A stretch of 57,290 nucleotides of DNA from an uncultured virus (IMG/VR IMGVR_UViG_3300045970_000330). Lineage: Duplodnaviria > Heunggongvirae > Uroviricota > Caudoviricetes. Both the position numbers and the translations under genes were made by a program. Below are positions 1-57,290 of the stretch, in pieces (the first letter of the stretch is position 1; every line of letters starts with the position of its first letter). Below the pieces are notes generated by a model. The model was not told the DNA's origin. It made no database searches and saw only the letters and a list, made by a program, of their open reading frames with translations. Location of the stretch: the IMG/VR virus record IMGVR_UViG_3300045970_000330; one strand, 5' to 3'.

Positions 1-1315
1 TCAATTCAGGTGTTCCATTACCATCAAGTGCCCGCAGCATACGAGTGTTCAATCTAGTATTGTTGTCTTTACCTGTGCCCGTGGGAGCAAACTGACGGCA
101 AATTAAGCGCCCCTGCTCCCATGGTTCTGAGTCCATAGCGATTGGGCAAATATCCGGTGTATCTTTGTAATAAATCTTCAGCTCATGCAGCAGCTGTTCT
201 CCACCATTTCTATCGAGCCCTAAATACACTGGATTGAAGCGCTCAATATATTCCATAACAAGCTTTGCGTTCTCGGTAGCCCAACCCTTCTTAAAGTTGA
301 GGGATACACTAGCTACGATTACCCACTTGCGAGGTCCAATGCGCTTCAGGACCGTCAGGGCGGTGTGATCGCTGCCCCTGAAGGCTGGATCAACCCCAAT
401 GACGTAGATGCCTCCACGGACCCCTACAGCCTCAGGGACGGCACCTTGCTCAATAGCATAGAGCCTATTGCGTTCGAGCATCGCCCCGTTGTAGTAGTTA
501 TTCCCATAAGCGGTCCAATGCCCATAAATTTCACGGGCTACCTCATCTGCGGGGCTGGATTTCTCCATATCCGAAATGGCTTTATGGTCAATAATATGAC
601 TATAGGCTGCCGGAACATCCTTGTAACAGTAGTTGGCAAAGTAATATAAGGGCTTATTGGTTCTAGGGTCAATTTCTCCAGTTACCATACCCTTGTAGTG
701 CTTTTGGCAGGAGTCCCAGGTTAGTGACGGTCTATATCCACCTGTAGTTAATTGGATTATTTTTTGATTTCCATACTTATCCGTAATTGAGCAACAGGGA
801 ATAAAGACAGTTCGGACAATATCGGAAGGAATAGCTGCAACTTCGTCAATTACCAAAATGTTACACCGATACCCACGGACCCGGGCGCCGCCTTTATTGA
901 TGTCTGAGGGGATAGCCTTGCATACAGACCCATTTTTACATGTGAGCTTCCATTCAGAAGCCCCATGTAACACAAAGTCCCCTGCGGATGTAAGATCAAC
1001 GCATTTAGCTGCTTCGGGGTTTTCCCTAAGCACCTTTTCCATGAACTCTACTTGCAAGCGGGGCGTGGCGAACTTGAGTCCTAGCAGCAATATCTGAGTA
1101 CCTGGATGGGTAATGCACCACAATAGATTGAATATGCCCTGTCCCGCAGTTTTTCCCGTAGAGCGCCCTGAGCTGTTATAGCTGTAAGTGGCATTCCACA
1201 TACCAACTAAAATATCCCGTTGGTGTGGGGGTAAATCCACATTAGGCATCAAGATCGCCAATGCTAGCAGCGGATCATCCTGTAGCCGCTTAATGTGTGC
1301 TGGGAGCAGTGACAC
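1..1315 (-). CDS. terL: Terminase large subunit (3' end runs off the window; absent from the ORF track)
   Basis: Manual translation from GTG 1315, overlapping the upstream TAG, stays open to the window edge. It shows Walker A SSGRSTGKT, Walker B RGYRCNILVIDEVAAI and the nuclease motif YVIGVDPAFRGSDHTA. Confidence 0.92.
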   Translation of the reverse strand, partial: MSLLPAHIKRLQDDPLLALAILMPNVDLPPHQRDILVGMWNATYSYNSSGRSTGKTAGQGIFNLLWCITHPGTQILLLGLKFATPRLQVEFMEKVLRENPEAAKCVDLTSAGDFVLHGASEWKLTCKNGSVCKAIPSDINKGGARVRGYRCNILVIDEVAAIPSDIVRTVFIPCCSITDKYGNQKIIQLTTGGYRPSLTWDSCQKHYKGMVTGEIDPRTNKPLYYFANYCYKDVPAAYSHIIDHKAISDMEKSSPADEVAREIYGHWTAYGNNYYNGAMLERNRLYAIEQGAVPEAVGVRGGIYVIGVDPAFRGSDHTALTVLKRIGPRKWVIVASVSLNFKKGWATENAKLVMEYIERFNPVYLGLDRNGGEQLLHELKIYYKDTPDICPIAMDSEPWEQGRLICRQFAPTGTGKDNNTRLNTRMLRALDGNGTPEL

Positions 1316-1719
1316 TACTTCCCCTCACCGAAGGCGTCAGCAGCACGCGCTAGCATGGTCTGCTTAACCTCCGTTACCTCCTGCATAGCAGGTTCATCAA
1401 TAGCCCTATTGAAGTGATCGACAATAAGCTCAGCTGTGCTACGCTGCCCGCCCTTGTTCTCACCCGCAGACTGTGAGGGTAGAGCTTTCAGTGCCTGCCC
1501 TAGCTCAATAATGCGCTTGTTAGACGCAGATAGGGCACTATGATCAATCGACTCAGAAGAATACAGCTCGGAGTTGATTCGTGTTTCGCATACCAGCATG
1601 CGAGTCATCTGATCCCGCAGTGCCTTAACGGGATCGGCTTGCACTTCGGCTTCTAGGTAGATGTCTGCCCGCTCAATGTTGGTGCGCTCCTGGGCGCTCT
1701 TAGGCGCCTTACGGGTCAC
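1315..1719 (-). CDS. Putative terminase small subunit (134 aa, helical)
   Basis: GTG start coupled by GTGA to the upstream ORF and TAGTG coupling to terL. Function is inferred from position and size only. Confidence 0.5.
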   Translation of the reverse strand: MTRKAPKSAQERTNIERADIYLEAEVQADPVKALRDQMTRMLVCETRINSELYSSESIDHSALSASNKRIIELGQALKALPSQSAGENKGGQRSTAELIVDHFNRAIDEPAMQEVTEVKQTMLARAADAFGEGK

Positions 1720-1829
1720 TTTAAGCTCCGCATGATGACGGGCACGGGCTTCCAGAAACGCAGCACTGGTTCCACGGCGGCGGTTCCCAGCAGGATCATC
1801 AGAACGAAGGCGCGGCGAATTAGGGTCAT
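1716..1829 (-). CDS. 37-aa small membrane protein MTLIRRAFVLMILLGTAAVEPVLRFWKPVPVIMRSLK
   Basis: ATGA and GTGA translational coupling on both sides; one hydrophobic segment. Confidence 0.6.
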   Translation of the reverse strand: MTLIRRAFVLMILLGTAAVEPVLRFWKPVPVIMRSLK

Positions 1830-2158
1830 TGGATGCTTTCAGCTGTAATCTCGGGGTGGTGATTGTAATTGGTCGCGGTTTCGGCAGCGAGGAACTTTCG
1901 CCGTTCATGCTCCTGTAGATGGTCGGTCCCGAAAGGGATAGTGCCATCGGTATTAGGCTTGTCCAAATTAGATTGGTTATCACGAATCCACTTGTTGAGT
2001 TCAGGGTCATTGCCAAACTGCTTCAAAAGGTCATCAGAAAAATGGGGCTCTAGGCGATTGTTATTTCCTCGCAGGGAAGCAGCTGCATGAATTTTGTGTC
2101 TTGTCCCATTTTTGCTCCGGGGATTTGCCTGCGCCCGGTTAAGTTCAGAGTCGGTCAT
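1826..2158 (-). CDS. Hypothetical protein, first gene of the leftward packaging operon
   Basis: GGAG RBS and a minus-strand GGTGGTAATG motif at about 2179-2188. Confidence 0.75.
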   Translation of the reverse strand: MTDSELNRAQANPRSKNGTRHKIHAAASLRGNNNRLEPHFSDDLLKQFGNDPELNKWIRDNQSNLDKPNTDGTIPFGTDHLQEHERRKFLAAETATNYNHHPEITAESIQ

Positions 2159-2284
2159 GGTTTATAGCTCCTAGTGTCCATTACCACCGGAGCATTTGCT
2201 GCCTGCTGCTTTTCACTCAGGGGCTGCGTGTTTCCATTTTCCGCTTCGTTGGTGGTAAACAAATCTTGGGGGCGCCCGAGGGAC

Positions 2285-2510
2285 ACAAGTACACGTTTGA
2301 TAAGTACACTGCTTCTGTAATTACACTTCTTATCTATTCACACAGTATCTATAGATAGACTATACACTCATAAGACTATAATTAGCTAGCTACTATATAC
2401 AACTAACCTATATAGTTTAACGTGTACACGTTATATCTATATACAACGTATGTAGTGAAGCTAGCAGATATACGAGTGAAATATGTACACGCTGAATATG
2501 TACACGTGTG
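2285..2510. repeat. AT-rich divergent intergenic region with five GTACAC copies and the 16-bp palindrome TAACGTGTACACGTTA (2418-2433)
   Basis: GTACAC at 2289, 2304, 2424, 2485 and 2500; AATATGTACACG occurs twice. Confidence 0.8.
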
Positions 2511-2549
2511 GAAAAGTCGGGTGGTAGTAATTATTGAAGGGACTAACCG

Positions 2550-2786
2550 ATGAGCAAGAAGCAGCAAGTAACTATTAATCCAATAGCAACAGCACTTGAG
2601 TGGATTATGGGCTCAACCCTTAGTGAACCCCGCGCAGTTGGCATTCGTTTCGATGCAGGGCAGAGCGAAATGACCATCAAGATGATCTCGGGGGGCAAAG
2701 CAATCAATGAAGTAACTATCACGGGCGTGCGAGCTGCAAGACATATCCTGGACGATGCAGCGGATGCCTTGGTGGTAATTAGCTAG
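2550..2786 (+). CDS. Hypothetical protein
   Basis: Purine-rich RBS and upstream GGTGGTAGTAA motif variant. Confidence 0.7.
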   Translation: MSKKQQVTINPIATALEWIMGSTLSEPRAVGIRFDAGQSEMTIKMISGGKAINEVTITGVRAARHILDDAADALVVIS

Positions 2787-2797
2787 TAGGAGATCCC

Positions 2798-3493
2798 TTG
2801 AGCAAAGCAACCATGAAGACCTCACCCAAACCCCGAGTCGCGGAAGATACCGATGACCTTATGGAATCCCTCATGGGTGGTCCTTCGCTGCTGAGCCCGT
2901 TTGCCCCTGTGATTACTATCCGGGGTGAAGTTGATGCAGCTATGGCAGGCGCTTTCCGCACAGCTGTGGACAAGCTCAAATACCAGCGGCGTAGTGAAGT
3001 CGCCATGTTGGAGATCAATTCCATCGGGGGCTCCATTTTTGCGGGCTTTGAAATGGTCAACATCATGAAAGCCAGCGGCATGGACTGGATCACCTACAAT
3101 GCGAGCCACGCATTCAGTGTAGGAGCCCTGCTGTTGAGTGAAGGCAGTCCAGGGGCTAGGTTCATGTCTCCCATGGCTTCTGCCCTTATCCACGGCATGT
3201 CTACAGGCATTAGCTTCCAGGGTATTGATGAAGTATCCGCCCAGGTCGAGCATGATGTGTTCCTGAATGACATGCTGCTTGATGCCATCGCAAAGAATTG
3301 CTCTATGAGTCTTGTAAAGCTCAAGAAAATCATCAAGGATTCGGGAAGCCGTGACCTATGGCTTACCCCACAACAGGCACTTGACACGAAGCTTGTGGAC
3401 AAGATTTCTGTTATTTCTCTGGACCCCGTGCAGGGCTTTGAGCTGACAGTAGACGAGCCGTCCGATAAAAAGCCTAGCAAGGGCAAGAAATAA
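2798..3493 (+). CDS. clpP: ClpP-family serine protease
   Basis: INSIGGSIFAG, HAFSVG (catalytic Ser region), ALIHG and RDLWLTPQQALD motifs. Confidence 0.85.
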   Translation: MSKATMKTSPKPRVAEDTDDLMESLMGGPSLLSPFAPVITIRGEVDAAMAGAFRTAVDKLKYQRRSEVAMLEINSIGGSIFAGFEMVNIMKASGMDWITYNASHAFSVGALLLSEGSPGARFMSPMASALIHGMSTGISFQGIDEVSAQVEHDVFLNDMLLDAIAKNCSMSLVKLKKIIKDSGSRDLWLTPQQALDTKLVDKISVISLDPVQGFELTVDEPSDKKPSKGKK

Positions 3494-3513
3494 GCAGCAA
3501 GCAGCTACTACAG

Positions 3514-3551
3514 AGAGCGAGATCAGCGGTGGTAACAACTGATCTCGCTCT
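3514..3551 (+). promoter_or_regulatory. 13-bp perfect inverted repeat with CGGTGGTAACAA as its loop, upstream of nrdJ
   Basis: AGAGCGAGATCAG (3514-3526) pairs with CTGATCTCGCTCT (3539-3551). Confidence 0.75.
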
Positions 3552-3570
3552 TACTTTGTCTGGAGACATG

Positions 3571-5469
3571 ATGCACCAAAGTCAGTATCAACAGTTCATT
3601 CACCTAAGTCGCTACGCCCGGTGGCAGGAAGCTAGTAAGCGGCGGGAAACTTGGGATGAAACTGCTGATAGGTATGTAGACTACATTGCCAAGAAGTGCC
3701 CCCAGGTGCCCACTGAGGTTATTGAAGAAATTCGAGGGGCTATTAAGAGCCACCAAATTATGCCGTCTATGCGTGCCCTTATGACAGCGGGTAAGGCTTT
3801 AGATCGTGATAATGCTGCGGGATACAACTGCGGATTCTTGGCGGTAGATCATCCTAGGGCATTTGACGAAGCGCTATACTTGCTCGCATGTGGTGTAGGT
3901 GTTGGATTTAGCGTTGAACGCCAGTTCGTTAATCAGCTACCAACGGTTAGTGAGACATTTCACACTTCGTCTAATGTCATTACGGTTGGGGACTCGAAGA
4001 TTGGTTGGGCTACGGCGCTCAAGGAGCTGATTTCGCTTCTATACGTGGGTGAAGTCCCTACATACGACACGAGCAAAGTGCGGGCTGCTGGTGCGCGCCT
4101 GAAGACCTTTGGGGGGCGTGCAAGCGGTCCCGAGCCCTTGGAGCAGTTGTTCAAATACACCATTGCCCTGTTCCGGCGAGCCGCTGGACGCAGGCTCACA
4201 TCTATTGAGTGCCACGATCTTATGTGCAAAATCGCAGACACTATCGTGGTTGGTGGTGTGCGTAGATCAGCGCTTATTTCCTTGAGCAACCTGTCTGATG
4301 ACCGCATGCGCAATGCTAAATCGGGACAGTGGTGGGAAGCTCATCCAGAGCGGGCATTGGCTAATAATTCAGTCGCTTATACAGAGCGTCCTGAGATTGG
4401 CGCCTTCATGGGGGAGTGGAAGTCCCTGTATGATTCCAAAAGCGGAGAGCGCGGCGTAGTGAATCGCGGAGCAGCTAAGCGGGCAGCTATTGCTAATGGG
4501 CGGCGTGACCCCAATTATGACTTTGGCACTAATCCTTGTGGCGAAATCTTCCTGCGTCCCAATGGATTTTGCAATTTGACTGAGGTTGTTATCCGCGCTG
4601 GGGATGACATGGTAAGTCTGCGTAACAAGATTAGACTTGCTACTATTCTAGGCACCATGCAGTCCACCTTGACTGATTTCCGCTACCTACGATCAGTCTG
4701 GAAGAAGAACGCAGAGGACGAACGACTCCTAGGGGTAAGTCTTACGGGTATTATGGATAACTCCACCATGAACGGATCGGCGGGCATGGAGCAGCTTGAG
4801 GGCTCCTTAGTTCTTCTTAGGAATCATGCTATTGCTGTAAATAAGGATTATGCACAGTTACTGGGAATTAATCAAAGCACAGCTGTTACCACTGTAAAAC
4901 CATCAGGCACTGTTTCGCAGTTAGTTGATTCTGCTTCGGGTATCCACCCACGCTACTCGGAATACTATATCCGCACGGTTCGTGGCGATAAAAAGGACCC
5001 CCTTAGTCAGATGATGTTCATGAGTGGCATCCCTGCGGAGGATGAAGCGCGCCGCCCTGATGATATGTGGGTATTCTCGTTCCCCCAAAAATCACCAAAG
5101 GGTGCCATTTTGAGGAATGACAGAACCGCGCTAGAGCAGCTAGACCTGTATCTCGCATATAAGCGCTCATGGGCAGAGCATAATGTTTCCATCACGTGTT
5201 ACGTCAAGGAAGCCGAATGGTTGGAAGTTGGCGCCTGGGTTTATCGACATTGGGATTTGGTAGGTGGTGTATCGTTTCTACCACATGACGAAGGAACTAC
5301 GAGCTACGTCCAAGCACCTTACCAGGAAGTAACCAAGGATGCCTACGAAGCCCTGCTAGCAAAAATGCCCGATCTAAACTGGGATCTACTCAAAGAATAC
5401 GAAAAAATTGATTCCACTACAGGCAGCCACGATCTTGCCTGTGCTGCGGGCGGCTGTGAAATAGTGTGA
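3571..5469 (+). CDS. nrdJ: Class II (adenosylcobalamin-dependent) ribonucleotide reductase
   Basis: YNCGF, GGVRRSALI, TNPCGEI, CNLTE, TTVKPSGT and C-terminal CAAGGC. Start moved to the ATG after GGAG. Confidence 0.95.
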   Translation: MHQSQYQQFIHLSRYARWQEASKRRETWDETADRYVDYIAKKCPQVPTEVIEEIRGAIKSHQIMPSMRALMTAGKALDRDNAAGYNCGFLAVDHPRAFDEALYLLACGVGVGFSVERQFVNQLPTVSETFHTSSNVITVGDSKIGWATALKELISLLYVGEVPTYDTSKVRAAGARLKTFGGRASGPEPLEQLFKYTIALFRRAAGRRLTSIECHDLMCKIADTIVVGGVRRSALISLSNLSDDRMRNAKSGQWWEAHPERALANNSVAYTERPEIGAFMGEWKSLYDSKSGERGVVNRGAAKRAAIANGRRDPNYDFGTNPCGEIFLRPNGFCNLTEVVIRAGDDMVSLRNKIRLATILGTMQSTLTDFRYLRSVWKKNAEDERLLGVSLTGIMDNSTMNGSAGMEQLEGSLVLLRNHAIAVNKDYAQLLGINQSTAVTTVKPSGTVSQLVDSASGIHPRYSEYYIRTVRGDKKDPLSQMMFMSGIPAEDEARRPDDMWVFSFPQKSPKGAILRNDRTALEQLDLYLAYKRSWAEHNVSITCYVKEAEWLEVGAWVYRHWDLVGGVSFLPHDEGTTSYVQAPYQEVTKDAYEALLAKMPDLNWDLLKEYEKIDSTTGSHDLACAAGGCEIV

Positions 5470-5520
5470 CTTGACACAACGCCCGGTGGTAACAATCAAT
5501 AACCTAACAAGGAGCTATAC

Positions 5521-5775
5521 ATGAACGAGCTAGAAACAGCAGTATCGGAACTCAATGCCCTTCTTGGATGCATGGAATCCGGTTACTACCAAATGGGCGG
5601 TCCTGACATCCTGATGCTCACGCATAAGTTCAAGGAACAGGATGGCACCTATACACAGACGCACAAGATCCAGGTTCAGGGGACGGATGAGATCCTAATT
5701 GATTGGATCGCCTCTAAGCTGGATGCCATCAAACCGGAGCCCGTGGCGCCCGTAAAGGTGCCGAGAAAGAAGTGA
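5521..5775 (+). CDS. Hypothetical protein
   Basis: AAGGAG RBS and GGTGGTAACAA at 5485. Confidence 0.8.
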   Translation: MNELETAVSELNALLGCMESGYYQMGGPDILMLTHKFKEQDGTYTQTHKIQVQGTDEILIDWIASKLDAIKPEPVAPVKVPRKK

Positions 5776-6263
5776 CTGAGGCTATTCAACGTATCCACCT
5801 GTTCTGTGACGGGAACTACCTATACTTCAGTGCTCGCGGGGCAGGGCTCCACCAGGACTTTGCCAAACTGGAGAGTAATGTCATCGACAAATTCGGCGGT
5901 CCAGGGTGTGCTGTAATCGAATCTAGGTTCTTCTATACGCGCCCGCCTGCTGAAACAGATCCACATGCCGTCGTAGGGTGGTTAAAGGCACATCAGTGGA
6001 AGGTAGTTACCTACTCCTACGCCCACACTACCCAGGACACGCTCTATGTGAGCATGATTCACGATATGTGGAGTGTATTCTGTGCTGAGCCCCCGGATAC
6101 ACTGTCCTGTTTTGTGGTGATTAGTGGTAGCGGCGCGCTTGTGTATCCGCTGATGTCGTTCCCTAAGGCAATTATAGTTGCTTGCGTGGAAGCCTCCGCA
6201 AACAAACGTCTGCTTGATCTACCCGCTGTTGTTCACATCCCCCTGGTGTCTCTGCTCACGTGA
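5772..6263 (+). CDS. NYN/LabA-family (PIN-like fold) putative ribonuclease
   Basis: N-terminal IHLFCDGNYL, RFFY strand, QDT..VSMIHD and VVISGSG match the NYN layout. The usual SGDGD acidic residues appear degenerate. Confidence 0.65.
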   Translation: MTEAIQRIHLFCDGNYLYFSARGAGLHQDFAKLESNVIDKFGGPGCAVIESRFFYTRPPAETDPHAVVGWLKAHQWKVVTYSYAHTTQDTLYVSMIHDMWSVFCAEPPDTLSCFVVISGSGALVYPLMSFPKAIIVACVEASANKRLLDLPAVVHIPLVSLLT

Positions 6264-6283
6264 TCCAGCGGTGGTAACAGATA

Positions 6284-7080
6284 GTCAAGACGCCGGATGA
6301 GTCCAGTGCCAACATCCTTGATAACTTGGCTATCATGCTCGGTCTGCGCGAGAGCGCAATACCTGATGAGTGACGATAGGCGTTGGTCCCCGCTGCCCCA
6401 AACAAGCAGGAAAGATACGGGGGACTTGGGAAAGCAGGCATAGCTGCTCACATGTGCGCCATTCAGGAACTTCCACCAATGCCTCGGGTGGAGGGGGGAA
6501 CTGTCACAGATCGAGTGGACGTTAAAGCTCGAAAGCTCGGCGGGCACCCACACACGGGTAATACAGGAGTAACGCGGGGATCGTCCCCCCGCAGCATATT
6601 TGGGGTGTTGCTAATAGGCAACTTAATGGGGAGCGTTCACAACCCGCCCCTACCAAACGGTAACCCGCAAGGGTGGTTAGGACTCCTGCCGTATAAAAGG
6701 AGACTGGCGGCTTCTCCAGCCATCACTAGAAGAAGGAGAATGACAGGGCGCAAAGACGCCCACCAATCTAGTGGGGTAGCTCAGAAGGCGGTAGCCACCT
6801 ACACAATCTCACAGTTGATCGTGTGTAATGTGTTGAACCTTGTGGTAGCGAATGTGAGTTTAGTGCAGAAGCCATGCCTAGGTCGCTGTTGAAAATACAG
6901 CCCCCACTTCCATATATGAACCCGACTACAACCCCCTAGTGGCGGCTCTGTCGCGGAATGCCGGGTCATCCCAAATCCTCTACGGGTAACCGTTAGGGGT
7001 CATCTTCATAGTGCGTGCGAGGTGTTCATTTTTATTTTCGGGCACTGTGCCCATGAGTCTGCAACAGAACAACCGCTCGC
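6284..7080 (+). ncRNA. Structured ncRNA array A: serial hairpins and NCCA-ended tRNA-like units
   Basis: No credible CDS and dense stems. Helices end in ACCA, GCCA or TCCA at 6655, 6722, 6765 and 6912. GGTGGTAACAG precedes the array at 6270. Confidence 0.7.
6770..6912 (+). ncRNA. tRNA-like RNA with a roughly 85-90 nt insertion in place of the anticodon arm
   Basis: Acceptor AGTGGGG/CCCCACT plus T-CCA, TAGCTCAG start, AGGTC linker and T-arm GCTGT-TGAAAAT-ACAGC. Confidence 0.7.
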
Positions 7081-7114
7081 ATGGGTGGTAACAAGTAAGT
7101 GAAAGGATGTCCTT

Positions 7115-7354
7115 ATGACACCGAACGAAGCTCCTATCCATAGCGAGTGCAAGTCTCACAAGGTCCGCGTTAACGTAGAACTCTACATTAGCGCCCCTAC
7201 TGAAGAAGAAGCTGATCTGTTCGCCATGAAGTATGTGCGGCGCGCTCTTAGTTTGAACTTCCAGCAGGGTTTCTCCATTGATGTTCCCGTGCATGTCGGC
7301 ACCGGACTCATCAAGCAGGGTCGTGTTTCTGTCTATCACCCCCGGGTGATGTAG
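7115..7354 (+). CDS. Hypothetical protein
   Basis: AAAGGA RBS and GGTGGTAACAA at 7084. Confidence 0.75.
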   Translation: MTPNEAPIHSECKSHKVRVNVELYISAPTEEEADLFAMKYVRRALSLNFQQGFSIDVPVHVGTGLIKQGRVSVYHPRVM

Positions 7355-7467
7355 TGAGCGGGGTTCTAGTCTATCTAGGCGCAGGGCTGGCGATTATCGC
7401 TACAACGCCCTTGGTGTTCCTAAAGGGCTGTTGGGACTACATAGCGCTCTGGTGCAAGACGAAGTAG
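7354..7467 (+). CDS. 37-aa small membrane protein
   Basis: TAGTG coupling; hydrophobic VLVYLGAGLAIIATTPLVFL. Confidence 0.5.
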   Translation: MSGVLVYLGAGLAIIATTPLVFLKGCWDYIALWCKTK

Positions 7468-7787
7468 CAAGCGGGGCAGGGTTCTTAGCACCTAATCGGG
7501 AATCCTATCGTGAGGGCGTGGACGGGGCTACTCATGAACTTCAAGCAATACGCTCGGTGGTAACAAGCATCAAGGAAGTAGATCATTGACAACTTGGCGG
7601 CGGGAATATCCGCCTTATCATGCTCGGGGGCTACAAGCGGCGAACCCTTGATTGGGACGAACTAATAGAGCCTTTAACGACACCCCCGAGCAGTAGCGGA
7701 TCACCCCTCACGAGCGGCAGCCGACATGGGCTAATAACCCCGGCAAGGGATTAAGCCGATTGCCCGTGTCCCAGGTGGTCCTATCTT

Positions 7788-7851
7788 GCTCCATCGTCTA
7801 ATTAAGACCACGCATCGAGCGTTAATGTGGGTAAAGCCCACTGGAGCTACA
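7788..7851 (+). ncRNA. Miniature cloverleaf of about 60 nt with shrunken loops
   Basis: GCTCCA/TGGAGC acceptor, GTCT-AATTA-AGAC, ACGC-ATCGA-GCGT and GTGGG-TAAAG-CCCAC, followed by TACA. Confidence 0.65.
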
Positions 7852-8131
7852 AGAAGAACATCCCGCAGTTACTAGGTAAAAGCCGAGCAACACGGCAATG
7901 AAGCTTGCACCTAGAGACTCTCATCCTGATCGTGAAAGGGACAGAGCTAACTGGTTGTGGTGTTTGGACCCGGGGGACATGGCGCCCATACCCCCGGTAT
8001 CATGCGAGTGTTCCTTCCGTAGCGCGTATAAGGATCTCAGACCGATAGCGGTAGAGGGCTGAGGCTAAACCGAGTAGTCCATCATGCACGCCTTCATGAG
8101 CGCAGCTATCCCTCGGGAATCATGATCTCTA

Positions 8132-8201
8132 CCCCTGTAGTTTAACCAAAACGGACCCCGTGGGGGGTTTGTTACAGTCTTGGACGATTGTCGGGGGACC
8201 A
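8132..8201 (+). ncRNA. Aberrant tRNA-like RNA, CCA-ended, with GTG in its central loop
   Basis: CCCCTG/CGGGG acceptor plus ACCA, short GTTT/AAAC D-arm, GACCCC-GTGG-GGGGTT arm and ACAGTC-TTGGAC-GATTGT T-like arm. Confidence 0.6.
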
Positions 8202-8382
8202 ATTCATATACAGAAGGAGCAGACCCTAGTGTGGCATGGGGCGACTGGTTCGTAGAATCGAGTGGGCGTCACTTCCCAGGAGAGGATTCAAGCTAGTCAA
8301 ACGGAGTGGCGGGATCGAAAGGGGAGCAGGGTAGTGCCTGTGAAGCGAGTAGTGATGTGTTCACACCGACTGTATATATCAT

Positions 8383-8458
8383 GGGGCTATAGCTCAGCTG
8401 GGAGAGCGCCGCGTTTGCAACGCGGATGTCGCAGGTTCAAGCCCTGTTAGCTCCACCA
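8383..8458 (+). tRNA. tRNA-Ala(UGC)
   Basis: Canonical 76-nt cloverleaf with G3:U70, loop TTTGCAA and encoded CCA. Confidence 0.97.
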
Positions 8459-8610
8459 ATATTCCTATACGAATAAAAATATCCTAATAGGAATATTTCA
8501 AAAAGTCTGCCTACCCTGGGGGCACGGAGATCCATATGTGCGGAGAAATCCAGCTAGATCCCAACTGTCACAGTCAAACAGATACTTACTGCACTAGGGT
8601 TGGAAACACT

Positions 8611-8696
8611 GGGGGCGTGGTGGAATAGGTCTACACAGCATCTTTAGAAGGTGCCGCGTTAAACGCTTGCGAGTTCGAGTCTCGCCGCCCCCACCA
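8611..8696 (+). tRNA. tRNA-Leu(UAG)
   Basis: Type II cloverleaf with GCATC-TTTAGAA-GGTGC, TTCGAGT T-loop and ACCA. Confidence 0.95.
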
Positions 8697-8726
8697 CCCC
8701 AAGTAACCATAATAAATGGACAATTA

Positions 8727-8809
8727 CCCCTGATGATGGAATGCATACATAGCTAACTTAAAATTAGCCGCCCTAGGGATTGCGGGTTCAAGCCCCGCTC
8801 GGGGGACCA
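8727..8809 (+). tRNA. tRNA-Leu(UAA)
   Basis: GCTAA-CTTAAAA-TTAGC, variable arm, TTCAAGC T-loop and ACCA. Confidence 0.93.
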
Positions 8810-8855
8810 ATTCTTGTTTATACAAGTCAACGTAATACCCTTTTGGAGTAATACC

Positions 8856-9341
8856 ATGTCCTACCCTTACGACAAACTCAGCTCTGCACTGTATGAGCTG
8901 GGTAAGAACAACAGCACTACCTACACGCTTTACAGCACCTGGATTTACGAGGGGGGTTACCCCGGCGGCACCAAAGTGTGTCGGGCGCTGACTCAAGCCG
9001 CTGGCATCGAATGGGTGAGGGAGCAGCTGGGCACCTGGAGTAACGCTCTTACTCTGAGTGACATCGCGGCAGGGCTCCTAATTATCTCCCACCTAACAGG
9101 TCATTCGTATAATTGGTGCTACCCCGAACTAACACGCGATGGTGTCATCATTTACACAGGTAATGCGGATGCGGTCCTTACCTGGATCATGGCGGAACTG
9201 AATAACCCTAATAATCCCCTACCGGATGGCACAGGCACCACCAACGATGATGCTAAGGGAATCGTGCATCTTTCGGACGTTAACTGGGAAATCTACGATG
9301 CGTGGGTTCTAGCAAATGCTAATGGACCCTCGGACGTTTAG
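8856..9341 (+). CDS. Hypothetical protein, paralogue of 9426-9713
   Basis: GGAG RBS; shares W..P.L..D..II.TG....VLTW....LNNPNN.LP with the next gene. Confidence 0.85.
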   Translation: MSYPYDKLSSALYELGKNNSTTYTLYSTWIYEGGYPGGTKVCRALTQAAGIEWVREQLGTWSNALTLSDIAAGLLIISHLTGHSYNWCYPELTRDGVIIYTGNADAVLTWIMAELNNPNNPLPDGTGTTNDDAKGIVHLSDVNWEIYDAWVLANANGPSDV

Positions 9342-9425
9342 ACAAATAGCATGGAATACATACGCCCCCACTACATAAGTGGTGGAGGCATTACATCCTA
9401 GTAAAACACCTACCTGGAGTAATTA

Positions 9426-9713
9426 ATGGCGCTACCTTACCCCTGCGATACGCTGATTCACGCAATCGCCACCCTAAACCGATATGTAGTGGGTGAATAC
9501 ACCTGGGTTAATCCCGACCTTCTTCTTGACGATACGGTGATCTTCACCGGAACCGAGGAAGATGTTCTGACTTGGGTGTGGGCGGTGCTTAACAACCCCA
9601 ATAATTCCCTTCCCGTACACCCCTGGAAGGAGCAGTACCTTAGGGATGATCCAGGGCTTGAGTTTGTTGAATATGAACCCATGCCTGATATTCCTACGGC
9701 GAATGAAGGTTAG
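9426..9713 (+). CDS. Hypothetical protein, paralogue of 8856-9341
   Basis: Same TGGAGTAAT leader and shared motif. Confidence 0.85.
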   Translation: MALPYPCDTLIHAIATLNRYVVGEYTWVNPDLLLDDTVIFTGTEEDVLTWVWAVLNNPNNSLPVHPWKEQYLRDDPGLEFVEYEPMPDIPTANEG

Positions 9714-9759
9714 TAAGTAATTTCTAAAGCGGCGCCGCAGCGCTTAATCTGCGGCACTT

Positions 9760-9835
9760 CCTCCCGTAGCTCAGCGATCAGAGCTGTCGGCTCATAACCG
9801 ACTGGTCCTAGGTTTGAATCCTAGTGGGGGGACCA
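9760..9835 (+). tRNA. tRNA with CAU anticodon (elongator Met or lysidine-type Ile2)
   Basis: 76-nt cloverleaf with GTCGG-CTCATAA-CCGAC and ACCA. The paired 1:72 base pair rules out an initiator. Confidence 0.92.
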
Positions 9836-9950
9836 GCTTGTTCCCGCTCTCCCAAAAGGCTTGGCATCAGCCCGTCTGACGAATGGCGCGACTTGGGATC
9901 GGGCTTGAGTGAGTCTGAGAGCGCGCTAGTCGCGTGGGTAGGACTCCACC

Positions 9951-9982
9951 GGGGAGTAGCCATATGGTGCTCCCCCTTTTTT
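9951..9982 (+). terminator. Intrinsic terminator
   Basis: GGGGAGTA..TGCTCCCC stem followed by a T run. Confidence 0.8.
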
Positions 9983-10309
9983 GAGTGTTCCGCCCCAAAC
10001 ATCAGTGCGGTTGGGTGTTTACGGTCTGAATAGCACACAGCCAGCAAAATAGATGATGCTGGCAATCGTTGGGGGCATCGAGGGCATCGCGTTTTCAAGA
10101 CCTATAACCGCAGAGTAGCTTACTGCAAGGCTTGCCGATGAGCGACCTGGACCCTCTACCAAACCCACCCACACACCTCTAGCGTTGATGGATAGCCCGC
10201 TACTCATGCGGATTCTCAGTCTTGAAAACGGTAAGTGCAAATAGTGACCCGCATTAACGGGTATCGCTCCGTAGACGTATGGAGAGTGGGTATATCTTGA
10301 AGGAGCCCC

Positions 10310-10651
10310 ATGAGCAAGCAGCTAGAACAACTATTCAAGATTGATCAAATCCACTATCTATGTGTTTACCTGGGCATCGCCACACGTATGGCTACAATAT
10401 CAGGTAGTAACAAGTGGTTCCTACATTACGATGTCGGATCAAGAACCTTCACAGCACTCAATGGTTGGAAGGAGCCCAAGACGGATACCTTTTACACGGA
10501 ATCCAGGCGCCCGCCCGACTTCACAACAAATGAACATCGACACTCCCTGCATCAGATGTATCGCTCTCTCTGGATTGAGTGTGAAAAGAAAGCCATGGCA
10601 GCCCTAGTCGCTAGGGAAATGCGTGGATACGGAATTGAACCCATGCCTTGA
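10310..10651 (+). CDS. Hypothetical protein
   Basis: AAGGAG RBS. Confidence 0.8.
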   Translation: MSKQLEQLFKIDQIHYLCVYLGIATRMATISGSNKWFLHYDVGSRTFTALNGWKEPKTDTFYTESRRPPDFTTNEHRHSLHQMYRSLWIECEKKAMAALVAREMRGYGIEPMP

Positions 10652-10698
10652 CACATCGTGTGTCTTGTCACAACGCTTTACTATCTCTAGGAGAAGTT

Positions 10699-10890
10699 AT
10701 GGAACGCAAGAACATCAGTGAATTTCTCGGGCGCAAGCGCGCTATCGAAAAGGCGATCCGCTACGGTTATGGGCACGCTGAACTCTGCTCCATGCTGGAC
10801 GTGTCCCACGGGACCATGAGTCGCCTGCTGCTTGCGCTGTTTGGGCAGAATCTCACGCAGATCCGTGCAGAGTGGGGCATTGTAGCCTAG
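10699..10890 (+). CDS. Small helix-turn-helix protein
   Basis: AELCSMLDVSHGTMSRLL; AGGAG RBS; upstream TTGACA and TGTGTCTTGTCACA operator. Confidence 0.65.
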   Translation: MERKNISEFLGRKRAIEKAIRYGYGHAELCSMLDVSHGTMSRLLLALFGQNLTQIRAEWGIVA

Positions 10891-10896
10891 AACACG

Positions 10897-10983
10897 GCTG
10901 GGGTGCCGCAGAGGTCTACCGGACGGGATTTGTAACCCCGCAGCGAAAGCTAGTCGCAGGTTCAAATCCTGTCCCCAGCTCCA
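10897..10983 (+). tRNA. Atypical tRNA-Thr(UGU) with a long variable arm
   Basis: GCTGGGG/CCCCAGC-T-CCA, CGGGA-TTTGTAA-CCCCG, V-arm AGC-GAAA-GCT and GCAGG-TTCAAAT-CCTGT. Confidence 0.8.
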
Positions 10984-11057
10984 AACTTCTTTCAAGCAAT
11001 ACTCCGTGGTGGTCATGGGGGTTTACAAAATAACCCTGCACCACCACGGAGGAATGA

Positions 11058-11459
11058 ATGTCCCTGTTTCATCAGCACCTTCTAGTCAAGGCGCTCGTTT
11101 CTAGTCCTCCCCGTAGTGAGGAAGCTCTTAATGCGTGGCTTAACGCCCTAGTTGCTGCGATAAATATGAACGTATGCATAGCTCCTAGAAGTTTCTATGT
11201 GGATACCCCAGGAAATGAAGGACTTACTGGGCAGATAGGGCTCTCAACTTCGCATTGCGCGATTCATGTTTGGGATCATGTAATCCCGGCACTTGTGCAG
11301 CTAGACGTTTACAGCTGTAAGGAGTATGAAGCACAAACCGTTGTTAATATGCTCCGCAACTGGGGGCTGATCTCCTGGGAACTCATGGAGATAGATCGCA
11401 ACGATACATTCAAGATCACCAAGCACGAAACGGGAACGGTATATATTCACGAGGATTAA
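11058..11459 (+). CDS. speD: S-adenosylmethionine decarboxylase family proenzyme (pyruvoyl-dependent)
   Basis: HQHLLV, GLTG..GLSTSHCAIHVW and QLDVYSCK. Confidence 0.88.
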   Translation: MSLFHQHLLVKALVSSPPRSEEALNAWLNALVAAINMNVCIAPRSFYVDTPGNEGLTGQIGLSTSHCAIHVWDHVIPALVQLDVYSCKEYEAQTVVNMLRNWGLISWELMEIDRNDTFKITKHETGTVYIHED

Positions 11460-11473
11460 TCAATACAGAAGGG

Positions 11474-11508
11474 AAGGGCAGGGGCTTCGGCTTCTGCCCT
11501 TTTTTTTT
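11474..11508 (+). terminator. Intrinsic terminator
   Basis: AGGGCAGGGGC-TTCG-GCTTCTGCCCT followed by T8. Confidence 0.92.
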
Positions 11509-11527
11509 ATTGGTGGTAACAATTTGA

Positions 11528-12010
11528 ATGACGATACCCACTATCTTCCTGACAGGCTGGCGAGCGATTAAGAAAATACAGAGAAGGACCGCGCTAGCAG
11601 CTTGCCTGTTTACCTCCACACTGCTCATAGCTCCTATGGTTCCACCTACTATACTTAGGGAATACGTGCATGTAGTTCAGGCAGCTACTAAGGCTAGCTT
11701 CTACGGGACACCCGAGGATGGCTTCGTAGGCAACCTCATGGCATCCGGTAAGCGACTCACGGTGGGCATGATGATCGCCGCCCATCCCACGCTTCCCTTT
11801 GGAACTAAGATCCGAGTTACAAATCTGCTTAATGGGTTAAGTGTGGATGTAACTGTGATGGATCGGGGTCCCTTCGTGCAGGGCAGGGGCGTGGACCTAA
11901 GTTATGCAGCTGCGCAGGCGCTGGATATGGAAGACATGGGTATCGCTAAGGTTCGTGTGTCCGTGCTCAGTTATGTTACAGAGAAACTGACGGTTGGTAA
12001 CAAAGCTTAG
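11528..12010 (+). CDS. rlpA: RlpA-like lytic transglycosylase (double-psi beta-barrel)
   Basis: ASFYG, AAHPTLPFGTKIRVTNL and VMDRGPFVQGRGVDLSYAAA; N-terminal hydrophobic anchor. Confidence 0.92.
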   Translation: MTIPTIFLTGWRAIKKIQRRTALAACLFTSTLLIAPMVPPTILREYVHVVQAATKASFYGTPEDGFVGNLMASGKRLTVGMMIAAHPTLPFGTKIRVTNLLNGLSVDVTVMDRGPFVQGRGVDLSYAAAQALDMEDMGIAKVRVSVLSYVTEKLTVGNKA

Positions 12011-12021
12011 AAGGAGCGACC

Positions 12022-13167
12022 ATGCTTGCAGTTCAAGACTATTTACGAGCCCCTGGACATACCCTAGAGACACTCACCGCAGACTACGCCATCAAAGTGC
12101 GGGTAGACGAATACCTTCGGGTTGCTGCCCTCAATTACAACCAAATTGAATCCGACATGAAGCAGCCCATCTGTCAGGAATGTCGGGGGCTCATCCTGGC
12201 GCTGGGAACTTGGGATGTATTGTGCCTGCCGTTCAAAAAATTCAGCAATTTAGGTGAGTCATATCTACAGGAATTTGACTGGACTAACTTCTGCGCTTAC
12301 GAGAAGCTGGATGGGACCCTCATATCCATTTACTATCATCCTCAGCATGGATGGCAGATAGCTACCCGGGGCGTTCCTGACGCCTCAGGACCCATTGATG
12401 GCTCGGGGATGACCTTCAGGACACTTACACTGTTAGCCCTCAAGGAAATGGGGTATGACGGTCCTTTAGGATGGGAGCGGTTCTTCGCCCAACTCAAACC
12501 GCGCTTTACCTACCACTTTGAGCTAACAGCGCCCGAAAATCGCATAGTTGTTGCATATTCTGAGCGTAAATTGTCACTTCTTGCAGTCAGGGACAGTTTA
12601 TCCCTAAAAGAGCTGGCATTATCGGGGTTCCCGCACCTAAATCCAGCAAAACTGTATGAATTTTCCTCAAAGGAGCAGCTTCTGGAGGCTGCTACCCTCA
12701 TTAATCCCATAGAGCATGAGGGTTTTGTAGTAAAGGACTGGGCAGACAGGCGCCTAAAGATCAAATCGGAGGCTTGGTGCCTCGCTAGTAAGTGCCGGGA
12801 CTCCCTCGGAGCATCCAGATTGAATCAATTTGAAATGATTTTGAGCGAAAAGCAGGACGATGTTAAGTCGCTACTGCCCGAGTTCGTTGTTAAATCCATG
12901 GAATTGCTCGAAACTGACATGATGCTGCTGCTACAAGCGGCTAAAAACAGCTGGTTACGCTATAGATTCGTGGATAACCAGCGGGATTTCGCCCTTTACA
13001 TCAAGCATCTTCCATTTGCTCATCTACTTTTTGAGCAGCGTAGGGCTCCGAAGCCGGATTTTAACACTGAAATATTCCTTGATATGGCACGCAGGAATCC
13101 GCGCAAGGCTTTGGAAATGATTGACAACACTACTAAGCTGCTATTCGCACAAACTCAGGTGGCGTAA
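12022..13167 (+). CDS. T4 Rnl1-like RNA ligase
   Basis: ECRGLI, PFKKFSN, motif I EKLDGT, FELTAPENRIVV, EGFVV and RLKIKS. Confidence 0.92.
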   Translation: MLAVQDYLRAPGHTLETLTADYAIKVRVDEYLRVAALNYNQIESDMKQPICQECRGLILALGTWDVLCLPFKKFSNLGESYLQEFDWTNFCAYEKLDGTLISIYYHPQHGWQIATRGVPDASGPIDGSGMTFRTLTLLALKEMGYDGPLGWERFFAQLKPRFTYHFELTAPENRIVVAYSERKLSLLAVRDSLSLKELALSGFPHLNPAKLYEFSSKEQLLEAATLINPIEHEGFVVKDWADRRLKIKSEAWCLASKCRDSLGASRLNQFEMILSEKQDDVKSLLPEFVVKSMELLETDMMLLLQAAKNSWLRYRFVDNQRDFALYIKHLPFAHLLFEQRRAPKPDFNTEIFLDMARRNPRKALEMIDNTTKLLFAQTQVA

Positions 13168-13790
13168 TGGACTTTTTTACGAGTGACCTACATTTGGGAC
13201 ACACATCAATTATTGAGTGGTGTGTAAGACCGTGCAGCGATGTAGAAACCATGCATGAAATGCTAATTGAGCGCTGGAATACCGTCATTACACCCCGGGA
13301 CCGTGTATGGGTGCTGGGTGATTTACTTATGGCGCCCGCAAATAAAAAGAAAGAACTGGAAATCATCCAGCGCAGGCTTGAACCCATCGGTAGATTGAAT
13401 GGTGAAGTCCATTTGATCCCAGGCAACCATGATCGTTGCCACAAGGATATTTACAAAGATGGGGCAAGCTGGGAACAGGTCTATCTGGATGCGGGAGTAA
13501 CCAAAATTCATCCACCAACCGTGCAAATCGAGGTTGTAGACGAAGATGTGACATGGCACATCCTTATGAATCACTTCCCCTACGCTGGTGAGCAGGCTGG
13601 GGATGATCGCTATGAGGCTCTACGTCCTGATAGGAAGCAGGCGTTCAACATGCCTCTGCTACATGGGCACGTGCACGGCACCTGGGTTCAGCAGGGCAGC
13701 ATGCTCAATGCAGGGTGTGACGCTCACGGGTGGTATCCAATCAGTATGGAGACTGTTATTGCACGGCTCCGTCCTTACAAAACGATTTAG
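13167..13790 (+). CDS. Calcineurin-like metallophosphoesterase
   Basis: SDLHLGH, LGD, GNHD and HGHVH; translationally coupled to the ligase. Confidence 0.93.
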   Translation: MDFFTSDLHLGHTSIIEWCVRPCSDVETMHEMLIERWNTVITPRDRVWVLGDLLMAPANKKKELEIIQRRLEPIGRLNGEVHLIPGNHDRCHKDIYKDGASWEQVYLDAGVTKIHPPTVQIEVVDEDVTWHILMNHFPYAGEQAGDDRYEALRPDRKQAFNMPLLHGHVHGTWVQQGSMLNAGCDAHGWYPISMETVIARLRPYKTI

Positions 13791-13798
13791 GAGATCAG

Positions 13799-14494
13799 AT
13801 GATCAACGAAAGCCAGGAGTTCAAGGAAAGAGAACTCAAATACCGAGCTGCTCCGCGCTCCCTGGAAGCCTTTACAGCTCTAGGACAACGACTCAAGGGT
13901 AAGTTCATGCTCGGGGCAGGGGCGGATTGCTATTGGTCCCAACCTGGGATGCCGGATCTCCCGCCTGTGCGTCATCGGTATAGTCAGGGGCACGGAGAAT
14001 TGACCATCAAGAAGCAGGTTATCGAGGGCAGCAACATCCACAGGCATGAGATTAACTTGCGCCTTGAGGACTCCCAGCTTCGAGAAATGGAGCAGATGCT
14101 TCCATTGATGGGCTACAAACCTGCGCTGCGTATCAGTAAGGTCGCACACATCTTCTACTGCCCCTTTGTGGTGCTGTCCTGGTATTCAGTCCTGGGTATG
14201 GACGGCGCCATGATGCACATGGAGGACGGCACGCCCGCGCAGTTCGTGGAGATAGAGCTGCGAGAGGATTTGGATTGGTCTACCATCGCTTCTGATTGGC
14301 GCCAGTGGTCAGACTGCACCCCAGCATCGCACCCGCTGTCCATGGATTTCCTTGAGCAGCTATTCACTACCGATGATTTCTGTGGGCTGGTGTTGTGCCG
14401 CTGGGCTGCCTTCCTACTTGCCGAAGGTATCGTAGTTCATCCGCCCCTGCCTTCGTCACTATGGGAAATGTTCGGTCCTAAGGAGCTGACATGA
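13799..14494 (+). CDS. CYTH / triphosphate tunnel metalloenzyme (CyaB-like fold)
   Basis: N-terminal ExExK (ERELKY), ELTIK, RHEINL and FVEIE. Confidence 0.75.
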   Translation: MINESQEFKERELKYRAAPRSLEAFTALGQRLKGKFMLGAGADCYWSQPGMPDLPPVRHRYSQGHGELTIKKQVIEGSNIHRHEINLRLEDSQLREMEQMLPLMGYKPALRISKVAHIFYCPFVVLSWYSVLGMDGAMMHMEDGTPAQFVEIELREDLDWSTIASDWRQWSDCTPASHPLSMDFLEQLFTTDDFCGLVLCRWAAFLLAEGIVVHPPLPSSLWEMFGPKELT

Positions 14495-14751
14495 ACATCC
14501 TGGAACGGGCTATAGATATTTATGGCGAAGACCTGATGGGGCTGGATGGTTTTGATGAGTGCCTAGCTGGTGTAGTTGTAAGGGCAGGGCAGAACCCCAT
14601 CCTGTGCTACGACATTCTAGCGATTATCCAGACTCTTATGGATGGGGGTATGACTTCCGAAGCCGCCTGGGAATACTTTGAGTTTAATCAACTAGGGGCA
14701 TGGGTGGGTAATGATACCCCATGCTTCTTACACAATTTGGATAGGAACTAG
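14491..14751 (+). CDS. Conserved-looking phage hypothetical protein
   Basis: DGFDECLAG..YD..EAAWEYFEFN.LGAWVG..TP; ATGA coupling. Confidence 0.8.
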   Translation: MNILERAIDIYGEDLMGLDGFDECLAGVVVRAGQNPILCYDILAIIQTLMDGGMTSEAAWEYFEFNQLGAWVGNDTPCFLHNLDRN

Positions 14752-14753
14752 AT

Positions 14754-15323
14754 ATGACCATCAGGGTAGCTTTTAGCGGTAAAATGCGCAGCGGAAAAGA
14801 CACTGCGTGCGATTACATTATCAACTCGCTCATGGAGGATGGCTTCTTTGTCAAGCGCATGATGTTTGCTGACACACTGAAGCGCTTGGGCTCATACATC
14901 CAGCAGGAATGTGGGTTCCCCGTCGAGCGTGATCGAGAGCTTTACCAGTGGCTGGGGACGGATTACGGACGGACGCGGGATCAGAATGTGTGGGTAAACG
15001 CTCTGGAGCGCCAGATTGAGTCCAATGACAGCGCAGCCTGCTTTCTGGCGGTTACTGACATGCGCTTTCCTAACGAGCTAGCGATGCTCAAGCGCCAGGG
15101 CTTCATTACCCTGCGGGTTGTTGCGTCCGAGGCTACGCGCCTTAGTCGGGGTGCGGATGCCGACAGGCTTAACCATGAATCGGAAACGGCGTTGGATGAT
15201 GCTGAGGCTCAGGGGCTGTTCGACTACGTGATTGAGAACGAGGGCAGCCTAGAGGAATACCACGCTGAGCTAGAGCAATTTCTAGCAGAGTGCTGGCGCA
15301 GCACCGGCAAGGAAGTTTTGTAG
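14754..15323 (+). CDS. Deoxynucleoside monophosphate kinase
   Basis: GKMRSGKDT, FADTLK, RELYQWLGT, VTDMRFPNE and HESE. Confidence 0.9.
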   Translation: MTIRVAFSGKMRSGKDTACDYIINSLMEDGFFVKRMMFADTLKRLGSYIQQECGFPVERDRELYQWLGTDYGRTRDQNVWVNALERQIESNDSAACFLAVTDMRFPNELAMLKRQGFITLRVVASEATRLSRGADADRLNHESETALDDAEAQGLFDYVIENEGSLEEYHAELEQFLAECWRSTGKEVL

Positions 15324-15648
15324 CTACACGACTTAAAAATATAGCTACGCTGGACCCTTGACATGTCTAGCCCTCAGTGCAACACTCTTTTTATTCCGGC
15401 ACAACCCATAGAGGTCACCTTCTTTAAGGACCACTATATGTTGTGCCGGATTTCTTTTTTCAGGGCAAGCGAAACAAACCTGTTGACAAAGGACACCCTG
15501 TGAATGATAGAATGATCGCCGGGGTGCAATGCAGAAAAAAGCCCCAATAGAAATAAACACGAACACTTGACTCGCGGGTAACTTTTATGGTAAGACAGAA
15601 CTACAACCACGAGTGTCGCTCGACACTCTTTTCCAGGGAGGCTGCCCC

Positions 15649-15804
15649 ATGAGCAGTGATTCAGTGCCGCACTACAGCCCAGCGCAACGCAGTCAGCAGA
15701 TGACGGAGGACACCCGCGAACTTGTGGATGATACCTACGCGCTACTGCGTGAGTGTGGGCTGGTTCTCAACCGCTTCTATAAGGACTACGCTAAAGCTGC
15801 GTAG
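15649..15804 (+). CDS. Small hypothetical protein
   Basis: GGAGG RBS, upstream TTGACT/TTGACA boxes and downstream hairpin AAGGAGTCCG/CGGACTCCTT. Confidence 0.55.
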   Translation: MSSDSVPHYSPAQRSQQMTEDTRELVDDTYALLRECGLVLNRFYKDYAKAA

Positions 15805-16118
15805 CAAACGGTGCAATAAAAATTTGGGTAAGGTAAACAAGGAGTCCGTTCACAGCGGACTCCTTATTTGTATCGCCCTGACCTATAAGATGCAAGAAAT
15901 ATTTTAGAAAGATCCTTGACAGGACCAATGGATATGCGAAGGGTGGCTTTGACTCAACTTTCCACATATTGAACAGGGCGTGAGTCGATTACGTGCGATA
16001 ATCGCTTCATAGATTATAACCCAAATCATTTCTAGGTTTCGATAAGTGTTCTTATGTAACATTACCATAAAGGAATATTAAAACTCGCCCGGGTGGTAAC
16101 AAAATCAAAGGGGCGCCC

Positions 16119-16379
16119 ATGGATTACAGAGAAGCAAAGCAACGAGTTATGGCAGCAGCTGAGCGTGCAGTAAACAAGGATCTGGTTGTAGACCTAAATA
16201 TTCTCTGGAAAGCCAGTGGCAAGCCGTTCTTCCGGCGCCCATCCATTTGGATGCGGCAGAAGGCACTCAATGTTGAGCTGGAGGTTGGTCCTCGTAGAGA
16301 GGTATTTGCAGGGGCAGCGGGGATTCAAAGCTATGTCGCGTGGTTGTATCCCCAGGTGGACTTCAAGCCCCTACCTTAG
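16119..16379 (+). CDS. KilA-N-like DNA-binding protein (short)
   Basis: VDLNILWKASG..RRPSIWMR and YVAWLYP resemble KilA-N. Confidence 0.55.
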   Translation: MDYREAKQRVMAAAERAVNKDLVVDLNILWKASGKPFFRRPSIWMRQKALNVELEVGPRREVFAGAAGIQSYVAWLYPQVDFKPLP

Positions 16380-16422
16380 TGGTGGTAACAACCCAAGTAG
16401 ACGAGCTACATTCGAGGTGCCC

Positions 16423-19274
16423 ATGCAGCCTATCCAAGATGCAACCCTAGTCAAGCTACTAGCACTGGCGGTCCAGGGCTTAACTCGGGCGGAACTGGAT
16501 AATGAGCTGCTTGCTGCCTACGGCTCCGAAATGGAAGTAGAGGTTGCACAGTCCTTCGGTGAGGTTATTTTCTCGCGCCGGGGTCGCTGGTTATTTGTGG
16601 GCAACTGCTTCCAATTTATGTATGCATCCGACAGCCCGGGTGTGCATAAGATTTTCATTCAGAGGCTATCTGTAGATGGTAATCGGCGCGCAGTTAGTCA
16701 GGTCGCCATGGTTGCTGACACAGCAGAGCTAGCCTTGGATAGAAGCATCCTATTTATTCAACAGCTGGAGTGTGCAATATGAATGCGACAAGTCACAGAT
16801 GGATGAATGAAGTGCAGGCTGGACCAACCATGTCCTATGACCGCTATGCCCTAGCAGCCATGCGGGAGAAGTGCAGCGCCGCCCTACCTACGAGAACTCT
16901 GGTTACTAATAAAGCGCTGCCCTTTGAGTTTCAGCATCTGGCTAATAGAATTTTGGAGAGCGACCTATCTGACCTTACGGAGCTTTGGCATGATATTCAG
17001 CGTCAGATCATTGACACTAATTATAGAACGCCTTACGATGCTGGATTTGGTTTCCTCCCCCTACCCCGTAGCGACTGGCTCCCCTCCGAGGGTTGCTGGG
17101 CTGAGGTTCCTGATTTCCCGGGTTGGCGTTTTACACGTAGTTCCCACTCACGAGTTCCGTTTGCTCTTGATGTGAAGGGTGATGTTATGCGGACTTACCG
17201 TGCGGACACCATGACGCACATCGGCTATACAGGCAGTCATCCGTCTGAGCGAAATTCGGAAGACCACAACATGGCATTCCGTGTTGACTTTCCTAATTCA
17301 CCCTCAGATGCAATCTGCCGCATGCTTTTAGTAATTATGCTATATCAATGGAATTGTGGGGCTGGTTTTCGTGGATGAGACTATGCACCTATTGATTACT
17401 AGCATAGAGTCCCTGCCCTTCTCTGACGTATATGCCGAATGGTGTAAAGTGGGCTATAACCGAGCGGTGCTACCTACGCAGACTATTGTGCTGGAATGGC
17501 GTAAAGGTATGCGCGAGAATCCGCAGTTGGTAAACATTGTAAGCGCTCAAGTGCGGCGCGCTGGTTTCGTGGTTAGGCAGACTAGGAACTGGGGCAGCAA
17601 AGATGACTTCCGTATTGGTGTAACACTTACAGATGATCGCCCCGTTGCAGAATTAGGTGAAATGGGAGCCATCAAGTTCAGATTGTTGGCGTTCAACTGG
17701 ATCGAAGCCTGGGTGAAGACTCAGTATCTATTACACATGCTGGGTGTTGACACCCACTACGAGGACTCAAATGAATCCGACACCCCCCACACCCAAGGTT
17801 AAACCCACTAACACCCATTCGGTGCTTACCCTCAGCTGTGAAGGTAAGCTGGCGATGCTTCAGGTGAAGGGCAAATTCATGTGTATGGTCCTCCCGGTGC
17901 CCGAGGGACACCTACCGCTGGGGATTGTGCTGGAGTCTTTCAACACGATGGGCATTTCTAAGCTCAGTATTATTGAGCGCCTTGCCATAGGTAAGGTGTT
18001 TCAGCGTTATCTGCCTCGCATGTATTATCACAATTTCAGGGTGAACATTACCCGAGTCGAGCTGGGGTTGATGGCTGCTGCACTGGGTGATCCTGAGCAA
18101 AAGCTAGTTCTTGTAGCTGAAAGCGAGGATCTGCTTGCCCTGTTGGATGAGTTTACTGTTGCTTTGTTGAATGACATTGACACCACTCCCGCCCCTATGG
18201 ACGGTGGTAACAATCTGTAGCGGTATCCCGCAGCTATCTATAACCCGGTGGAAACCCACCCCAAGTCCCGAAAGGACTATTCAATGACTGAACGCATGAC
18301 GGTAAAGCAGTTTGTTGGTAACCCCGAAGTCCAGGTAACCGCTGAGGTCCATAAGCGCCTGATGCCCTGGTTCGTGAAGCACGAAGAACTGATCAACACG
18401 TGGTTCCAGGGTGAGATTGTGGACAACAGTATCGAGCTGCCCCTGAACAGCGATGAGTTTGCGGGTGTGGGTATTGATATGCCCCTCGCGGTCTACACAC
18501 CTGTGAATTGGGAAGGCATCCCCGAGGAAGAAAAGCCTCGCCTGCGCACTCAGCTTCCTGAGGGTCAGGACGAACCCGCAGCTGACTTCTCGGTGCTGCG
18601 AGTGACGCTTAATGATGCCAGCATTGTAGAGTTCATTAAGGCTCAGGCTATTGATGAGCCTCTCACGGAGCAGTATTACCTCGCCATCATGATGCGGCAC
18701 TATGTGGGCGAGAACGCTCATCGTGTCTACCCCATGTGGAAGATGAACCAGCTGCTCAAAGCTGAGGAACAGGCACTCAATTCTGCTGGCGCTCTCGATG
18801 TGGACGTGATCGAAACCGAAGTCATCGAGCCTACTAAGTAGCATGGACTCGATTCGTGATCTACTCCTGGATCTCTGGACCCGCAATCCTCGCGCAACCG
18901 AGCGGCGGGTCCAGCAGGAGCTTGAGCAGGAGGTAAACAAGATCGTAAACAAGCTCGTAGTAGACATCACAACCACACCTGAGAACTGGCACAGCCCCTA
19001 TGCAATGCATCTATACACCGCCGACTGGCTCCTTGAGTGGAACACTACCAAGGGTATGGATCTTATGCGGGGAACTCAGTTCGCTACAGGTAAACGAGAG
19101 CAGCATCCTAGTGTGTTCAAAACCAAGGTAGCCATACCACTTACCTGGGGACAAAAGAGGAAGCTCAAGAAAGCCGCTGCTGTATGGGGCGACCTATACC
19201 TCCGCAAACGGGCACTAGAGGCATCCATATCCACCCTGGAACAGCTCGTAATCATCAATCAAGACCCTTCCTAA
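16423..19274 (+). CDS. Run of six hypothetical genes (16423-16782, 16779-17378, 17383-17802, 17771-18220, 18284-18841, 18843-19274)
   Basis: Tightly packed co-oriented ORFs with RBS or overlaps; GGTGGTAACAA at 16381 and 18203. Confidence 0.75.
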
Positions 19275-19283
19275 AGGATACAC

Positions 19284-19514
19284 ATGAAAGTCTTTGTAGG
19301 TATCGCTCTAATCTTCCTGGGGATCGCCCTGGGATTGTATGTGGGTTTGTATGTCTGTCTGTATGGCGGCATCGTATCCATCATCGCGGGTGCACAGATC
19401 GGAGCTGCTGGCGTGATTGCCTGGGGCATCATCAAGATTCTGTTCGCCAGTGTCGCCGGGGGGCTCACTACCGCACTCACTATGGCTGTCGCAGCCGCCT
19501 TTCTGGAGCGCTAG
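19284..19514 (+). CDS. Small membrane protein (2-3 transmembrane segments)
   Basis: AAGGA RBS; almost entirely hydrophobic. Confidence 0.75.
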   Translation: MKVFVGIALIFLGIALGLYVGLYVCLYGGIVSIIAGAQIGAAGVIAWGIIKILFASVAGGLTTALTMAVAAAFLER

Positions 19515-19515
19515 G

Positions 19516-21324
19516 ATGATTACCCTTCGCTGTATTGTGTGTGGCATGTCACATAGCGTGGATGCCGAAGCGCCCACCACTCCCCTGGAATTGGCATGCC
19601 TTGCCGTTAACTCGGGCATGGGTGTTGTCACCACTCCCACCATCACGGATGTCATCTGCTCTAAGTCTTGTGCGGATGTCCACAACTTCCTTCTTCCCGC
19701 TAAACACTCTCCCGCCATTGAGCGGTTGGTCTTCTAGGAGCCACCTTGAGCAACATCATTTACCGCGCCGACACCGAACTGCTTGGCGAAGTCTTGGATT
19801 ACATGACTGGCAATCCTAAGACCATGCATGCGGGGGTATTCACACTGGAGCGCTTTATTGATGCTTTGGTGGACTTCACCCCCAGTAACTTCGAGCGCGC
19901 AATGTTGACGATGAAATTCAGCGAACTTGCTGGTGAGGATGTGGATCTACCCCTCAGTGTGTGGTTGGAATCCGGGGATTTTGAAGATGAGTTGTGCACT
20001 CTTGAACTGTGCCCTGCCGATGCTCTGTATTTGATTGAACTCTCGGCAGCTCATCCCCAGGTTGTCTACGACTTCCCACAGGAGTTCATGGAATTTGCTG
20101 GGTTGGGTCTTGCCCAGCGCACGATTGCCGAGCAGCAGATCAACGACGATCCCGATGACGATGGTTACGGTGATAGGTTCGATCTCGATCCTGATTGCGA
20201 GAACTGCACGGATCGGGATTGTGATATGCATCCCCTAACCGTCAACTAGAACCTACCTGGGTGTTGCATGGAACGTGTAGTTGCACGGGGCGTGCAACAC
20301 CCAGGACTAGGCAACGGAGGTCATATGCATTGCCCCCTATGTAATGTGCAGCTTACCTCATGGGGTCCACATATGTGTCAGATGCCCATGCCCTACCGAC
20401 AGCCTGCCTACACAACCCCCGGAAGTATTGGGTGGCTATGTCCTAGGTGCGGGCGCGGGAATGCCCACACTACCCCAACGTGCCCCTGTATGTCCTCCCC
20501 CATCACGATTACTTGCCAGAGTTGACATGAGCGACGATTTCTCGAATGTAGCACCAGTCCCCCAGTCATCCTATCGCTGCTCTGTATGTGGGGCACTCAC
20601 GCATTATGTAGAGCGATGGGACTCGTATGCCTGCAAGAAGTGCAACAGGTGGCAGGAAGATACTTGCTTGGATTCCACGTGCGGGTATTGCGGTGGGCGC
20701 CCCGATCTGCCGGTGGTGTCCAGAAGTGGACAGTAGTGACTACCTTCAAATGCAAGCTGTGTTCTAGGAACTGGAGCATGGGCGCCACTCGGGATTACCG
20801 GGATGACTGCGCATGCAGTTTCTGCCTACAGTTAGAAGTCCATCAACAGAAGCAGCTGCTGAAGAATATGCATGCTGAATTGGAGTGCAGCACCTTACCC
20901 GGGGGCGAACCCGCAAAGATCATCGAAACAGTAATCAGCATGCTGCTTCGGTATCTCAAGCCCGCCCTGGAAGACGGTTATATCCCGCCCCATACCCGAT
21001 GCCCTCACGCGCAGGAGTGCACCCTAGCTGCTGTAGCTGGAGCTTGTGCCCACAAGGGACTGAAGCACGACTCTCTGTATTACTGCGCAGCAGCCCGCGC
21101 CTACGCCATCATCCACAAGGAGTTTTGATATGACCTTAGAGGAATACCTACAGCGCTCACATGATAAGGGAATCATTGATCATGCTGTGCGCGCCACCCA
21201 CCAGCACCACCCCAACGGCAACATGGTCTTCTACATCCACCCCATGAATACGGACGGCGACACCCCCAGCTACCGTGTGAGTGGCAATAAGCTCACCACC
21301 GTCATCTACCGAGAGGAAAACTAA
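19516..21324 (+). CDS. Cluster of small hypothetical genes, most Cys-rich zinc-finger-like (19516-19737, 19746-20249, ~20323-20525, 20527-20736, ~20736-21128, 21130-21324)
   Basis: Repeated CxxC pairs and contiguous packing. Confidence 0.65.
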
Positions 21325-21880
21325 TGGGACTTGTCGCAGCACTCAAGTCATGGAAAACATATTGGGACGGAGAGATCAGCGTTCCAGCCGCCAAGCCCAA
21401 ACCCAGGCGTGTAGAGATCGACCTGATATACGTCAAGGACATCCGTTACCTCTACGACATCTACATGGAAACCCCCGCTAAGTCAGATCGCGGCGCCCAT
21501 TACATCTTGTGGATGGAAATCGCCCGGGTCTGTGCTGAGGTCCGCAATGAACCCGAGACTACTTGGGAGCTAGCCTTCCCCGCCTACAACCGTGTCACCG
21601 TAGTGGAGGTTCTGTGAGCATGGCTAGCATTAAGGAGTTCATCCAGAAGTATAAGCCCGTTGCTCCTAGACAGCCCCGGGTGTTCTCACTCAGCGAGGAC
21701 GCTCAACAGCAGATCCGCAGGTTGGATGACACCTACCACCGCACGCCAAAACGCTACGATGCTGAAGCCCACTTCCTGCTGTGGAGCGCCATAGCCGAGC
21801 TGGTCCCTGAGGTCCGCAAGGGCACGTGGAAGATCGACCACCCGGATGCCCTCACCACCACCATCACGGAAGAACTGTAG
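21324..21880 (+). CDS. Two tandem paralogous small genes (21324-21617, 21620-21880)
   Basis: IR.L.D.Y..TP....AH..LW..IA....EVR...W is shared by both. Confidence 0.8.
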
Positions 21881-21885
21881 GCGGT

Positions 21886-22134
21886 ATGAGCGAGCGTAAG
21901 ATGACATGCACCATCAGGGCTATGCACTACCAGGGCGCCGCTAAGCACATGCTATTAGACATGGCTTTTCGACAGCCCGGGATGACGGAGGCTAGAGCTG
22001 AAATAACCATGCCCCTTGAGCGTGCCCTAAAGCTAGCCCCCTGGATGACATTCAACGGCATCATCGAATACCGTAGCCACTATGACGGCGGTAATCAGTG
22101 GATCGTAGACTGGGATAACCCCTTACCGCAGTAA
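21886..22134 (+). CDS. Hypothetical protein, last gene of the block
   Basis: AGGCGG RBS; followed by a hairpin. Confidence 0.7.
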   Translation: MSERKMTCTIRAMHYQGAAKHMLLDMAFRQPGMTEARAEITMPLERALKLAPWMTFNGIIEYRSHYDGGNQWIVDWDNPLPQ

Positions 22135-22145
22135 ACCAGCCTAAG

Positions 22146-22184
22146 CAGCAAGCAGCCCTCGCTAACCCCGGGGGCTTTGCTGTA
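22146..22184 (+). terminator. Probable terminator hairpin
   Basis: CAGCAA..AGCCCTCG / GGGGGCT.TTGCTG; weak U tract. Confidence 0.5.
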
Positions 22185-22832
22185 TCCAGAATTATGCCGC
22201 CCCGCATGAGTGCTGCATTTGAATAACATTTACCCCTTAGAGAGTACCACCCAGGACACCCAACTACACAACCTTGTGTAACTAGCCTGTTCGATAATAC
22301 ACCCACGTTCACCAATGGGCGAACATGACATAGCAGCCCGCTAGAGGCACGGTAAGGCTGGATGCTAGGTAAGCCTACCCGGGTAATACCCACCCCGTGT
22401 AGGGGTCTTGTAGCCCCGTAAAGGGCACGTATGGATACGACTACCCAAATGGATACGCCTATCCCCACAACTACACAACACTGTGTATGTGCAGGTCGTT
22501 ATACGGGTGCCCAGGTGTTCGGATGTGGACACCACGTTTATAGGGGACTTACGGGGAATAGCTACCCGGTGTGGGACATGTCACAAAGTGTAGGTGTGTG
22601 GGTGGGTGGTGTGGTGGGAGGTTGGAGTCAAGGTCGGAGTCAAGGTGGACCGCCCCGTCCTAAGTAATATACGCAAAGGGTTTGCGGCAATTCTATACCC
22701 AGCCTCGTTTCTTTCCTTTTGAAACGGAACACGAGTTATCAATCCTTCATTCCTTCATTTTTTTATTTCCCTGAGTCTAGGTGTTCACCATCCATTCCCT
22801 ATCCACCTTCACTCTACTATCACGAGGTAACG

Positions 22833-22937
22833 ATGTCCGCCGCCGTCCTGTCCGCCCTTGTCCCTGTCCGATGGTCCCTAGTCCTTTGGTCTGGTTCGGT
22901 CCTGTCCGCCGCCGTCCTTGTCCTTGTGTCCTTTTGA
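22833..22937 (+). CDS. 34-aa hydrophobic peptide
   Basis: GAGGT RBS before the ATG. Confidence 0.45.
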   Translation: MSAAVLSALVPVRWSLVLWSGSVLSAAVLVLVSF

Positions 22938-22944
22938 GGTCCGC

Positions 22945-23361
22945 ATGATCCGCCGCGCCGTCCTTGTCCTTCTGTCCCTGTCCGCCCTTGTAGCGGTCCT
23001 TGTCCTTGTGTCCGCCCTGGTCTCCGAGTGCAGAGTCTTTAACACTCATAAGGACGCCGCCCTTGTTTCCATGTCCGCCCTTCTGGTGGACGCCGCCGCG
23101 CGCCCTTCTGTGATGTCCGCCGCGCGCCGTGTCGTCAAGGGCGCGGGCGCCGTGTCCGCCCGTGTCCCCGTTAAGGGCGCCTCGTACGATCTAGCGGCGG
23201 GCGCCCTTCTGACCTATCAGGACGGCGGCGCGGTCCTTGTGTCATCTGTATGGATGGCAGACAAGGACGGCGCGCCCGGTAGCGTGGTCTATATCGGCGC
23301 CGTGTCCGTTCCTGTCCCTGTCCTTGTGCCCGTTTCCGCCCTTAAAAATTTCAATGAGTGA
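22945..23361 (+). CDS. Hypothetical membrane-anchored or secreted protein
   Basis: GAGGT RBS; MIRR followed by a long hydrophobic segment. Confidence 0.55.
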   Translation: MIRRAVLVLLSLSALVAVLVLVSALVSECRVFNTHKDAALVSMSALLVDAAARPSVMSAARRVVKGAGAVSARVPVKGASYDLAAGALLTYQDGGAVLVSSVWMADKDGAPGSVVYIGAVSVPVPVLVPVSALKNFNE

Positions 23362-23449
23362 TCACCAGGTCATGATGCAATTTGCATCATACCTTCACCG
23401 GGCGCCCGTGCGCGCCCTTTTCGGACCTCGTGTCCGCCGGAGTTATATC

Positions 23450-24448
23450 ATGTCCCTGTCCGCCCTTACCCTGTCCCTCACGGCGCCCGCCGCCGCCCTT
23501 CCCTCGGATGCATCCGACACGGCGCGCCCTTCTGCCCTGTCCATTGAATCCGCCGCCGTCCTGTCCGATACCATGCGCGCCGCCCTTTGCGCGCCGTTCA
23601 AAGATATTTCAAAGGACCGCGCCGCTAATATCGCCATCCAGGGCGCCGCCCTTCATCCCGCCGCCGCCGCCGCCGCCGCCCGTGGTATCGGATGGTACGA
23701 GGCAATGCCCGCCGCGCCCGTGCTCATGATCGGCGCCGATGTGTCCGCCGCCCTGTCCGCCGCTATCGGCGCCCTGTCAATGAGTGTTCAGGGCGCCGCC
23801 GCCGCCGCCTATACCATCCGCCGCTCATGTGCCCTTGTAATCCGCGCCCTTGTGTCCCTAGACGCCGCCCGTTTCCATCCGTTACTCGAAACGGGCGCCC
23901 TGTCCGCCCGGGATGCAGTATCCGCCGCCGCCGTCCTTGGGATCATGCCCGCTGTTGAATTTGGCGCCCTGTTAGATCGCTGGATGACCAAGGACCGCGC
24001 CGCCGCCCGCGCCCTTGCCCTGGACGCCGCCGCTCGAAAATCCGCCCTTGCGTCCTTGCGCAAAAATTGGGAACGGGCGCGCAAAGATGAAGGGTACAGC
24101 GCGCCCGATAAGGACAAGGACGCCGCCGCCGATGACAAGGACGCCGCCGCCGATGTCCAGACCGCGCCCGCGCCCTTACCATCCGCCGCCCTGTCCGCCG
24201 CCGTCCTGTCCGCCCTGGTAATGAATCCCGCCGCCCTGTCCGCCGCCCTTGGAACACTGGACGCCGCCGCCCTTGTCATCCTGTCCGCCGCCGTGTCCGC
24301 CGCCCTGGTGGATGCATCCGCCGCCGCGCCCGCGCCCGATGTCCAGACCGCGCCCGCCCTTGAAACGGCGCCCGTGTCCCTGGACGCCGCGCCCGCTACC
24401 GCCGCCGCGCCCGCCCGCCGCCGCCGTCAGACCGCGCCCGTAGAATAG
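23450..24448 (+). CDS. Ala-rich 332-aa hypothetical protein
   Basis: GGAG RBS; non-repetitive islands such as RGIGWYE, FHPLLETG and LRKNWERARKDEGY suggest a real protein. Confidence 0.7.
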   Translation: MSLSALTLSLTAPAAALPSDASDTARPSALSIESAAVLSDTMRAALCAPFKDISKDRAANIAIQGAALHPAAAAAAARGIGWYEAMPAAPVLMIGADVSAALSAAIGALSMSVQGAAAAAYTIRRSCALVIRALVSLDAARFHPLLETGALSARDAVSAAAVLGIMPAVEFGALLDRWMTKDRAAARALALDAAARKSALASLRKNWERARKDEGYSAPDKDKDAAADDKDAAADVQTAPAPLPSAALSAAVLSALVMNPAALSAALGTLDAAALVILSAAVSAALVDASAAAPAPDVQTAPALETAPVSLDAAPATAAAPARRRRQTAPVE

Positions 24449-25983
24449 GCGCCGCCCTTGTCCCTGTCCTGTCCGCCCGCCGCCCGTGTATCGCGTCAAT
24501 TCGAGCGATACACGGGCGGCGCCCTGTCCGCCCTTGCGTTAAACGGCGCCGCCTATACATCGGGCGCCGTTTACCAGAAGGACGGCGGCGCCGTGTCATG
24601 CGCGCCCGCCCTTGTGTCCCTGTCCTGTCCTTGTGAATCACTCATAAGGGCGGCGCGCCCGTGTCCCTGTCCTTGTATCGTCCACCAGGGCGCGCCCTTG
24701 TCCGTTCCTATGATGTCCACCAGGGCGCCGCGCCCTTGTGACCGCTACCAGGGCGCCGCCCTTGGTCCTGTCACGCCGCCGCCCTTCTGTCCCTATACCG
24801 CGCCCTTGTCCGCCGTCCTTGTGACCGCTACCAGGGCGCGCCGCCGTGTCCCTGGTAGCGTCCAGGGCGCCGCCGTGTCCCTGTCCTTGTCCTTGTCTCA
24901 TATCGTCCAGGGCGCGCCGTGTCGCGCCGCCCTGGTGATCATATCGCGGCGCCCTGGTAGCATCGGGCGCCCTGGTGAACTAGGTATTTCTTACCTAGTT
25001 CGTTTTTATAGCGTGACACCTGTCACGCCGCGCCGTGTCGTGTCCGATACCGCCGCCGTTCGGTCCTTGATTACTCTATGGATTCGAGCATAGATTTTTG
25101 ACATCAGATATTTTTATCCGAATTTAGTTTTTTTCGGGTCGCGTTAGCTCTGTTCATGGGACCATATTCCAATCCTGGAATGATCCTGGGATTTTTGATT
25201 CCCAGGTAGGCGTGACACCTGTCACGCTGTCCCCTGATTCACGCGATACCGCGCCATTCGGATAAAATAATATCTACCATCATCTTGAGGGCTGGGATGC
25301 TCTAGGATGTGGTCTATTGCAAGGGCGTTTTTGTAGTGCTGGAATGTCGTGAGACATACCTAGAATTACACTAGCGGGCTCGACCTATGTTTACGGCGTG
25401 TGTCGTAATACATGGGCGCCGTAGGTTTGCTGATTTCTAGCAGCCTATGCCATACCCTTGTAACGCTTAGAATAGGGCGTGACACCTGTCACGCTTGATT
25501 TCTAGTGATTAGATGGACCCTCCCATGCGCCGAGGAATCGGATAAAGGACAGGGATGATGACATAGAAATAAGGGAAAGCAGAGGCTCTAGCGGGCGTCA
25601 ATTACAGGTATTCGGAGGATACTTGGGTCACGCTCGTGAGTTAAACCAGAGGTTGGCAGCCTCTACCTTTGCAATCGCCTCCCATATGCTAGGTGTAAGG
25701 ACCACCGATAAACCTAGCGGGCGTGGGCTGCACTCTGTTTTAGGACAGCTGGTAGCCTGGGGACTATCATGGGCGCCCCTAGTCTTGGATCTATTTCCAG
25801 GGCTGGGGCGCCGCCCCTAATCCCCGATGTATCAATAACTTTTTAGGTCACGAGAGCCGTATCCATTTGGTTTGGAGTGCGGCTTTGCTTTTATTTAGGG
25901 TGAAGCTAATTCAAATCGTGGATGTTCCCACGCTTATTAGTCTTGCGATAAGTCGCGGTAGTCGCGGCTTATGGGAGGGCTTT

Positions 25984-28416
25984 ATGCTTCAGGACATTCC
26001 TGATTACAACGGCAACACGATAGCCCATCATAGTGATTGGGCTACGCTTAAACTGAAGCGGGTAGCCGTCGCTGAAAATATCCATTGGAGGTTCTGCGCC
26101 GCCGCTGAAGCCCGCTTGGTAGAACTGGAGAAGGCATCCAGCTACTCCATGCCGTTCAAAACTATTACCGTCGAAGACATCGACACTCTGCTACCCTAAC
26201 CTTGTGACTTGTCACAGCGTGACACCTGTCACACCTTTCCCTGGAGTTACTATGAAAACCCTTCTTCTGCTGCTTGCCATCCTGATTGGGGTTGGCTGCA
26301 CTTCCCCCTCACCTGATCCTGCCAGGGCTGCTGCTTCCAAGCGCCAGGACCGCATCACAGAGGCGGATCGGCTTACCCTGCTCAATCGGCAACTCACCGC
26401 ACAGAATGAACGGCTGCGCCAAGAAGCAGCGCGCCGCGCCAAGTAATATCACCACCCATCACCCATAGGAGGCTCTTATGCCCAAGCACTACTATCACGA
26501 AGTGTCCGCTTTTGACACCCACCCCGGCACCATGCTGGTTTGCGCCGCCGCCTGTAAGACTCCTACCAAGAAGCGCGCCGCTGAACTGGTGAAAGAATAC
26601 AAGCAGATCGTGGGTGTCAATCACATTGAGGTAGAATCTGTCTTCGTAGAGGATGGCAAGCTGCTCACGGATAAGACGGTCTACCACGATCTGAACCCCA
26701 CCACGGGCACGTGGTCTGCGCTGGAAATGTAGCATGATTGCACATATTAGCTATCGGGAAGCCCTGCGGATTATGGCGTCTAACGGGGGGTTGTTACCTT
26801 GTATGTTCCGCGAAGCCGACGTCTACCATCGAGTCCACGGGCGTATCAAGATGGGCTATAACCTGGGCACCCGTAAGTGGAATCTGCTGTATTTCTCCCA
26901 AGATGCCCGCACCGTGATGGGTATGCTCAAGATCAATCACACTGAACTCGTAGCCCGTGAGGACCGGGCGCTGGGTATTTCCCACTAATATGATGGTTCT
27001 ACGAGAGCGCCCCTTGTCATGGGGCGTTCTAGTATGCCCATCAAAGGGTGTGCGCCCCCACTCTGTCTGTATATCAGCCAGGGGCGACAGCGCCAGAGGA
27101 TCAGCGCTGACTAAATGAAACCTCCCGGGGAGCGAGACTATCCCTACCAGCGCGAGCATAGCGCTCTACCACTGTGCTGTCTTGGGCTCCATCTATCATG
27201 TGCCCGCCCCGCCCGTTTTACGGGTGGGGTTCCTCAAACCGATTATCGTGATCGGTTTGGTGAACCCCTACAACACCGTGACACTTGTCACATATCTGGA
27301 GGCTCTGTATGTCGTATGGTAATGTTCTCCATCCTCAAGCGGTGTGGATTGCCCGGGGCTACGCCCTTGTGCGGTTCATCCCCAAGCTGGCGATCATGGC
27401 GGTAGGCGCCGCGATCATTAGTGCCGGTATCACCTATGGTAGCGTGGGAGCCACGATCATCGGTGCCACGTATTGCGCAGCTACGCTGCTGCTGCTGTTG
27501 CTCAAATGATGAACCGGGCGTTCCACATGACCGCTTGCATCATCTGCATGTTCATTGGACTTATGTCCCAACGCAAGTAACCCACCATGTCTTGTCATGG
27601 TTTCTAGGAGGCTTTATGCCTACCCCCGATGACAGCCAGTTTCTCCTGAGTGGAGAGCCCCCGCTGCCCGATAGCGTGACCTTCAAGCGCTATCTGGACG
27701 GCTACTACGCGACCGATGCGTGCAACGCTGGAGCTATCCTTCGTTCCCTGGCGCGGCACATGGATGCCGACCCCACGCTGCGCTTTGAGCGGCTTGCCCA
27801 AGACCCCGCAGCCCGCCTGATGATCTATCAGGTGGTCCTGCTCATGTTCGGAGAGCAGATGGATATGAACTCCACCTTCTCCATGGACTATCAGAAGTGC
27901 CGAGCGGTCTATGACTATCACCAGCTCGCTAAGGAGGCTCTCAATGATTGAGCGCTTGTTCGTTGTGTCCCCCTGCGGTATTGAGTCCTCGATGCCCGCC
28001 CATCTGCCCGATGCCATGCAGCGCGCTATGAATATGTGCGATAGCCTTATCATGGGGGATCGCCCTTGGGCTGAAGTTCTCCGGGGTTTCATGCCCAACG
28101 CTGATACCCACACCACCACCGTCTATGCGATCACTAAGGATGATCGCCGTCTGGATGCCTGATGAATAGAATCCTTGCCAAGCTTTACGAGACTCGTATC
28201 CGTCGAGGGCGTGAGATCGAGATCACCAACTTCCTGGGTGAAGGGCGCGATCTCCCCGCCCGTGATCCTGAGTTCAAACGAGAAATCACCAGCGCCCTTA
28301 TGCGCTTGGGCGTTAAGCTTCCCAAGCCCGAATTGAGGGAATTACTCTGCGGGGAGAAGCACATCTATAGCTCTACCCGCTGGGTTGCAATTCGTTACTA
28401 CCATATCAAGTTCTAG
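25984..28416 (+). CDS. Early-type small genes (25984-26199, 26252-26446 possible lipoprotein, 26478-26732, 26734-26988, 27309-27509 membrane, 27616-27951, 27944-28162, 28162-28416)
   Basis: Strong GGAGG(CT) RBS on most; MKTLLLLLAILIGVGC signal in 26252. Confidence 0.75.
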
Positions 28417-28445
28417 CTTCCCCCTGCCCGCGCCGTGTTTGTGAC

Positions 28446-28474
28446 TTGACACAGCGTGGGCTTCTTTGTATCCT
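28446..28474 (+). promoter_or_regulatory. Sigma70-type promoter
   Basis: TTGACA-N17-TATCCT with operators at 28440 and 28483. Confidence 0.75.
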
Positions 28475-28516
28475 TTATTCACCGTGACACCTGTCACGCC
28501 AACCACGGAGGCTTTC

Positions 28517-29098
28517 ATGCCTATCCCGACTCCCACAACTGAAGAACTCCAGAAGGTGAAGTCAGCCGCTGGGCTGCGCACCGCATCCTTCCGTAAGAAG
28601 AAGGACACACCCGAGAAGCCCAAGTTCGTTGTCCCTGACAACCTTGCGGCGCTGCCTGAGGAAATGATCATCAAGCTGGATGCCGGGTTGCTCAACGCTC
28701 GCAAGAACGGCAACCGACTCGACAGTGGCTACCGTGAGATCACCAAGGAAATCACCACGCTGTTCGAGGCGTGCGTCATCCGTATGGGTGGCGACAAGCA
28801 GGCGCTGGCTAATGCTTCACTCAGTGATGGGCTGCTGATCGTCTACCGCACAGCTGAGGCTGTGGATGAGAAGTTTGGTGAGGGCGCCTTCAAGGAAACC
28901 CGCTCCAGCGTCAACAAGGGGTGCAGCACTTGGCGCCGCCCTTGGGGACGGGTTCGCACCGCCGCCCTCGGTATCCAGAAGGTTCTGAAGACGCCCTTGG
29001 AAATCTTCGAGGCTGATTGTCGCAAGGCTGCGAACAGCACCGAGGTTGCTTACGTGAAGGCTCTGTCTGCACTTAATCGTGCGTTTGGGAAGGGGTGA
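28517..29098 (+). CDS. Basic hypothetical protein
   Basis: GGAGG RBS; first gene after the promoter. Confidence 0.85.
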   Translation: MPIPTPTTEELQKVKSAAGLRTASFRKKKDTPEKPKFVVPDNLAALPEEMIIKLDAGLLNARKNGNRLDSGYREITKEITTLFEACVIRMGGDKQALANASLSDGLLIVYRTAEAVDEKFGEGAFKETRSSVNKGCSTWRRPWGRVRTAALGIQKVLKTPLEIFEADCRKAANSTEVAYVKALSALNRAFGKG

Positions 29099-29247
29099 TC
29101 CATGGGATTCTCTGAAGCAGCTATCGAACTCATGAACGAGAACCGCTTGGCTATCCATGGTTACCAGGACATGGACGATGACTCGCCCCACATGTCTGCT
29201 ACCCTGCTTGAGCGCGAAATTGAGTGTGCTTGGAACGGAGGCTCAGC

Positions 29248-32200
29248 ATGGCACTAATCATCCACCAAGACGCCCAGGATCACATCAAGCTGATTAGTAA
29301 GATGATGACTGAAGTTGGCAATCATGAAGATGCGGATGATGTTGCGGCTATGATCTTCAACCATGCTCTCTACAGGGGCGGCTGTATCGACAGTGGGGAT
29401 CTTCGCTGCGAAGGAACCGCCGCCCCCTACGATCTGTATGTGTTCCGCGAATCGCACAGCTCCACGGATTTCTACTGGCGCCGCTTTGACCGCACCCGCC
29501 AGGAGTGGAATGGGGATGGCGGGTTTAATTGCCACACTGAGTGGTTCCGCAGATTCATGGCGGGTGCCATTACCAAGTCGGATCTATGGCTGGAACTGAA
29601 GGACACTAGGTATGCAGACCGTAAGGTGGAATGGAGCGTGAACACATGATCACCGAAACTGTCTGTATCACCCACGCCGAGTATGAGGACGCTCAGCAGT
29701 TATGTGCCCTGGAGCACGCTTCCCCGGATGGCAAGGAGTGCTCCACACTTATGCTCTGGCAAGGGCAGTTCCCTGATGGGGTTCAGTTCGATTTGAAAGT
29801 GTGTAACGGAGACAGCGGTCCCTGGACTGAGTGCGTGCTGTTCGATGCCAAGGGTAACGAGATTGGCTGTTCCGAAGTCAGTGACAGTGTTCTCGGTGAG
29901 TGGTACTTTGACAACCACATGATCATTGTGAAGATTGAGGGGACTTAGTATGAGTCCTACCTTCATGATCCTGCGCAAGCATTTCAATACCAAGTTGGAA
30001 GATGTCGTGATCGCACGGGAGTTGTCCTTGGAGGAAGCCAAGGAACACTGTGCGGACAGTAACACTTCCTGGAACACTTGCAGCGCCCCTGACATGCTCG
30101 CTTATACCGAGAAGCATGGTAAGTGGTTCGATGCCTTCACGGAGGAATAGATGAATCCCATTGACGATGATTTCGTCCTATTCTGCAACCAAGCCACTGA
30201 TGCTCAGCTCGTGAACATTATTCGGGATGAGTTCAATGCCTACCAGCATAGGGATTATCCCAGCGCGCTGAAAGCAGCTGCGCAGCGTGGGTGGACCGTG
30301 CTGGATGGCGAGGTCTACAACAAGTGAGACAAGTCACAGGAGATCCAATGTCGAATTGGCGTGGTGCCGAGCGCACCAATTACGTAACGATCAAGGACAT
30401 CGAAGCCCTCAAGCGGGATCTGCATCCCGACGTAGAAGTCCATGAGGGTAAGCCTGGAACCTATGCGTTTTCCCCAGCTACGCAAGATGGTGGGTTCCCT
30501 TCCAGCTTGATGGATGAGAACGATCAGGATGAGGACTTTGATTTGGTTGAAACCGTGCTGGGACACATGCAGGACGATGAGGTTCTGGTGCTGGTAAGCG
30601 CCGGGGCTGAGAAGCGTCGGTATGTTACGGGCTTCGCCTCGGCGCACATGCGGAATAAACCCGATGTGGTTATTAACATCGGGAGCATTTATGAGAGGGC
30701 AGAAGCTGCCTTTGGGTGTAGACCTACCAGGGCTGAATACTAACCACCACTCAATAGGAGGGCTTCTATGCTCGTGAGAATTGAAAGGGCTCGGGGTTAC
30801 GGTTATGTAGCGTTCCCTGTCAACCCACGCCACCGCAACCGCTTGAGGCGAGACATGATTGCTGGAGGCGCCGGGGGTAAGTTTGACCCCGGCTTCCTGG
30901 ATCGTCGGAGTGTCAAAGCTGAGGTCTACTTACAGGAGTTCCACAATGTAGAGTCAGCTTTTGACGGCTTGGTACCTGAATCTAAGCTGAAGGAACTTGA
31001 TAGCGGCTATCCCATTGTGGTCCGTGTCGATGATTGGTCCTTCCAGCACCTGTTGGGGTATTGCAATGGGTAGGGTTCCGAAGGTTCCCACCAAGGCAAG
31101 CAGCTACATGGTCCCGGTGGACTTGTATGCCCGCTACAAACAGTTGGCGAGGCGCGTCATTGTCAGCAAGGAAATGGCGCGGCTGATCATGGAATTGGAG
31201 CCGGATACCTACCCGCCCACGGAACCCCACCGCATGCTGTCTGTGCAGCTTCATGCCGAAGCGAGGGCAAAGCTGGATAAGATTGATGACCGCTACAAGT
31301 CCAAGTTCTACCTCAAATGTCTGGAAGCGCTTCTTGCGCAGAATGGAGTGTGATATGTCCAAACATTTTACAGCTGGTGAAATCTTCACCGAGGCAACAC
31401 TAAACGCTGCCCTGAAAGTGTATGCCATTGGAATGGACGGGCAAGCCTACCACATTGCACTGCGTAAGCTGGCAACTGCTGACCTTGTGGGTATCAACCA
31501 TCGCACGGGGCAGAAGAACGATGTCGATTACCTTGCCTACATGCTGGAGCATGTGGTGGGAATCTACATGCGAAATGTGGGGAACTGATGGACGTATCAG
31601 AACTATTGCTCACAGGAGTGATCCCAGGGCGCCCGCTGAAATACTTTAATGTCACCCTCATAGGACTGTTTGATCAGCCACTTCATGTGGGGTGCGTTCG
31701 AGCGAAGGATCGACTACATGCCATCCGCATCGGGGGCGCGGTCTATGACAACTGCTTCAAGCGCGGTGAAGCTGTGGAGGTTGGGCGATGAAGTGTCATC
31801 TACGCATCTATGTGGGTGGAGGTGAATACCACTACCCCAGCTTTCGCTCAATCCGAGCAGCCCGCCGCTTCGTGAAGAAGATCCCCTACAAGTTGAGTGT
31901 TCCCGCTAGTGTGTGCTTGTTCAAGGACTACACGCTCACACCCATCAAGCATTGGGAACTCCGATGAGTGACCCCTTCACGGACTTCACCACACCTTTCA
32001 ACACAGAGAACACCGTCCATGTCATGGTGTTGGACTCGATGGTGCGCCGCGCAGTATCCAATGCTATGGAGCATCCCTGGGTAGCGGCGCCCATCGAGGA
32101 TCTGATCCACCACTGCAACCTCAATAGTGAGGATGGCGTCTACAAGTTATCCCTCATGTCCCTACGGGATCAGGGCGTTCGGTTCTTAGTGCTACCCCCT

Positions 32201-32257
32201 GAAGGTAGCAGCGACATCCTGGATAGGTTTGAACCCCCACCATCTGAGATTCTTTAG
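29248..32257 (+). CDS. Run of small hypothetical genes (29248-29649, 29646-29948, 29950-30150, 30151-30327, 30348-30743, 30768-31073, 31066-31353, 31355-31588, 31588-31791, 31964-32257)
   Basis: Coupled, co-oriented ORFs with RBS. Confidence 0.75.
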
Positions 32258-32266
32258 GAGGCTTCT

Positions 32267-32902
32267 ATGTCCAGAACCGTAACCTATTTCCCATACTCTG
32301 AGCTGCCCCCGGATATTCAGGAGAAGGCTCTGGAGAACTTCATAAAGTCTCCCATGTGGATGACTTGGAGTGATGACTGGATCAGCCAGGACATCACGGA
32401 AATGTCACTCCAGACACTTACCGAGGCGGGCTACGAGGTCAACACCAGCAAATCCTCACGAGGGGTGAGAACTACACATGACATAAATTGGTCTTGTTCT
32501 TACAGTCAGGGTGACGGCTTTAGCTGGGCATCAAAGATCGACCTTCCCGTGGTTGCCAAGCGGCTGCTCTCAGAGGATGACTTCCTAGCTGTTGAGGATG
32601 TGTTGTGCAATATATCGGCATCTACTCGACAAGTAGGGCACCACAGTAGGAGCACCGTATTAGAGTTCGAGGATGAAGACCCCGAGCCCGAAACTGGATT
32701 TGACATGGTGCTTCAGGAAATGCGCCAGCGTATCATTAAAGAACTAGAAGCCGCGATTGAATCAGATATTGATGACATGGAGTCGCAGCTATCGACGGAT
32801 GGCTATGCTGAGATTGAATTTCAGCAAAGCGCAGAACGAGCACTTGAAACCCTTCAAAACAATGACCACATCGAATTTGATGAGGACGGAGAACTGCAAT
32901 GA
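32267..32902 (+). CDS. Highly acidic hypothetical protein
   Basis: RTVTYFPYSEL..QEKA, SQGDG and C-terminal EFDEDGE; GGAGG RBS. Confidence 0.8.
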   Translation: MSRTVTYFPYSELPPDIQEKALENFIKSPMWMTWSDDWISQDITEMSLQTLTEAGYEVNTSKSSRGVRTTHDINWSCSYSQGDGFSWASKIDLPVVAKRLLSEDDFLAVEDVLCNISASTRQVGHHSRSTVLEFEDEDPEPETGFDMVLQEMRQRIIKELEAAIESDIDDMESQLSTDGYAEIEFQQSAERALETLQNNDHIEFDEDGELQ

Positions 32903-33426
32903 AGATCATCGTGATGGTTGGTGTAAGTGGTAGCGGTAAGTCCACATATATCAAGAACAACTATCCGAGCGCCTACGTGGTGAGTGCGGATCATTTCTTC
33001 GAGGAAATGGCGGATCGTAGCGGATCGACCTACCCCAAGGTGTTCAGTGTTGGCTTGCTGACCCTTGCTCATGATCAGTGCCAACAGCGCTTCATGCAGG
33101 CAATCAACAATCAGATACCTCTGATCGCTGTGGATAACACGAATATCCGCACCCGTGACCGAAAGGTCTACATGATCATGGCTCGCTCTATGGGCTATGA
33201 AGTAGAGGTCCATATCCTTGGTCCTCGCCACCCCAAGGATGCCCCTCTGAGTGACAAGGATCGTCGGGACTACCTGGACATGTGCTGGAAGCGGAATACT
33301 CATGGGCTTACCTATGACCGCATCGAGAAGCAGTTCAATCAACAGAAGATGCCCGCTGGCGTATTCGGGTATGAGCAGACAACTTCATTCCTGCGTCCTC
33401 TGCCCGAGCTGATCGAAGCCATGTGA
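32899..33426 (+). CDS. P-loop kinase, polynucleotide-kinase-like (AAA_33 type)
   Basis: IIVMVGVSGSGKST, VVSADHFF, IAVDNTN and RNTHG. Confidence 0.85.
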   Translation: MKIIVMVGVSGSGKSTYIKNNYPSAYVVSADHFFEEMADRSGSTYPKVFSVGLLTLAHDQCQQRFMQAINNQIPLIAVDNTNIRTRDRKVYMIMARSMGYEVEVHILGPRHPKDAPLSDKDRRDYLDMCWKRNTHGLTYDRIEKQFNQQKMPAGVFGYEQTTSFLRPLPELIEAM

Positions 33427-33477
33427 CAATTCACAACCCGGCGTGACAGGTGTCACGCTACTTTCTGGAGGACTCTT

Positions 33478-35584
33478 ATGTCCGACTACGAGGTCTTGTT
33501 TAGGTTCGCTGACCCGAGCTACTCGGTGAACAAACAGGCACTAGCTGTGCTTGCCTACATCGCAGCTAGCGAGGTGGAAGCAATCCATCCCCCCGAGCTG
33601 ATCGACACCTTCCCCATGCAATTCGATGGCAAGGTGGGTGTGTGCTGCATGTATAAAAAGACAGATGCTGTAACTGAACCCTGGCTGCTCATTTACTTCG
33701 GAGAGAAGGGTAACAACGAAGACCTGATTGTGCGCACCACCAAGGTGAGGCAGCTAGATGATCGGCTCATTGGTCCTACCTACAAGGACTTCAAGAGTGG
33801 GTCTACGGCTCACTTCAACGAAGGTGACATCCTCGGGGTCTACACCGAGATCACCAGCCAGCTGCTGACGTTCCTGCTATGATCGTCGCCTCCGATTACG
33901 TGGTCAAAGGCATGCTCTATCAGGGTGTGATTGGTAAGATGGGAAATTGGGATCAATCCCCCATGACTCTGGAAGAAGCCCTGGAAGAAGCGGAAAGCTA
34001 CCGGAACAGTGGGGACTTCAGTGAAGTCTACATAGAACTCGTGGGTGACATCCCTACCCACACATGGCACCTGATTGCAGGTAAGTGGTATGGAGGCTCC
34101 CTTGTCTGATGCTTCTAAGCTTAGTCCCGAAGTGCAGGCACTCATGAAGGAGATTGACTTCGATCTTCAACAGCAAGCCATTGGCAGCAAGAAGGGATGG
34201 TTTCCCAAGAACCTCAGCGGGAAGTCCTTGTCCCGCCACATGTTTGATAACCAGGAACTGGTGAAGCGCCGCCGTGCGGACTTCATCAAGGAAATGATGG
34301 AGAAGCATCCCACACTGAAGAAGATGGAAGCCAACATCCAGGAAATGATTGAACTGGAGCGCAAGAAAGCGGAAACCCTGAAGCAGCTCGTGCTTTGTGT
34401 CGCCCTGAAACTCGAAGCCGAATCCCGGCTATCAACTGGAGGCTCTAATGCCCAAGGACATTCTGATTCAGATTCCCAGGCTGCCGATTGATCTCGGCAA
34501 CACCTTCACCCCGGAGCGGTTCGCTACGCTACGTTCCAAGTTCCTGCGAGATATTGATAGGCGCAGAGACAAGACTTACTATCCCCCCGGTAGGAGGAAC
34601 ACCTGGGTGAGCAGTCGAAATATCCACATCATTACGGATGCGCGGCTAGAGGGTAAACGATTGGGGCGCAGGGGCTTCGACTATGAAGCTACCGGCGAGG
34701 ACTTCATCAGTATTCGTGTGCGGTTATACAACACGGACATCGCATGCTTTCACGCCACACCCACCACGCTACACTTCTGGAATTATGGGTATTCCTCTAT
34801 GACTACAGCTAAGCGTGTAGGGGAGTGCAAACGCTGGTTCCAGATGTTATTGGGTGAGCGCCCCAATTTCGACTACCGCTACAGCACGAATAAGTCTACC
34901 GCTGAGCAGCTGAATGCCATCAATGGTGGAGGGGCTTATACTTCGCTGCTAGGTGCCAACTATTGGTCAAAGTATGTGCGTATGGACATTGACAAGCGAC
35001 GAATTTACTTTGATCTGCTGCATAAGGGTCATCTGCTTGAACTCCTTGCTGGAGAGCGGGAGCAAGTGGAGCTGGAGGGCGCCCGGTGGAGTCCTCAAAG
35101 CGGTCACGCTAAAGCTGGATCGCTTCTGGATCATGAGTTCTGCTCAAATGTGAACAAGGATCATACCCGTATTGCTAACGTGGTGGATCTGGATGCTCTC
35201 GATCCGATCTTCAGCCTGTGGTTGCTGAATCAAACCACCATCCAGGTTGATCCCTACACTTCTCCTGGAGGCTACAACGACCCCACCCGGGGTATGGCGA
35301 ACCCGCATAGGGTAGAGTTTACCCGAGAGTTCCTGGACTCCAAGGAATGGACTGAGCAGCCCGAGCAGGTCCAGGCGCTGATTCCATCCATTACCCGAGA
35401 GCGTAAAGGACCATGGGGGCGTTCTCTCAGCTACTGGAACAAGCGGCAGGGGCATGACACCCATATCACGACTACCCTTAATACGAAGATGCTGAACATG
35501 TGTGAGCGCTACAACAGCGAGATCCATAGAGTCTTCGTCAAGCTGGCAGATGTTTCCGAAATTACCGTGTCAGAAGTAGCTTGA
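33478..35584 (+). CDS. Four hypothetical genes (33478-33882, 33879-34109, ~34090-34491, 34448-35584)
   Basis: RBS and overlaps; no recognisable family. Confidence 0.75.
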
Positions 35585-35609
35585 CACGGCGTGCTTGCTT
35601 CTGTATCGT
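35581..35609 (+). promoter_or_regulatory. Sigma70-type promoter
   Basis: TTGACA-N17-TATCGT followed by operators at 35621 and 35650. Confidence 0.75.
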
Positions 35610-35688
35610 TGTGATACGGTTGTGAGTTGTCACACCACGTTCCTATCATGCGTGATACGTGTCACGCTTCACCCCAAAAGGAGACTTC

Positions 35689-36849
35689 ATGTCTCAGCTC
35701 AATATCATCAAGTTCAACAAGATGGGCGCCATCATCAAGGATTGGGTTAAGAACCCCAACCCCAACATCGGTGTGATGGGGTTCATGGGTGCCCCTGGCA
35801 TTGGTAAAACGTCCATCATCCGGCAGGCGTGTGTCGAGGCGGGCAAGGAACTCTCCTATATTAACGCTGGTATCATCACCATGAACGACCTCATGGGCTG
35901 CGCCACCCCTGATGCAGACTTCCGACACACTCGGTTCCTTCCACCTCAGGGCTTGCTCGATGCCAACAACCCGCTGTTCATTGATGAGCTGACTAACTTC
36001 AGTGACCGCAGTGTGGCGTGTGCCCTCAGCAATCTGCTTCTGGAAGGCATCATCCCCGGGCACCCTACCCGCTACAACGAAGCCCGCATGTATGCTTGCA
36101 ATCCCACAGGCGTGTCGGAACTTGCGGAAACGATTCCCCGCATCCTGGTGAACCGGGGCGCCCTCTACATGATCGACTACGAATACGCTGACTTCGTGAA
36201 CTACGCTCTCAATGTGGGTGTGAAGCGTGTGCATCCCGTGGTCGCCAGCTTCATTCAGGAAACCAAGGAGAACTACCTGCACGTTAAGGAGTTCACTTGC
36301 AGCAAGCGGGCTGGCGTTGAAACTCCTGGACCTGATGAGCCGTTCCCCACGCCCCGGGCGTATGAGCTGCTGTCTGATCGACTGTGGCGTATGGAACGCG
36401 GGCTGCCTACCTCGGTATTTGAGGAAGCCTACGCTACCATTGGATCGACTGCTGGTAAGGTGTTTGGTGATCATTGGGCTATGAGTGCTTATATGCCCAA
36501 GGTAAGTGACATCCTTGCAGGTAAGAATCCACAGTTCCCTGAGAAGGCTTTCAAGGCTTCCACCGTCATGAGTCCCATCCAGGGTATGGTGGTCTTCGGC
36601 ATCCTCGGGGCAGCTGAAGATGTGGAGCAGTTCCGCAACGGCTGTGAGTGGCTGTTTGCTCAGCTGAAGAAGGAAACTGTGGGGCGTGAACTCCTGCGGA
36701 CATTCGCTGATGCTGCTAAAGACAGCGTGCATCGCGCATATCAGCATGAATGCTTGAATGCCCTGGGCTCCAAGGCTATGGGGGCGAAGGACTGGACACA
36801 GTTTTTGCTGGGTAGCCTCAAGAGTGCCAAGGAAGCGAGCAACTTCTAA
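35689..36849 (+). CDS. MoxR-like AAA+ ATPase
   Basis: GAPGIGKT, LFIDEL, YACN and PTPRAYE. Confidence 0.85.
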   Translation: MSQLNIIKFNKMGAIIKDWVKNPNPNIGVMGFMGAPGIGKTSIIRQACVEAGKELSYINAGIITMNDLMGCATPDADFRHTRFLPPQGLLDANNPLFIDELTNFSDRSVACALSNLLLEGIIPGHPTRYNEARMYACNPTGVSELAETIPRILVNRGALYMIDYEYADFVNYALNVGVKRVHPVVASFIQETKENYLHVKEFTCSKRAGVETPGPDEPFPTPRAYELLSDRLWRMERGLPTSVFEEAYATIGSTAGKVFGDHWAMSAYMPKVSDILAGKNPQFPEKAFKASTVMSPIQGMVVFGILGAAEDVEQFRNGCEWLFAQLKKETVGRELLRTFADAAKDSVHRAYQHECLNALGSKAMGAKDWTQFLLGSLKSAKEASNF

Positions 36850-37154
36850 TGACTCCCTCAGGTTTCGACCTACTTTGCTTAGCTGAGCGCGGCTTTGCAC
36901 AGGAGCCAATGGGTGATCAATACATCGACTTTGAACATTACCCGGGAGGGTTTGGAGCTACTGAGGAACAAGATGACCGCCGAGAACGAATCACATTCAA
37001 CTCTGAGGACGGGACATTCTACGCAGTAGCTGCACACGTGGACCTTGATGGTAATTATTGGTTTGAAGCCAACTATAACGGTCCTTCCCTACTAGATGTA
37101 TTCGATCAACTTACACTGTGCAGGCTTACAGCCCCCCGAAAGGAGAAGCCATGA
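36849..37154 (+). CDS. Acidic hypothetical protein
   Basis: TAATG and ATGA coupling between the AAA and vWA genes. Confidence 0.75.
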   Translation: MTPSGFDLLCLAERGFAQEPMGDQYIDFEHYPGGFGATEEQDDRRERITFNSEDGTFYAVAAHVDLDGNYWFEANYNGPSLLDVFDQLTLCRLTAPRKEKP

Positions 37155-38644
37155 CCCCGATCAAAAGTGGACCCCAGCCCATTGATGTGCCCCAGGAGTG
37201 GCAGGAAACGCGTCACGCTCTTATGTCGCATGTTCCCTTCCTTTCATCCGCCCTGGGCGTCCTACCCCTACTAGCGGTCCATGACGCCCCCTACCCGGCT
37301 TACACGGACATGAAGTCCATCACAGTCTGCCCGAGTCGTTGGGATGAGCTGGAAAGGAACACCATCGAGCGTGGGTTGCCGTTCTTCCCTACCAAGGCAT
37401 CCAGCCGCGCCGTGTTGTTGCTTCATGAGTGTGGTCACATTGTGTTCCGTAGCGATACCCGCAAGGGCACTCGGGAACACATGCTGTGGGTGGAGGCATG
37501 TGATAATGCCATCAATGAGTTTGTAGTGGATGTATTCCGCATGCCGCCCTTCAATTACCGGGGCGATAAGCTGGACAAGCTGGAAGCCGCCATGAACGCT
37601 ACTGGATCTTATCAGAAGCGCTTTCATGGTATGACTGCTGAGGAAATCTACGAGATCCTCAAGAAAGAGCGTGATGATAAGCAGAAGGCTCAGAAAGATC
37701 CGAGCCAGAAGCAGAAGCCGGGAGAACCACCCCCGGAAGGTGGCGATCCCCAACCCGGCGAAGGTGATCCCGAAGAACAAGAAGGTGAGGGCGACCCTAG
37801 CGAACAACCTGGAGAGGGCGACGAATCGGAAGGCGGGGATGACGGCTCCGGGGGCAGTGGCAACGGCACCGACATTTCCGAAATGTTTGGTAACGACTTT
37901 GGGGACGCCATCCCTGAGTCCGGTATCCCCGATGACCTGGGCGAGCTAGTTGAGAATGCCATGAAGGATTATGCCGAGCGTCATGGAGATAAGCTGCATA
38001 GCCCTAACGGATCAGCTACTACCCGAGAACTTTCGGAAGCCGCCAAGAAGCCCCCTGTGCTGCTGAGTGAGATTCTGCGAAAGATTCGGGACGTTGTGCA
38101 GGAAGTCAGCTACTCATATCGCAGGGTTGGTAAGAATGATACGTGGGGCATGCGTCAGGGCTTGCAGATGAGGATGCCCGCGCCGTCCAACACACCATCT
38201 TCCATAGTTAAGGAGCTGTGCATCGTAGTAGACGCCAGTGGCTCTATGAGTGATGAGGAACTGGCATGTGCTAACCGCATCATCAATGATGCATTCAAGC
38301 ATGTGAGAAGTCACAAAGTTCGCAGGCTTGTCTTCACCAGCTCTGTAGTGGAAGATGTGGACTTAACACCTATCACCAAGGCGCCCATCCATCATACGGG
38401 TGGAACGTGTATCAGTTCAATTATTGACTACATGGAAAAGCCCACTCTGAATCAGGATGTGAAACGCAATAATAAGCCAATCAAACCCAGCGCCATCATC
38501 CTGATCACTGACGGCTATGACTCCCCGGATTCCATCAAGCGGTTTGAGTCCTGGAAACACTTGGGGAGACTTCGCACTATTCTGATCAAGAACCCCAACG
38601 GAGTTTTCCCAGGTGTGGTGTTCCATGCCGATGTTGTAGGCTAG
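37151..38644 (+). CDS. HEXXH metallopeptidase-like plus vWA domain protein (DUF2201-like MoxR partner)
   Basis: AYTD, LLHECGH, ACDNAIN, acidic Gly-rich linker, MIDAS VDASGSM, GGT and ITDG. Confidence 0.88.
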   Translation: MTPIKSGPQPIDVPQEWQETRHALMSHVPFLSSALGVLPLLAVHDAPYPAYTDMKSITVCPSRWDELERNTIERGLPFFPTKASSRAVLLLHECGHIVFRSDTRKGTREHMLWVEACDNAINEFVVDVFRMPPFNYRGDKLDKLEAAMNATGSYQKRFHGMTAEEIYEILKKERDDKQKAQKDPSQKQKPGEPPPEGGDPQPGEGDPEEQEGEGDPSEQPGEGDESEGGDDGSGGSGNGTDISEMFGNDFGDAIPESGIPDDLGELVENAMKDYAERHGDKLHSPNGSATTRELSEAAKKPPVLLSEILRKIRDVVQEVSYSYRRVGKNDTWGMRQGLQMRMPAPSNTPSSIVKELCIVVDASGSMSDEELACANRIINDAFKHVRSHKVRRLVFTSSVVEDVDLTPITKAPIHHTGGTCISSIIDYMEKPTLNQDVKRNNKPIKPSAIILITDGYDSPDSIKRFESWKHLGRLRTILIKNPNGVFPGVVFHADVVG

Positions 38645-38741
38645 TGTCCGCCCCTATGCACGGAGTCGGAACCATACCATCAACCGCAGTGCATATCTGC
38701 ACTGATCTTGTTCAGACCCACCCCTCAACCAAGGAGCAACG

Positions 38742-40704
38742 ATGTCTCGCCTTGTTCAATGCAAACACTGTGAAGCCTGGATCGACCTCGATTTCGGGGC
38801 AGATAGTCCCGCCGAACACGCGGACGCTGAGGGAACACAGGAAGATCCGCGCTCCCCTGGCGATTGGGACGATGTTTGCGACCAATGCAACTAAGGGAAG
38901 GGACTGCGCGGCGGTCCTAATTCCTGATCCTGTCCAGGAGCCTGACCATGTTCTACCTAATCCCTATTGCGCTGGTTGTCCTGCTAGTTGGCGGTGCGCT
39001 GGCTAACTCTGAACCCCGACAAGACAGTCTGTAACTGTCCAGCAGCCGCTGGAACCCATCGAAAGGACCAACCATGAAAATCACCTTGCTTCTCAATTAC
39101 CCCGACTATGCCGCGCCTGAGTTTGCCCCCGGCTTGGAATTGCATGGCGGGTTGGTAGAGATCGTTCAGTTCAGCGACCTATTCCAAGAGCATGAAAACC
39201 TTGAGCCCTATGTGAAGCACAAGATTTCCTGCGAGTGCGACCAGGACGATGACCACGACGACCCCAACTGCGATTGCGGTCTGTTCGCCGCTTCTCAACT
39301 CGTCCGTCCGTAGCTGTCCATCTGCACGACCCCCGAAAGGATGACCCGATGAACTGGAACTACTCAAAGCCACCGATGGACGGAAGCCCCTTCCTCGCCG
39401 TGTTCAGCACCAAGACGGGCTGGGATTATTACCCCTGCTTCTTGGACCAGGAAACCGGAATCCTCTGCTGGTTTGAGGATGGCGGTCCCATCGGCTACAC
39501 CGTTGATGAAATGCGGGGATGGGTTGCCATCACCCCGCCCACCCCCGTCTAGCTTTTGTCCAGGAGGACAACCCATGACCACCGAGAAACCCGCCTTCGG
39601 TTCCTTCCCCCACGATGGCACTCCCGAGTGCCTATGTAACGAGTGCGCGATGGTTCGACTAGATGCCGCTGGGATCGAGTGCCCATCCCATGTTGCCCCT
39701 GGTTACTTCGAGGCGATCACCAAGGGATTCAATCACGCTGGACTTGCTGAAGCCATCGAGAAGGGCAAAGCCGAAGCGAAACGACTGGAGGATGTGCAGC
39801 GGGTTGACCCTGCCGACCTCCGCAAACCAATGACGATTTGAATATGTCCATAATTGGGAACCACAACCAGAGAACCTATGAACGCGAAAACCTACATCGG
39901 CAAGGACAGCGGGAAGATGCACCTAGAGGTCAACGGGATCACCTTGGCAACGGAAGGTGATGTTTGCCGAGACGCCACGCTCAGGGGCGCAGGAGTTGAT
40001 ACCTGGACCGTGGACGATTTGATCCGTGTCGTGAACCTCATCAACAACCGAGTCTCACAGCGCATTTATGAACTGGAGGTAGAAAACAACTCCCTCCTTG
40101 CCTCTCTGCACCACTCAAAACCATCCGAGTAGCACCTGTCCAGAACGAGGAACCAATGAACCAACGCTGCACCCACATCGAACCGGATGGGTTCCACCAT
40201 TGCGGGAGTTACGCCTTCAACCTGGGCAAAGACGGAATCGCCCAAGGAACCCTTTGCGATGTTCACTACTGGCAGTCTAGGGTCACTGAGCTAGAGGTAA
40301 AGGAACAAACCGCTTATGAGCGTGGGTTTAAGGATGGCGGGCTTGCCTTTGCTAGAAAATTTTAACTTCTGGTATCCCTGACACCCACCCTCCATATCCT
40401 GCTTACCTGAGCGTAACCTTGAAAGGACGCCATGAACAGAATCTTACCAAATTATGAAGCCCTATCTGCGAGAGCCGCAGCAGTAAACGGAGAACTTCAG
40501 GCAATCGAGCGGGAGGTTAACAAGAATTTCTTCCGCACGGATGATGAGCCAACCCCGAGGTGCTGCCCCAAGTGTGGATTTACAGCCTTGAAATACGGCT
40601 TCCCGCAATGGACAGCTACCAGCAACGAAGACCCCTTGAATGTAGGCATCCTTTACGAGTTCCAATGTGCGAATGAGGACTGCTGCATTTCGTTTTGGCT
40701 GTAG
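38742..40704 (+). CDS. Array of tiny unrelated genes (38742-38894, 38948-39034, 39074-39313, 39349-39552, 39575-39841, 39878-40132, 40156-40365, 40432-40704)
   Basis: Most have their own RBS; six successive junctions carry TGTCCA. Confidence 0.75.
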
Positions 40705-40806
40705 CTGTTGGGACAAGTCACACAACAAATATTCAAAGTTTTACTGGCGCCCCGACTCCGGGGCGTTATCATTTCCACCACAGCACCACTCACCAGGAGA
40801 TAGCCA

Positions 40807-41946
40807 ATGGCTACTGCTTACACCGAACCCCGCATCGAAGCACTTGAGAAGTATGCGGAACATCCCCACCCCGAATCTCGCCCGGGAAAGTATCTGCTGG
40901 CACTCATGACCAAGCTGGGTGTTAAGACACTTCCCACTTGGCGTGAAATGTTTTCCAGCCACTTCGCCTATGCCCTCCCCGCAGCGAGCCTGGGTGAAAT
41001 GGCTGTATTCAATGACCGAACATCATGGTCTGACACGCAGGGGTCATCAGGGCGCCTGCTGAATGAGATCAGCGAATACTTCAGTGGAGACAACATTCTC
41101 AATCCCTATGCCGAGATCGAAATCAAGCAGGTAACCAATATTCTGTCGGCACTGTTGGTTGATCGAAAGCTTTACAACCCTATCAAGGGCTTCGTAGTTA
41201 CCGACCTAAACGCGCAGGACACCGATAAGACCAACAACACCTACCAGATTTTTGATGGCAGGCATCGAGCTATCGCCATGGCAATCCTCTACGGGTTCAA
41301 GGTGCGCATCCCCATTTGGGTTGATGAAGAACCCATCGTGAAGGCAACGGGCGCCACTCTGATGATGAATCAGAACCGCCAGATCCGTAAGTTTGAGAAC
41401 GTGGCTGTCAATGGACTGAAGACCGCCCACATGTCGCCCACTACGGATAAGCAGTATGCCAGTCACAAGGGCAGCAAGCAGCGCATCGCACGCTGGGTTG
41501 CTTACCAGACCCATGTAGCCAAGAACTACAAGGTGTTCCCCAAGAGCGCCCTGGTGGTCACGGAGCGCCCTACACGCCTTATGCACTCCATGAGTGCAGT
41601 CAATTACCAGAACGCCGTAAACGCGATGCTGGGCGCCCTGTCGGAAGAAGCCCTTATGGACTTCTCACAGGCTAAACCACTCATCACTAAGGGGCTGGGC
41701 ATATTGTCCGCTATGTTCGTTGAGCTTCCCAAGGCGAACAAGGTTCCTGACTTCATCGCTTACTTCAATGCCTACAGTTCATTCATGTGGGGCACGGTTA
41801 TTGGAGAGTCCATGATGAACGACAAGGTTACGGACATCGAAGCCGAGGGTAAGAAGTTGGCGGTCAAGGCTGCCAAGTTCGTAGAGAAGATCGGTGAGGA
41901 TGCATATTGCCGCACTCCTGTGGTAGAGCTGCTGGCACAACTCTAG
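40807..41946 (+). CDS. ParB/Srx (DndB/DGQHR-like) fold protein, paralogue 1
   Basis: YQIFDGRHRAIAMAILYG and MNQNRQIRKFE. Confidence 0.75.
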   Translation: MATAYTEPRIEALEKYAEHPHPESRPGKYLLALMTKLGVKTLPTWREMFSSHFAYALPAASLGEMAVFNDRTSWSDTQGSSGRLLNEISEYFSGDNILNPYAEIEIKQVTNILSALLVDRKLYNPIKGFVVTDLNAQDTDKTNNTYQIFDGRHRAIAMAILYGFKVRIPIWVDEEPIVKATGATLMMNQNRQIRKFENVAVNGLKTAHMSPTTDKQYASHKGSKQRIARWVAYQTHVAKNYKVFPKSALVVTERPTRLMHSMSAVNYQNAVNAMLGALSEEALMDFSQAKPLITKGLGILSAMFVELPKANKVPDFIAYFNAYSSFMWGTVIGESMMNDKVTDIEAEGKKLAVKAAKFVEKIGEDAYCRTPVVELLAQL

Positions 41947-42009
41947 TAGGTCACCTTCCCCTTGCCCTCAGTGCTTATACTAGGCTGAGGGCTTTATCAT
42001 AGGAAACAC

Positions 42010-42948
42010 ATGGTATCTCTGGTTGAATTTCTTCCACCGGACCACCCGCTTCGGATAATGCAAGCAGCAACACGGGTTCAGGCTGGCATGAAGCCACTCA
42101 CAGGGCATATGAAGCCCACACATTTCACACCCCTGTTCCTGACTACCACCAGATTCATATCCAAAGAGCGTTACGTAGTAACACAGGACTATGCAGGAGA
42201 GTCCGCAGCTGAAGTGTTGGGCTTTCTAGCAAAGAAGTTCAGTCAGATTGAGCTTATGGAGCTGGCACAAGGCGTTCCCGTCGATAGCTCTGATGGTGAT
42301 TACCAGTATCATCTTCGCTCCAAGCTGCTTCCAAAAGAGCTAGGGCTTTTACCCAAACGGGCACCTAAGCCCAAACCACTAAAGGGAGTTGTGATGGCTG
42401 AAGCAAAGGGTTGGGGTAACAAGATCAAGAAGCTACGAGAAGAAGCAGGGCTGTCTCAGGTAGCAGTCACCAAGAAGATTGCTCCTGGGTTCTTTAACAT
42501 CATGACTAATGCCGAACTGGAGAGCCGTAAGTTTAGTCCCGATGAGCGTAAGAAGTTCTTTACGCTGCTGGGCAAGCCCGAGGACAACGGCATCCCGGTG
42601 GCTGATGAAGCTGAGTTGAGCAGGCGGCATGTTGCCAAGGTGCGGGTGGGCACTCACCGCAATAACGTCACCAAAGCGGCTGCACGTAAGGCTGTAAAGG
42701 CTGTCAAGAAGCCTACCAAGAAGACACTAAGCAAAGAGCTGAAGGCGCCCAAGAAGAAGCCTAAGCAGAAACCGGAGCCACGGGTTCAGCACGCTGTGGC
42801 TACCGTCCCTCAACACCTCAGCCCAATCAAGCAGGCTGCCTTGCAGGACTTTGCATCCACCATCACCAATCCCAATTTGCCCGACTCAAAAGCGCAGGAA
42901 ATCATGGCGTTGTTCAAGTCGCTGGCTATCACTGTCCTACTGAAGTAA
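42010..42948 (+). CDS. XRE-type HTH protein with Lys-rich linker (possible internal start at about 42393)
   Basis: WGNKIKKLREEAGLSQVAV; GGGAG precedes MAEAKG. Confidence 0.7.
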   Translation: MVSLVEFLPPDHPLRIMQAATRVQAGMKPLTGHMKPTHFTPLFLTTTRFISKERYVVTQDYAGESAAEVLGFLAKKFSQIELMELAQGVPVDSSDGDYQYHLRSKLLPKELGLLPKRAPKPKPLKGVVMAEAKGWGNKIKKLREEAGLSQVAVTKKIAPGFFNIMTNAELESRKFSPDERKKFFTLLGKPEDNGIPVADEAELSRRHVAKVRVGTHRNNVTKAAARKAVKAVKKPTKKTLSKELKAPKKKPKQKPEPRVQHAVATVPQHLSPIKQAALQDFASTITNPNLPDSKAQEIMALFKSLAITVLLK

Positions 42949-42952
42949 TACG

Positions 42953-44706
42953 ATGGAGTCTACTATGCGGGAACACATCTACTACACCGTCACTATCGAC
43001 AATGGGGCTGATTATTCTGCCGAGCTTCACCAGCAGTTCGACACGTATGAGGCTGCCGAAGACTTTGGTAACGACTGGCTCAAGCAGTTCTTCTTTGATA
43101 ACAACATTGCCCCCGAGGATCAGGACTTTGATGAGGCTGGCTTTGATGTTAACGAGGTAGAGTGTGAGGGCTGCGAAACATGCTGCACAGATGAATGCCC
43201 CGGGTGCGCTCAATGCTATGAAGATGATTCCCCAACTGTCATGGGTTGGGTTGGAAAGGATGGGCGCCCTTGAGCTGCATACGCTTTCTTATCTGGAGCT
43301 TTGAGCATCAACAGTGGTGGGCGCCTGCACGCTGCGGATACACCAGTAGCATCAAAGAAGCGGGGCGCTACTCGGTAGAGGAAGCTACGGGTATCTGTGC
43401 TGATGCCAATGCTGGTGGGCAGCTAGAAGAAGCAATGGTTCCTGACATCCATTTCTAGGAGATTACATGATCAGTTTCACCGTCACCCCACAAGAACGTG
43501 AACTTATTAGTCAGATCGCTGACCGCGTTGGGCAGGAAATGAAGGAGCTGGAGTATCCACGTGTCGATCTATTGATGGACCTGTCCGCTTGCCACGCCAA
43601 CGGCAACCCACTCGACTTCAAGGTGCTGCTAAGTTTCCCTATGTTTGACTTCGCTCATGACGTAGTTGGCATCTACAATCACATCAACCGCAGCACAGGC
43701 AAGCTGGAGCGGTTCTTTGTTCCCCGCTGCTCAGCGAAATACTCGTAGGAGAAACCATGGCGACACCCAAGAACACCCGCTTCATCATGAGTGCCTACTA
43801 TGGGCTCAAGGCGCTGGACAGCATCGACACCATCATGGTGGCGGGTTCAATGTCCGGTGAGAAGGACGCCGCCCGGGTGGTGGCGATTCCGAAGCAGGGA
43901 TCGACAGGCTACACCATCAAAGAGTTCCCGGTAGTTGAAGGTGACCGAGACACCGCCAAGCGGCAGGCAGATGAGTGCCTTGCCAAGATCATTACCCTAA
44001 TCAACGACATGACCCTGATGGTCATCGAGCCCTAACGCCCCATGCGACATGTCCCAAATAAATCTTCCAACAGCGTCTTGACACAGCGCGGAAGATCCTA
44101 TAATGTGTCTAAGGAGGTATCATGCAGCACTCTCTCCAATACAATTCAGCCTCGGTAGTTCAGGGTCTGGAGTTCAGCGGCTTCGGTCCCGCAGTAGCCG
44201 ACACCATCCTTGGGTTGCGTGTAAATGCCCATGACATGGAGTTCGCCCTGTCCATGAATAGGGATGGCACCCTAAAGGGCTTCGCGCCGCTGTGGGGCTA
44301 CCAGAACACACTGCACCCCGTGCCCAGGGCAGTCCTCAATATCATTTCCCATGTCTTCATGGGCATGTCTGATCTCCCCTTCTTGGAGAACCAGATCACA
44401 GATGACTTTGAGAGCAACGGGAAGATCATCGCCCGCAGCACCTTCCTCTGGATGGCTAATCCAGAAGAACATGATCCCGCCAAACGTGTGCGCTACGTCC
44501 TCAACGAACTGATCGTGGGTGGGGATGCCTTATGGTGTGGGCTGCGCACCATGCCCTACAACACCCTGCTCTACCAAGACTTCTATGAGCATATGCGCCT
44601 CATGTTGATGGAGTTCAAGAAACATGGTAAGCTTCCTACCAATTTGACCATGACACAGCTGGATGAGATCATGGCGCTGTGTGTGCCTGAGCAGGAGGAA
44701 CTGTGA
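42953..44706 (+). CDS. Hypothetical genes (42953-43273 acidic, ~43270-43458, 43467-43748, 43757-44035, 44122-44706)
   Basis: AGGAG RBS; TTGACA-N15-TATAAT at 44078-44104 precedes 44122. Confidence 0.75.
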
Positions 44707-45089
44707 ACATCGACTTTCTCACGCTACTGATTACTGGTCCTACTGAAGCGGACTGGAAGTTGGGGTCCATCAAGATGAAGTTCCCTACCAACCCTAGGGA
44801 TGAGCGCGAGCAGGATGTTTCGGCTCAGGATAGCTTGAGGGTGCTGAAGGAGCATGTGGGCGGCTACATCGAAATGGTTCCTGTAACTCCAGGTATCCAC
44901 GCCGTGTGTAACGAGGAAGGTAAGCTCCAGAGCCTTCCGCCTACAGCAGCATGGCTTCAGGGTGGTAAGGTGATCGACATTCTTTGTGGTAACCTAGCCT
45001 TCATTCGGCATGATCAATACGGTAACACCTTACCTTTACACCCGGATGACATCCATGCCATCAAGAAAGTGATTAGACCACTCAAATGA
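44703..45089 (+). CDS. DUF3846-like protein
   Basis: LKEHVGGYIEMV, CNEEGKL..LP and DILCGN. Confidence 0.75.
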   Translation: MNIDFLTLLITGPTEADWKLGSIKMKFPTNPRDEREQDVSAQDSLRVLKEHVGGYIEMVPVTPGIHAVCNEEGKLQSLPPTAAWLQGGKVIDILCGNLAFIRHDQYGNTLPLHPDDIHAIKKVIRPLK

Positions 45090-45502
45090 CAACCAAACTG
45101 ATGTTTCATTATCAACAATACGTTCCCGCCATGATCCAGCTCCAGACTGAGCAGCTCCTGGGTTGTGTGCTGGACTATGGACCCCATGCCACCAAGCGGT
45201 GGCGACAGAAGTTCGGGTCTATCTCAAAGCCCTTACAGCTGCCACTCGATGCTCAGTTCCTGGAAATCTCGGTTAAGGTGACTAGCAGCAGTGTAAGACT
45301 TGACACAGTGCTGTTTCGCTTTGATTGTGATGATACTACAGATGTAATTCTTTCTGTGGTAGCATCCACCAAGTTCGTGTGCAGTGCGTGGCGCGTTCCT
45401 AAGTGGTTTGGCAAAGCGGCGGGGCGCCCAAAAGACCCAAAGAAATATCTAACCCAAGCCCAATACAAGCAGCTTCTGAAGGGGGTTATGAATGCAGCAT
45501 GA
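45086..45502 (+). CDS. Hypothetical protein
   Basis: ATGA coupling. Confidence 0.7.
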   Translation: MTTKLMFHYQQYVPAMIQLQTEQLLGCVLDYGPHATKRWRQKFGSISKPLQLPLDAQFLEISVKVTSSSVRLDTVLFRFDCDDTTDVILSVVASTKFVCSAWRVPKWFGKAAGRPKDPKKYLTQAQYKQLLKGVMNAA

Positions 45503-46820
45503 ACTTGAATACGATCCAGCAGTATTCCAAAGAATTTGGCATGAGCGCTGCGCAGCTGCGGAAGCTGAAGGGATTGATCTTACCGAAGATGGAGTCCTAA
45601 GCAACATTGAGCGGGAATCCATGTATGACGCCAACGCCCTATGGAATATCGCTCTCGATGACTACTGGAACAACGCCTCTGTTCGCATCGTCCCACACGC
45701 CCAAACGGTCCTAGATGCCCCCACGTTTGAGCTGCGATCCCAGCTACCGATTCAAGGCATCTTTGCTGATGTCGTGATGGGAGAGAACTCCCATGTATTC
45801 CGACTGCTGGAGCGTAACATCAATACGATGCGTGAGCAGGGCAGCACCATGCACTTGTTACTCGTGGGTCCACCGTCTGTGGGTAAGACCATGACTGCTC
45901 AGATTGCTGCACGCTCCCTGAACCGTCCTATGCTCCCTTTGTCGGGCGCCACGCTGGGATCGAATCTGTTTGATGTCGTTGATGGACCTCTGGCGCAGCT
46001 ACACAATGGCTGCTTCTTCTCTGAGGTCTACAAGCACCCGGATAACAGCATGCCCGTCTACCGAGTCGCCCCAACTACGATGTTCGTAGATGAGGCTCAC
46101 GCCCTTACGGACAAGATACAGACTGCACTGCTGATGGCTACTGAGAAGCCCTACATGATCTCTGACTCAGAAGGTCGCTACCTGGACTTCCGTGATGTCC
46201 TGATCATCCTGGGCACTACGGACCCTTCAGTGAAGTCCGGTGGTGGAGGCTTGGTAAAACCGCTGCGCACCCGCTGCATCGAAGTTACCTTCGTTCACTA
46301 CGGAGAGGAAGCCGTAGGAGAGATCGTGATGAAGCACTATCCTAGGATCAACACCCAGGATGCTGAGTTGCTTGCCCGTGCCGCCAAACTTTACCCACGT
46401 GTTGCCCTGTCCTACGCTAAACAGGCAGGAAGCTTTCCGATTACACAGTTCGTGAGTGAGTTTCTAGGGGCAGACTCCCGAGGGCTTGATCCTACTGATC
46501 ACAAACTGCTGGCATTGCTGGAGAGTGCTGTAACTTACCAGAACCCACTCAAGAAGGCTGAAGCTGAGATCATGATCCGACAGCACAGCTTGGGAGGTAA
46601 GGTAAGTGAGCTGCAACTGGCTAAGGCTGAAGCCTACTTGAATACATTCCAACCCAAGCCCCTGGGTATTCAAGCTATCGCAGACAAGCTCATGATCACC
46701 GATAACGAAGATGTCCGAGCCCGGGTGCATTATATGGAGCGCCTCGGATTACTCGCCAGAACTTCTCGCGGTGTTGTCCGTGAGAAATCAGGTCTTGACA
46801 AGCAACCTTGTGACATGTAA
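45492..46820 (+). CDS. ruvB: RuvB-like Holliday junction branch-migration ATPase
   Basis: HLLLVGPPSVGKT, MFVDEAH, PLRTR, LG.D.RGLD..D.KLL, PLGIQAIA and GLLARTSRG. Confidence 0.8.
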   Translation: MQHELEYDPAVFQRIWHERCAAAEAEGIDLTEDGVLSNIERESMYDANALWNIALDDYWNNASVRIVPHAQTVLDAPTFELRSQLPIQGIFADVVMGENSHVFRLLERNINTMREQGSTMHLLLVGPPSVGKTMTAQIAARSLNRPMLPLSGATLGSNLFDVVDGPLAQLHNGCFFSEVYKHPDNSMPVYRVAPTTMFVDEAHALTDKIQTALLMATEKPYMISDSEGRYLDFRDVLIILGTTDPSVKSGGGGLVKPLRTRCIEVTFVHYGEEAVGEIVMKHYPRINTQDAELLARAAKLYPRVALSYAKQAGSFPITQFVSEFLGADSRGLDPTDHKLLALLESAVTYQNPLKKAEAEIMIRQHSLGGKVSELQLAKAEAYLNTFQPKPLGIQAIADKLMITDNEDVRARVHYMERLGLLARTSRGVVREKSGLDKQPCDM

Positions 46821-46888
46821 CACTGGATTTCCTGGGTAGTCCAGGTATCCGCCCCCACCACCTAATACCTCTAAATGGAGTCGCTACA

Positions 46889-48253
46889 ATGCCTACTACC
46901 GCCAAGAAGAACACCCGCAAGAAGGTTGTTAAGAAGGTCGCCGTTGTTGAGAGTGCCGAAACCACGGTGCCCAAGATCACCCGCACCAAGAAGGAGAAGA
47001 CAGCTGCTGTAAAGGAAGCTGTTACCCGGGCAACGACCACGCCCCGTGAACGCTACCTTGAGCAGCTGTGCTTGAAGAACACCCTGACTATTCCTCCCAT
47101 TGAGGAAATGTTCTCTCGCCAGATTGCTGAGGGCTTGCAGCCCCTGCCCCTTAGTAAGCTGGCGGCGTTCTGCTCTAACAGCGGATGGATTGCCACCAAG
47201 GGCGCCTTGGGTAAGTGTCTGGATGAAGTGACTAACTACTTTGGGGACATCAACTATTTGAACAAAAGCGCTGAGATTGACCCGAAGCGTGTGGAAACGG
47301 TGATCATCAGTCTACTGGAAACTGGCAGTCTCACTCACGAGCCTAAGGTAGCTCATGTGACTAACACCCCCTCGAATCTCACCTATGAAGAAGATGTTTT
47401 CCAGGTGTGGGATGGGCGCCACCGGGTTGTTGCTATGGCTGTGATCTACGGCATTGATGCTGTGATCTATGCGAAGGTCAATAATATCGGCTATGCTAGG
47501 GCTCTCCTGGACTGTGTTATCAGTAATGACACCCGCCAAATCAAGAAGCTGGAGAGCATCCACCACCAGGGTTTGAAGGACGGCGATGACCCTGTAGTTG
47601 CCTACGTCCGTAAGAAGGGCAAGATGCTCAACATTGTTAAGTGGGTTGTATCCCAGGTGCGTCCAGACATGGTGCCCAACCCCAGCCTAAACCCGGTAAA
47701 TCGCATCAACATCGTAGAAAAGGTGAAGGGCGCTCCGGGTATGACGAGTATTAATTTCCAGAACACCATCATCAACGCCCTCACTCAGCTGGGCGCCCGC
47801 TACAGCCAGGATCGGTTTGATAAGCGCACTAAGGATTTGTTCAATGATGTCACTGCTACTATCGAAGCTGTTTACATGGCTATCAGTGCTCATAGTGACA
47901 ATACCAAGACCAGCCTAGCTTGGAACTCATATTCTAGCCCTGTGATTGGCAACATCATTGGAAGGGCTATTGATTACTGGCGGGTAAACAAGATCACAAT
48001 GAGCACCCAGGTAGTTGAGGACTTTGCTAATCAGTTGGCGGCTGCCGTGTGCAACTACATGGACACTGTTCCTGCTACCTACGCACAGAATCCTTCAGGC
48101 ACTTTGAAGCCGCAGTTGCTCATGTTTGCAGATACCCAACTCGGCATCATCTTCCCTCATGTGGAAGAAGAAGGTGCCGATGAGGATATTGTGGTTACTC
48201 CTATGTCCACCCCGGAAGAACCCACAGCTGTCACTGAAACCTTTACCTACTAG
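46889..48253 (+). CDS. ParB/Srx (DndB/DGQHR-like) fold protein, paralogue 2, with a Lys-rich N-terminus
   Basis: FQVWDGRHRVVAMAVIYG, SNDTRQIKKLE and MTSINFQN; the last two are shared with 40807. Confidence 0.75.
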   Translation: MPTTAKKNTRKKVVKKVAVVESAETTVPKITRTKKEKTAAVKEAVTRATTTPRERYLEQLCLKNTLTIPPIEEMFSRQIAEGLQPLPLSKLAAFCSNSGWIATKGALGKCLDEVTNYFGDINYLNKSAEIDPKRVETVIISLLETGSLTHEPKVAHVTNTPSNLTYEEDVFQVWDGRHRVVAMAVIYGIDAVIYAKVNNIGYARALLDCVISNDTRQIKKLESIHHQGLKDGDDPVVAYVRKKGKMLNIVKWVVSQVRPDMVPNPSLNPVNRINIVEKVKGAPGMTSINFQNTIINALTQLGARYSQDRFDKRTKDLFNDVTATIEAVYMAISAHSDNTKTSLAWNSYSSPVIGNIIGRAIDYWRVNKITMSTQVVEDFANQLAAAVCNYMDTVPATYAQNPSGTLKPQLLMFADTQLGIIFPHVEEEGADEDIVVTPMSTPEEPTAVTETFTY

Positions 48254-48411
48254 CCCTGGCATTATCGGGGAGGGTGGTGCCTAGTGATCACCCTCCCCTA
48301 CCCCCCCCCCCTACTATTGCCCCCTTGGGTGCATGATCCAATACACAAGCGGCTATGTGCCATGTCACAGTGCTTCATGAGACAGCCGCTTAAACAATAA
48401 GGCTAAACTAC

Positions 48412-49167
48412 ATGCGTGATTTTTCTCATCTGGATGCACTCGCAGTTGACTACGCCACCCTTGACATGGAATATGAAGTCAGGGAGCGTGCCTACCAAGA
48501 ACTTTATCAAGGCACCTTCGAGTATCTATTTGAGCGCGTCCCCCTGTTTGTTGAGGGGCTGGAGAAGGTGGACATCGTGTCCATGATGGCTGAGAACCAG
48601 TTCAAGACCTGGATCAACTTCTATAAGCCCTCCCGCAAGAAGTTCACCAACTACATCAGTCGGTATGCACGCGATGCTTGTAAGAATGTGTTCCGTGACA
48701 CCCGTGGTGCCAACCCTTCGCGCCGGATGTATGAAAGCTATCAACGAATTAAGAACGCCATCCATGCTGGAGGCGATCCAGACACCGTGCTCAAGGAACA
48801 CCTCTACCATAGTGGTGATGGATTGATTTTGGTGAAGCGCATTGAGGATCTGCTGAAGACCGACTTGGACCCTCTGTCCATGTCAGAATCAATGTCAGGA
48901 GGTAAGGACGAAGACGGGCGCAAAATTAATTTGGAAGACACCTTGAGGGTGGAGGCGTCTGAAGTGTATGAACTTGAGCGGACACCCGCCATTCAGATCG
49001 AGCCCATGCCTAAGCGCTATAGGGCTCTCCTTGAACAGCTTAGACCCGGAACCAACATGCGCCTTCATGAGCTTGAGTTTGAGCGCAAGGGCATGAGACT
49101 TATTGATAAACTGGCGATGCTTGACACAGCCTATAGGTTGGCAGTTCAAATTAGAATGTCGCAATAA
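48412..49167 (+). CDS. Divergent phage sigma70-family factor
   Basis: Region-2-like YKPSRKKFTNYISRYARDACKNVFRD and region-3.2-like LSMSE...DEDG...LEDTL; region 4 is poorly recognisable. Confidence 0.65.
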   Translation: MRDFSHLDALAVDYATLDMEYEVRERAYQELYQGTFEYLFERVPLFVEGLEKVDIVSMMAENQFKTWINFYKPSRKKFTNYISRYARDACKNVFRDTRGANPSRRMYESYQRIKNAIHAGGDPDTVLKEHLYHSGDGLILVKRIEDLLKTDLDPLSMSESMSGGKDEDGRKINLEDTLRVEASEVYELERTPAIQIEPMPKRYRALLEQLRPGTNMRLHELEFERKGMRLIDKLAMLDTAYRLAVQIRMSQ

Positions 49168-49231
49168 ATCAATTAGCCTTGACACGGGATATTCCACGGC
49201 TCATGCTTAGGTAGCAGAAGCCCATGGAGGC

Positions 49232-50439
49232 ATGATGTTTTATCCCACAATCAAACACTCCCTCTTTAACGACACCTATACCGAGGAAATGCTTCGGGCT
49301 GCCAAGTATATGCTGGAGACAACCCGGTTCTTTCGGGCTGTCTCTGGCAGCGGGACAACTCCACGCAGCATTTACTATCTTCCCGAGCAATTCGCCATGT
49401 GGGAACAATCCCGGGGCACCAGTAAGTCTTTCGTAAAGTGGCTAGCACCCCTATTCACCAATGCTACGCCCAAGAATACTGCTGCTGTTATTTTCGGGAA
49501 AGACCCATCCCCCATTCAGATGCTCGGGGATCGCTCCGTCAGGGCTTACATCAGGCATCTGCTCTACGGGCAAGGATGGTCGATTGAGGCGGTATCTCAA
49601 CACTTGGTGGATCAGCATGGGTATCAATACACTAGCGCCCGCCCTATGATTCGTAGAATTGTAAGGGAAGAAGAAGCCAGCGGTAAATCATCCGCCTACT
49701 ACAAGGACAACGACGAACAATCCCTATTCCCTGAAGGTGTTATTCAACCTCAAGCATAAGGACCGCAACCATGAGCGTAGAACCACTTGAGCCCAAGGCT
49801 CCCATCGGAAAGCCCACCAAGATTACGGCTACCGACATCATCATTGAAACCATCGTAGATAATCCCCAGCTATTCAGTGGGCGCTGGTGGTCTATTGCCG
49901 CCCTTCGGGATGAGCTGATTCATGAATACGATCTGCTACGCCTTCAGAAAACCTATGGTGACATGATCAACGCTACCCAGGCGATCATCCACTCCATCAC
50001 GACTTGTGGGTGGATGGAATTGGACGGGGGCGCAGGCTTGGATTGCAAATTCAAGGTGCGCAATATGCCCCTGGTTAAGCCGGATAACGTCCGTGACTGC
50101 TACATCGTGATCGACCACTACCGGGATGTCATGCGGAACTGGAAGGATGTATGCCTTACCCTGCATGACACCAGCATGGTGCTGCGGTCCATGAAGATGT
50201 CAACGGAACAAGCGCAGGAAATGCTGAACAAATCAGTAGCATTGGCGGTTATGTATCGTAACCAAGCCAAGGTTTACTACGAGCAGCTGAAGGATAAGAA
50301 ATTGATTAAGGGTGAGTTCCACGATCCCAAACCTAAGGATGTTATGACGGTTATCGAAGATCCCAAGCATGTGATGCAAGTCTCCGAGTTGAAGGAATTA
50401 CACAGCCTGCTAGCCCACCAGGAGAACAGGAATGGTTGA
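49232..50439 (+). CDS. Two hypothetical genes (49232-49759 with possible HTH, 49771-50439)
   Basis: TTGACA at 49179 and GGAGG/AAGGA RBS. Confidence 0.75.
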
Positions 50440-51403
50440 CTACATCACTACCCTAAAGGGGCGCTGGAAAAAGAGTCACAGCATTAAGAAGCTTCCAATG
50501 CACCCCATTGAGAAAGACCCAGCCTTTGCGGAATACATTGGATACCTGAACTCTCCTGACACAGCTCGTTACGCTCTGCAAGGAATCCTAAGAGTGATGG
50601 CGCCCTGCACTTTGGGACAACTCACACCCCAGGCTGTAGACCACGCTATAGACAAGCTGACAGCTGATGGCTACAAAGCTTCCAGTGTGGATCGCTATAA
50701 ACGCATCTTGAAAGCGTTCCTGAAGTTCAGTCAGGAACGTGGGCACGTTAGTCGTAACGTGGCGGTGTCAGCTAAGAAAGTGGATACCCGGCAGGTTAAG
50801 AAGGCACGCCCCGCCCGGGTTCCTGATGAAATTAGGGATGCCCTGGACGCCCACTACCAGGATGCCTCCAAGTCAACCGTGGGTGAAATGTTCTTATGGG
50901 CTGCCATAAAGACAGGTCATCGAATCTCCGAAGTAGCGATGGCAGTAGCTGAGGACATTGTTCTTGAGCCCCTAGCAGGGGGCGGATACAAGCCATACAT
51001 TTGGTTGGGCACTAAGACTGACAAACGCTACGTAGCACTACCTCAGTGGGTTACTCCAGCTCTAATCTTCATTCTGGAGGCTGCTCATGGGGATGCCCGC
51101 TACCCGTTAGTTCATCTTCGGGGCACCCCGGTGGTGTTTGAACCCAAAACAAAGTCTACTCAGACGCTGCGTGCTGTGGAGGCTCGCAATATGTTCTATC
51201 GAACACAGATGGAGTTGTTCGGTAAGCACGTGGCTAACCCTCATGCTTTTCGATCCGATTTCATCAGTCGTGTGCTGCATGCCCACCCTGACTTCCTAAC
51301 TCTGGAAATGCTTGCCAAGCATTGCGGGCATAGCGCTGATGTTCTTCGTGAATACTATGCCGATCTCCTGGGTGCAGGTCCAGCCAACATTGAGGAAATC
51401 TAA
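50432..51403 (+). CDS. Tyrosine recombinase
   Basis: SAM-like N-domain and catalytic set TGHRISE, TKT, HAFR, GH and YY. Confidence 0.9.
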   Translation: MVDYITTLKGRWKKSHSIKKLPMHPIEKDPAFAEYIGYLNSPDTARYALQGILRVMAPCTLGQLTPQAVDHAIDKLTADGYKASSVDRYKRILKAFLKFSQERGHVSRNVAVSAKKVDTRQVKKARPARVPDEIRDALDAHYQDASKSTVGEMFLWAAIKTGHRISEVAMAVAEDIVLEPLAGGGYKPYIWLGTKTDKRYVALPQWVTPALIFILEAAHGDARYPLVHLRGTPVVFEPKTKSTQTLRAVEARNMFYRTQMELFGKHVANPHAFRSDFISRVLHAHPDFLTLEMLAKHCGHSADVLREYYADLLGAGPANIEEI

Positions 51404-51676
51404 TGGTAGAAAGACAAGTAACTCTCGATCCTGTTAGGCATGGAGGCTTGATGCGCTGCTGCCTACATACCCTACTTGAACTAACGGAGCATGCTTCTGA
51501 GGGTGATAACGTAGCCTGTAAATACTGCTCATCAATGATGATCTTCACTGCCCAGGCATGGGAGTGGAAACCGTAATGTATTACTGCTTGGCTGCATTTG
51601 TAGTGCTAATTGTAGTCCATGACTATACCAATCCCCTTCGTTCATATATGGATGAAGCCTTTGATCGGAAATACTA

Positions 51677-52072
51677 ATGAAACTCTACATCGCTGCACGC
51701 TATCCACGAAAAGAAGAAATGCGTAAAGCTGCGGCAAAACTTACGATTGCTGGGCATAAAATCACAGCATCATGGTTGGATGAAGCCCACGCCCTTGATG
51801 TGCAGCTCGATGAGATTAGTCCTAAAGACTTGCAGCGTATGGCTGAAACTGACATACGGGATATTCTCAGAGCGGATGCCCTAGTTTTCTTTGCCGAGGC
51901 ACCCACAGCAACCTACCCCCGTGGTGGAAGGCACGTGGAATTTGGGGTCGCGCTTGCCCTGGACAAACCCATTTATGTGATAGGCGAAGTGGAAGAAAAT
52001 ATCTTTCACTACCTTCCCCAAGTCGTATTGATCCCTAGCGTAGAGAAGCTGCTTCTAGCCCTTCGGTGGTAA
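51677..52072 (+). CDS. Nucleoside 2-deoxyribosyltransferase / nucleotide N-hydrolase family protein
   Basis: KLYIAA, DIRDILRADALV and GRHVEFGVALALDKPI. Confidence 0.8.
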   Translation: MKLYIAARYPRKEEMRKAAAKLTIAGHKITASWLDEAHALDVQLDEISPKDLQRMAETDIRDILRADALVFFAEAPTATYPRGGRHVEFGVALALDKPIYVIGEVEENIFHYLPQVVLIPSVEKLLLALRW

Positions 52073-52089
52073 CAAATAAGGGGGTAAGA

Positions 52090-54516
52090 ATGCTAGCTCA
52101 ACATTGGAACAAAGTTGTCTGCGCAGATTCCGAGACAGGGGATTGGCAACTAGGTAGGAAGTTCGAGTTCACCAGACTCATTCAATTCTCTGTGTTTGAA
52201 GATGATGTAATGCTTTCACATGCCATTATTGACTTGCATAAGGATGTGACCACCCCCAAAGATGCCGAGAACTTGGATTACTTGCGGGAACTTGCAGAGG
52301 GCGGCGCGCTGTTTATTTTCCAGTCACTTCAATATGATTTCCCCAGGCTATTGAAGTCTGTGGGCATCCGCATTACCCGCTTTCGTGATACCAAATTGTT
52401 GTCGCAGCTTGCACACTGCGGTATGGGTAGCCAACGGCATTCACTCAATGACATCCTGAAACGTGAGCTGGGTTTCGATCCTTACGAGGAAATCGGCAGG
52501 GACCGCATTGAGTCCGAAGCAAAAGGGCATCTAACCCATTGGTCGGATGCCCCCGAGCGCTGCCCCTTCCCCCGGGTTAACGCTCAGGGTGACACACTCT
52601 CAGAACAAGAAGCCTGCGATCTTTGGATCGCCCAGGAGGTATCTGCTACTAAGAAGCGACTACAGGCATCCGATTGGGCGCCCGCTGAGCTATCCAACGA
52701 GCAGTGGGAATACGCTGCGATGGATGTTAGTGAGCACTTCTATAAGGCGTGGCAGTGTTTAGAGAAAAAGATTGTGACTTTGGGTATGGAGAACTTAGCC
52801 GATTTGGAGCATCAGGTTCTGCCCGCTGTGATGGAAATGGAACACAACGGCATCAAGATGCACATGGACAAGTGGGATCAGTTGTTGCTGGATACCAAGA
52901 AGGAACTAGAAGAAACCGATGCCAGGATCATAGCTGTAGTGGATGTATGGGTCCAGGAACTGTATCCCAAGAAGTTCATGGTTACCCTCAAACGCAAAAA
53001 GCCTCGTGAGGGCACGCCTGAAGTTTGGTCCGCTGGGAAGCCCGCCCGATTCCATAAGCGTTCAGGTAAATGCCTAGCTGAAGCCCAGCCCCCTAAGCTA
53101 CTGAAACCAGAAGTGCCCGCGCAGCTCGTAGGTGACCTCTTAGCGCGTCAATCTACTCCCGAGCTATTCCCCTTGCTGGGCGTGTCCCAAGACCTCCTAG
53201 ACCTACAGGAAGGCGACTACAGGGTAGGTGCAGTTGTCTGGAAGGAGTTGGGTCTAACCACATCGGTGGATAACTACGAAAAGCATCAGTTCAACATTTC
53301 ATCCGCTAAGCAGATGCGGGCACTCATCAATGACATGATGGGCATTAGCTACAAGAAGCCAGATGGCACCAATGATGATGCCCTGTTGACGTTTTCTGAG
53401 CCTGTAATTAAGGACATGATTCGGGATGTAAACCGCAAGCTGGATGAGTCTACGGGAGCACATTCCCTATGCCTCGCACAGATCAAATGCTTACTTAACG
53501 ATCATCTGCTTGCGCAGGGATTGCGTAAGCTAGTGTCTACTTACGGCGAGTCCTACCAAAAGCATGCTGATGATTGTGGGTATATTCGGTCTAGTTTCCA
53601 AACTACCGCTACCTTCACAGGACGCATGTCTTCATCTGACCCTAATATTCAGAACATTCCCCGGGAGTGGCAATACGAACTTTTCTGCTGCGAGGCTGGT
53701 GAAGCTGTTGTCAGCTGTGACTATAGCAACATGGAAGGTCGCACGCTGTTCTACGTTACAGGTCAGATGGATGTTTACAATCGTTTGACTAACGGTATGG
53801 ATTTGCACTCGCTTTCAGCAAGTTTCATTTGTGGTAAACCTTATGACACTTTGGTTGAGCGCCTTCCGGGTGAGGCAAAGGATACCATTAAGTCCGAATA
53901 CAAAAAACTGAGGCAGACTGCGAAGGGGGTAACTTTTGCCCCCATGTTCGGAAGTGGTCCTAATAAGATCAGTGAGCTTCTGGATTGTTCCTATGACAAT
54001 GCTCGAAAATTCTTAAACCGCTATTGGGCAAATTACCCAATCACCAAACAGGTGTTGGACAGCCAGTTTGAATCAGCTGTTAACAATGGCTACATCACGG
54101 ATCTGTCCTTCGGGCGTAAGCGCTTCTTTGAAATGAATGATGACGATAGAGCTGCCTTGAACTTTGGGGATGATCGCATCAAGGTGCTGGGGCGCTGGAA
54201 AACAGAAGCCTACAACTACCCTGCACAAGCGGGCGGTGCGACATGTCTCAAAGTGGCACTAATCTCATTGTTCGAGTGGATCAAGCGTCACCCTGAAACC
54301 AAGACTGTTCTAAGGTTGTGCGTCCACGATTCTATTAAGGTCACGTGTGATCCTGCTTATGCCCCGTTTGTGGGTAACGAGATAGCCCGAATCATGGAGA
54401 ATGCAGCCGAATATGCACTCAATGGAGCCCGTGTTCCAGTTGATGTTGATATTCACTACGACAAAGCCGCACCTAGATCGTTTACCCACCGTAACCTCGC
54501 TGTCGCCGCAGCATAG
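52090..54516 (+). CDS. polA: Family A DNA polymerase with 3'-5' exonuclease
   Basis: Exo motifs DSET, YDF and YAAMD; TGRMSSSDPNIQNIP; motif A DYSNMEGR, motif B RQTAKGVTF, motif C VHDS. Confidence 0.95.
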   Translation: MLAQHWNKVVCADSETGDWQLGRKFEFTRLIQFSVFEDDVMLSHAIIDLHKDVTTPKDAENLDYLRELAEGGALFIFQSLQYDFPRLLKSVGIRITRFRDTKLLSQLAHCGMGSQRHSLNDILKRELGFDPYEEIGRDRIESEAKGHLTHWSDAPERCPFPRVNAQGDTLSEQEACDLWIAQEVSATKKRLQASDWAPAELSNEQWEYAAMDVSEHFYKAWQCLEKKIVTLGMENLADLEHQVLPAVMEMEHNGIKMHMDKWDQLLLDTKKELEETDARIIAVVDVWVQELYPKKFMVTLKRKKPREGTPEVWSAGKPARFHKRSGKCLAEAQPPKLLKPEVPAQLVGDLLARQSTPELFPLLGVSQDLLDLQEGDYRVGAVVWKELGLTTSVDNYEKHQFNISSAKQMRALINDMMGISYKKPDGTNDDALLTFSEPVIKDMIRDVNRKLDESTGAHSLCLAQIKCLLNDHLLAQGLRKLVSTYGESYQKHADDCGYIRSSFQTTATFTGRMSSSDPNIQNIPREWQYELFCCEAGEAVVSCDYSNMEGRTLFYVTGQMDVYNRLTNGMDLHSLSASFICGKPYDTLVERLPGEAKDTIKSEYKKLRQTAKGVTFAPMFGSGPNKISELLDCSYDNARKFLNRYWANYPITKQVLDSQFESAVNNGYITDLSFGRKRFFEMNDDDRAALNFGDDRIKVLGRWKTEAYNYPAQAGGATCLKVALISLFEWIKRHPETKTVLRLCVHDSIKVTCDPAYAPFVGNEIARIMENAAEYALNGARVPVDVDIHYDKAAPRSFTHRNLAVAAA

Positions 54517-54523
54517 GAGCACT

Positions 54524-57290
54524 ATGACCCGTAAACATGACGATCTCCCCTTCAAGTCCAGGACTCAGATTCGTGAGTTCTCTACACTCGCTGTGTATGA
54601 CACATATCTGAGGGGGGCAGCTGGGCAGATTTTCCGAGAGAACGTCAAGCTGGAACCCCTTGAGGGCTATCGCAAGACTGCCTTCTTTAGCAACCTAGGA
54701 TTGAAGGAAGATCCAGGTTTGGGCGTCACTGTCTTCCATAACGTGCGAGCTAAGGTTCATAAGGACACCGTAGCCTTTCACCCGGAAGCTGATCCCCATG
54801 GGGCTGAAATGATCTACATGACCATTCACGGTGTAACACAAGGCTATGTTGAGCCTTTGGACTAGGAGCATTTATGAAAACTTGGGATGTTTACCTCGCA
54901 CATACAGCTACGGAATATGTAGGCAATATCGAAGCAGCTACTGAAGACGAAGCAATTTCCAGGGCGTGTGCCATGTCACAAGCGCGGCTATGCCACAACT
55001 GCTCAGATCATCTGGATTTAGGGGATGTTGATTTCGATAATTCTGTAGCAGAAGAAAGGTAAACAATGACTATCAAATCGTTTTCCAAGGAATATCTACA
55101 GGCTGTTCTGTTTGGGGATGCCCCGGGCTTAGTTGAAACTTCAATCGTGGATACATCCAGGTGGAGTATCCATAAGAGCATGATTTTCAAAGCGGATGGG
55201 CTGCACTATGAGACTGGATATTCAGAAGGTGCTACGGAGCAGCAGGATGAGCGTCCCTTTGAGTTTGATGCCGATGAAATTGACTGTATTCAAGTAGAAG
55301 AAGTTTCAACTGTAGTGACGGTTTGGGTTCCGGTGCGAAAATGACAGGAGAATATGGCATAACTCTGAACCACTGCAACAGGGCATCCTGCACGCTGCTA
55401 GTTGATGCCCTGCAAGATAAGATCGTAGGACTAGAAAAAGGTTGGAGTGCGGCAAGCCAAACCATCCTACGGCTAGAAGCCAGGAACGACATACTGTATG
55501 CGGATCTGCATGACCGCAATAAGTCCTGGGAAGCGCTCAAAAATTTGCTGTCTCCCCCCGCACTAGAAGCTCGTGTCGCTCGACTCAAGGAAGCCCTTGA
55601 AATCCTATGCCCCTGTGAGTGTGAGCCCAATTCAACCATTAGGTGTTCCCGCTGCGCTGCGCTTTCCATCTGATCTTTTAACAAATTGCCACTATTTTCT
55701 AAAACTTCTGGTGGCAGTCGATTTTATCCAGGAGATACCTATGCCAGAACTTCGTGACTACCTAGCAGCAACGATGACAGTTCCAGTTGAAAAGGATGGC
55801 TGTATCCCACAAAGTATGGCTCTTTGGCTCATGGATACTCAGCCTCCAGATTGGGATGCACACCGCCTCCAAGCCTACAAGTGGTGGGCAGAAGCCGAGG
55901 CGAGGTTTCGATACCTCCGAGCCGATGCCATGCTCCGTGTCCGTGATGAAGTTCCCATCTAGCTTTTGCTCTGAGGATGCCCCATGACCGATGACCTAGA
56001 CCTCAAATACAATTCCGAGCCGATATGCCCCCATTGCGGTAAGACCTATGGCGATGCCTGGGAGATCAACTTTCATGGTGACATGGAGGGCTCAACCGAA
56101 ATTACCTGTGGAACCTGCGAACAGGATTTCTTCGTGGAGCGTAATATCGAGGTTACCTACACCACAGCCAAGATTCAGTTGAAAGACTGATACTCAGGAG
56201 ATACTCATGAAGGACTCAGAACTGTGGCTGCACGATGAAATTGAAGGGTTGAAGAATAGCCTAGAAGCCTCACAAGCCCGTGTAGAGGAATTGGAGATTG
56301 AAGTTAACCGTCAACACGAAGGGTGGACTGACTGTCACCAAGTTCTACAGGATGCCGCCTGTGAAGCCCAGCGCTACCGCAAAGCCCTTGAGGAAATCGC
56401 CAAGCATTCCGTATTCATGGCTGACGATGCCCCGGCGCTTGCCCGTGAAGCCCTCAACCCCACTAAGTATTGTCCATAACGAGGAACCAATGAGCACAGC
56501 AGACCAATGCAAGGTGTGTGGTAAATGGGTTCGACCCGCCCAAGCAGACCACGACTTCTGCCCACTTACGGAAAGACAGGCTTTGGAAGTAATGGCGGAA
56601 GCCTTGTGTAAGATCGCTCACCTGAACTCTATAGTCTGTCCCGAAGCGGTCAGCATCGCCGTGGATGCCATCGAATCAACCCATTACTACGAATTAAACT
56701 GATCTTGTCCAGGAGAACCCCATGGAACGCAACATACACATGGAGGCTTACAACGCCAAGCGGGTGAAGCAACTCGAAAAGATGCTCCGGTCCTGCCGCG
56801 ATGCGATGAAGTTCGCCCCCGGTCCTACCGACTGGTCACACATGGTCGAAGCCATCACCAAAGTCCTGAAACCGTAAATGTCCAGGAGCCATCATGGAAA
56901 CTCAGGTTATTGAGAACGGTAAGACCATTGCCATTCAAGCATTACAATGGTGCATTTTTAATAATGATGCAACTAAGGCAGGTGCCGCGAGAGCAGCAAT
57001 CATGACCCTGTTTGGTAAAGAAGTGGATGCAGCTATTGTCCTTGAATTTCAGAAATCACTCTAGCCTAGGAGAACCCATGCCCTACTCCCTACCCTCACA
57101 CTGTGAGCCCCTTGATGGCATTGAAGGCATATGTCAGGATTGTGCTAAAGCCTTGCTGGTTCGTGTTGCTGAGCTATCTGAAGTGGCTAGCGGGAACCGT
57201 TTGCGGGTATTGCAGCAGCGTAATCACTATCGTGATGCCCTTGAACGCATCATGTTGAACTCCAATACGAACATTCCTGCTCTAGTCATT
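54524..57290 (+). CDS. Array of small hypothetical genes (54524-54865, 54874-55062, 55066-55344, 55341-55673, 55741-55962, 55984-56190, 56207-56479, 56490-56702, 56722-56877, 56894-57064, 57078->end)
   Basis: Most have AGGAG/GAGG RBS; several Zn-ribbons and coiled coils; TGTCCA at three junctions. Confidence 0.75.

What the first reader, a model, noticed from the sequence alone, without database searches (positions are those of the whole stretch)
6770..6912. tRNA-like RNA with an 85-90 nt insert replacing the anticodon arm
Seen: a perfect 7-bp acceptor, a 5-bp T-stem with non-canonical loop TGAAAAT and encoded CCA enclose a long insert closed by AGGCG/TGCCT or CCTA/TAGG. It is too short for tmRNA or a group I intron, lacks G3:U70, and is not permuted like YrlA. 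Inference: either a new tRNA-like-domain ncRNA, or an intron-containing tRNA needing protein-catalysed splicing, for which the phage encodes a candidate nuclease, kinase, phosphoesterase and ligase.
Basis: partly seen in the sequence, partly recalled or inferred. Interest (0 to 1): 0.75.

Follow-up and report, generated by a model that had tools for sequence, protein, structure and literature searches.

The report
Orphan non-decoding tRNA-like unit in phage
A new pond phage carries, just upstream of its real tRNA genes, a 143-base tRNA-derived unit that keeps the acceptor stem, T stem and CCA end but cannot read codons, much like the long-known, still unexplained tRNA-like stable RNAs of phages T4 and T5.

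Summary
Window 6770-6912 (+) has a 7/7 Watson-Crick acceptor stem, a canonical D-arm start (TAGCTCAG..GG..TA), a 5/5 T stem with the odd loop TGAAAAT, and TCCA. Acceptor + T arm + CCA is expected 0.037 times per shuffled window. TAGCTCAG sitting directly next to it makes chance negligible.

It is not a working tRNA. ARAGORN, Rfam and my own tRNA model do not call it. No single excision rebuilds an anticodon arm (at most 4 of 5 stem pairs, never with U33). The T loop lacks positions 55/56 and the G53:C61 pair. The intron reading is therefore not supported. The ligase, kinase and phosphoesterase genes look like an RNA-repair set.

My best parse is a cloverleaf in canonical order, with about 66 nt inserted between the D arm and a degenerate anticodon-like arm. 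The unit lies in non-coding DNA on the tRNA strand, near two other degenerate tRNA-shaped units.

I found no homologue anywhere, so there is no covariation evidence, and no RNA data.

Most likely it is a remodelled or decayed tRNA paralogue. If transcribed, it would be cut out like a tRNA. In design it resembles T4 species 1 RNA and T5 RNA1. Interest is modest.

The parts
6770..6776 (+). Acceptor stem, 5' strand (AGTGGGG). The base before it (6769) is T.
   Evidence: 7/7 WC with 6902-6908. Pair probabilities 0.75-1.0.
6777..6795 (+). U8-A9 and a D-arm-like segment: GCTC AGAAGGCGG TAGC. The stem has 3 pairs plus a C13.T22 mismatch. A14, R15, G18, G19 and A21 are present.
   Evidence: Read from sequence. 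TAGCTCAG occurs 7 times against 1.88 expected in the window. The local D stem is not favoured by energy (probability 0.0).
6797..6862 (+). About 66 nt of extra sequence at the D-arm/anticodon-arm junction (position 26/27).
   Evidence: Not specially structured on its own: MFE -10.6, z = +0.83. No Rfam match. Non-coding by codon log-odds. Its resemblance to the unit's own 5' end (TGTGGTAGC) is not significant, p about 0.18.
6863..6879 (+). Degenerate anticodon-like arm: GTGCA / GAAGCCA / TGCCT. It has 4 of 5 stem pairs including one G.T, and the loop lacks Y32, U33 and R37.
   Evidence: The MFE contains an overlapping hairpin at 6860-6881 with the same 7-nt loop.
6880..6884 (+). Variable-loop-like AGGTC.
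   Evidence: Read from sequence. My own tRNA model aligns it to the variable region.
6885..6901 (+). T arm: GCTGT / TGAAAAT / ACAGC. T54 and A58 are kept. Position 55 is G, 56 is A, and 53:61 is T:A. An alternative register is a 4-bp stem closed by G:C with the 9-nt loop TTGAAAATA.
   Evidence: Pair probabilities 0.87-0.90. ARAGORN cannot see this arm even when a perfect anticodon arm is grafted in (control).
6902..6912 (+). Acceptor 3' strand CCCCACT, discriminator T, and encoded CCA, followed by an AT-rich trailer.
6270..6279 (+). GGTGGTAACA, a promoter-like phage motif that could drive transcription through the non-coding stretch holding the unit. The next copy is at 7084.
   Evidence: 10 exact + strand copies. 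With up to 1 mismatch there are 14 matches against 2.68 expected. The copies lie after terminators and 15-35 nt before start codons. The promoter role is an inference.

Best explanation
The unit is a remodelled or decayed paralogue of a phage tRNA gene. It is not a decoder and not an intron-bearing tRNA.

It keeps the 'top half' of a tRNA: the acceptor stem stacked on the T stem, the discriminator and an encoded CCA. It also keeps the 5' D-arm signature. Three things have changed: about 66 nt were gained at the D/anticodon junction, the anticodon loop has degenerated (GAAGCCA), and the T-loop partners of G18/G19 are lost.

It sits in non-coding DNA on the same strand as the tRNA genes and 1.47 kb upstream of them. 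It lies downstream of a promoter-like motif, with no + strand terminator in between.

Inferred steps, not shown here:
- It is co-transcribed with this leader.
- RNase P cuts at 6769/6770, because an acceptor/T minihelix with NCCA and U at -1 is a known RNase P substrate type.
- The 3' end is trimmed to CCA, giving a roughly 143-nt tRNA-like RNA that cannot be used in translation.

I think it most likely has no specific function of its own and is a by-product of duplication and decay in the tRNA cluster. In design and size it is the same kind of object as T4 species 1 RNA (139 nt) and T5 RNA1 (144 nt).
For: - tRNA origin: chance is excluded.
- Non-decoding:
  - ARAGORN gives no call by default, at a lowered threshold or in intron mode. 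This is weak on its own, because ARAGORN cannot see this T arm (control).
  - Rfam tRNA is absent even at E<=10.
  - My own tRNA model gives 5.5 bits.
  - There is no canonical anticodon arm, before or after any single excision.
- Non-coding DNA:
  - All six frames score about 0 or below over 6500-7090.
  - The overlapping ORFs have no Pfam or PHROG hit.
  - Relatives carry a 1-nt deletion at 6493, inside the 169-aa ORF.
- Decay context:
  - 8131-8201 is a recognisable relic of tRNA-Leu(UAA). It shares the 5' TACCCCTG and an exact 15-nt 3' end plus flank and scores 11.7 bits.
  - 7787-7852 is a tRNA-shaped unit without a 7-nt anticodon loop (18.1 bits).
  - Of the 4 non-tRNA hits of at least 10 bits in the whole window, these 2 lie in this 2-kb stretch on the + strand.
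- Dispensability hint: in one contig of run X3 the conserved module 6315-6548 is followed at once by the GGTGGTAACA motif and AAGGAG. The roughly 535 nt that hold the unit appear absent there (only 30 nt of flank were seen).
- Insert unstructured: z = +0.83.
- Precedent: T4 rnaC/rnaD and T5 RNA1/RNA2 are annotated in their tRNA clusters as stable (tRNA-like) RNAs of unknown function. Their folds have an acceptor-like stem plus T arm around an enlarged middle.
Against: - Both top-half helices are perfect (12 of 12 WC pairs) and CCA is encoded, while the loops have diverged. That pattern could reflect selection on the minihelix, meaning a functional RNA and not a relic.
- No relative was found, so neither decay nor conservation can be measured.
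- Transcription, processing and stability are all inferred. No RNA run holds the stretch.
- The promoter role of GGTGGTAACA is inferred.
- Unlike T4 rnaC and T5 RNA1/2, the T loop is not canonical. The unit scores lower with my tRNA model (5.5 bits) than any of them (12.9-20.6 bits).
- The paralogy with the phage's own tRNA-Thr (22 of 33 identical 3' bases) is only suggestive.
Confidence: 0.5

Rival explanations
1. It is a functional, non-decoding tRNA mimic. The 143-nt RNA would be made on purpose, and its acceptor/T minihelix with CCA would engage a protein that recognises the top half of tRNAs. Candidates are a host tRNA-targeting defence nuclease (decoy or sponge), the phage's own RNA-repair enzymes, or RNase P / the CCA-adding enzyme. 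Alternatively it serves as an RNase P 'punctuation' site for processing the leader transcript.
For: - 12 of 12 WC pairs in the acceptor and T stems, encoded CCA, U at -1, and T54/A58, U8, A14 and G18G19 all kept despite diverged loops.
- Same strand as the tRNAs, downstream of a promoter-like motif.
- A neighbouring 66-nt mini-cloverleaf at 7787-7852 has all four stems intact and z = -4.0. That is hard to explain by decay alone.
- The phage invests in RNA repair: ligase, phosphoesterase and PNK-like kinase.
- T4 and T5 keep comparable RNAs.
Against: - It is an orphan. There was no match in the phage records. There was none among 8 IMG/VR, 1 metagenome and 1 GTDB-genome scans. There was none in 11 RNR-related loci.
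- It appears absent from a relative.
- The fold is not more stable than shuffles, and the insert is unstructured.
- The elbow contacts G18-55 and G19-56 cannot form as in tRNA.
Confidence: 0.3
2. It is an intron-containing tRNA whose 65-90 nt insert is removed by protein enzymes (an NYN or other nuclease, then kinase/phosphoesterase and Rnl1 ligase) to give a working tRNA.
For: - Candidate enzymes are encoded.
- Phage tRNA genes with unexplained introns are in print for Lak megaphages (passages read in PMC6784885).
- The exon-like ends are tRNA-like.
Against: - No single excision restores a 5-bp anticodon stem with a U33 loop.
- 0 of 1653 in-silico deletion variants were called by ARAGORN. This is weak, because ARAGORN cannot see this T arm.
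- The T loop lacks 55/56 and G53:C61, so even a spliced product would be aberrant.
- ARAGORN intron mode does not call it, though that is weak for the same reason.
- No group I or group II match.
- The host is bacterial by its sigma-70-like promoters and rho-independent terminators, so no archaeal-type splicing endonuclease is expected.
- The enzyme set is explained by RNA repair (PMC7824862).
Confidence: 0.04
3. It is a chance juxtaposition of complementary 7-mers, a hairpin and CCA in non-coding DNA.
For: - Acceptor-like 7-mer pairs ending in NCCA are at background level: 47 on the + strand and 57 on the - strand of the window.
- Acceptor plus T hairpin without CCA is expected 1.75 times per window.
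- Fold z = -1.05.
Against: - With CCA the expectation is 0.037 per window.
- TAGCTCAG follows the acceptor strand exactly as in the two true tRNAs that carry it.
- G18G19, A21, an AGGTC variable loop and the position next to the tRNA cluster on the same strand all add to this.
Confidence: 0.02

Closest known systems
Phage T5 RNA1 (144 nt) and RNA2 (125 nt), annotated in AY543070 as 'tRNA-like stable RNA with unknown functions'
   Same: - Encoded inside the phage tRNA gene region on the tRNA strand.
- An acceptor-type stem directly abuts a T arm.
- There is a D-arm-like 5' part and an enlarged middle where the anticodon arm should be.
- Almost the same length: 144 vs 143 nt.
- They score poorly as tRNAs with my model, 12.9-20.6 bits.
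   Different: - No sequence similarity.
- The T5 RNAs have canonical T loops (TTCAACT, TTCGAAT) and this unit does not.
- The T5 RNAs are known to accumulate in infected cells. That comes from the record's annotation; the primary papers were not read. Nothing is known here.
Phage T4 species 1 RNA (rnaC, 139 nt) and species 2 RNA (rnaD, 119 nt)
   Same: - Small RNAs from the tRNA cluster with unknown roles (passages read in PMC3014915 and PMC9697503).
- rnaC folds with a terminal stem next to a canonical T arm and two long inserted hairpins.
- Similar size.
   Different: - rnaC has no encoded CCA, has a canonical T loop, and folds far better than shuffles (z = -4.6 against -1.05 here).
- It lies at the distal end of the cluster, not upstream.
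- No homology.
Intron-bearing tRNA genes of Lak megaphages (Devoto et al. 2019, PMC6784885)
   Same: Oversized phage tRNA genes with unexplained inserted sequence (passages read).
   Different: Those were typed as tRNAs with an anticodon once the insert is removed. Here no excision yields an anticodon arm.
tmRNA tRNA-like domain / YrlA (Y RNA-like)
   Same: Acceptor and T arm retained, with the anticodon region replaced by other RNA.
   Different: - No G3:U70 and no tag frame.
- 143 nt is far below tmRNA size.
- ARAGORN tmRNA mode found nothing.
- No Rfam tmRNA or YrlA hit at E<=10.
- Not permuted.
- No Ro/TROVE protein among the 58 ORFs scanned against Pfam.

Membership tests
Canonical tRNA (Rfam RF00005) | Reaches the covariance-model threshold or is called by tRNA finders | tested here: not met
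   - No RF00005 hit at gathering score or at E<=10.
- ARAGORN gives no call at default or lowered threshold or in intron mode.
- My own tRNA model gives 5.5 bits, against 36-78 bits for the 5 true tRNAs.
Canonical tRNA (Rfam RF00005) | 5-bp anticodon stem with a 7-nt loop carrying U33 and a purine at 37 | tested here: not met
   The best candidate is GTGCA/GAAGCCA/TGCCT, with 4 of 5 pairs and no U33 or R37. No other hairpin qualifies.
Canonical tRNA (Rfam RF00005) | T loop T54-Psi55-C56-R57-A58 closed by G53:C61 | tested here: not met
   The loop is TGAAAAT closed by T:A. Only T54, R57 and A58 are kept.
Canonical tRNA (Rfam RF00005) | 7-bp acceptor stem, discriminator, CCA, U8, and D-loop A14/G18G19 | tested here: met
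Intron-containing tRNA | Removing one contiguous insert restores a complete cloverleaf | tested here: not met
   Among all single excisions that leave a 3-24 nt variable region, the best has 4 of 5 stem pairs and none of those has U33.
Intron-containing tRNA | The insert belongs to a known intron class (group I or II) or carries a bulge-helix-bulge motif | tested here: inconclusive
   No group I/II match in Rfam, and 66-89 nt is too short for them. The bulge-helix-bulge motif was not formally scanned. The host looks bacterial.
tmRNA | G3:U70, a tag reading frame, a canonical T loop, and a length of roughly 250 nt or more | tested here: not met
   Position 3:70 is T3:A70 and the unit is 143 nt. 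ARAGORN -m found 0. No Rfam hit.
YrlA / Y RNA-like | Permuted tRNA-like domain plus a Ro-binding helix, with a Ro (TROVE) gene nearby | tested here: not met
   No RF02553 hit. The unit is not permuted. No TROVE domain in the 58 ORFs scanned.
Phage tRNA-like stable RNAs (T4 rnaC; T5 RNA1/RNA2). An operational class, not a homology family. | Encoded in or next to the phage tRNA cluster, on the same strand | tested here: met
   The unit ends 1.47 kb upstream of the first tRNA (8383) on the + strand, in non-coding DNA.
Phage tRNA-like stable RNAs (T4 rnaC; T5 RNA1/RNA2) | Acceptor-like stem abutting a T arm, with an enlarged middle domain, about 120-145 nt | tested here: met
   compared.
Phage tRNA-like stable RNAs (T4 rnaC; T5 RNA1/RNA2) | Canonical T loop | tested here: not met
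   TGAAAAT here, against TTCGAAT or TTCAACT in rnaC, RNA1 and RNA2.
Phage tRNA-like stable RNAs (T4 rnaC; T5 RNA1/RNA2) | Accumulates as a stable processed RNA in infected cells | not testable with these tools
   No RNA run holds the stretch. The host is unknown.

The most novel reading that the evidence does not exclude
The 2-kb non-coding leader of the tRNA cluster (6270-8383) is a dedicated operon of non-decoding tRNA mimics. Its members would be this 143-nt unit, the 66-nt mini-cloverleaf at 7787-7852 and the CCA-ended Leu-derived hairpin at 8131-8201. They would be expressed from phage-specific GGTGGTAACA promoters and released by RNase P. Their role would be as decoys or sponges for host tRNA-targeting defence nucleases, working alongside the phage's RNA-repair enzymes.
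Probability: 0.1. Interest if true: 0.7.

Novelty: new member of a known kind. Interest (0 to 1): 0.3.

Why it matters
tRNA-like stable RNAs have been known in the tRNA clusters of T4 and T5 for decades without an assigned role (PMC3014915 and PMC9697503, passages read). An unrelated environmental phage with the same design suggests either that such units arise again and again as by-products of tRNA-gene turnover, or that the top-half tRNA mimic is a recurrent functional solution. This single orphan copy cannot decide between those. It adds a data point, not a new principle. The practical value is in annotation: it is neither a tRNA nor an intron-bearing tRNA, and the nearby ligase, kinase and phosphoesterase genes should not be read as a splicing pathway.

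Tried and rejected
Homologue searches (all empty or chance):
- blastn of 6200-7200 against 50,697 phage records gave no match.
- Megablast of 1-20000 hit only tRNA-Ala, in 6 records.
- Exact or gapped patterns from the unit in IMG/VR: the 26-mer gave 0. The D-arm/T-loop gapped pattern gave 10 loci, all coding-like chance hits. The 18-nt D-arm word gave 2 IMG/VR and 6 GTDB loci, and 0 of those 8 contain a tRNA.
- Protein-anchored searches for syntenic relatives:
  - RNR gave 6 IMG/VR and 5 metagenome loci at 53-65% identity. None has DNA similarity to 6263-8383.
  - Only L006, of the six IMG/VR loci scanned, has tRNAs.
  - NYN, RNA ligase and PolA found no relatives.

Expression: no RNA holder is listed among the 6 runs found. 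The 4 laid DNA runs do not cover 6756-6971.

No whole genome is held for this window.

ARAGORN deletion scan: 0 of 1653 variants were called. The control showed that ARAGORN cannot see this T arm even with a grafted perfect anticodon arm. I therefore replaced that test with an explicit stem/loop enumeration.

Internal-duplication idea: TGTGGTAGC at 6841-6849 resembles the unit's 5' end, but this is not significant (p about 0.18).

Other candidates dropped:
- A tRNA-like unit I suspected at 6601-6655 has no T arm and scores only 4.5 bits.
- 15779-15867 is a rho-independent terminator, not a tRNA.

Sliding-window fold z-scores over 6230-8574 show no outstanding structure at the unit.

attP reading: no integrase domain among the 58 ORFs scanned.

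Earlier-findings look-ups by place and by sequence returned nothing.

Two paper searches and one more gave nothing specific. Supplements of the papers were not opened.
Full report
**Setting**

The window is a tailed phage with no close relative in any collection I could search. Pfam identifies these genes:
- a terminase (2-1315, minus strand);
- a ClpP-type protease (2798-3493);
- a class II ribonucleotide reductase, RNR (3529-5469);
- a NYN-domain protein (5772-6263);
- an Rnl1-type RNA ligase (12022-13167);
- a metallophosphoesterase (13167-13790);
- a dNMP kinase (14754-15323);
- a P-loop kinase (32899-33426), which also matches a PHROG polynucleotide kinase;
- a family A DNA polymerase (52066-54516).

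ARAGORN finds five tRNA genes on the + strand between 8383 and 10983, all with encoded CCA. Sigma-70-like promoters and rho-independent terminators around 15480-15870 point to a bacterial host. The only sequencing runs that hold the stretch are DNA runs labelled pond, sediment, freshwater or microbial-mat metagenome. No whole genome is held.

**The observation**

- A 7/7 Watson-Crick acceptor stem (AGTGGGG / CCCCACT).
- A 5/5 T stem (GCTGT / ACAGC) with loop TGAAAAT.
- Discriminator T and CCA.
- T3:A70 where alanine tRNAs have G3:U70.
- Both proposed closing helices, as simple complementarity.

I scanned the window for a 7-bp WC acceptor, a directly adjacent 5-bp WC stem with a 7-nt loop, and NCCA. 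That returns two units on the + strand, this one and the true tRNA-Leu(UAG), and none on the minus strand. In 300 dinucleotide shuffles the mean count was 0.037 per window on both strands, and 2.7% of shuffles had any. Without the CCA requirement the pattern is ordinary (1.75 per shuffle). Acceptor-like 7-mer pairs ending in NCCA are at background level (47 and 57 per strand).

What settles the matter is the 5' part. Directly after the acceptor strand comes TAGCTCAG AAGG CGG TAGC. That gives U8, A9, a D stem start, A14, R15, G18, G19 and A21. TAGCTCAG occurs 7 times in the window (1.88 expected), and three of those are this unit, tRNA-Ala and tRNA-Met. The unit therefore derives from, or closely imitates, a tRNA gene.

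**What it is not**

It is not a working tRNA.
- ARAGORN does not call it at default or lowered thresholds, or in intron mode.
- Rfam has no tRNA, tmRNA, YrlA or intron match here, either at gathering score or at E<=10 in two small sub-searches.
- I built my own covariance model from 16 class I tRNAs of this window, a related contig, T4 and T5.
  - It scores the five true tRNAs at 36-78 bits.
  - It gives this unit 5.5 bits, aligning only 6839-6912.

The T loop keeps T54, R57 and A58. It has G and A at positions 55 and 56, and T:A where G53:C61 would be, so the standard G18-55 and G19-56 elbow contacts cannot form. An alternative register (4-bp stem closed by G:C, 9-nt loop TTGAAAATA) is closer to the consensus in sequence but not in geometry.

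**The intron reading**

A first attempt is uninformative. I made 1653 single-deletion variants and ARAGORN called none. A control showed that ARAGORN cannot call this T arm even when the perfect anticodon arm of tRNA-Ala or tRNA-Met is grafted in.

I then enumerated every single excision between the D arm (ending at 6795) and the T stem (starting at 6885) that leaves position 26, a 17-nt arm and 3-24 nt of variable region. The best cases have 4 of 5 stem pairs, and none of those has U33. No hairpin in the insert has a 7-nt loop with U33. At 66-89 nt the insert is too short for group I or II introns, and none matched. The defining feature of an intron-bearing tRNA is therefore not met.

Ligase plus phosphoesterase plus polynucleotide-kinase-like protein is the usual phage RNA-repair set against host RNases (passage in PMC7824862).

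**Anatomy**

Thermodynamic folding strongly supports only the acceptor (pair probabilities 0.75-1.0) and the T stem (0.87-0.90).
- Enforcing the D stem raises the energy from the MFE of -42.4 to -37.2 kcal/mol.
- Enforcing AGGCG/TGCCT gives -37.2.
- Enforcing D plus ACCTA/TAGGT gives -33.3.
- The MFE instead pairs GCUCA 6779-6783 with UGAGU 6855-6859. It also forms a hairpin at 6860-6881 with the 7-nt loop GAAGCCA.

Reading the sequence against the tRNA plan, the parts fall in canonical order and size:
- acceptor (7 nt);
- UA;
- D arm (17 nt, with one mismatch);
- C26;
- about 66 extra nt (6797-6862);
- a degenerate anticodon-like arm GTGCA/GAAGCCA/TGCCT (6863-6879);
- AGGTC as the variable loop;
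- T arm (17 nt);
- acceptor (7 nt);
- TCCA.

I prefer this parse to 'insert replaces the anticodon arm', but without relatives it cannot be proven. The extra 66 nt are not specially structured (z = +0.83). The whole unit is no more stable than shuffles (z = -1.05).

**Surroundings**

Codon log-odds trained on 17 long genes of the window are positive in the frames of the flanking genes. They are about 0 or negative in all six frames over 6500-7090 and 7600-8383. The ORFs that overlap the region have no Pfam or PHROG match. So about 1.9 kb upstream of the tRNA genes is essentially non-coding.

The motif GGTGGTAACA occurs 10 times exactly, always on the + strand. With up to one mismatch there are 14 matches against 2.68 expected. 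The copies sit after terminators and 15-35 nt before start codons, so I read it as a phage promoter (an inference). Copies at 6270, 7084 and 7556 bracket the non-coding stretches. No + strand terminator lies between 6270 and 7084.

My tRNA model finds two further + strand units in this leader.
- 7787-7852 scores 18.1 bits. Its MFE is a perfect miniature cloverleaf with 3-5-nt loops, and z = -4.0.
- 8131-8201 scores 11.7 bits. It shares the 5' leader and acceptor start with tRNA-Leu(UAA), plus an exact 15-nt 3' end with CCA and flank.

Over the whole window only four non-tRNA hits reach 10 bits, and these are two of them. A 5-bp microhelix followed by ACCA lies immediately upstream of the unit at 6746-6765 (7.3 bits). 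The leader is therefore populated with tRNA-derived elements that cannot decode.

**Relatives**

None was found for the unit.
- Phage records: no match.
- IMG/VR, JGI metagenomes and GTDB genomes: only chance hits to short patterns.
- RNR-anchored loci are 53-65% identical in protein and share no DNA with the leader.
- NYN, RNA ligase and PolA have no close relatives.

Laying contigs of four other runs showed that 6315-6548 is about 95% identical in three unrelated samples, with different flanks. In one contig that module is followed at once by GGTGGTAACA and AAGGAG. This hints that the roughly 535 nt holding the unit are absent from that relative. Only 30 nt of flank were visible, so it is a weak hint. 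Nothing covers 6756-6971 in those runs, and no RNA run holds the stretch.

**Comparison with the known**

- T4 carries rnaC (species 1 RNA, 139 nt) and rnaD (119 nt) at the end of its tRNA cluster.
- T5 carries RNA1 (144 nt) and RNA2 (125 nt), annotated 'tRNA-like stable RNA with unknown functions', plus several other stable RNAs.
- Their folds show a terminal acceptor-like stem next to a T arm and an enlarged middle.
- Two papers say that the roles of RNAC and RNAD are unknown (passages in PMC3014915 and PMC9697503).
- With my tRNA model these known RNAs also score low. rnaC gets 14.0 bits and RNA1 12.9 bits (T arm only in both), RNA2 20.6 and RNA3 16.0.

A low score therefore does not exclude this class. 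But the present unit is lower still, because its T loop is not canonical. Lak megaphage tRNA introns (PMC6784885, passages) differ, because an anticodon is recovered there.

**Verdict**

The unit is real and tRNA-derived, and it cannot decode. I put 0.5 on a remodelled or decayed tRNA paralogue with no specific function of its own. It would still be cut out by RNase P and trimmed to CCA if the leader is transcribed (inferred from the minihelix, U at -1 and CCA). I put 0.3 on a functional top-half tRNA mimic, 0.04 on a spliced tRNA and 0.02 on chance, with the remainder unassigned.

The perfect acceptor and T stems and the well-folded mini-cloverleaf nearby keep the functional reading alive. 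Against it are the orphan status, the apparent absence from a relative, the unstructured insert and the broken elbow.

Noticed in passing
window 7787-7852 (+): A 66-nt miniature cloverleaf. Acceptor 6 bp, D arm 4 bp with a 5-nt loop, 'anticodon' arm 4 bp with a 5-nt loop, T arm 5-6 bp with a 3-5-nt loop, and no CCA. It is the best non-tRNA hit of my tRNA model (18.1 bits, E = 0.006 over the whole window). Its MFE is the cloverleaf itself, z = -4.0, with 0 of 200 shuffles as stable. Structurally it is more convincing than the finding.
   Followed up: partly
window 8131-8201 (+): A 70-nt CCA-ended unit that is a relic or variant of tRNA-Leu(UAA). It shares TACCCCTG at the 5' end and an exact 15-nt 3' end plus flank (TCGGGGGACCAATTC), but has no D or T arm. 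It folds as a long irregular hairpin, z = -2.1, and scores 11.7 bits.
   Followed up: partly
window 6746-6765 (+): A 5-bp microhelix (GGGCG/CGCCC, 6-nt loop) followed by ACCA, ending 4 nt before the finding. z = -3.1 and 7.3 bits with my tRNA model.
   Followed up: partly
window 6315-6548: A 234-nt module about 95% identical in contigs of three other metagenome runs (sediment, freshwater, mat) whose flanks differ. The relatives carry a 1-nt deletion at 6493. It is not specially structured (z = +0.55), has no Rfam, Pfam or PHROG match, and is not in IMG/VR by a 22-mer. Its nature is unknown.
   Followed up: partly
window 3528, 5485, 6270, 7084, 7556, 11512, 16092, 16381, 18203, 52065 (+): GGTGGTAACA repeated 10 times exactly, on the + strand only. 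Most copies lie after terminators and 15-35 nt before start codons. It also appears in a relative's contig flank. It is probably a phage-specific promoter.
   Followed up: partly
window 10897-10983 (+): tRNA-Thr(UGU) is 87 nt with a 15-nt variable arm (hairpin AGC-GAAA-GCT). That is a class II shape, unusual for threonine tRNA. Its discriminator is U.
   Followed up: no
L006 11250-11352 (+): In an RNR-related IMG/VR contig, a 103-nt tRNA-Ile(UAU) scores 50.5 bits with the Rfam tRNA model. It has a 27-nt variable arm holding a second anticodon-like hairpin (loop CAGATAA, GAT). ARAGORN called the inner arm instead.
   Followed up: partly
window 12022-13790 and 32899-33426: An RNA-repair gene set: an Rnl1-type ligase, an adjacent metallophosphoesterase, and a separate P-loop kinase matching PHROG polynucleotide kinase. 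A NYN-domain protein lies directly upstream of the non-coding leader.
   Followed up: partly
window 32040-32090 (-): A weak hit of my tRNA model (15 bits, E = 0.049 over the whole window), on the strand opposite to the genes.
   Followed up: no
L006 8001-10736: The RNR match spans about 2.7 kb, against about 1.9 kb in the window and the other loci. That suggests an inserted element (intein or intron) in that relative's RNR gene.
   Followed up: no

Follow-up and report, generated by a model that had tools for sequence, protein, structure and literature searches.

A 2.2-kb tract of few, oriented words in an uncultured pond phage: a possible accessory unit swollen by cryptically simple sequence

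Why should a stretch of phage DNA, genes included, be written in a handful of short words? The question is raised by a tract of ~2.2 kb (22833-25060) from an uncultured pond phage, which we analysed within the whole available stretch of 57,290 nucleotides (hereafter the window). Its base composition is A 11.7%, C 39.2%, G 27.9% and T 21.3%, against A 24.8%, C 25.6%, G 26.2% and T 23.3% in the window outside the tract, and its GC content is 65-70% compared with ~52% for the window. A first-pass annotation had described the tract as built almost entirely from a few words, aperiodic, strand-polarised and sharply bounded, and had offered three models for it: Chi-like sites on first-injected DNA (model a), DNA purged of restriction targets (model b), and a dense binding or modification platform (model c). 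The reading that we prefer, with a probability of about 0.45, sees the tract as an accessory transcription unit native to the phage and enlarged by cryptically simple sequence.

We compared the 6-mer spectrum of the tract with that of the rest of the window, a check proposed in the annotation, and found an entropy of 8.64 bits against 10.4-10.5 bits in other 2.2-kb chunks, the tract being the lowest by far, with 847 distinct 6-mers over its 2223 positions. The six words named earlier, counted on the plus strand only, cover 44% of the tract, as against a mean of 3.4% (maximum 5.9%) in 23 other chunks and of 9% (maximum 12.8%) in 200 dinucleotide shuffles; nine hexamers cover half of it, where two control chunks need 60-69. 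Indeed, the words are as polarised as had been claimed, with plus/minus counts of 55/1 for TGTCC, 52/4 for GCCGCC, 92/5 for CCGCC and 29/4 for CCCTT. The sharp borders hold up equally well: word coverage per 100 nt is 6 at 22701-22800, 50-87 within the tract and 0 at 25101-25200, and on the left the border is the ATG of ORF1, the vocabulary beginning at codon 2. Base composition alone is insufficient to generate this vocabulary, since the entropy of sequences simulated with low-order Markov models stays above that of the tract (10.19 at order 0 and 9.99 at order 1, with 8.81 at order 3).

That the tract consists almost entirely of these words is true only in part. The low-entropy vocabulary is confirmed, but adenine-free runs of at least 12 nt make up 1463 of the 2228 nt (~66%), and the other 765 nt are normal islands with 34% A. 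The tract is a mosaic, in which A-free filler, scattered over ~60 segments, lies between islands of normal phage sequence. Aperiodicity, likewise, stands for long periods but not for short ones, as a 3-nt register is kept inside the ORFs and many short tandem duplications are present. Tandem Repeats Finder (TRF) reported 21 rows in 22000-26000, two of them perfect, although overlapping rows may describe a single array; the periods are mostly multiples of 3 within the ORFs (the exceptions being two rows of 13 and 16 nt) and 37 and 22 nt in the tail, and perfect copies include a 21-nt unit x2 and a 12-nt unit x1.9. Duplication in the tract is ongoing. Most of the exact internal repeats are below 24 nt in length, and at k=16 they involve 26.7% of positions, compared with 13.8% and 32.1% under Markov models of order 4 and 5. 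Because long repeats are at about this order-4 to order-5 level, they do not demonstrate copying of long segments, and selection for 5-8-nt words fits the repeat statistics equally well.

Does the bias belong to the proteins or to the DNA? For ORF3, the 6-mer entropy is 7.92 against 8.72 in synonymous shuffles, with none of 1000 shuffles that low, and for ORF2 as for ORF3 the observed value was never reached by synonymous shuffling. Individual words in ORF3 exceed expectation (TGTCC, 17 against 7.2; GCGCCC, 18 against 5.1), and 12 of the 16 GCG codons have CCC as the next codon. Leucine is encoded by CTT before GTC and by CTG before TCC, so that both pairs spell TGTC, and the choice of Leu codon always recreates this word. 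Alanine is GCC in 78 of 103 codons of ORF3 and in 86 of 122 over three pooled frames, with ORF2 read one base off. A-containing codons of ORF2 and ORF3 have a GC3 of 0.51-0.61 (there are just three of them in ORF1), near the value of 0.49 for ordinary phage genes, and A-free codons one of 0.74-0.88. Two observations place the word bias at the level of DNA: it exceeds what amino acids and codon usage impose, and a given word can be read in two different frames. The earlier view that a DNA constraint overrides codon choice is thus borne out by the ORF3 shuffles.

The three RBS-led ORFs described previously are present (Table 1), each with GAGG or GGAG 5-7 nt before its ATG, except that the start of ORF2 had to be corrected to 22945. 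The RBS of ORF2 overlaps the stop codon of ORF1, which suggests translational coupling of the two. Within the ORFs a frame filter is evident: 36 of 38 GCCGCC copies in ORF3 lie in frame 0 (Ala-Ala), TGTCC occurs 0, 26 and 10 times in frames 0, 1 and 2 across ORF1-3 and is therefore never read as Cys-Pro, and repeats within ORF3 are spaced by multiples of 3. The ORF3 open frame is also longer than in 98.6% of shuffles. With an RBS for each and words held in fixed reading frames, ORF1, ORF2 and ORF3 are probably translated; the argument draws on frames and RBSs only, as ORF2 and ORF3 have neither a homologue nor a confident fold. ORF3 matched only itself among 1.84 billion representative proteins and ORF2 only itself in a word-indexed search, while ORF1, for which only family searches were made, had no family match in Pfam or NCBIfam. 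There were no matches in the tract to PHROGs (ORF2 and ORF3 only), Pfam, NCBIfam or PADLOC, nor to Rfam at the gathering threshold or at E<=1. In the AlphaFold2 model of ORF2 (overall pLDDT 51) the N-terminal helix reaches pLDDT ~90 and the remainder is poor; models of ORF3 (pLDDT 40; Atlas 0.38) gave no confident fold. The AlphaFold2 models of both were too poor to support a fold search, and Atlas look-alikes all scored <0.9. The 19-nt palindrome of the ORF2-ORF3 spacer is of normal composition.

Table 1. Sequence features in and around the tract (positions in the window)
Feature	Position	Strand	Remarks
Phage-wide palindrome, copy TGGGACATGTCACA	22572..22585		TGTGAC-N-GTCACA type; ~250 nt upstream of ORF1
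Putative GAGG RBS of ORF1	22824..22827	+	5 nt before ATG; from sequence context
ORF1	22833..22937	+	34 aa, very hydrophobic: GRAVY 1.76, 82% A/L/S/V/P
Putative GAGG RBS of ORF2	22936..22939	+	Overlaps ORF1 stop codon; from sequence context
ORF2	22945..23361	+	138 aa; predicted N-terminal hydrophobic helix, ~residues 1-30
Palindrome, 19 nt	23372..23390		Two 9-nt arms around central T; ORF2-ORF3 spacer; read by eye
Putative GGAG RBS of ORF3	23439..23442	+	7 nt before ATG; from sequence context
ORF3	23450..24448	+	332 aa, Ala-rich, low complexity, pI 5.8
Tandem duplication, perfect 21-nt x 2	24113..24155	+	Inside ORF3; TRF
Untranslated tail	24449..24976	+	Hyper-structured; tract's words in all three frames
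Perfect 17-bp hairpin	24478..24521	+	Just after ORF3 stop; -38.2 kcal/mol (24474-24525)
(A/T)CCAGGGCGC array, ~290 nt	24684..24976		6 forward copies (24684-24915), then 2 exact reverse copies (24949-24976)
Intrinsic-terminator-like hairpin	24977..25008	+	10 bp + T-run; a scan reported just a shorter stem nearby
GCGTGACACCTGTCACGC palindrome, first of three	25011..25028		Exact 18-nt copies at 25011, 25210, 25477

Beyond ORF3 there is no further gene in 24449-25060: 24449-25010 is non-coding, and over 24449-25060 the words of the tract occur in all three frames. We also rejected the open frame 24458-25093 as a decayed ORF2 paralogue (similarity E 0.15). The tail (24449-25010) folds with a z-score of -10.7, compared with -2.8, -1.8 and +1.5 for the coding parts, and folding of this strength hints at a function rather than debris. 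Its array holds eight of the 12 exact CCAGGGCGC copies of the window, 24744-24759 and 24946-24961 form a perfect inverted pair of 16 nt, and 24400-26300 contains 17 direct and 24 inverted repeat families along with three exact 18-nt palindromes. The terminator-like hairpin is the probable 3' end of the unit, judging from its stem and T-run, with the last tract words (25029-25060) following the first GCGTGACACCTGTCACGC palindrome. At the other end, the TGTGAC-N-GTCACA palindrome has 29 strand-matches (<=2 mismatches) in the window where 0.66 would be expected by chance, and the TGGGACATGTCACA copy may serve the unit as an operator or promoter element; elsewhere the palindrome gave 49 single matches in IMG/VR and 79 in metagenome contigs, from a collection that does not include the source contig. 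By sequence only, the repeat- and palindrome-dense stretch 24449-25010 is reminiscent of the untranslated repeat regions and injection stop signal of phage T5, as these appear in bioRxiv 10.1101/866236. Unlike in the T5 injection stop signal as described there, none of the window's five matches to the DnaA box (TTWTNCACA) is near the tract or anywhere between 16.7 and 33.1 kb. The phage also differs from the T5 comparison phages in its DNA polymerase, which is <28% identical to that of any catalogued phage.

The wider genome offers few relatives. Megablast of 22000-26000 against catalogued phages found no match, and a 17-mer of the tract gave 15 single matches in GC-rich contigs of IMG/VR, none of them word-rich. 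Relatives of the window ORFs were absent at E <1e-6 among 143 loci, and tblastx of the first 64 was also empty. Neither a neighbouring protein nor the DNA polymerase has a close relative in IMG/VR, where all polymerase matches align at <=33% identity; species-representative genomes yielded one 34% match, in a Saccharibacteria MAG, and homologues at 56-62% identity were found in other public assemblies. The assembly behaves as a circle of ~119.2 kb, small orphan genes flank the tract on both sides on the same strand, and a gene-free stretch of ~700 nt with G-rich tandem repeats adjoins it on the left.

Could the tract be an artefact of assembly or sequencing? No protein that was looked up occurred on more than one contig, which makes the contig a singleton, and a run from another study, which contains 100%-identical short contigs of the tract flanks, has no piece inside the tract among those listed for it (114 more are unlisted, and depth is ~3). 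On the other side, a second assembly of the probable source run, only partly independent since it was built from the same reads, covers 16000-26344 at depth 14 and shows 0 differences, so that over both borders the output of two assemblers is identical. The shortness of the exact internal repeats, borders that match an RBS plus ATG and a terminator, and phage-type islands and motifs inside the tract all speak against an artefact as well, which makes this explanation barely credible. The second assembly, together with an absence of GGCC that the tract shares with the whole window, supports a tract that is native to the phage and not chimeric, as the preferred reading would have it.

According to that reading, the unit would encode three orphan proteins, namely a hydrophobic peptide of 34 aa, a protein of 138 aa whose N-terminus forms a membrane helix, and an Ala-rich, low-complexity one of 332 aa, and would be closed by a hairpin-rich untranslated tail of ~530 nt ending at an intrinsic terminator. 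Its vocabulary starts at the ORF1 ATG, the terminator lies at 24977-25008 and a copy of the regulatory palindrome is found upstream at 22572; its proteins, in part presumably membrane-located, may play an accessory role (dispensable, moron-like). GC-rich, A-free units of 3n nt (GCC, CTGTCC, CTTGTC, GCGCCC) would have been copied repeatedly in one orientation, the copies ending up within ordinary phage sequence and between blocks of it, most likely by slippage, by short tandem duplication and by template switching. Within genes, selection would have retained a copy only if it left the reading frame intact and kept clear of bad frames; in the tail, free of this filter, inverted copies could have built the hairpins. 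We found what is typical of cryptically simple sequence, namely an excess of a few short motifs that are scrambled, not tandem, in their order and share one orientation, as well as the short local tandem duplications and codon-pure runs, (GCC)n among them, of slippage-derived low-complexity sequence. Length polymorphism is the usual hallmark of cryptically simple sequence. The tract differs from known cases in spanning 2.2 kb, three genes and a UTR in a virus, in a filler that is strictly A-free, and in a codon choice by which a word is rebuilt at codon junctions; at the level of bibliographic listings, we found no phage tract under cryptic simplicity. Slippage normally produces tandem arrays and the words here are scattered, so many events or homogenisation must be assumed, and slippage leaves unaccounted for the lack of adenine on the coding strand of the filler and the Leu codons that recreate TGTC. 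Mutational A-to-C drift was dropped, because random substitution cannot create a vocabulary.

Among the alternatives, restriction-purged DNA (model b) was rejected, as the whole phage is purged and the tract less so than the rest. Six-bp palindromes number 49 in the tract, where control chunks average 18.2 and composition shuffles 42.7; GGCGCC occurs 23 times, GCGCGC 14 times and GCGC 72 times, and words avoided by the genome occur at 6.7 per kb compared with 0.56 per kb elsewhere. The tract follows the genome-wide purge only for GGCC (0 against 23-27 expected) and CCGG (4 against 18). Forbidding all 136 avoided words in composition-matched random sequence gave a 6-mer entropy of 10.19 against the 8.64 of the tract, and word avoidance is not the cause of the small vocabulary. 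The purge of GGCC from the window (0 against ~180-250 expected) is, as a separate observation, among the strongest restriction-word purges that we have met in such data, and the window-wide purge of restriction words is informative about the host. In model (a), minus-strand GGCGGCGG-type sites on first-entering DNA would switch a RecBCD/AddAB enzyme that comes in from the left from degradation to recombination. Phages with many oriented, terminally clustered Chi sites set a precedent: in PMC12315714, lambdoid phage LLS has 23 oriented, end-clustered sites, 20 of them in active orientation, phage MD8 has 32 Pseudomonas Chi sites, and the published rule agrees with the orientation logic of the annotation. 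The tract may resemble these phages in carrying a G-rich octamer that is in excess and oriented on a single strand, CCGCCGCC occurring 34 times on the plus strand and never on the minus, and the G-rich tandem repeats lie directly to its left. However, GGCGGCGG is mostly the in-frame Ala codons of ORF3, with 29 of the 34 CCGCCGCC copies in ORF3 and none in ORF2, and of six motifs searched (E. coli, Pseudomonas 8-mer and 7-mer, B. subtilis, Lactococcus and S. aureus, which may not be the host's) all are absent from the tract save AGCGG (2 on the plus strand, 8 on the minus). Set against LLS and MD8 as PMC12315714 describes them, the octamer is no known Chi, is far denser than in LLS (1 site per 1.86 kb), sits mainly in one gene's Ala codons and is accompanied by other, unrelated words; TGTCC and CCCTT, equally polar, stay unexplained. 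The circular-type assembly, moreover, gives no termini, and the terminase gene is 22 kb away. Model (a) is thus unsupported and very unlikely.

A widened form of model (c) holds that TGTCC/GGACA, GCCGCC and GCGCCC are putative cis-acting sites for a phage or host protein, on DNA or on C-rich early mRNA, serving as coating, decoy or loading platform, with the codons bent to fit. The convergence of CTT/GTC and CTG/TCC on TGTC, GCG almost only before CCC, one word read in two frames, the 55:1 polarity of TGTCC and a vocabulary that extends into untranslated DNA are all in its favour, and the CCAGGGCGC array is the sole part that resembles a set of sites. We nevertheless consider it rather unlikely, as there are several unrelated words and not one motif, spacing is not fixed, Markov memory of about order 4 reproduces most of the pattern, and the left border coincides exactly with a start codon, where a DNA platform would have no cause to stop. 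A second DNA- or RNA-level code laid over translated genes, with oriented A-free words and the tail CCAGGGCGC forming a cis platform for early infection, is likewise unlikely. Selection on the RNA would make an A-poor, C-rich early transcript useful, by escape from A-dependent endoribonucleases, as a Rho-loading or translation-checkpoint signal, or through 3' hairpins that block exonucleases. Consistent with this, only the transcribed sense strand is A-free, the plus strand has 39% C against 28% G, and the tail is unusually structured while the coding parts are not; but cleavage sites remain in the A-rich islands, which return at intervals of a few tens of nucleotides, and 28% G is high for a Rho site, which leaves this option improbable. 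Phage morons, finally, provide a familiar concept for a foreign island from a high-GC host, with donor codon usage and GC-rich intergenic hairpins. As in morons, a compositionally distinct, self-terminated unit with small, predicted membrane-type proteins lies between two phage gene blocks. The tract also has seven sites of words purged from the rest of the genome, and the four elongator tRNAs of the phage, all U34 and reading A-ending codons, suggest a host more GC-rich than the phage. Unlike in morons, the non-filler codons follow the phage's own pattern (GAT 12/GAC 11, GAA 7/GAG 2) and the searches found neither donor nor homologue; GC3 is just 0.70-0.76, donor-type usage does not extend to the A-containing codons, GGCC is still absent, and word coverage is 0.32-0.40 in viral contigs of 72-74% GC compared with 0.73 for the tract. 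A foreign origin is, accordingly, also improbable.

Cryptically simple sequence in a native accessory unit, the ordinary reading, would make the tract an unusually large and clean viral case of cryptic simplicity, in which three frames are kept open while short DNA units proliferate, and a natural illustration of how phage accessory regions can give rise to orphan proteins of low complexity and to UTRs rich in hairpins. If instead the words are selected, the tract would amount to an overlapping code of high density, and with a second code over its genes the virus would be keeping 2.2 kb of dual-use sequence in which a nucleic-acid function dominates the protein.

The tract, the roughly 2.2 kb of few-word, GC-rich DNA at 22833-25060, contains 11.7% A, 39.2% C, 27.9% G and 21.3% T, and the rest of the window is nearly even. 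Its 6-mer entropy, 8.64 bits, falls below the 10.4-10.5 of every other 2.2-kb chunk. Nine hexamers cover half of it, compared with 60-69 in controls, and six words, with plus-strand copies alone counted, span 44% of it (means of 3.4% in other chunks and 9% in dinucleotide shuffles). The words are strongly polar (plus:minus counts of 55:1 for TGTCC, 52:4 for GCCGCC and 92:5 for CCGCC) and the borders are sharp, the left one being the ATG of ORF1. A few-word vocabulary, strand polarity and sharp borders were what the first-pass annotation had described, and entropy, word coverage, strand counts and border mapping bear out all three. Base composition is not enough to give this pattern, since simulated sequences keep high 6-mer entropies at low Markov order (10.19 at order 0, 9.99 at order 1) and come nearest to the tract at order 3 (8.81). 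Likewise, word coverage is 0.73 in the tract versus at most 0.32-0.40 in viral contigs of 72-74% GC. Within the tract, adenine-free runs of at least 12 nt (the filler; 1463 nt in total, C 46%, G 31%, T 22%) alternate with islands (765 nt, 34% A), which gives it a mosaic structure.

Features of the tract, its downstream border and the phage genome
Feature	Position	Strand	Description
ORF1	22833-22937	plus	34 aa, GRAVY 1.76
ORF2	22945-23361	plus	138 aa; ribosome-binding site overlaps ORF1 stop
ORF3	23450-24448	plus	332 aa, Ala-rich, pI 5.8
Perfect 21-nt duplication	24113-24155		Found by TRF, as is one perfect 12-nt duplication
Perfect 17-bp hairpin	Directly after ORF3 stop		Inverted repeat I6, -38.2 kcal/mol
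(A/T)CCAGGGCGC array	Within 290 nt of tail		6 forward, then 2 exact reverse copies
Perfect 16-nt inverted pair	Tail		Long-range
Putative terminator	24977-25008		10-bp hairpin and U-run; transcription predicted to stop at about 25005
18-nt palindrome	Immediately downstream of tail		Three exact copies
Large terminase	2-1315	minus	PHROG match
Head protease, ribonucleotide reductase, RNA ligase, dNMP kinase		plus	PHROG matches
Clamp-loader-like ATPases, tyrosine recombinase, family-A DNA polymerase		plus	PHROG matches
Five tRNAs	8383-10983		Ala-UGC, Leu-UAG, Leu-UAA, Met-CAU, Thr-UGU

GAGG or GGAG stands 5-7 nt upstream of the ATG of each of ORF1-3, and the words keep to fixed frames within them. 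In ORF3, 36 of 38 GCCGCC copies are in frame 0 and all 13 CCCTG copies in frame 1; over ORF1-3, TGTCC occurs 0, 26 and 10 times in frames 0, 1 and 2, and the Cys-Pro reading never occurs. Internal repeats of ORF3 are spaced by multiples of three, and its open frame is longer than in 98.6% of shuffles. In the tail (24449-25060, downstream of ORF3), on the other hand, tract words are present in all three frames, and the single long open frame is ordinary for the composition (p ~0.06) and crosses the terminator hairpin. From these sequence features, we take ORF1-3, but not the tail, to be translated. ORF3 matched only itself among 1.84 billion representative proteins, ORF2 only itself in a word-indexed search, and the family libraries gave no match for the tract proteins. 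The structure models were poor for both ORF3 (pLDDT 40, Atlas 0.38) and ORF2 (pLDDT 51, save for an N-terminal helix at ~90). The tract proteins are probably accessory: a short hydrophobic peptide, a protein with a presumed membrane anchor and an Ala-rich, floppy one would be typical products of phage accessory units.

The bias acts on the DNA itself. When synonymous codons were shuffled within each ORF, with protein and codon counts held constant, none of 1000 shuffles of ORF3 reached its 6-mer entropy of 7.92 (shuffle mean 8.72, minimum 8.57), and ORF2, at 7.74, was also below its shuffle minimum of 8.04. Words spanning codon borders are enriched two- to three-fold; in ORF3, TGTCC is found 17 times versus 7.2 expected and GCGCCC 18 times versus 5.1. 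The Ala codon GCG is nearly confined to the position before CCC (12 of 16), and GCC precedes 11 of 12 CTT and 10 of 17 CTG codons in ORF3. Reading the sequence by eye, we found CTT followed by GTC and CTG by TCC, both of which spell TGTC; one word is thereby read two ways, one frame giving Leu-Ser and another (Leu)-Val or Pro-Val. Taken together, entropies lower than in any shuffle, codon choices that recreate the words and the two-frame reading support the earlier proposal that a constraint on the DNA prevails over the free choice of codons.

Foreign DNA is an unlikely source of the tract. The A-containing codons of ORF2 and ORF3 have a phage-like GC3 of 0.51-0.61 (0.49 in ordinary phage genes), GAT and GAC are about equally common in them, GAA outnumbers GAG, and extreme GC3 is confined to their A-free codons. 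A GC3 of ~0.9 is typical for high-GC organisms, and the overall value for the tract is 0.70-0.76; the lack of homologues also argued against this origin.

Three explanations for the tract had been put forward: a purge of restriction sites, an array of oriented Chi-like sites in first-injected DNA, and a binding or modification platform. The window as a whole is indeed purged, with no GGCC (179-249 expected), 11 GTAC (about 170-214 expected), 442 six-bp palindromes versus 862 expected, ~30 kinds of which are absent or nearly so, and counts near zero for type-IIS-like words (CTCTTC, GAGACC and CGTCTC among them). Avoidance this extreme implies that the restriction repertoire of the host is very large. 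The tract is an exception to this purge and not its extreme: it holds 49 six-bp palindromes versus 18.2 per control chunk (GGCGCC x23, GCGCGC x14, with GCGC x72), seven occurrences of words that are purged elsewhere (GTAC x3, CGCGCG x2, GGTCTC, GTCGTC) and 6.7 avoided-word occurrences per kb versus 0.56 elsewhere. Moreover, simulated sequence with all avoided words forbidden still had an entropy of 10.19, and we therefore reject a purge as the explanation of the tract. As for Chi-like sites, passages of PMC12315714 report oriented, end-clustered Chi sites in phages LLS and MD8, and agree with the orientation logic of the proposal, for which GGCGGCGG would be the candidate octamer. However, 29 of 34 copies of the candidate oligomer CCGCCGCC are in ORF3, where 36 of 38 GCCGCC are read as Ala-Ala, and none are in ORF2; a search for six known Chi motifs found none of them in the tract, bar a few AGCGG, and the other polar words would go unexplained. 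The array is thus unsupported. With respect to a binding platform, the one part of the tract resembling a group of sites is the CCAGGGCGC array of the tail, which holds 8 of the 12 exact copies of this motif in the window.

The tail folds far more stably as RNA than its shuffles (24449-25010, -282.9 versus -212.4 kcal/mol, z -10.7), and the z scores of the coding parts are -2.8, -1.8 and +1.5. Rfam returned nothing, and the ~900 nt beyond the tail contain no convincing gene. The tail may serve in transcript stabilisation or processing, or as a cluster of DNA sites. Its nearest described analogue is a region of phage T5 with untranslated repeats, from which it differs in having no DnaA boxes.

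The window, which lies within a 119,290-bp JGI/IMG contig from pond metagenomes, comes from a phage. Judged by its DNA polymerase (52066-54516), with less than 28% identity to all 4008 matching catalogued phage records, the phage is remote from everything catalogued. It is not a singleton, since homologues of the polymerase (P0004-P0008, 56-62% identity) occur on contigs of at most 57 kb in other public assemblies; no member of this lineage was found in IMG/VR or among catalogued phages. The codons decoded by the four elongator tRNAs all end in A, suggesting that the host has a higher GC content than the phage. The probable source run was assembled a second time, and there two contigs (105,685 and 13,513 bp) meet at 26338-26344. 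Their summed length is about that of the IMG contig, so the assembly appears circular and reveals no physical ends. Between 16000 and 26344 there are no differences between the assemblies (second assembler, depth 14), and a run from an unrelated study yielded identical pieces of the tract flanks at depth ~3. Where the second assembly breaks (26338-26445), an alternative contig has mismatches at 15 of 108 positions, much like a bubble caused by strain variation.

Several motifs recur across the window. The palindrome TGTGAC-N(2-4)-GTCACA occurs phage-wide (29 strand-matches versus 0.66 expected; ~20 sites, including 5465-5478, 22572-22585, 26203-26216 and 28440-28453), usually just upstream of genes, and probably functions as an operator or as part of promoters. 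The 18-nt palindrome GCGTGACACCTGTCACGC (25011, 25210, 25477, 26217, 28482, 33441 and 35650; 12 strand-matches versus 0.01 expected) lies ~7-15 nt 5' of a gene's ribosome-binding site at four of its seven sites, each directly preceded by TGTGAC...GTCACA; its half-sites, we presume, recall E. coli matS, with a spacer one base longer. GGTGGTAAC(A) has ten copies, each on the plus strand and most of them between genes (3528, 5485, 6270, 7084, 7556, 11512, 16092, 16381, 18203 and 52065). It forms a second promoter-like class, used at 3.5-18 kb and ahead of the polymerase gene; the 18-nt palindrome class occupies 25-36 kb, and the tract sits between the two. The palindromic octamer GGGCGCCC has 12 copies outside the tract (an estimated ~1 expected; 2270, 16111, 20695, 25771, 31627 and seven more) and GGCGCC has 47 (16.7 expected); this is the only GC-rich palindrome favoured by the phage, and it is a tract word as well. 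Just upstream of the tract are adjacent small paralogues (21324-21617 and 21614-21880; 35% identity, 77 aa, E 7e-13) and a 700-nt gene-free stretch with G-rich short tandem repeats at 22588-22646 (GTGTGGGT x3.9, AGGTCGGAGTCA x2.3).

Tandem Repeats Finder (TRF) reported 21 rows in 22000-26000, with ORF-internal periods mostly of 3, 6, 9, 12, 15, 18, 21 and 24 nt (the exceptions, 13 and 16 nt, make up two rows) and tail periods of 6, 22 and 37 nt. A unit at 25218-25258, outside the tract, has copies at 25019-25059 and 24767-24807 that are increasingly spelled in tract words. From the short tandem duplications and these progressively rewritten copies, we read the filler as cryptically simple sequence, which would have arisen by repeated short-range copying in a single orientation. 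Selection for an open, tolerable reading frame would then filter the copies, and the hairpins of the untranslated tail would stem from inverted copies. Two features are not accounted for by copying: the filler lacks adenine, and exact repeats of some length occur no more often than expected from a Markov chain of order 4 to 5. Selection on the tract words themselves is therefore a live rival. Short-range copying with a frame filter would account for the polarity, the codon purity, the frame pattern and the sharp left border, the latter because growth of the filler in the upstream direction would abolish the ribosome-binding site.

Follow-up and report, generated by a model that had tools for sequence, protein, structure and literature searches.

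Unknown functions in phages are found chiefly among their small accessory genes. Many of these genes are thought to serve takeover or counter-defence, and their movement between unrelated phages is poorly understood. A row of tiny genes in an uncultured virus of the Caudoviricetes (IMG/VR record IMGVR_UViG_3300045970_000330; 57,290 nucleotides, the whole stretch being referred to here as the window) raises this question in a concrete form, as the hexamer TGTCCA recurs at one gene boundary after another. The original prediction took the hexamer for the core left behind by site-specific cassette capture or shuffling, with a phage tyrosine recombinase as candidate enzyme and an RNA processing signal as the alternative. 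What the hexamer is, how far it extends beyond this virus and what acts on it are considered in turn.

The arrays and the anatomy of their junctions

The first array is made up of the following features.

38645..38650, + strand: TGTCCG, a one-mismatch core directly 3' of the stop of the vWA/DUF2201 gene (37118-38644)
38687..38704, + strand: terminator-like hairpin with a 7-bp stem and a 4-nt loop, at the head of the array
38703..38714, + strand: TGATCT-TGTTCA, the commonest left arm with a one-mismatch core, just after the hairpin and upstream of the gene at 38742
38742..38894, + strand: module gene, 50 aa, with CxxC pairs and without a family match
38931..38936, + strand: core 1, cctGATCC-TGTCCA-GGAGcctgaccATG, 36 nt after the stop
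38948..39034, + strand: module gene, 28 aa, hydrophobic
39036..39041, + strand: core 2, GTAAC-TGTCCA, with a long leader ending in cccatcgaaAGGA
39074..39313, + strand: module gene, 79 aa
39315..39320, + strand: core 3, GTAGC-TGTCCA, of the TCTGCACGACCC leader class
39349..39552, + strand: module gene, 67 aa
39557..39562, + strand: core 4, TAGCTTT-TGTCCA-GGAGG
39575..39841, + strand: module gene, 88 aa
39845..39850, + strand: core 5, TGAATA-TGTCCA; an alternative junction from pond metagenomes starts right after 39850
39878..40132, + strand: module gene, 84 aa
40137..40142, + strand: core 6, the start of the 22-mer TGTCCAGAACGAGGAACCAATG, which is identical in other phages
40156..40365, + strand: module gene, 69 aa, the last of the first array, with no core after its stop

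All six copies of TGTCCA lie on the + strand where the original prediction had placed them (38931, 39036, 39315, 39557, 39845 and 40137), as does the TGTCCG directly after the vWA/DUF2201 stop. The spacing of 1-4 nt from the preceding stop, claimed for five of the six, is borne out by the last five cores (1, 1, 4, 3 and 4 nt); core 1 lies 36 nt from its stop, with a small hairpin-like stretch between. Every core precedes a start, an ATG being found at 11, 32, 28, 12, 27 and 13 nt from cores 1 to 6. The flanked ORFs are small (28, 79, 67, 88, 84 and 69 aa) and, as predicted, unrelated: they have no mutual blastp similarity at E<1e-4, a null result that includes the 50-aa ORF before the first core and a 90-aa ORF after the array.

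A second array has been identified near the end of the window.

55725..55730, + strand: TATCCA-GGAG, a decayed core
55960..55972, + strand: TAGCTTT-TGCTCT, a decayed copy of the TAGCTTT-TGTCCA junction, by comparison with 39550-39562
56471..56476, + strand: core 7, read as the final two codons before the stop (TGT CCA TAA) of the gene at 56207-56479, followed by the 22-mer leader
56706..56711, + strand: core 8, cTGATCT-TGTCCA-GGAG
56879..56884, + strand: core 9, ccGTAAA-TGTCCA-GGAG

The variant at 38703-38714, the three further junction cores, the decayed copies and a G at position -5, present in eight of the nine window copies, are additions to the original prediction.

A set of 137 non-redundant junctions from 24 array loci has been compiled with patterns containing the core, the genes being called by heuristic ORF rules and not by a gene finder. 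The core follows the upstream stop by 0-8 nt; most gaps are of 0, 1, 3 or 4 nt, and none is of 2 nt. G occupies -5 in 80% of the junctions, and still in about 76% when the 24 GATCT junctions are left out, one of the patterns having fixed GATCT at 8 seeded sites in real arrays. The stop codon is fitted round this G, a gap of 3 going with TGA, one of 4 with TAG and one of 1 with GTAAc. After the core comes a leader with a Shine-Dalgarno sequence, belonging to one of about ten types that recur, and then ATG or GTG. The distance from core to start is 8-59 nt with two broad modes, and the whole spacer mostly measures 17-45 nt. Across the core, left arms and leaders are combined independently of each other: the mutual information between -5..-1 and +6..+10 is 2.889, permutations giving 2.838 +/- 0.051 (P=0.16), and the linkage observed within each arm was reached by 0 of 2000 permutations.

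The original prediction had seen no attC hairpins, and their absence is upheld by mean folding z scores of 0.17 (RNA, top strand) and 0.06 (DNA, bottom strand), with z below -2 in only 6% of the 137 junctions (80 nt each). Apart from a few junctions, hairpins are restricted to the heads of arrays, the hairpin-bearing head elements being that of the window at 38687-38704 and a 51-56 nt element common to four contigs; no promoter has been identified at these heads. No sigma-70 promoter-like site occurs at any junction of 38300-40900, and most junction spacers are too short to hold such a promoter. Rfam searches of the whole window at gathering thresholds gave tRNAs only, and at permissive E-values nothing at the junctions of 38500-40500 and of contig L060.

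Certain resemblances of the junction have been followed and rejected. The stretch TGTCCAGA..GAGG is similar to the PyrR binding loop, and this likeness finds no support. The core is also similar to the DnaA-box (TTGTCCACA), a likeness discarded in view of the rarity of C at +6 (9%). An antisense regulator is not indicated, as six genomes contain no intergenic CTCCTGGACA-like sequence. RNA-RNA pairing is likewise not indicated, as the one-mismatch variants are without wobble bias (3 wobble-compatible versus 5 other transitions).

Recurrence in other phages and turnover of modules

Pattern scans with junction strings have revealed the same arrays in dozens of metagenomic phage contigs with GC contents of 52-68% (L001-L006, L008, L012, L015, L019, L022, L025, L060-L062 and others). 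Every junction-type site is on the coding strand, and the sites of a genome are restricted to a single array, the window having two. The linker is common to many uncultured phages that otherwise share no DNA: the window has no other DNA in common with the array-bearing contigs, L001 and L002 matching it over 23-27 nt only. At the protein level the window has nothing in common with five whole array-bearing records, and among the six genomes compared each protein cluster occurs in at most three and none includes the window.

Known phages gave no DNA match to 37100-42000 or to L060, and only chance-level matches (E about 3-4) to short junction queries. No arrays were found with two patterns in 185,579 bacterial and archaeal species genomes; in bacterial and archaeal genomes the 22-mer has 0 matches, and the 17-mer with a start has 17 versus about 13 expected by chance, none of them in an array. 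The nearest cultured relatives of PolA, RNR and one terminase are distant and come from mixed hosts, and a search of viral contigs with the vWA protein gave no direct relative. In the literature, none of the matches listed in a full-text search for TGTCCAGGAG concerns phages, judging by titles and abstracts, and a keyword search on phage, intergenic and mosaic returned no account of a TGTCCA junction motif.

Module content is almost entirely different between phages. Of the proteins encoded downstream of the 137 junctions, 97 are singletons and the rest include 17 small clusters, and their order is not conserved. One of the shared modules is the 56-aa gene downstream of core 9 (56894-57064), which has homologues in the arrays of L006 and L060. 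Where modules of different loci are homologous, the genes next to them on either side are unrelated. Among the 28 blastp alignments listed between such modules, the 30 nt upstream of the 5' core are 0.13-0.53 identical (mostly 0.13-0.43) and the 30 nt downstream of the next core 0.20-0.47 identical in the 10 rows with a next core in both. The leaders of the closest module pairs are 0.77-1.0 identical, and identical leaders are also found before unrelated N-termini.

Some ends of internal HSPs fall at the core. Their 3' ends lie at +5..+12 in both partners in 22 of 119 cases, 13 of them exactly at +5, and their 5' ends lie at -8..0 in 13 of 140, a random position falling in such a window 0.8% of the time; as HSPs run through any shared motif, an end at +5 follows in part from the universality of the motif. 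Two genomes, G001 and G004, are collinear with 67-80% identity, and their whole arrays differ from the last base of the first core onward. Alternative junctions, for which the original prediction had called, are present in the assembled contigs of two DNA runs from two pond metagenomes: in X1 and X2 a contig tracks the window to 39850 and then continues with another leader and gene. The sequence beyond 39850 in these contigs has no match among the array loci retrieved. The gain, loss and reordering of genes at TGTCCA, proposed as a comparison to make, is seen among relatives inasmuch as genes are gained, lost and replaced singly and homology starts and stops at the hexamer.

What the core may do

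The best reading of the TGTCCA junctions is linker-based shuffling of the kind known from the PeSL of T4-type phages, here in a smaller form. TGTCCA would be the invariant core of a strand-specific junction linker, each linker heading one small accessory gene and consisting of the upstream gene's last codon(s) and stop, which place G(-5), the core, the Shine-Dalgarno leader and the ATG or GTG; rows of such single-gene modules would form the hypervariable array. Phages infecting together, or a phage and a prophage, may exchange modules through recombination within the short linker that they have in common, the core serving as the common crossover point; this recombination would probably be the work of general or short-homology machinery or of another factor and not of the window's tyrosine recombinase. 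The core may stay constant for two reasons, its position as the fixed 5' edge of the module's translation leader and the continued exchangeability of modules that keep it. We put the chances that the hexamer is such a recombining linker, with PeSL-like logic and independent of that recombinase, at about even.

Comeau et al. 2014 reportedly also deals with the PeSL cassettes of T4-type phages. PeSL are promoter-early stem-loop mobile regulatory cassettes which carry a full sigma-70 promoter and a terminator stem-loop and are described within the T4 superfamily (Arbiol et al. 2010, PMC2839356); mini-circles arising when adjacent junctions recombine are a further mark of the class. Both systems have a repeated junction element reaching from the upstream stop to the Shine-Dalgarno sequence and start of the next gene, and both elements stand before ORFans in hypervariable regions as points of insertion, deletion or replacement between relatives. 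In contrast, the TGTCCA junctions are much smaller, are without sigma-70 promoter and excess structure, and are built on an invariant 6-nt core with G(-5) that is common to phages having no proteins in common.

The junction signal provides an easily searched marker for finding such arrays in metagenomes, defines the exchange unit as one gene with its leader, and is a concrete sequence with which a reader or cutter can be tested. If the core is the crossover point, the long-debated linker-mediated modular evolution of phages can be put to the test beyond the T4 group. A further use of the linkers may be as natural expression connectors that do not depend on context.

Six nucleotides are far below the usual need of homologous recombination, so crossovers confined to the core would hint at something more specific. 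A candidate host or phage enzyme (a nickase, a topoisomerase-like protein or a new recombinase) might recognise the asymmetric 11-nt sequence G-N4-TGTCCA and insert or excise single-gene cassettes, integron-like in function and unrelated in mechanism. The near invariance of all six core positions argues for this, perfect cores numbering 137 and one-mismatch cores at junction-like sites 13 by slightly different criteria, as do the extra fixed G at -5 with stop codons fitted round it and the free assortment of left arms and leaders across only 6 nt. Breakpoints on the core edges and the pond junction starting exactly after the core point in the same direction, as do the partial tandem duplication TGTCC-TGTCCA at 3013 of L012 and a pair of cores in L025 at a distance of 37 nt. 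On the other hand, the array-bearing genomes compared have no protein in common, the five whole ones have no tyrosine or serine recombinase, and the junctions have neither inverted arms nor hairpins. The bare hexamer is also not avoided inside module ORFs (6 found versus 6.3 expected), and as no arrays were seen with two patterns in the 185,579 species genomes, no host platform is seen. Nor did circles or excised modules appear among the pond contigs, a kind of data that would not reveal them. We consider such an enzyme unlikely. The wider proposition, that phages of at least one uncultured host group share a public pool of well over 100 tiny ORFans, possibly for host takeover or anti-defence, moved singly as cassettes by an undescribed site-specific reaction at G-N4-TGTCCA, is similarly doubtful; if true, it would amount to integron-like viral gene capture without IntI and without attC.

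The core may, alternatively, be an expression signal only, acting in RNA processing or insulation, as a translational operator or as a stoperator-like site, bound in one orientation by a regulator blocking transcription, and mosaic boundaries would then coincide with it because selection keeps genes with their signals. Its strict coding-strand orientation, its constant place at the 5' edge of the leader, its overlap with the Shine-Dalgarno sequence as TGTCC-AGGAG in 34 of the 137 junctions and its confinement to arrays of small, probably early genes are consistent with this. Short asymmetric junction signals with roles in expression also have precedents in mycobacteriophages. One is the start-associated sequence (SAS) of Cluster K, a 13-mer (GGGATAGGAGCCC) at a constant distance of 3-7 bp from the start (Pope et al. 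2011, PMC3203893). The other is the stoperators of Cluster A, 13-mers placed genome-wide to which a cognate repressor binds, with a specificity that has diverged from one subcluster to another (McGinnis et al. 2022, PMC9283540; Mavrich & Hatfull 2019, PMC6550527). The stoperator system also includes an operator at the early promoter.

SAS is likewise a short asymmetric repeat in one orientation, is restricted to the non-structural half of the genome, overlaps or adjoins AGGAG and is associated with genes of different families. TGTCCA differs from it in sequence, in being tied to the upstream stop, in its variable distance to the start (8-59 nt) and in spanning unrelated phages, whereas SAS is specific to one phage cluster. 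Stoperators share with TGTCCA the asymmetric sites in short intergenic spaces, the orientation tied to transcription and more than 20 copies per genome; in contrast, the TGTCCA sites lie in one array per genome and have the same sequence in unrelated phages, and the array-bearing genomes compared show no repressor in common. The transcription-regulating sequences (TRS) of nidoviruses, which are RNA viruses whose polymerase switches templates, are a further likeness, since each gene junction there carries a core of 6-7 nt at which recombination also takes place; nothing in the TGTCCA arrays indicates template switching.

A purely expressional role is difficult to reconcile with the variable distance to the start, with the lack of a conserved reader protein among the phages compared and with the chance-level occurrence of the 17-mer in bacterial genomes, which speaks against a common host gene signal. 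The junctions also show no structure, Rfam family, sigma-70 promoter or wobble-tolerant pattern of variants, and the hexamer is not avoided in ORFs. Since decayed cores precede apparently intact genes, a role of the core in expression is not demonstrated. We regard a role in expression alone as rather improbable.

The cassette interpretation of the original prediction stands in part: the array behaves in a cassette-like manner without attC-like hairpins, and the enzyme named for it is not supported.

50432..51403, + strand: tyrosine recombinase-like gene, the unsupported candidate for the enzyme

This gene lies 10 kb away and has a weak Xer-like match of 32 bits, the cut-offs being 279-335. 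PF00589 or PF00239 occurs in none of the five whole array-bearing phage records, four of which are 93-100% complete, the search method having been validated with a positive control. Such enzymes need inverted binding arms, and the junctions have none. Neither RecT nor ERF occurs in the same five genomes, so that a phage annealing protein of either family is not available there. A reaction of the integron type, carried out by the window's recombinase, is not supported. Integrons comprise IntI, attI, attC and Pc, the attC sites being imperfect palindromes that fold as single-stranded hairpins. The arrays resemble them in that single, unrelated and mostly promoterless genes follow one another in one direction with a short conserved core at each boundary, and in the turnover of gene content between relatives. 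They differ in that no IntI or tyrosine recombinase is present in five of five whole array-bearing phages, in the absence of attC-like palindromes, in that the TGTCCA element heads its gene and does not trail it, and in being carried by phages and not by chromosomes or plasmids.

Integrases adjoin the arrays in L002 and L012 and look like ordinary phage integrases.

That TGTCCA is due to chance, codon usage or a duplicated gene family is hardly credible: the hexamer is not enriched over the window (42 found versus 34.3 +/- 5.7 expected) and its complement TGGACA, read as CTG GAC A, is common opposite the array motif strand elsewhere in GC-rich relatives, yet all six copies lie in spacers after stops between unrelated genes, and the same arrangement in dozens of unrelated contigs by itself counts as refuting chance. 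Chance is excluded because of this spacer position and recurrence. Six same-strand copies within 1212 nt are reached in 2 of 1000 dinucleotide shuffles, and the spacer holding the array copies amounts to about 370 nt, in which about 0.1 copy is expected. A genome-wide junction role of the hexamer was also considered and rejected, its excess in G001-G005 reflecting codon usage on the other strand.

Junction cores and small genes of the window

The hexamer TGTCCA, referred to here as the core, is found on the + strand at 38931, 39036, 39315, 39557, 39845 and 40137, at the junctions of a row of small genes (modules), as the original prediction had it. The genes, taken from sequence reading and the ORF table, are as follows.

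Genes of the first array
38742-38894, + strand, module gene of 50 aa
38948-39034, + strand, module gene of 28 aa
39074-39313, + strand, module gene of 79 aa
39349-39552, + strand, module gene of 67 aa
39575-39841, + strand, module gene of 88 aa
39878-40132, + strand, module gene of 84 aa
40156-40365, + strand, module gene of 69 aa

The first core lies 36 nt after the preceding stop codon and the last five, described earlier as shortly following a stop, do so with gaps of 1, 1, 4, 3 and 4 nt. The distances from core end to the next ATG are 11, 32, 28, 12, 27 and 13 nt in order. TGTCCG is confirmed at 38645, where it follows the stop codon of the vWA/DUF2201-like gene, and the small genes are indeed mutually unrelated, with no matches among the array proteins and none to Pfam or PHROGs for any of them. 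Several features had escaped the first reading: a one-mismatch copy, TGATCT-TGTTCA (38703-38714), right behind a 7-bp hairpin; a second small-gene row with three junction cores (56471, 56706 and 56879) and the recognisably decayed copies TATCCA (55725) and TAGCTTT-TGCTCT (55960); and a G five bases upstream of the core (position -5) in 8 of 9 window copies.

Paired CxxC or CxxH motifs occur in many module proteins (window 38742-40704 and 55984-56702, and many loci of the family), which, judged by these motifs, could be microproteins of a zinc-ribbon-like kind. For the gene at 40432-40704 there is a weak match to the Ogr/Delta zinc finger (E 0.003).

The window is from a large uncultured phage of a pond metagenome. 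It is spanned by Logan contigs 13.5 and 105.7 kb long and has no DNA-level match to known phages. Its genes include a class II ribonucleotide reductase, PolA and a tyrosine recombinase with a weak Xer-like match. A phosphoesterase gene and genes like those of RNA ligase and polynucleotide kinase (12022-13790 and 32899-33426) together suggest an RNA-repair set, and a five-tRNA cluster (Ala, Leu x2, Met, Thr) is situated at 8383-10983. Two paralogous genes with 29% identity over 314 aa, one immediately past the first array (40807-41946) and one within the replication module (46889-48253), have no match in Pfam, PHROGs or NCBIfam. A GC-rich stretch of 2.3 kb (22800-25100; GC near 0.60, AT skew strongly negative) is a mosaic of the short words TGTCCGCC, CCTTGTCC and GGCGCC with dozens of imperfect repeat families, direct and inverted; several frames are open, with no convincing gene and no PHROG match.

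Recurrence and anatomy of the junction

Over the whole window the hexamer shows no enrichment: it occurs 42 times, and 34.3 +/- 5.7 occurrences are expected. Only 2 of 1000 dinucleotide shuffles reach six copies on one strand within 1212 nt, and all six cores of the first array lie inside about 370 nt of spacer, where by our own arithmetic about 0.1 copy is expected. The decisive argument against chance is the recurrence in other contigs. A scan of viral and metagenome contigs with the 22-mer TGTCCAkAACGAGGAACCAATG, present twice in the window, identified five loci (L001-L005), each with its own TGTCCA row at small-gene junctions. Their ORFs show no resemblance to those of the window, and the DNA match of L001 and L002 to the window covers 23-27 nt only. 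Three more junction strings revealed dozens more contigs (GC 52-68%), among them L060, where 6 kb contain 21 copies on one strand and 0 on the other, 18 of them showing the complete junction signature. Every search string contained the core. Single chance matches without arrays, about 12 of 20 loci in one scan and several in another, were left out. In five whole array-bearing phage records (G001-G005) junction-type copies are restricted to a single array per genome; their genome-wide hexamer excess was rejected as a junction signal, being codon usage on the opposite strand. Nothing comparable has been found in cultured phages, and two patterns gave 0 and 17 matches in 185,579 species genomes, 17 being about the chance number, with 0 in arrays.

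The junction set comprises 137 non-redundant junctions of 24 loci, with genes called by heuristic ORF rules. The inclusion rules condition all anatomy figures: the core had to be perfect, a stop had to lie 0-8 nt before it or immediately behind it, and a Shine-Dalgarno and a start opening an ORF of 25 codons or more had to follow. Position -5 is G in 80% of them, and still in about 76% without all 24 GATCT junctions, 8 of which were fixed by the search string. Positions -4 and -1 are almost never G, and -3 is almost never C. Stop codons are placed to suit the G at -5 (TGA at gap 3, TAG at gap 4, G-TAA-c at gap 1, G-c-TGA at gap 0), and a gap of 2 is found in none of the 137. About ten classes of left arm, the bases upstream of the core, recur (e.g. 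aacTGATCT, aaccGTAAC, aagTAGCACC, acGCTGA, agTGAATA), and any of them may be paired with any leader, the stretch from core to start; leader classes include GGAGnnnnnnATG, GAACGrrGAACC(A)ATG, TCTGCACGACCCyCGAAAGGA.. and TCTGGAGGAACCATG. The Shine-Dalgarno directly adjoins the core in 34 of the 137 and otherwise lies up to about 47 nt downstream.

Secondary structure is absent from the 137 junctions (mean z 0.17 for RNA and 0.06 for bottom-strand DNA; z < -2 in 6%). They are therefore no attC-like sites, for which the original prediction likewise saw no hairpins, and neither terminators nor RNase III sites; hairpins do stand at array heads. No Rfam family matches the junctions in the window or L060, and those at 38300-40900 have no sigma-70-like promoter, for which most junction spacers are too short. 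Junction variants are free of wobble bias, and none of the six genomes searched encodes an antisense partner.

A non-coding element of 51-81 nt is shared by L001 (4805-4885), L022 (3263-3343), L003 (79-130, reverse complement) and L105 (2975-3030), where it tops the array between otherwise differing flanks and is more conserved than the neighbouring genes. It ends in a GC-rich hairpin (GGCGCGG CCC CGCGCC) followed by TCC-TGTCCA, and could be where the array is entered or controlled. Two cores 37 nt apart in L025 (4451-4493) enclose only a perfect 10-bp hairpin, an 'empty' module, and L012 (3008-3018) has a partial tandem duplicate, TGTCC-TGTCCA; both may be recombination scars.

Proposed exchange of genes at the core

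Among the proteins downstream of the 137 junctions 97 are singletons; 17 small clusters, one of which includes the window gene 56894-57064, occur in an order that differs between loci. Among relatives, aligned as had been proposed, single genes come, go or are replaced, and homology begins or breaks off at TGTCCA. In 28 blastp alignments of homologous modules from different loci, identity over the 30 nt upstream of the 5' core is 0.13-0.53, in most cases 0.13-0.43, which is near random, and 0.20-0.47 over the 30 nt past the next core (10 rows with that core in both partners). The closest module pairs have leader identities of 0.77-1.0, and unrelated N-termini are found behind identical leaders. 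Mutual information between left arm and leader start equals expectation (2.889 against 2.838 +/- 0.051 permuted, P=0.16); within each side of the core it is far above expectation, reached in 0 of 2000 permutations.

When 32 loci are compared with one another by blastn, both partners have a core at +5..+12 for 22 of 119 internal HSP 3' ends, of which 13 coincide with the core's final base, and 13 of 140 internal 5' ends fall at -8..0; a random position would land in such a window 0.8% of the time. Even so, these offsets overstate the precision, because the core is universal and blastn carries the alignment through it. The collinear genomes G001 and G004 (67-80% identity) have arrays that differ wholly once the last base of the first core is passed. 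The assembly graph branches at 39821-39850 in two pond metagenomes, where a variant contig follows the window through core 5, whose final base is 39850, and continues with GGAGCCCGACCCATG.., another leader and another gene, the contigs not distinguishing whether this is the same phage.

Possible mechanisms and related systems

The sequences fit a conserved linker as the boundary of single-gene modules, which would be exchanged at it among phages meeting in the same hosts. Our preferred reading, to which we give an even chance, is linker-mediated recombination, in which the core would mark the edge of the leader and serve all modules as crossover point. Of described systems, the PeSL cassette of T4-type phages comes closest: recombination between its repeated promoter/stem-loop junctions reshuffles ORFans and even gives rise to mini-circles (PMC2839356). 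The TGTCCA linker differs in being much smaller, in having neither promoter nor stem-loop, in its 6-nt core, which is invariant and has a satellite G, and in crossing phage families. It is also like the SAS and stoperator repeats of mycobacteriophages, but lacks the defining features of both.

That a dedicated, yet-undiscovered enzyme reads the core is unlikely in our estimate, though crossovers seemingly confined to 6 nt and the preservation of all six core positions leave real room for it. The tyrosine recombinase at 50432, put forward originally, did not hold up as candidate, its Xer-like match being weak and the five whole array-bearing phages having none; they also lack serine recombinase, RecT and ERF, in a search that recovered the GpA terminase (positive control) in the two genomes carrying it. 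At BLAST level no protein cluster of the six genomes occurs in more than three, and none has a window member. Integrases adjoin the arrays of L002 and L012, and RecT that of L019, as expected for temperate-phage early regions.

That the core is a pure expression signal is, in our estimate, equally possible and likewise unlikely. Inside module ORFs the hexamer by itself occurs about as often as expected (6 against 6.3), and intact-looking genes stand behind decayed cores in the second row; the hexamer alone is therefore neither harmful within genes nor clearly needed for expression. The reverse complement TGGACA is under-represented in the 137 module ORFs of the 24 loci (4 against 11.0 +/- 3.3 in codon shuffles, a fraction of 0.018 of which are at or below 4), and the core itself is not depleted.

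L001 encodes a ParB-HTH protein (1318-2127), an MT-A70 methyltransferase (5343-5993), which is a single module within the array, and a TET-associated glycosyltransferase (8397-9332); this phage probably hypermodifies its own DNA.
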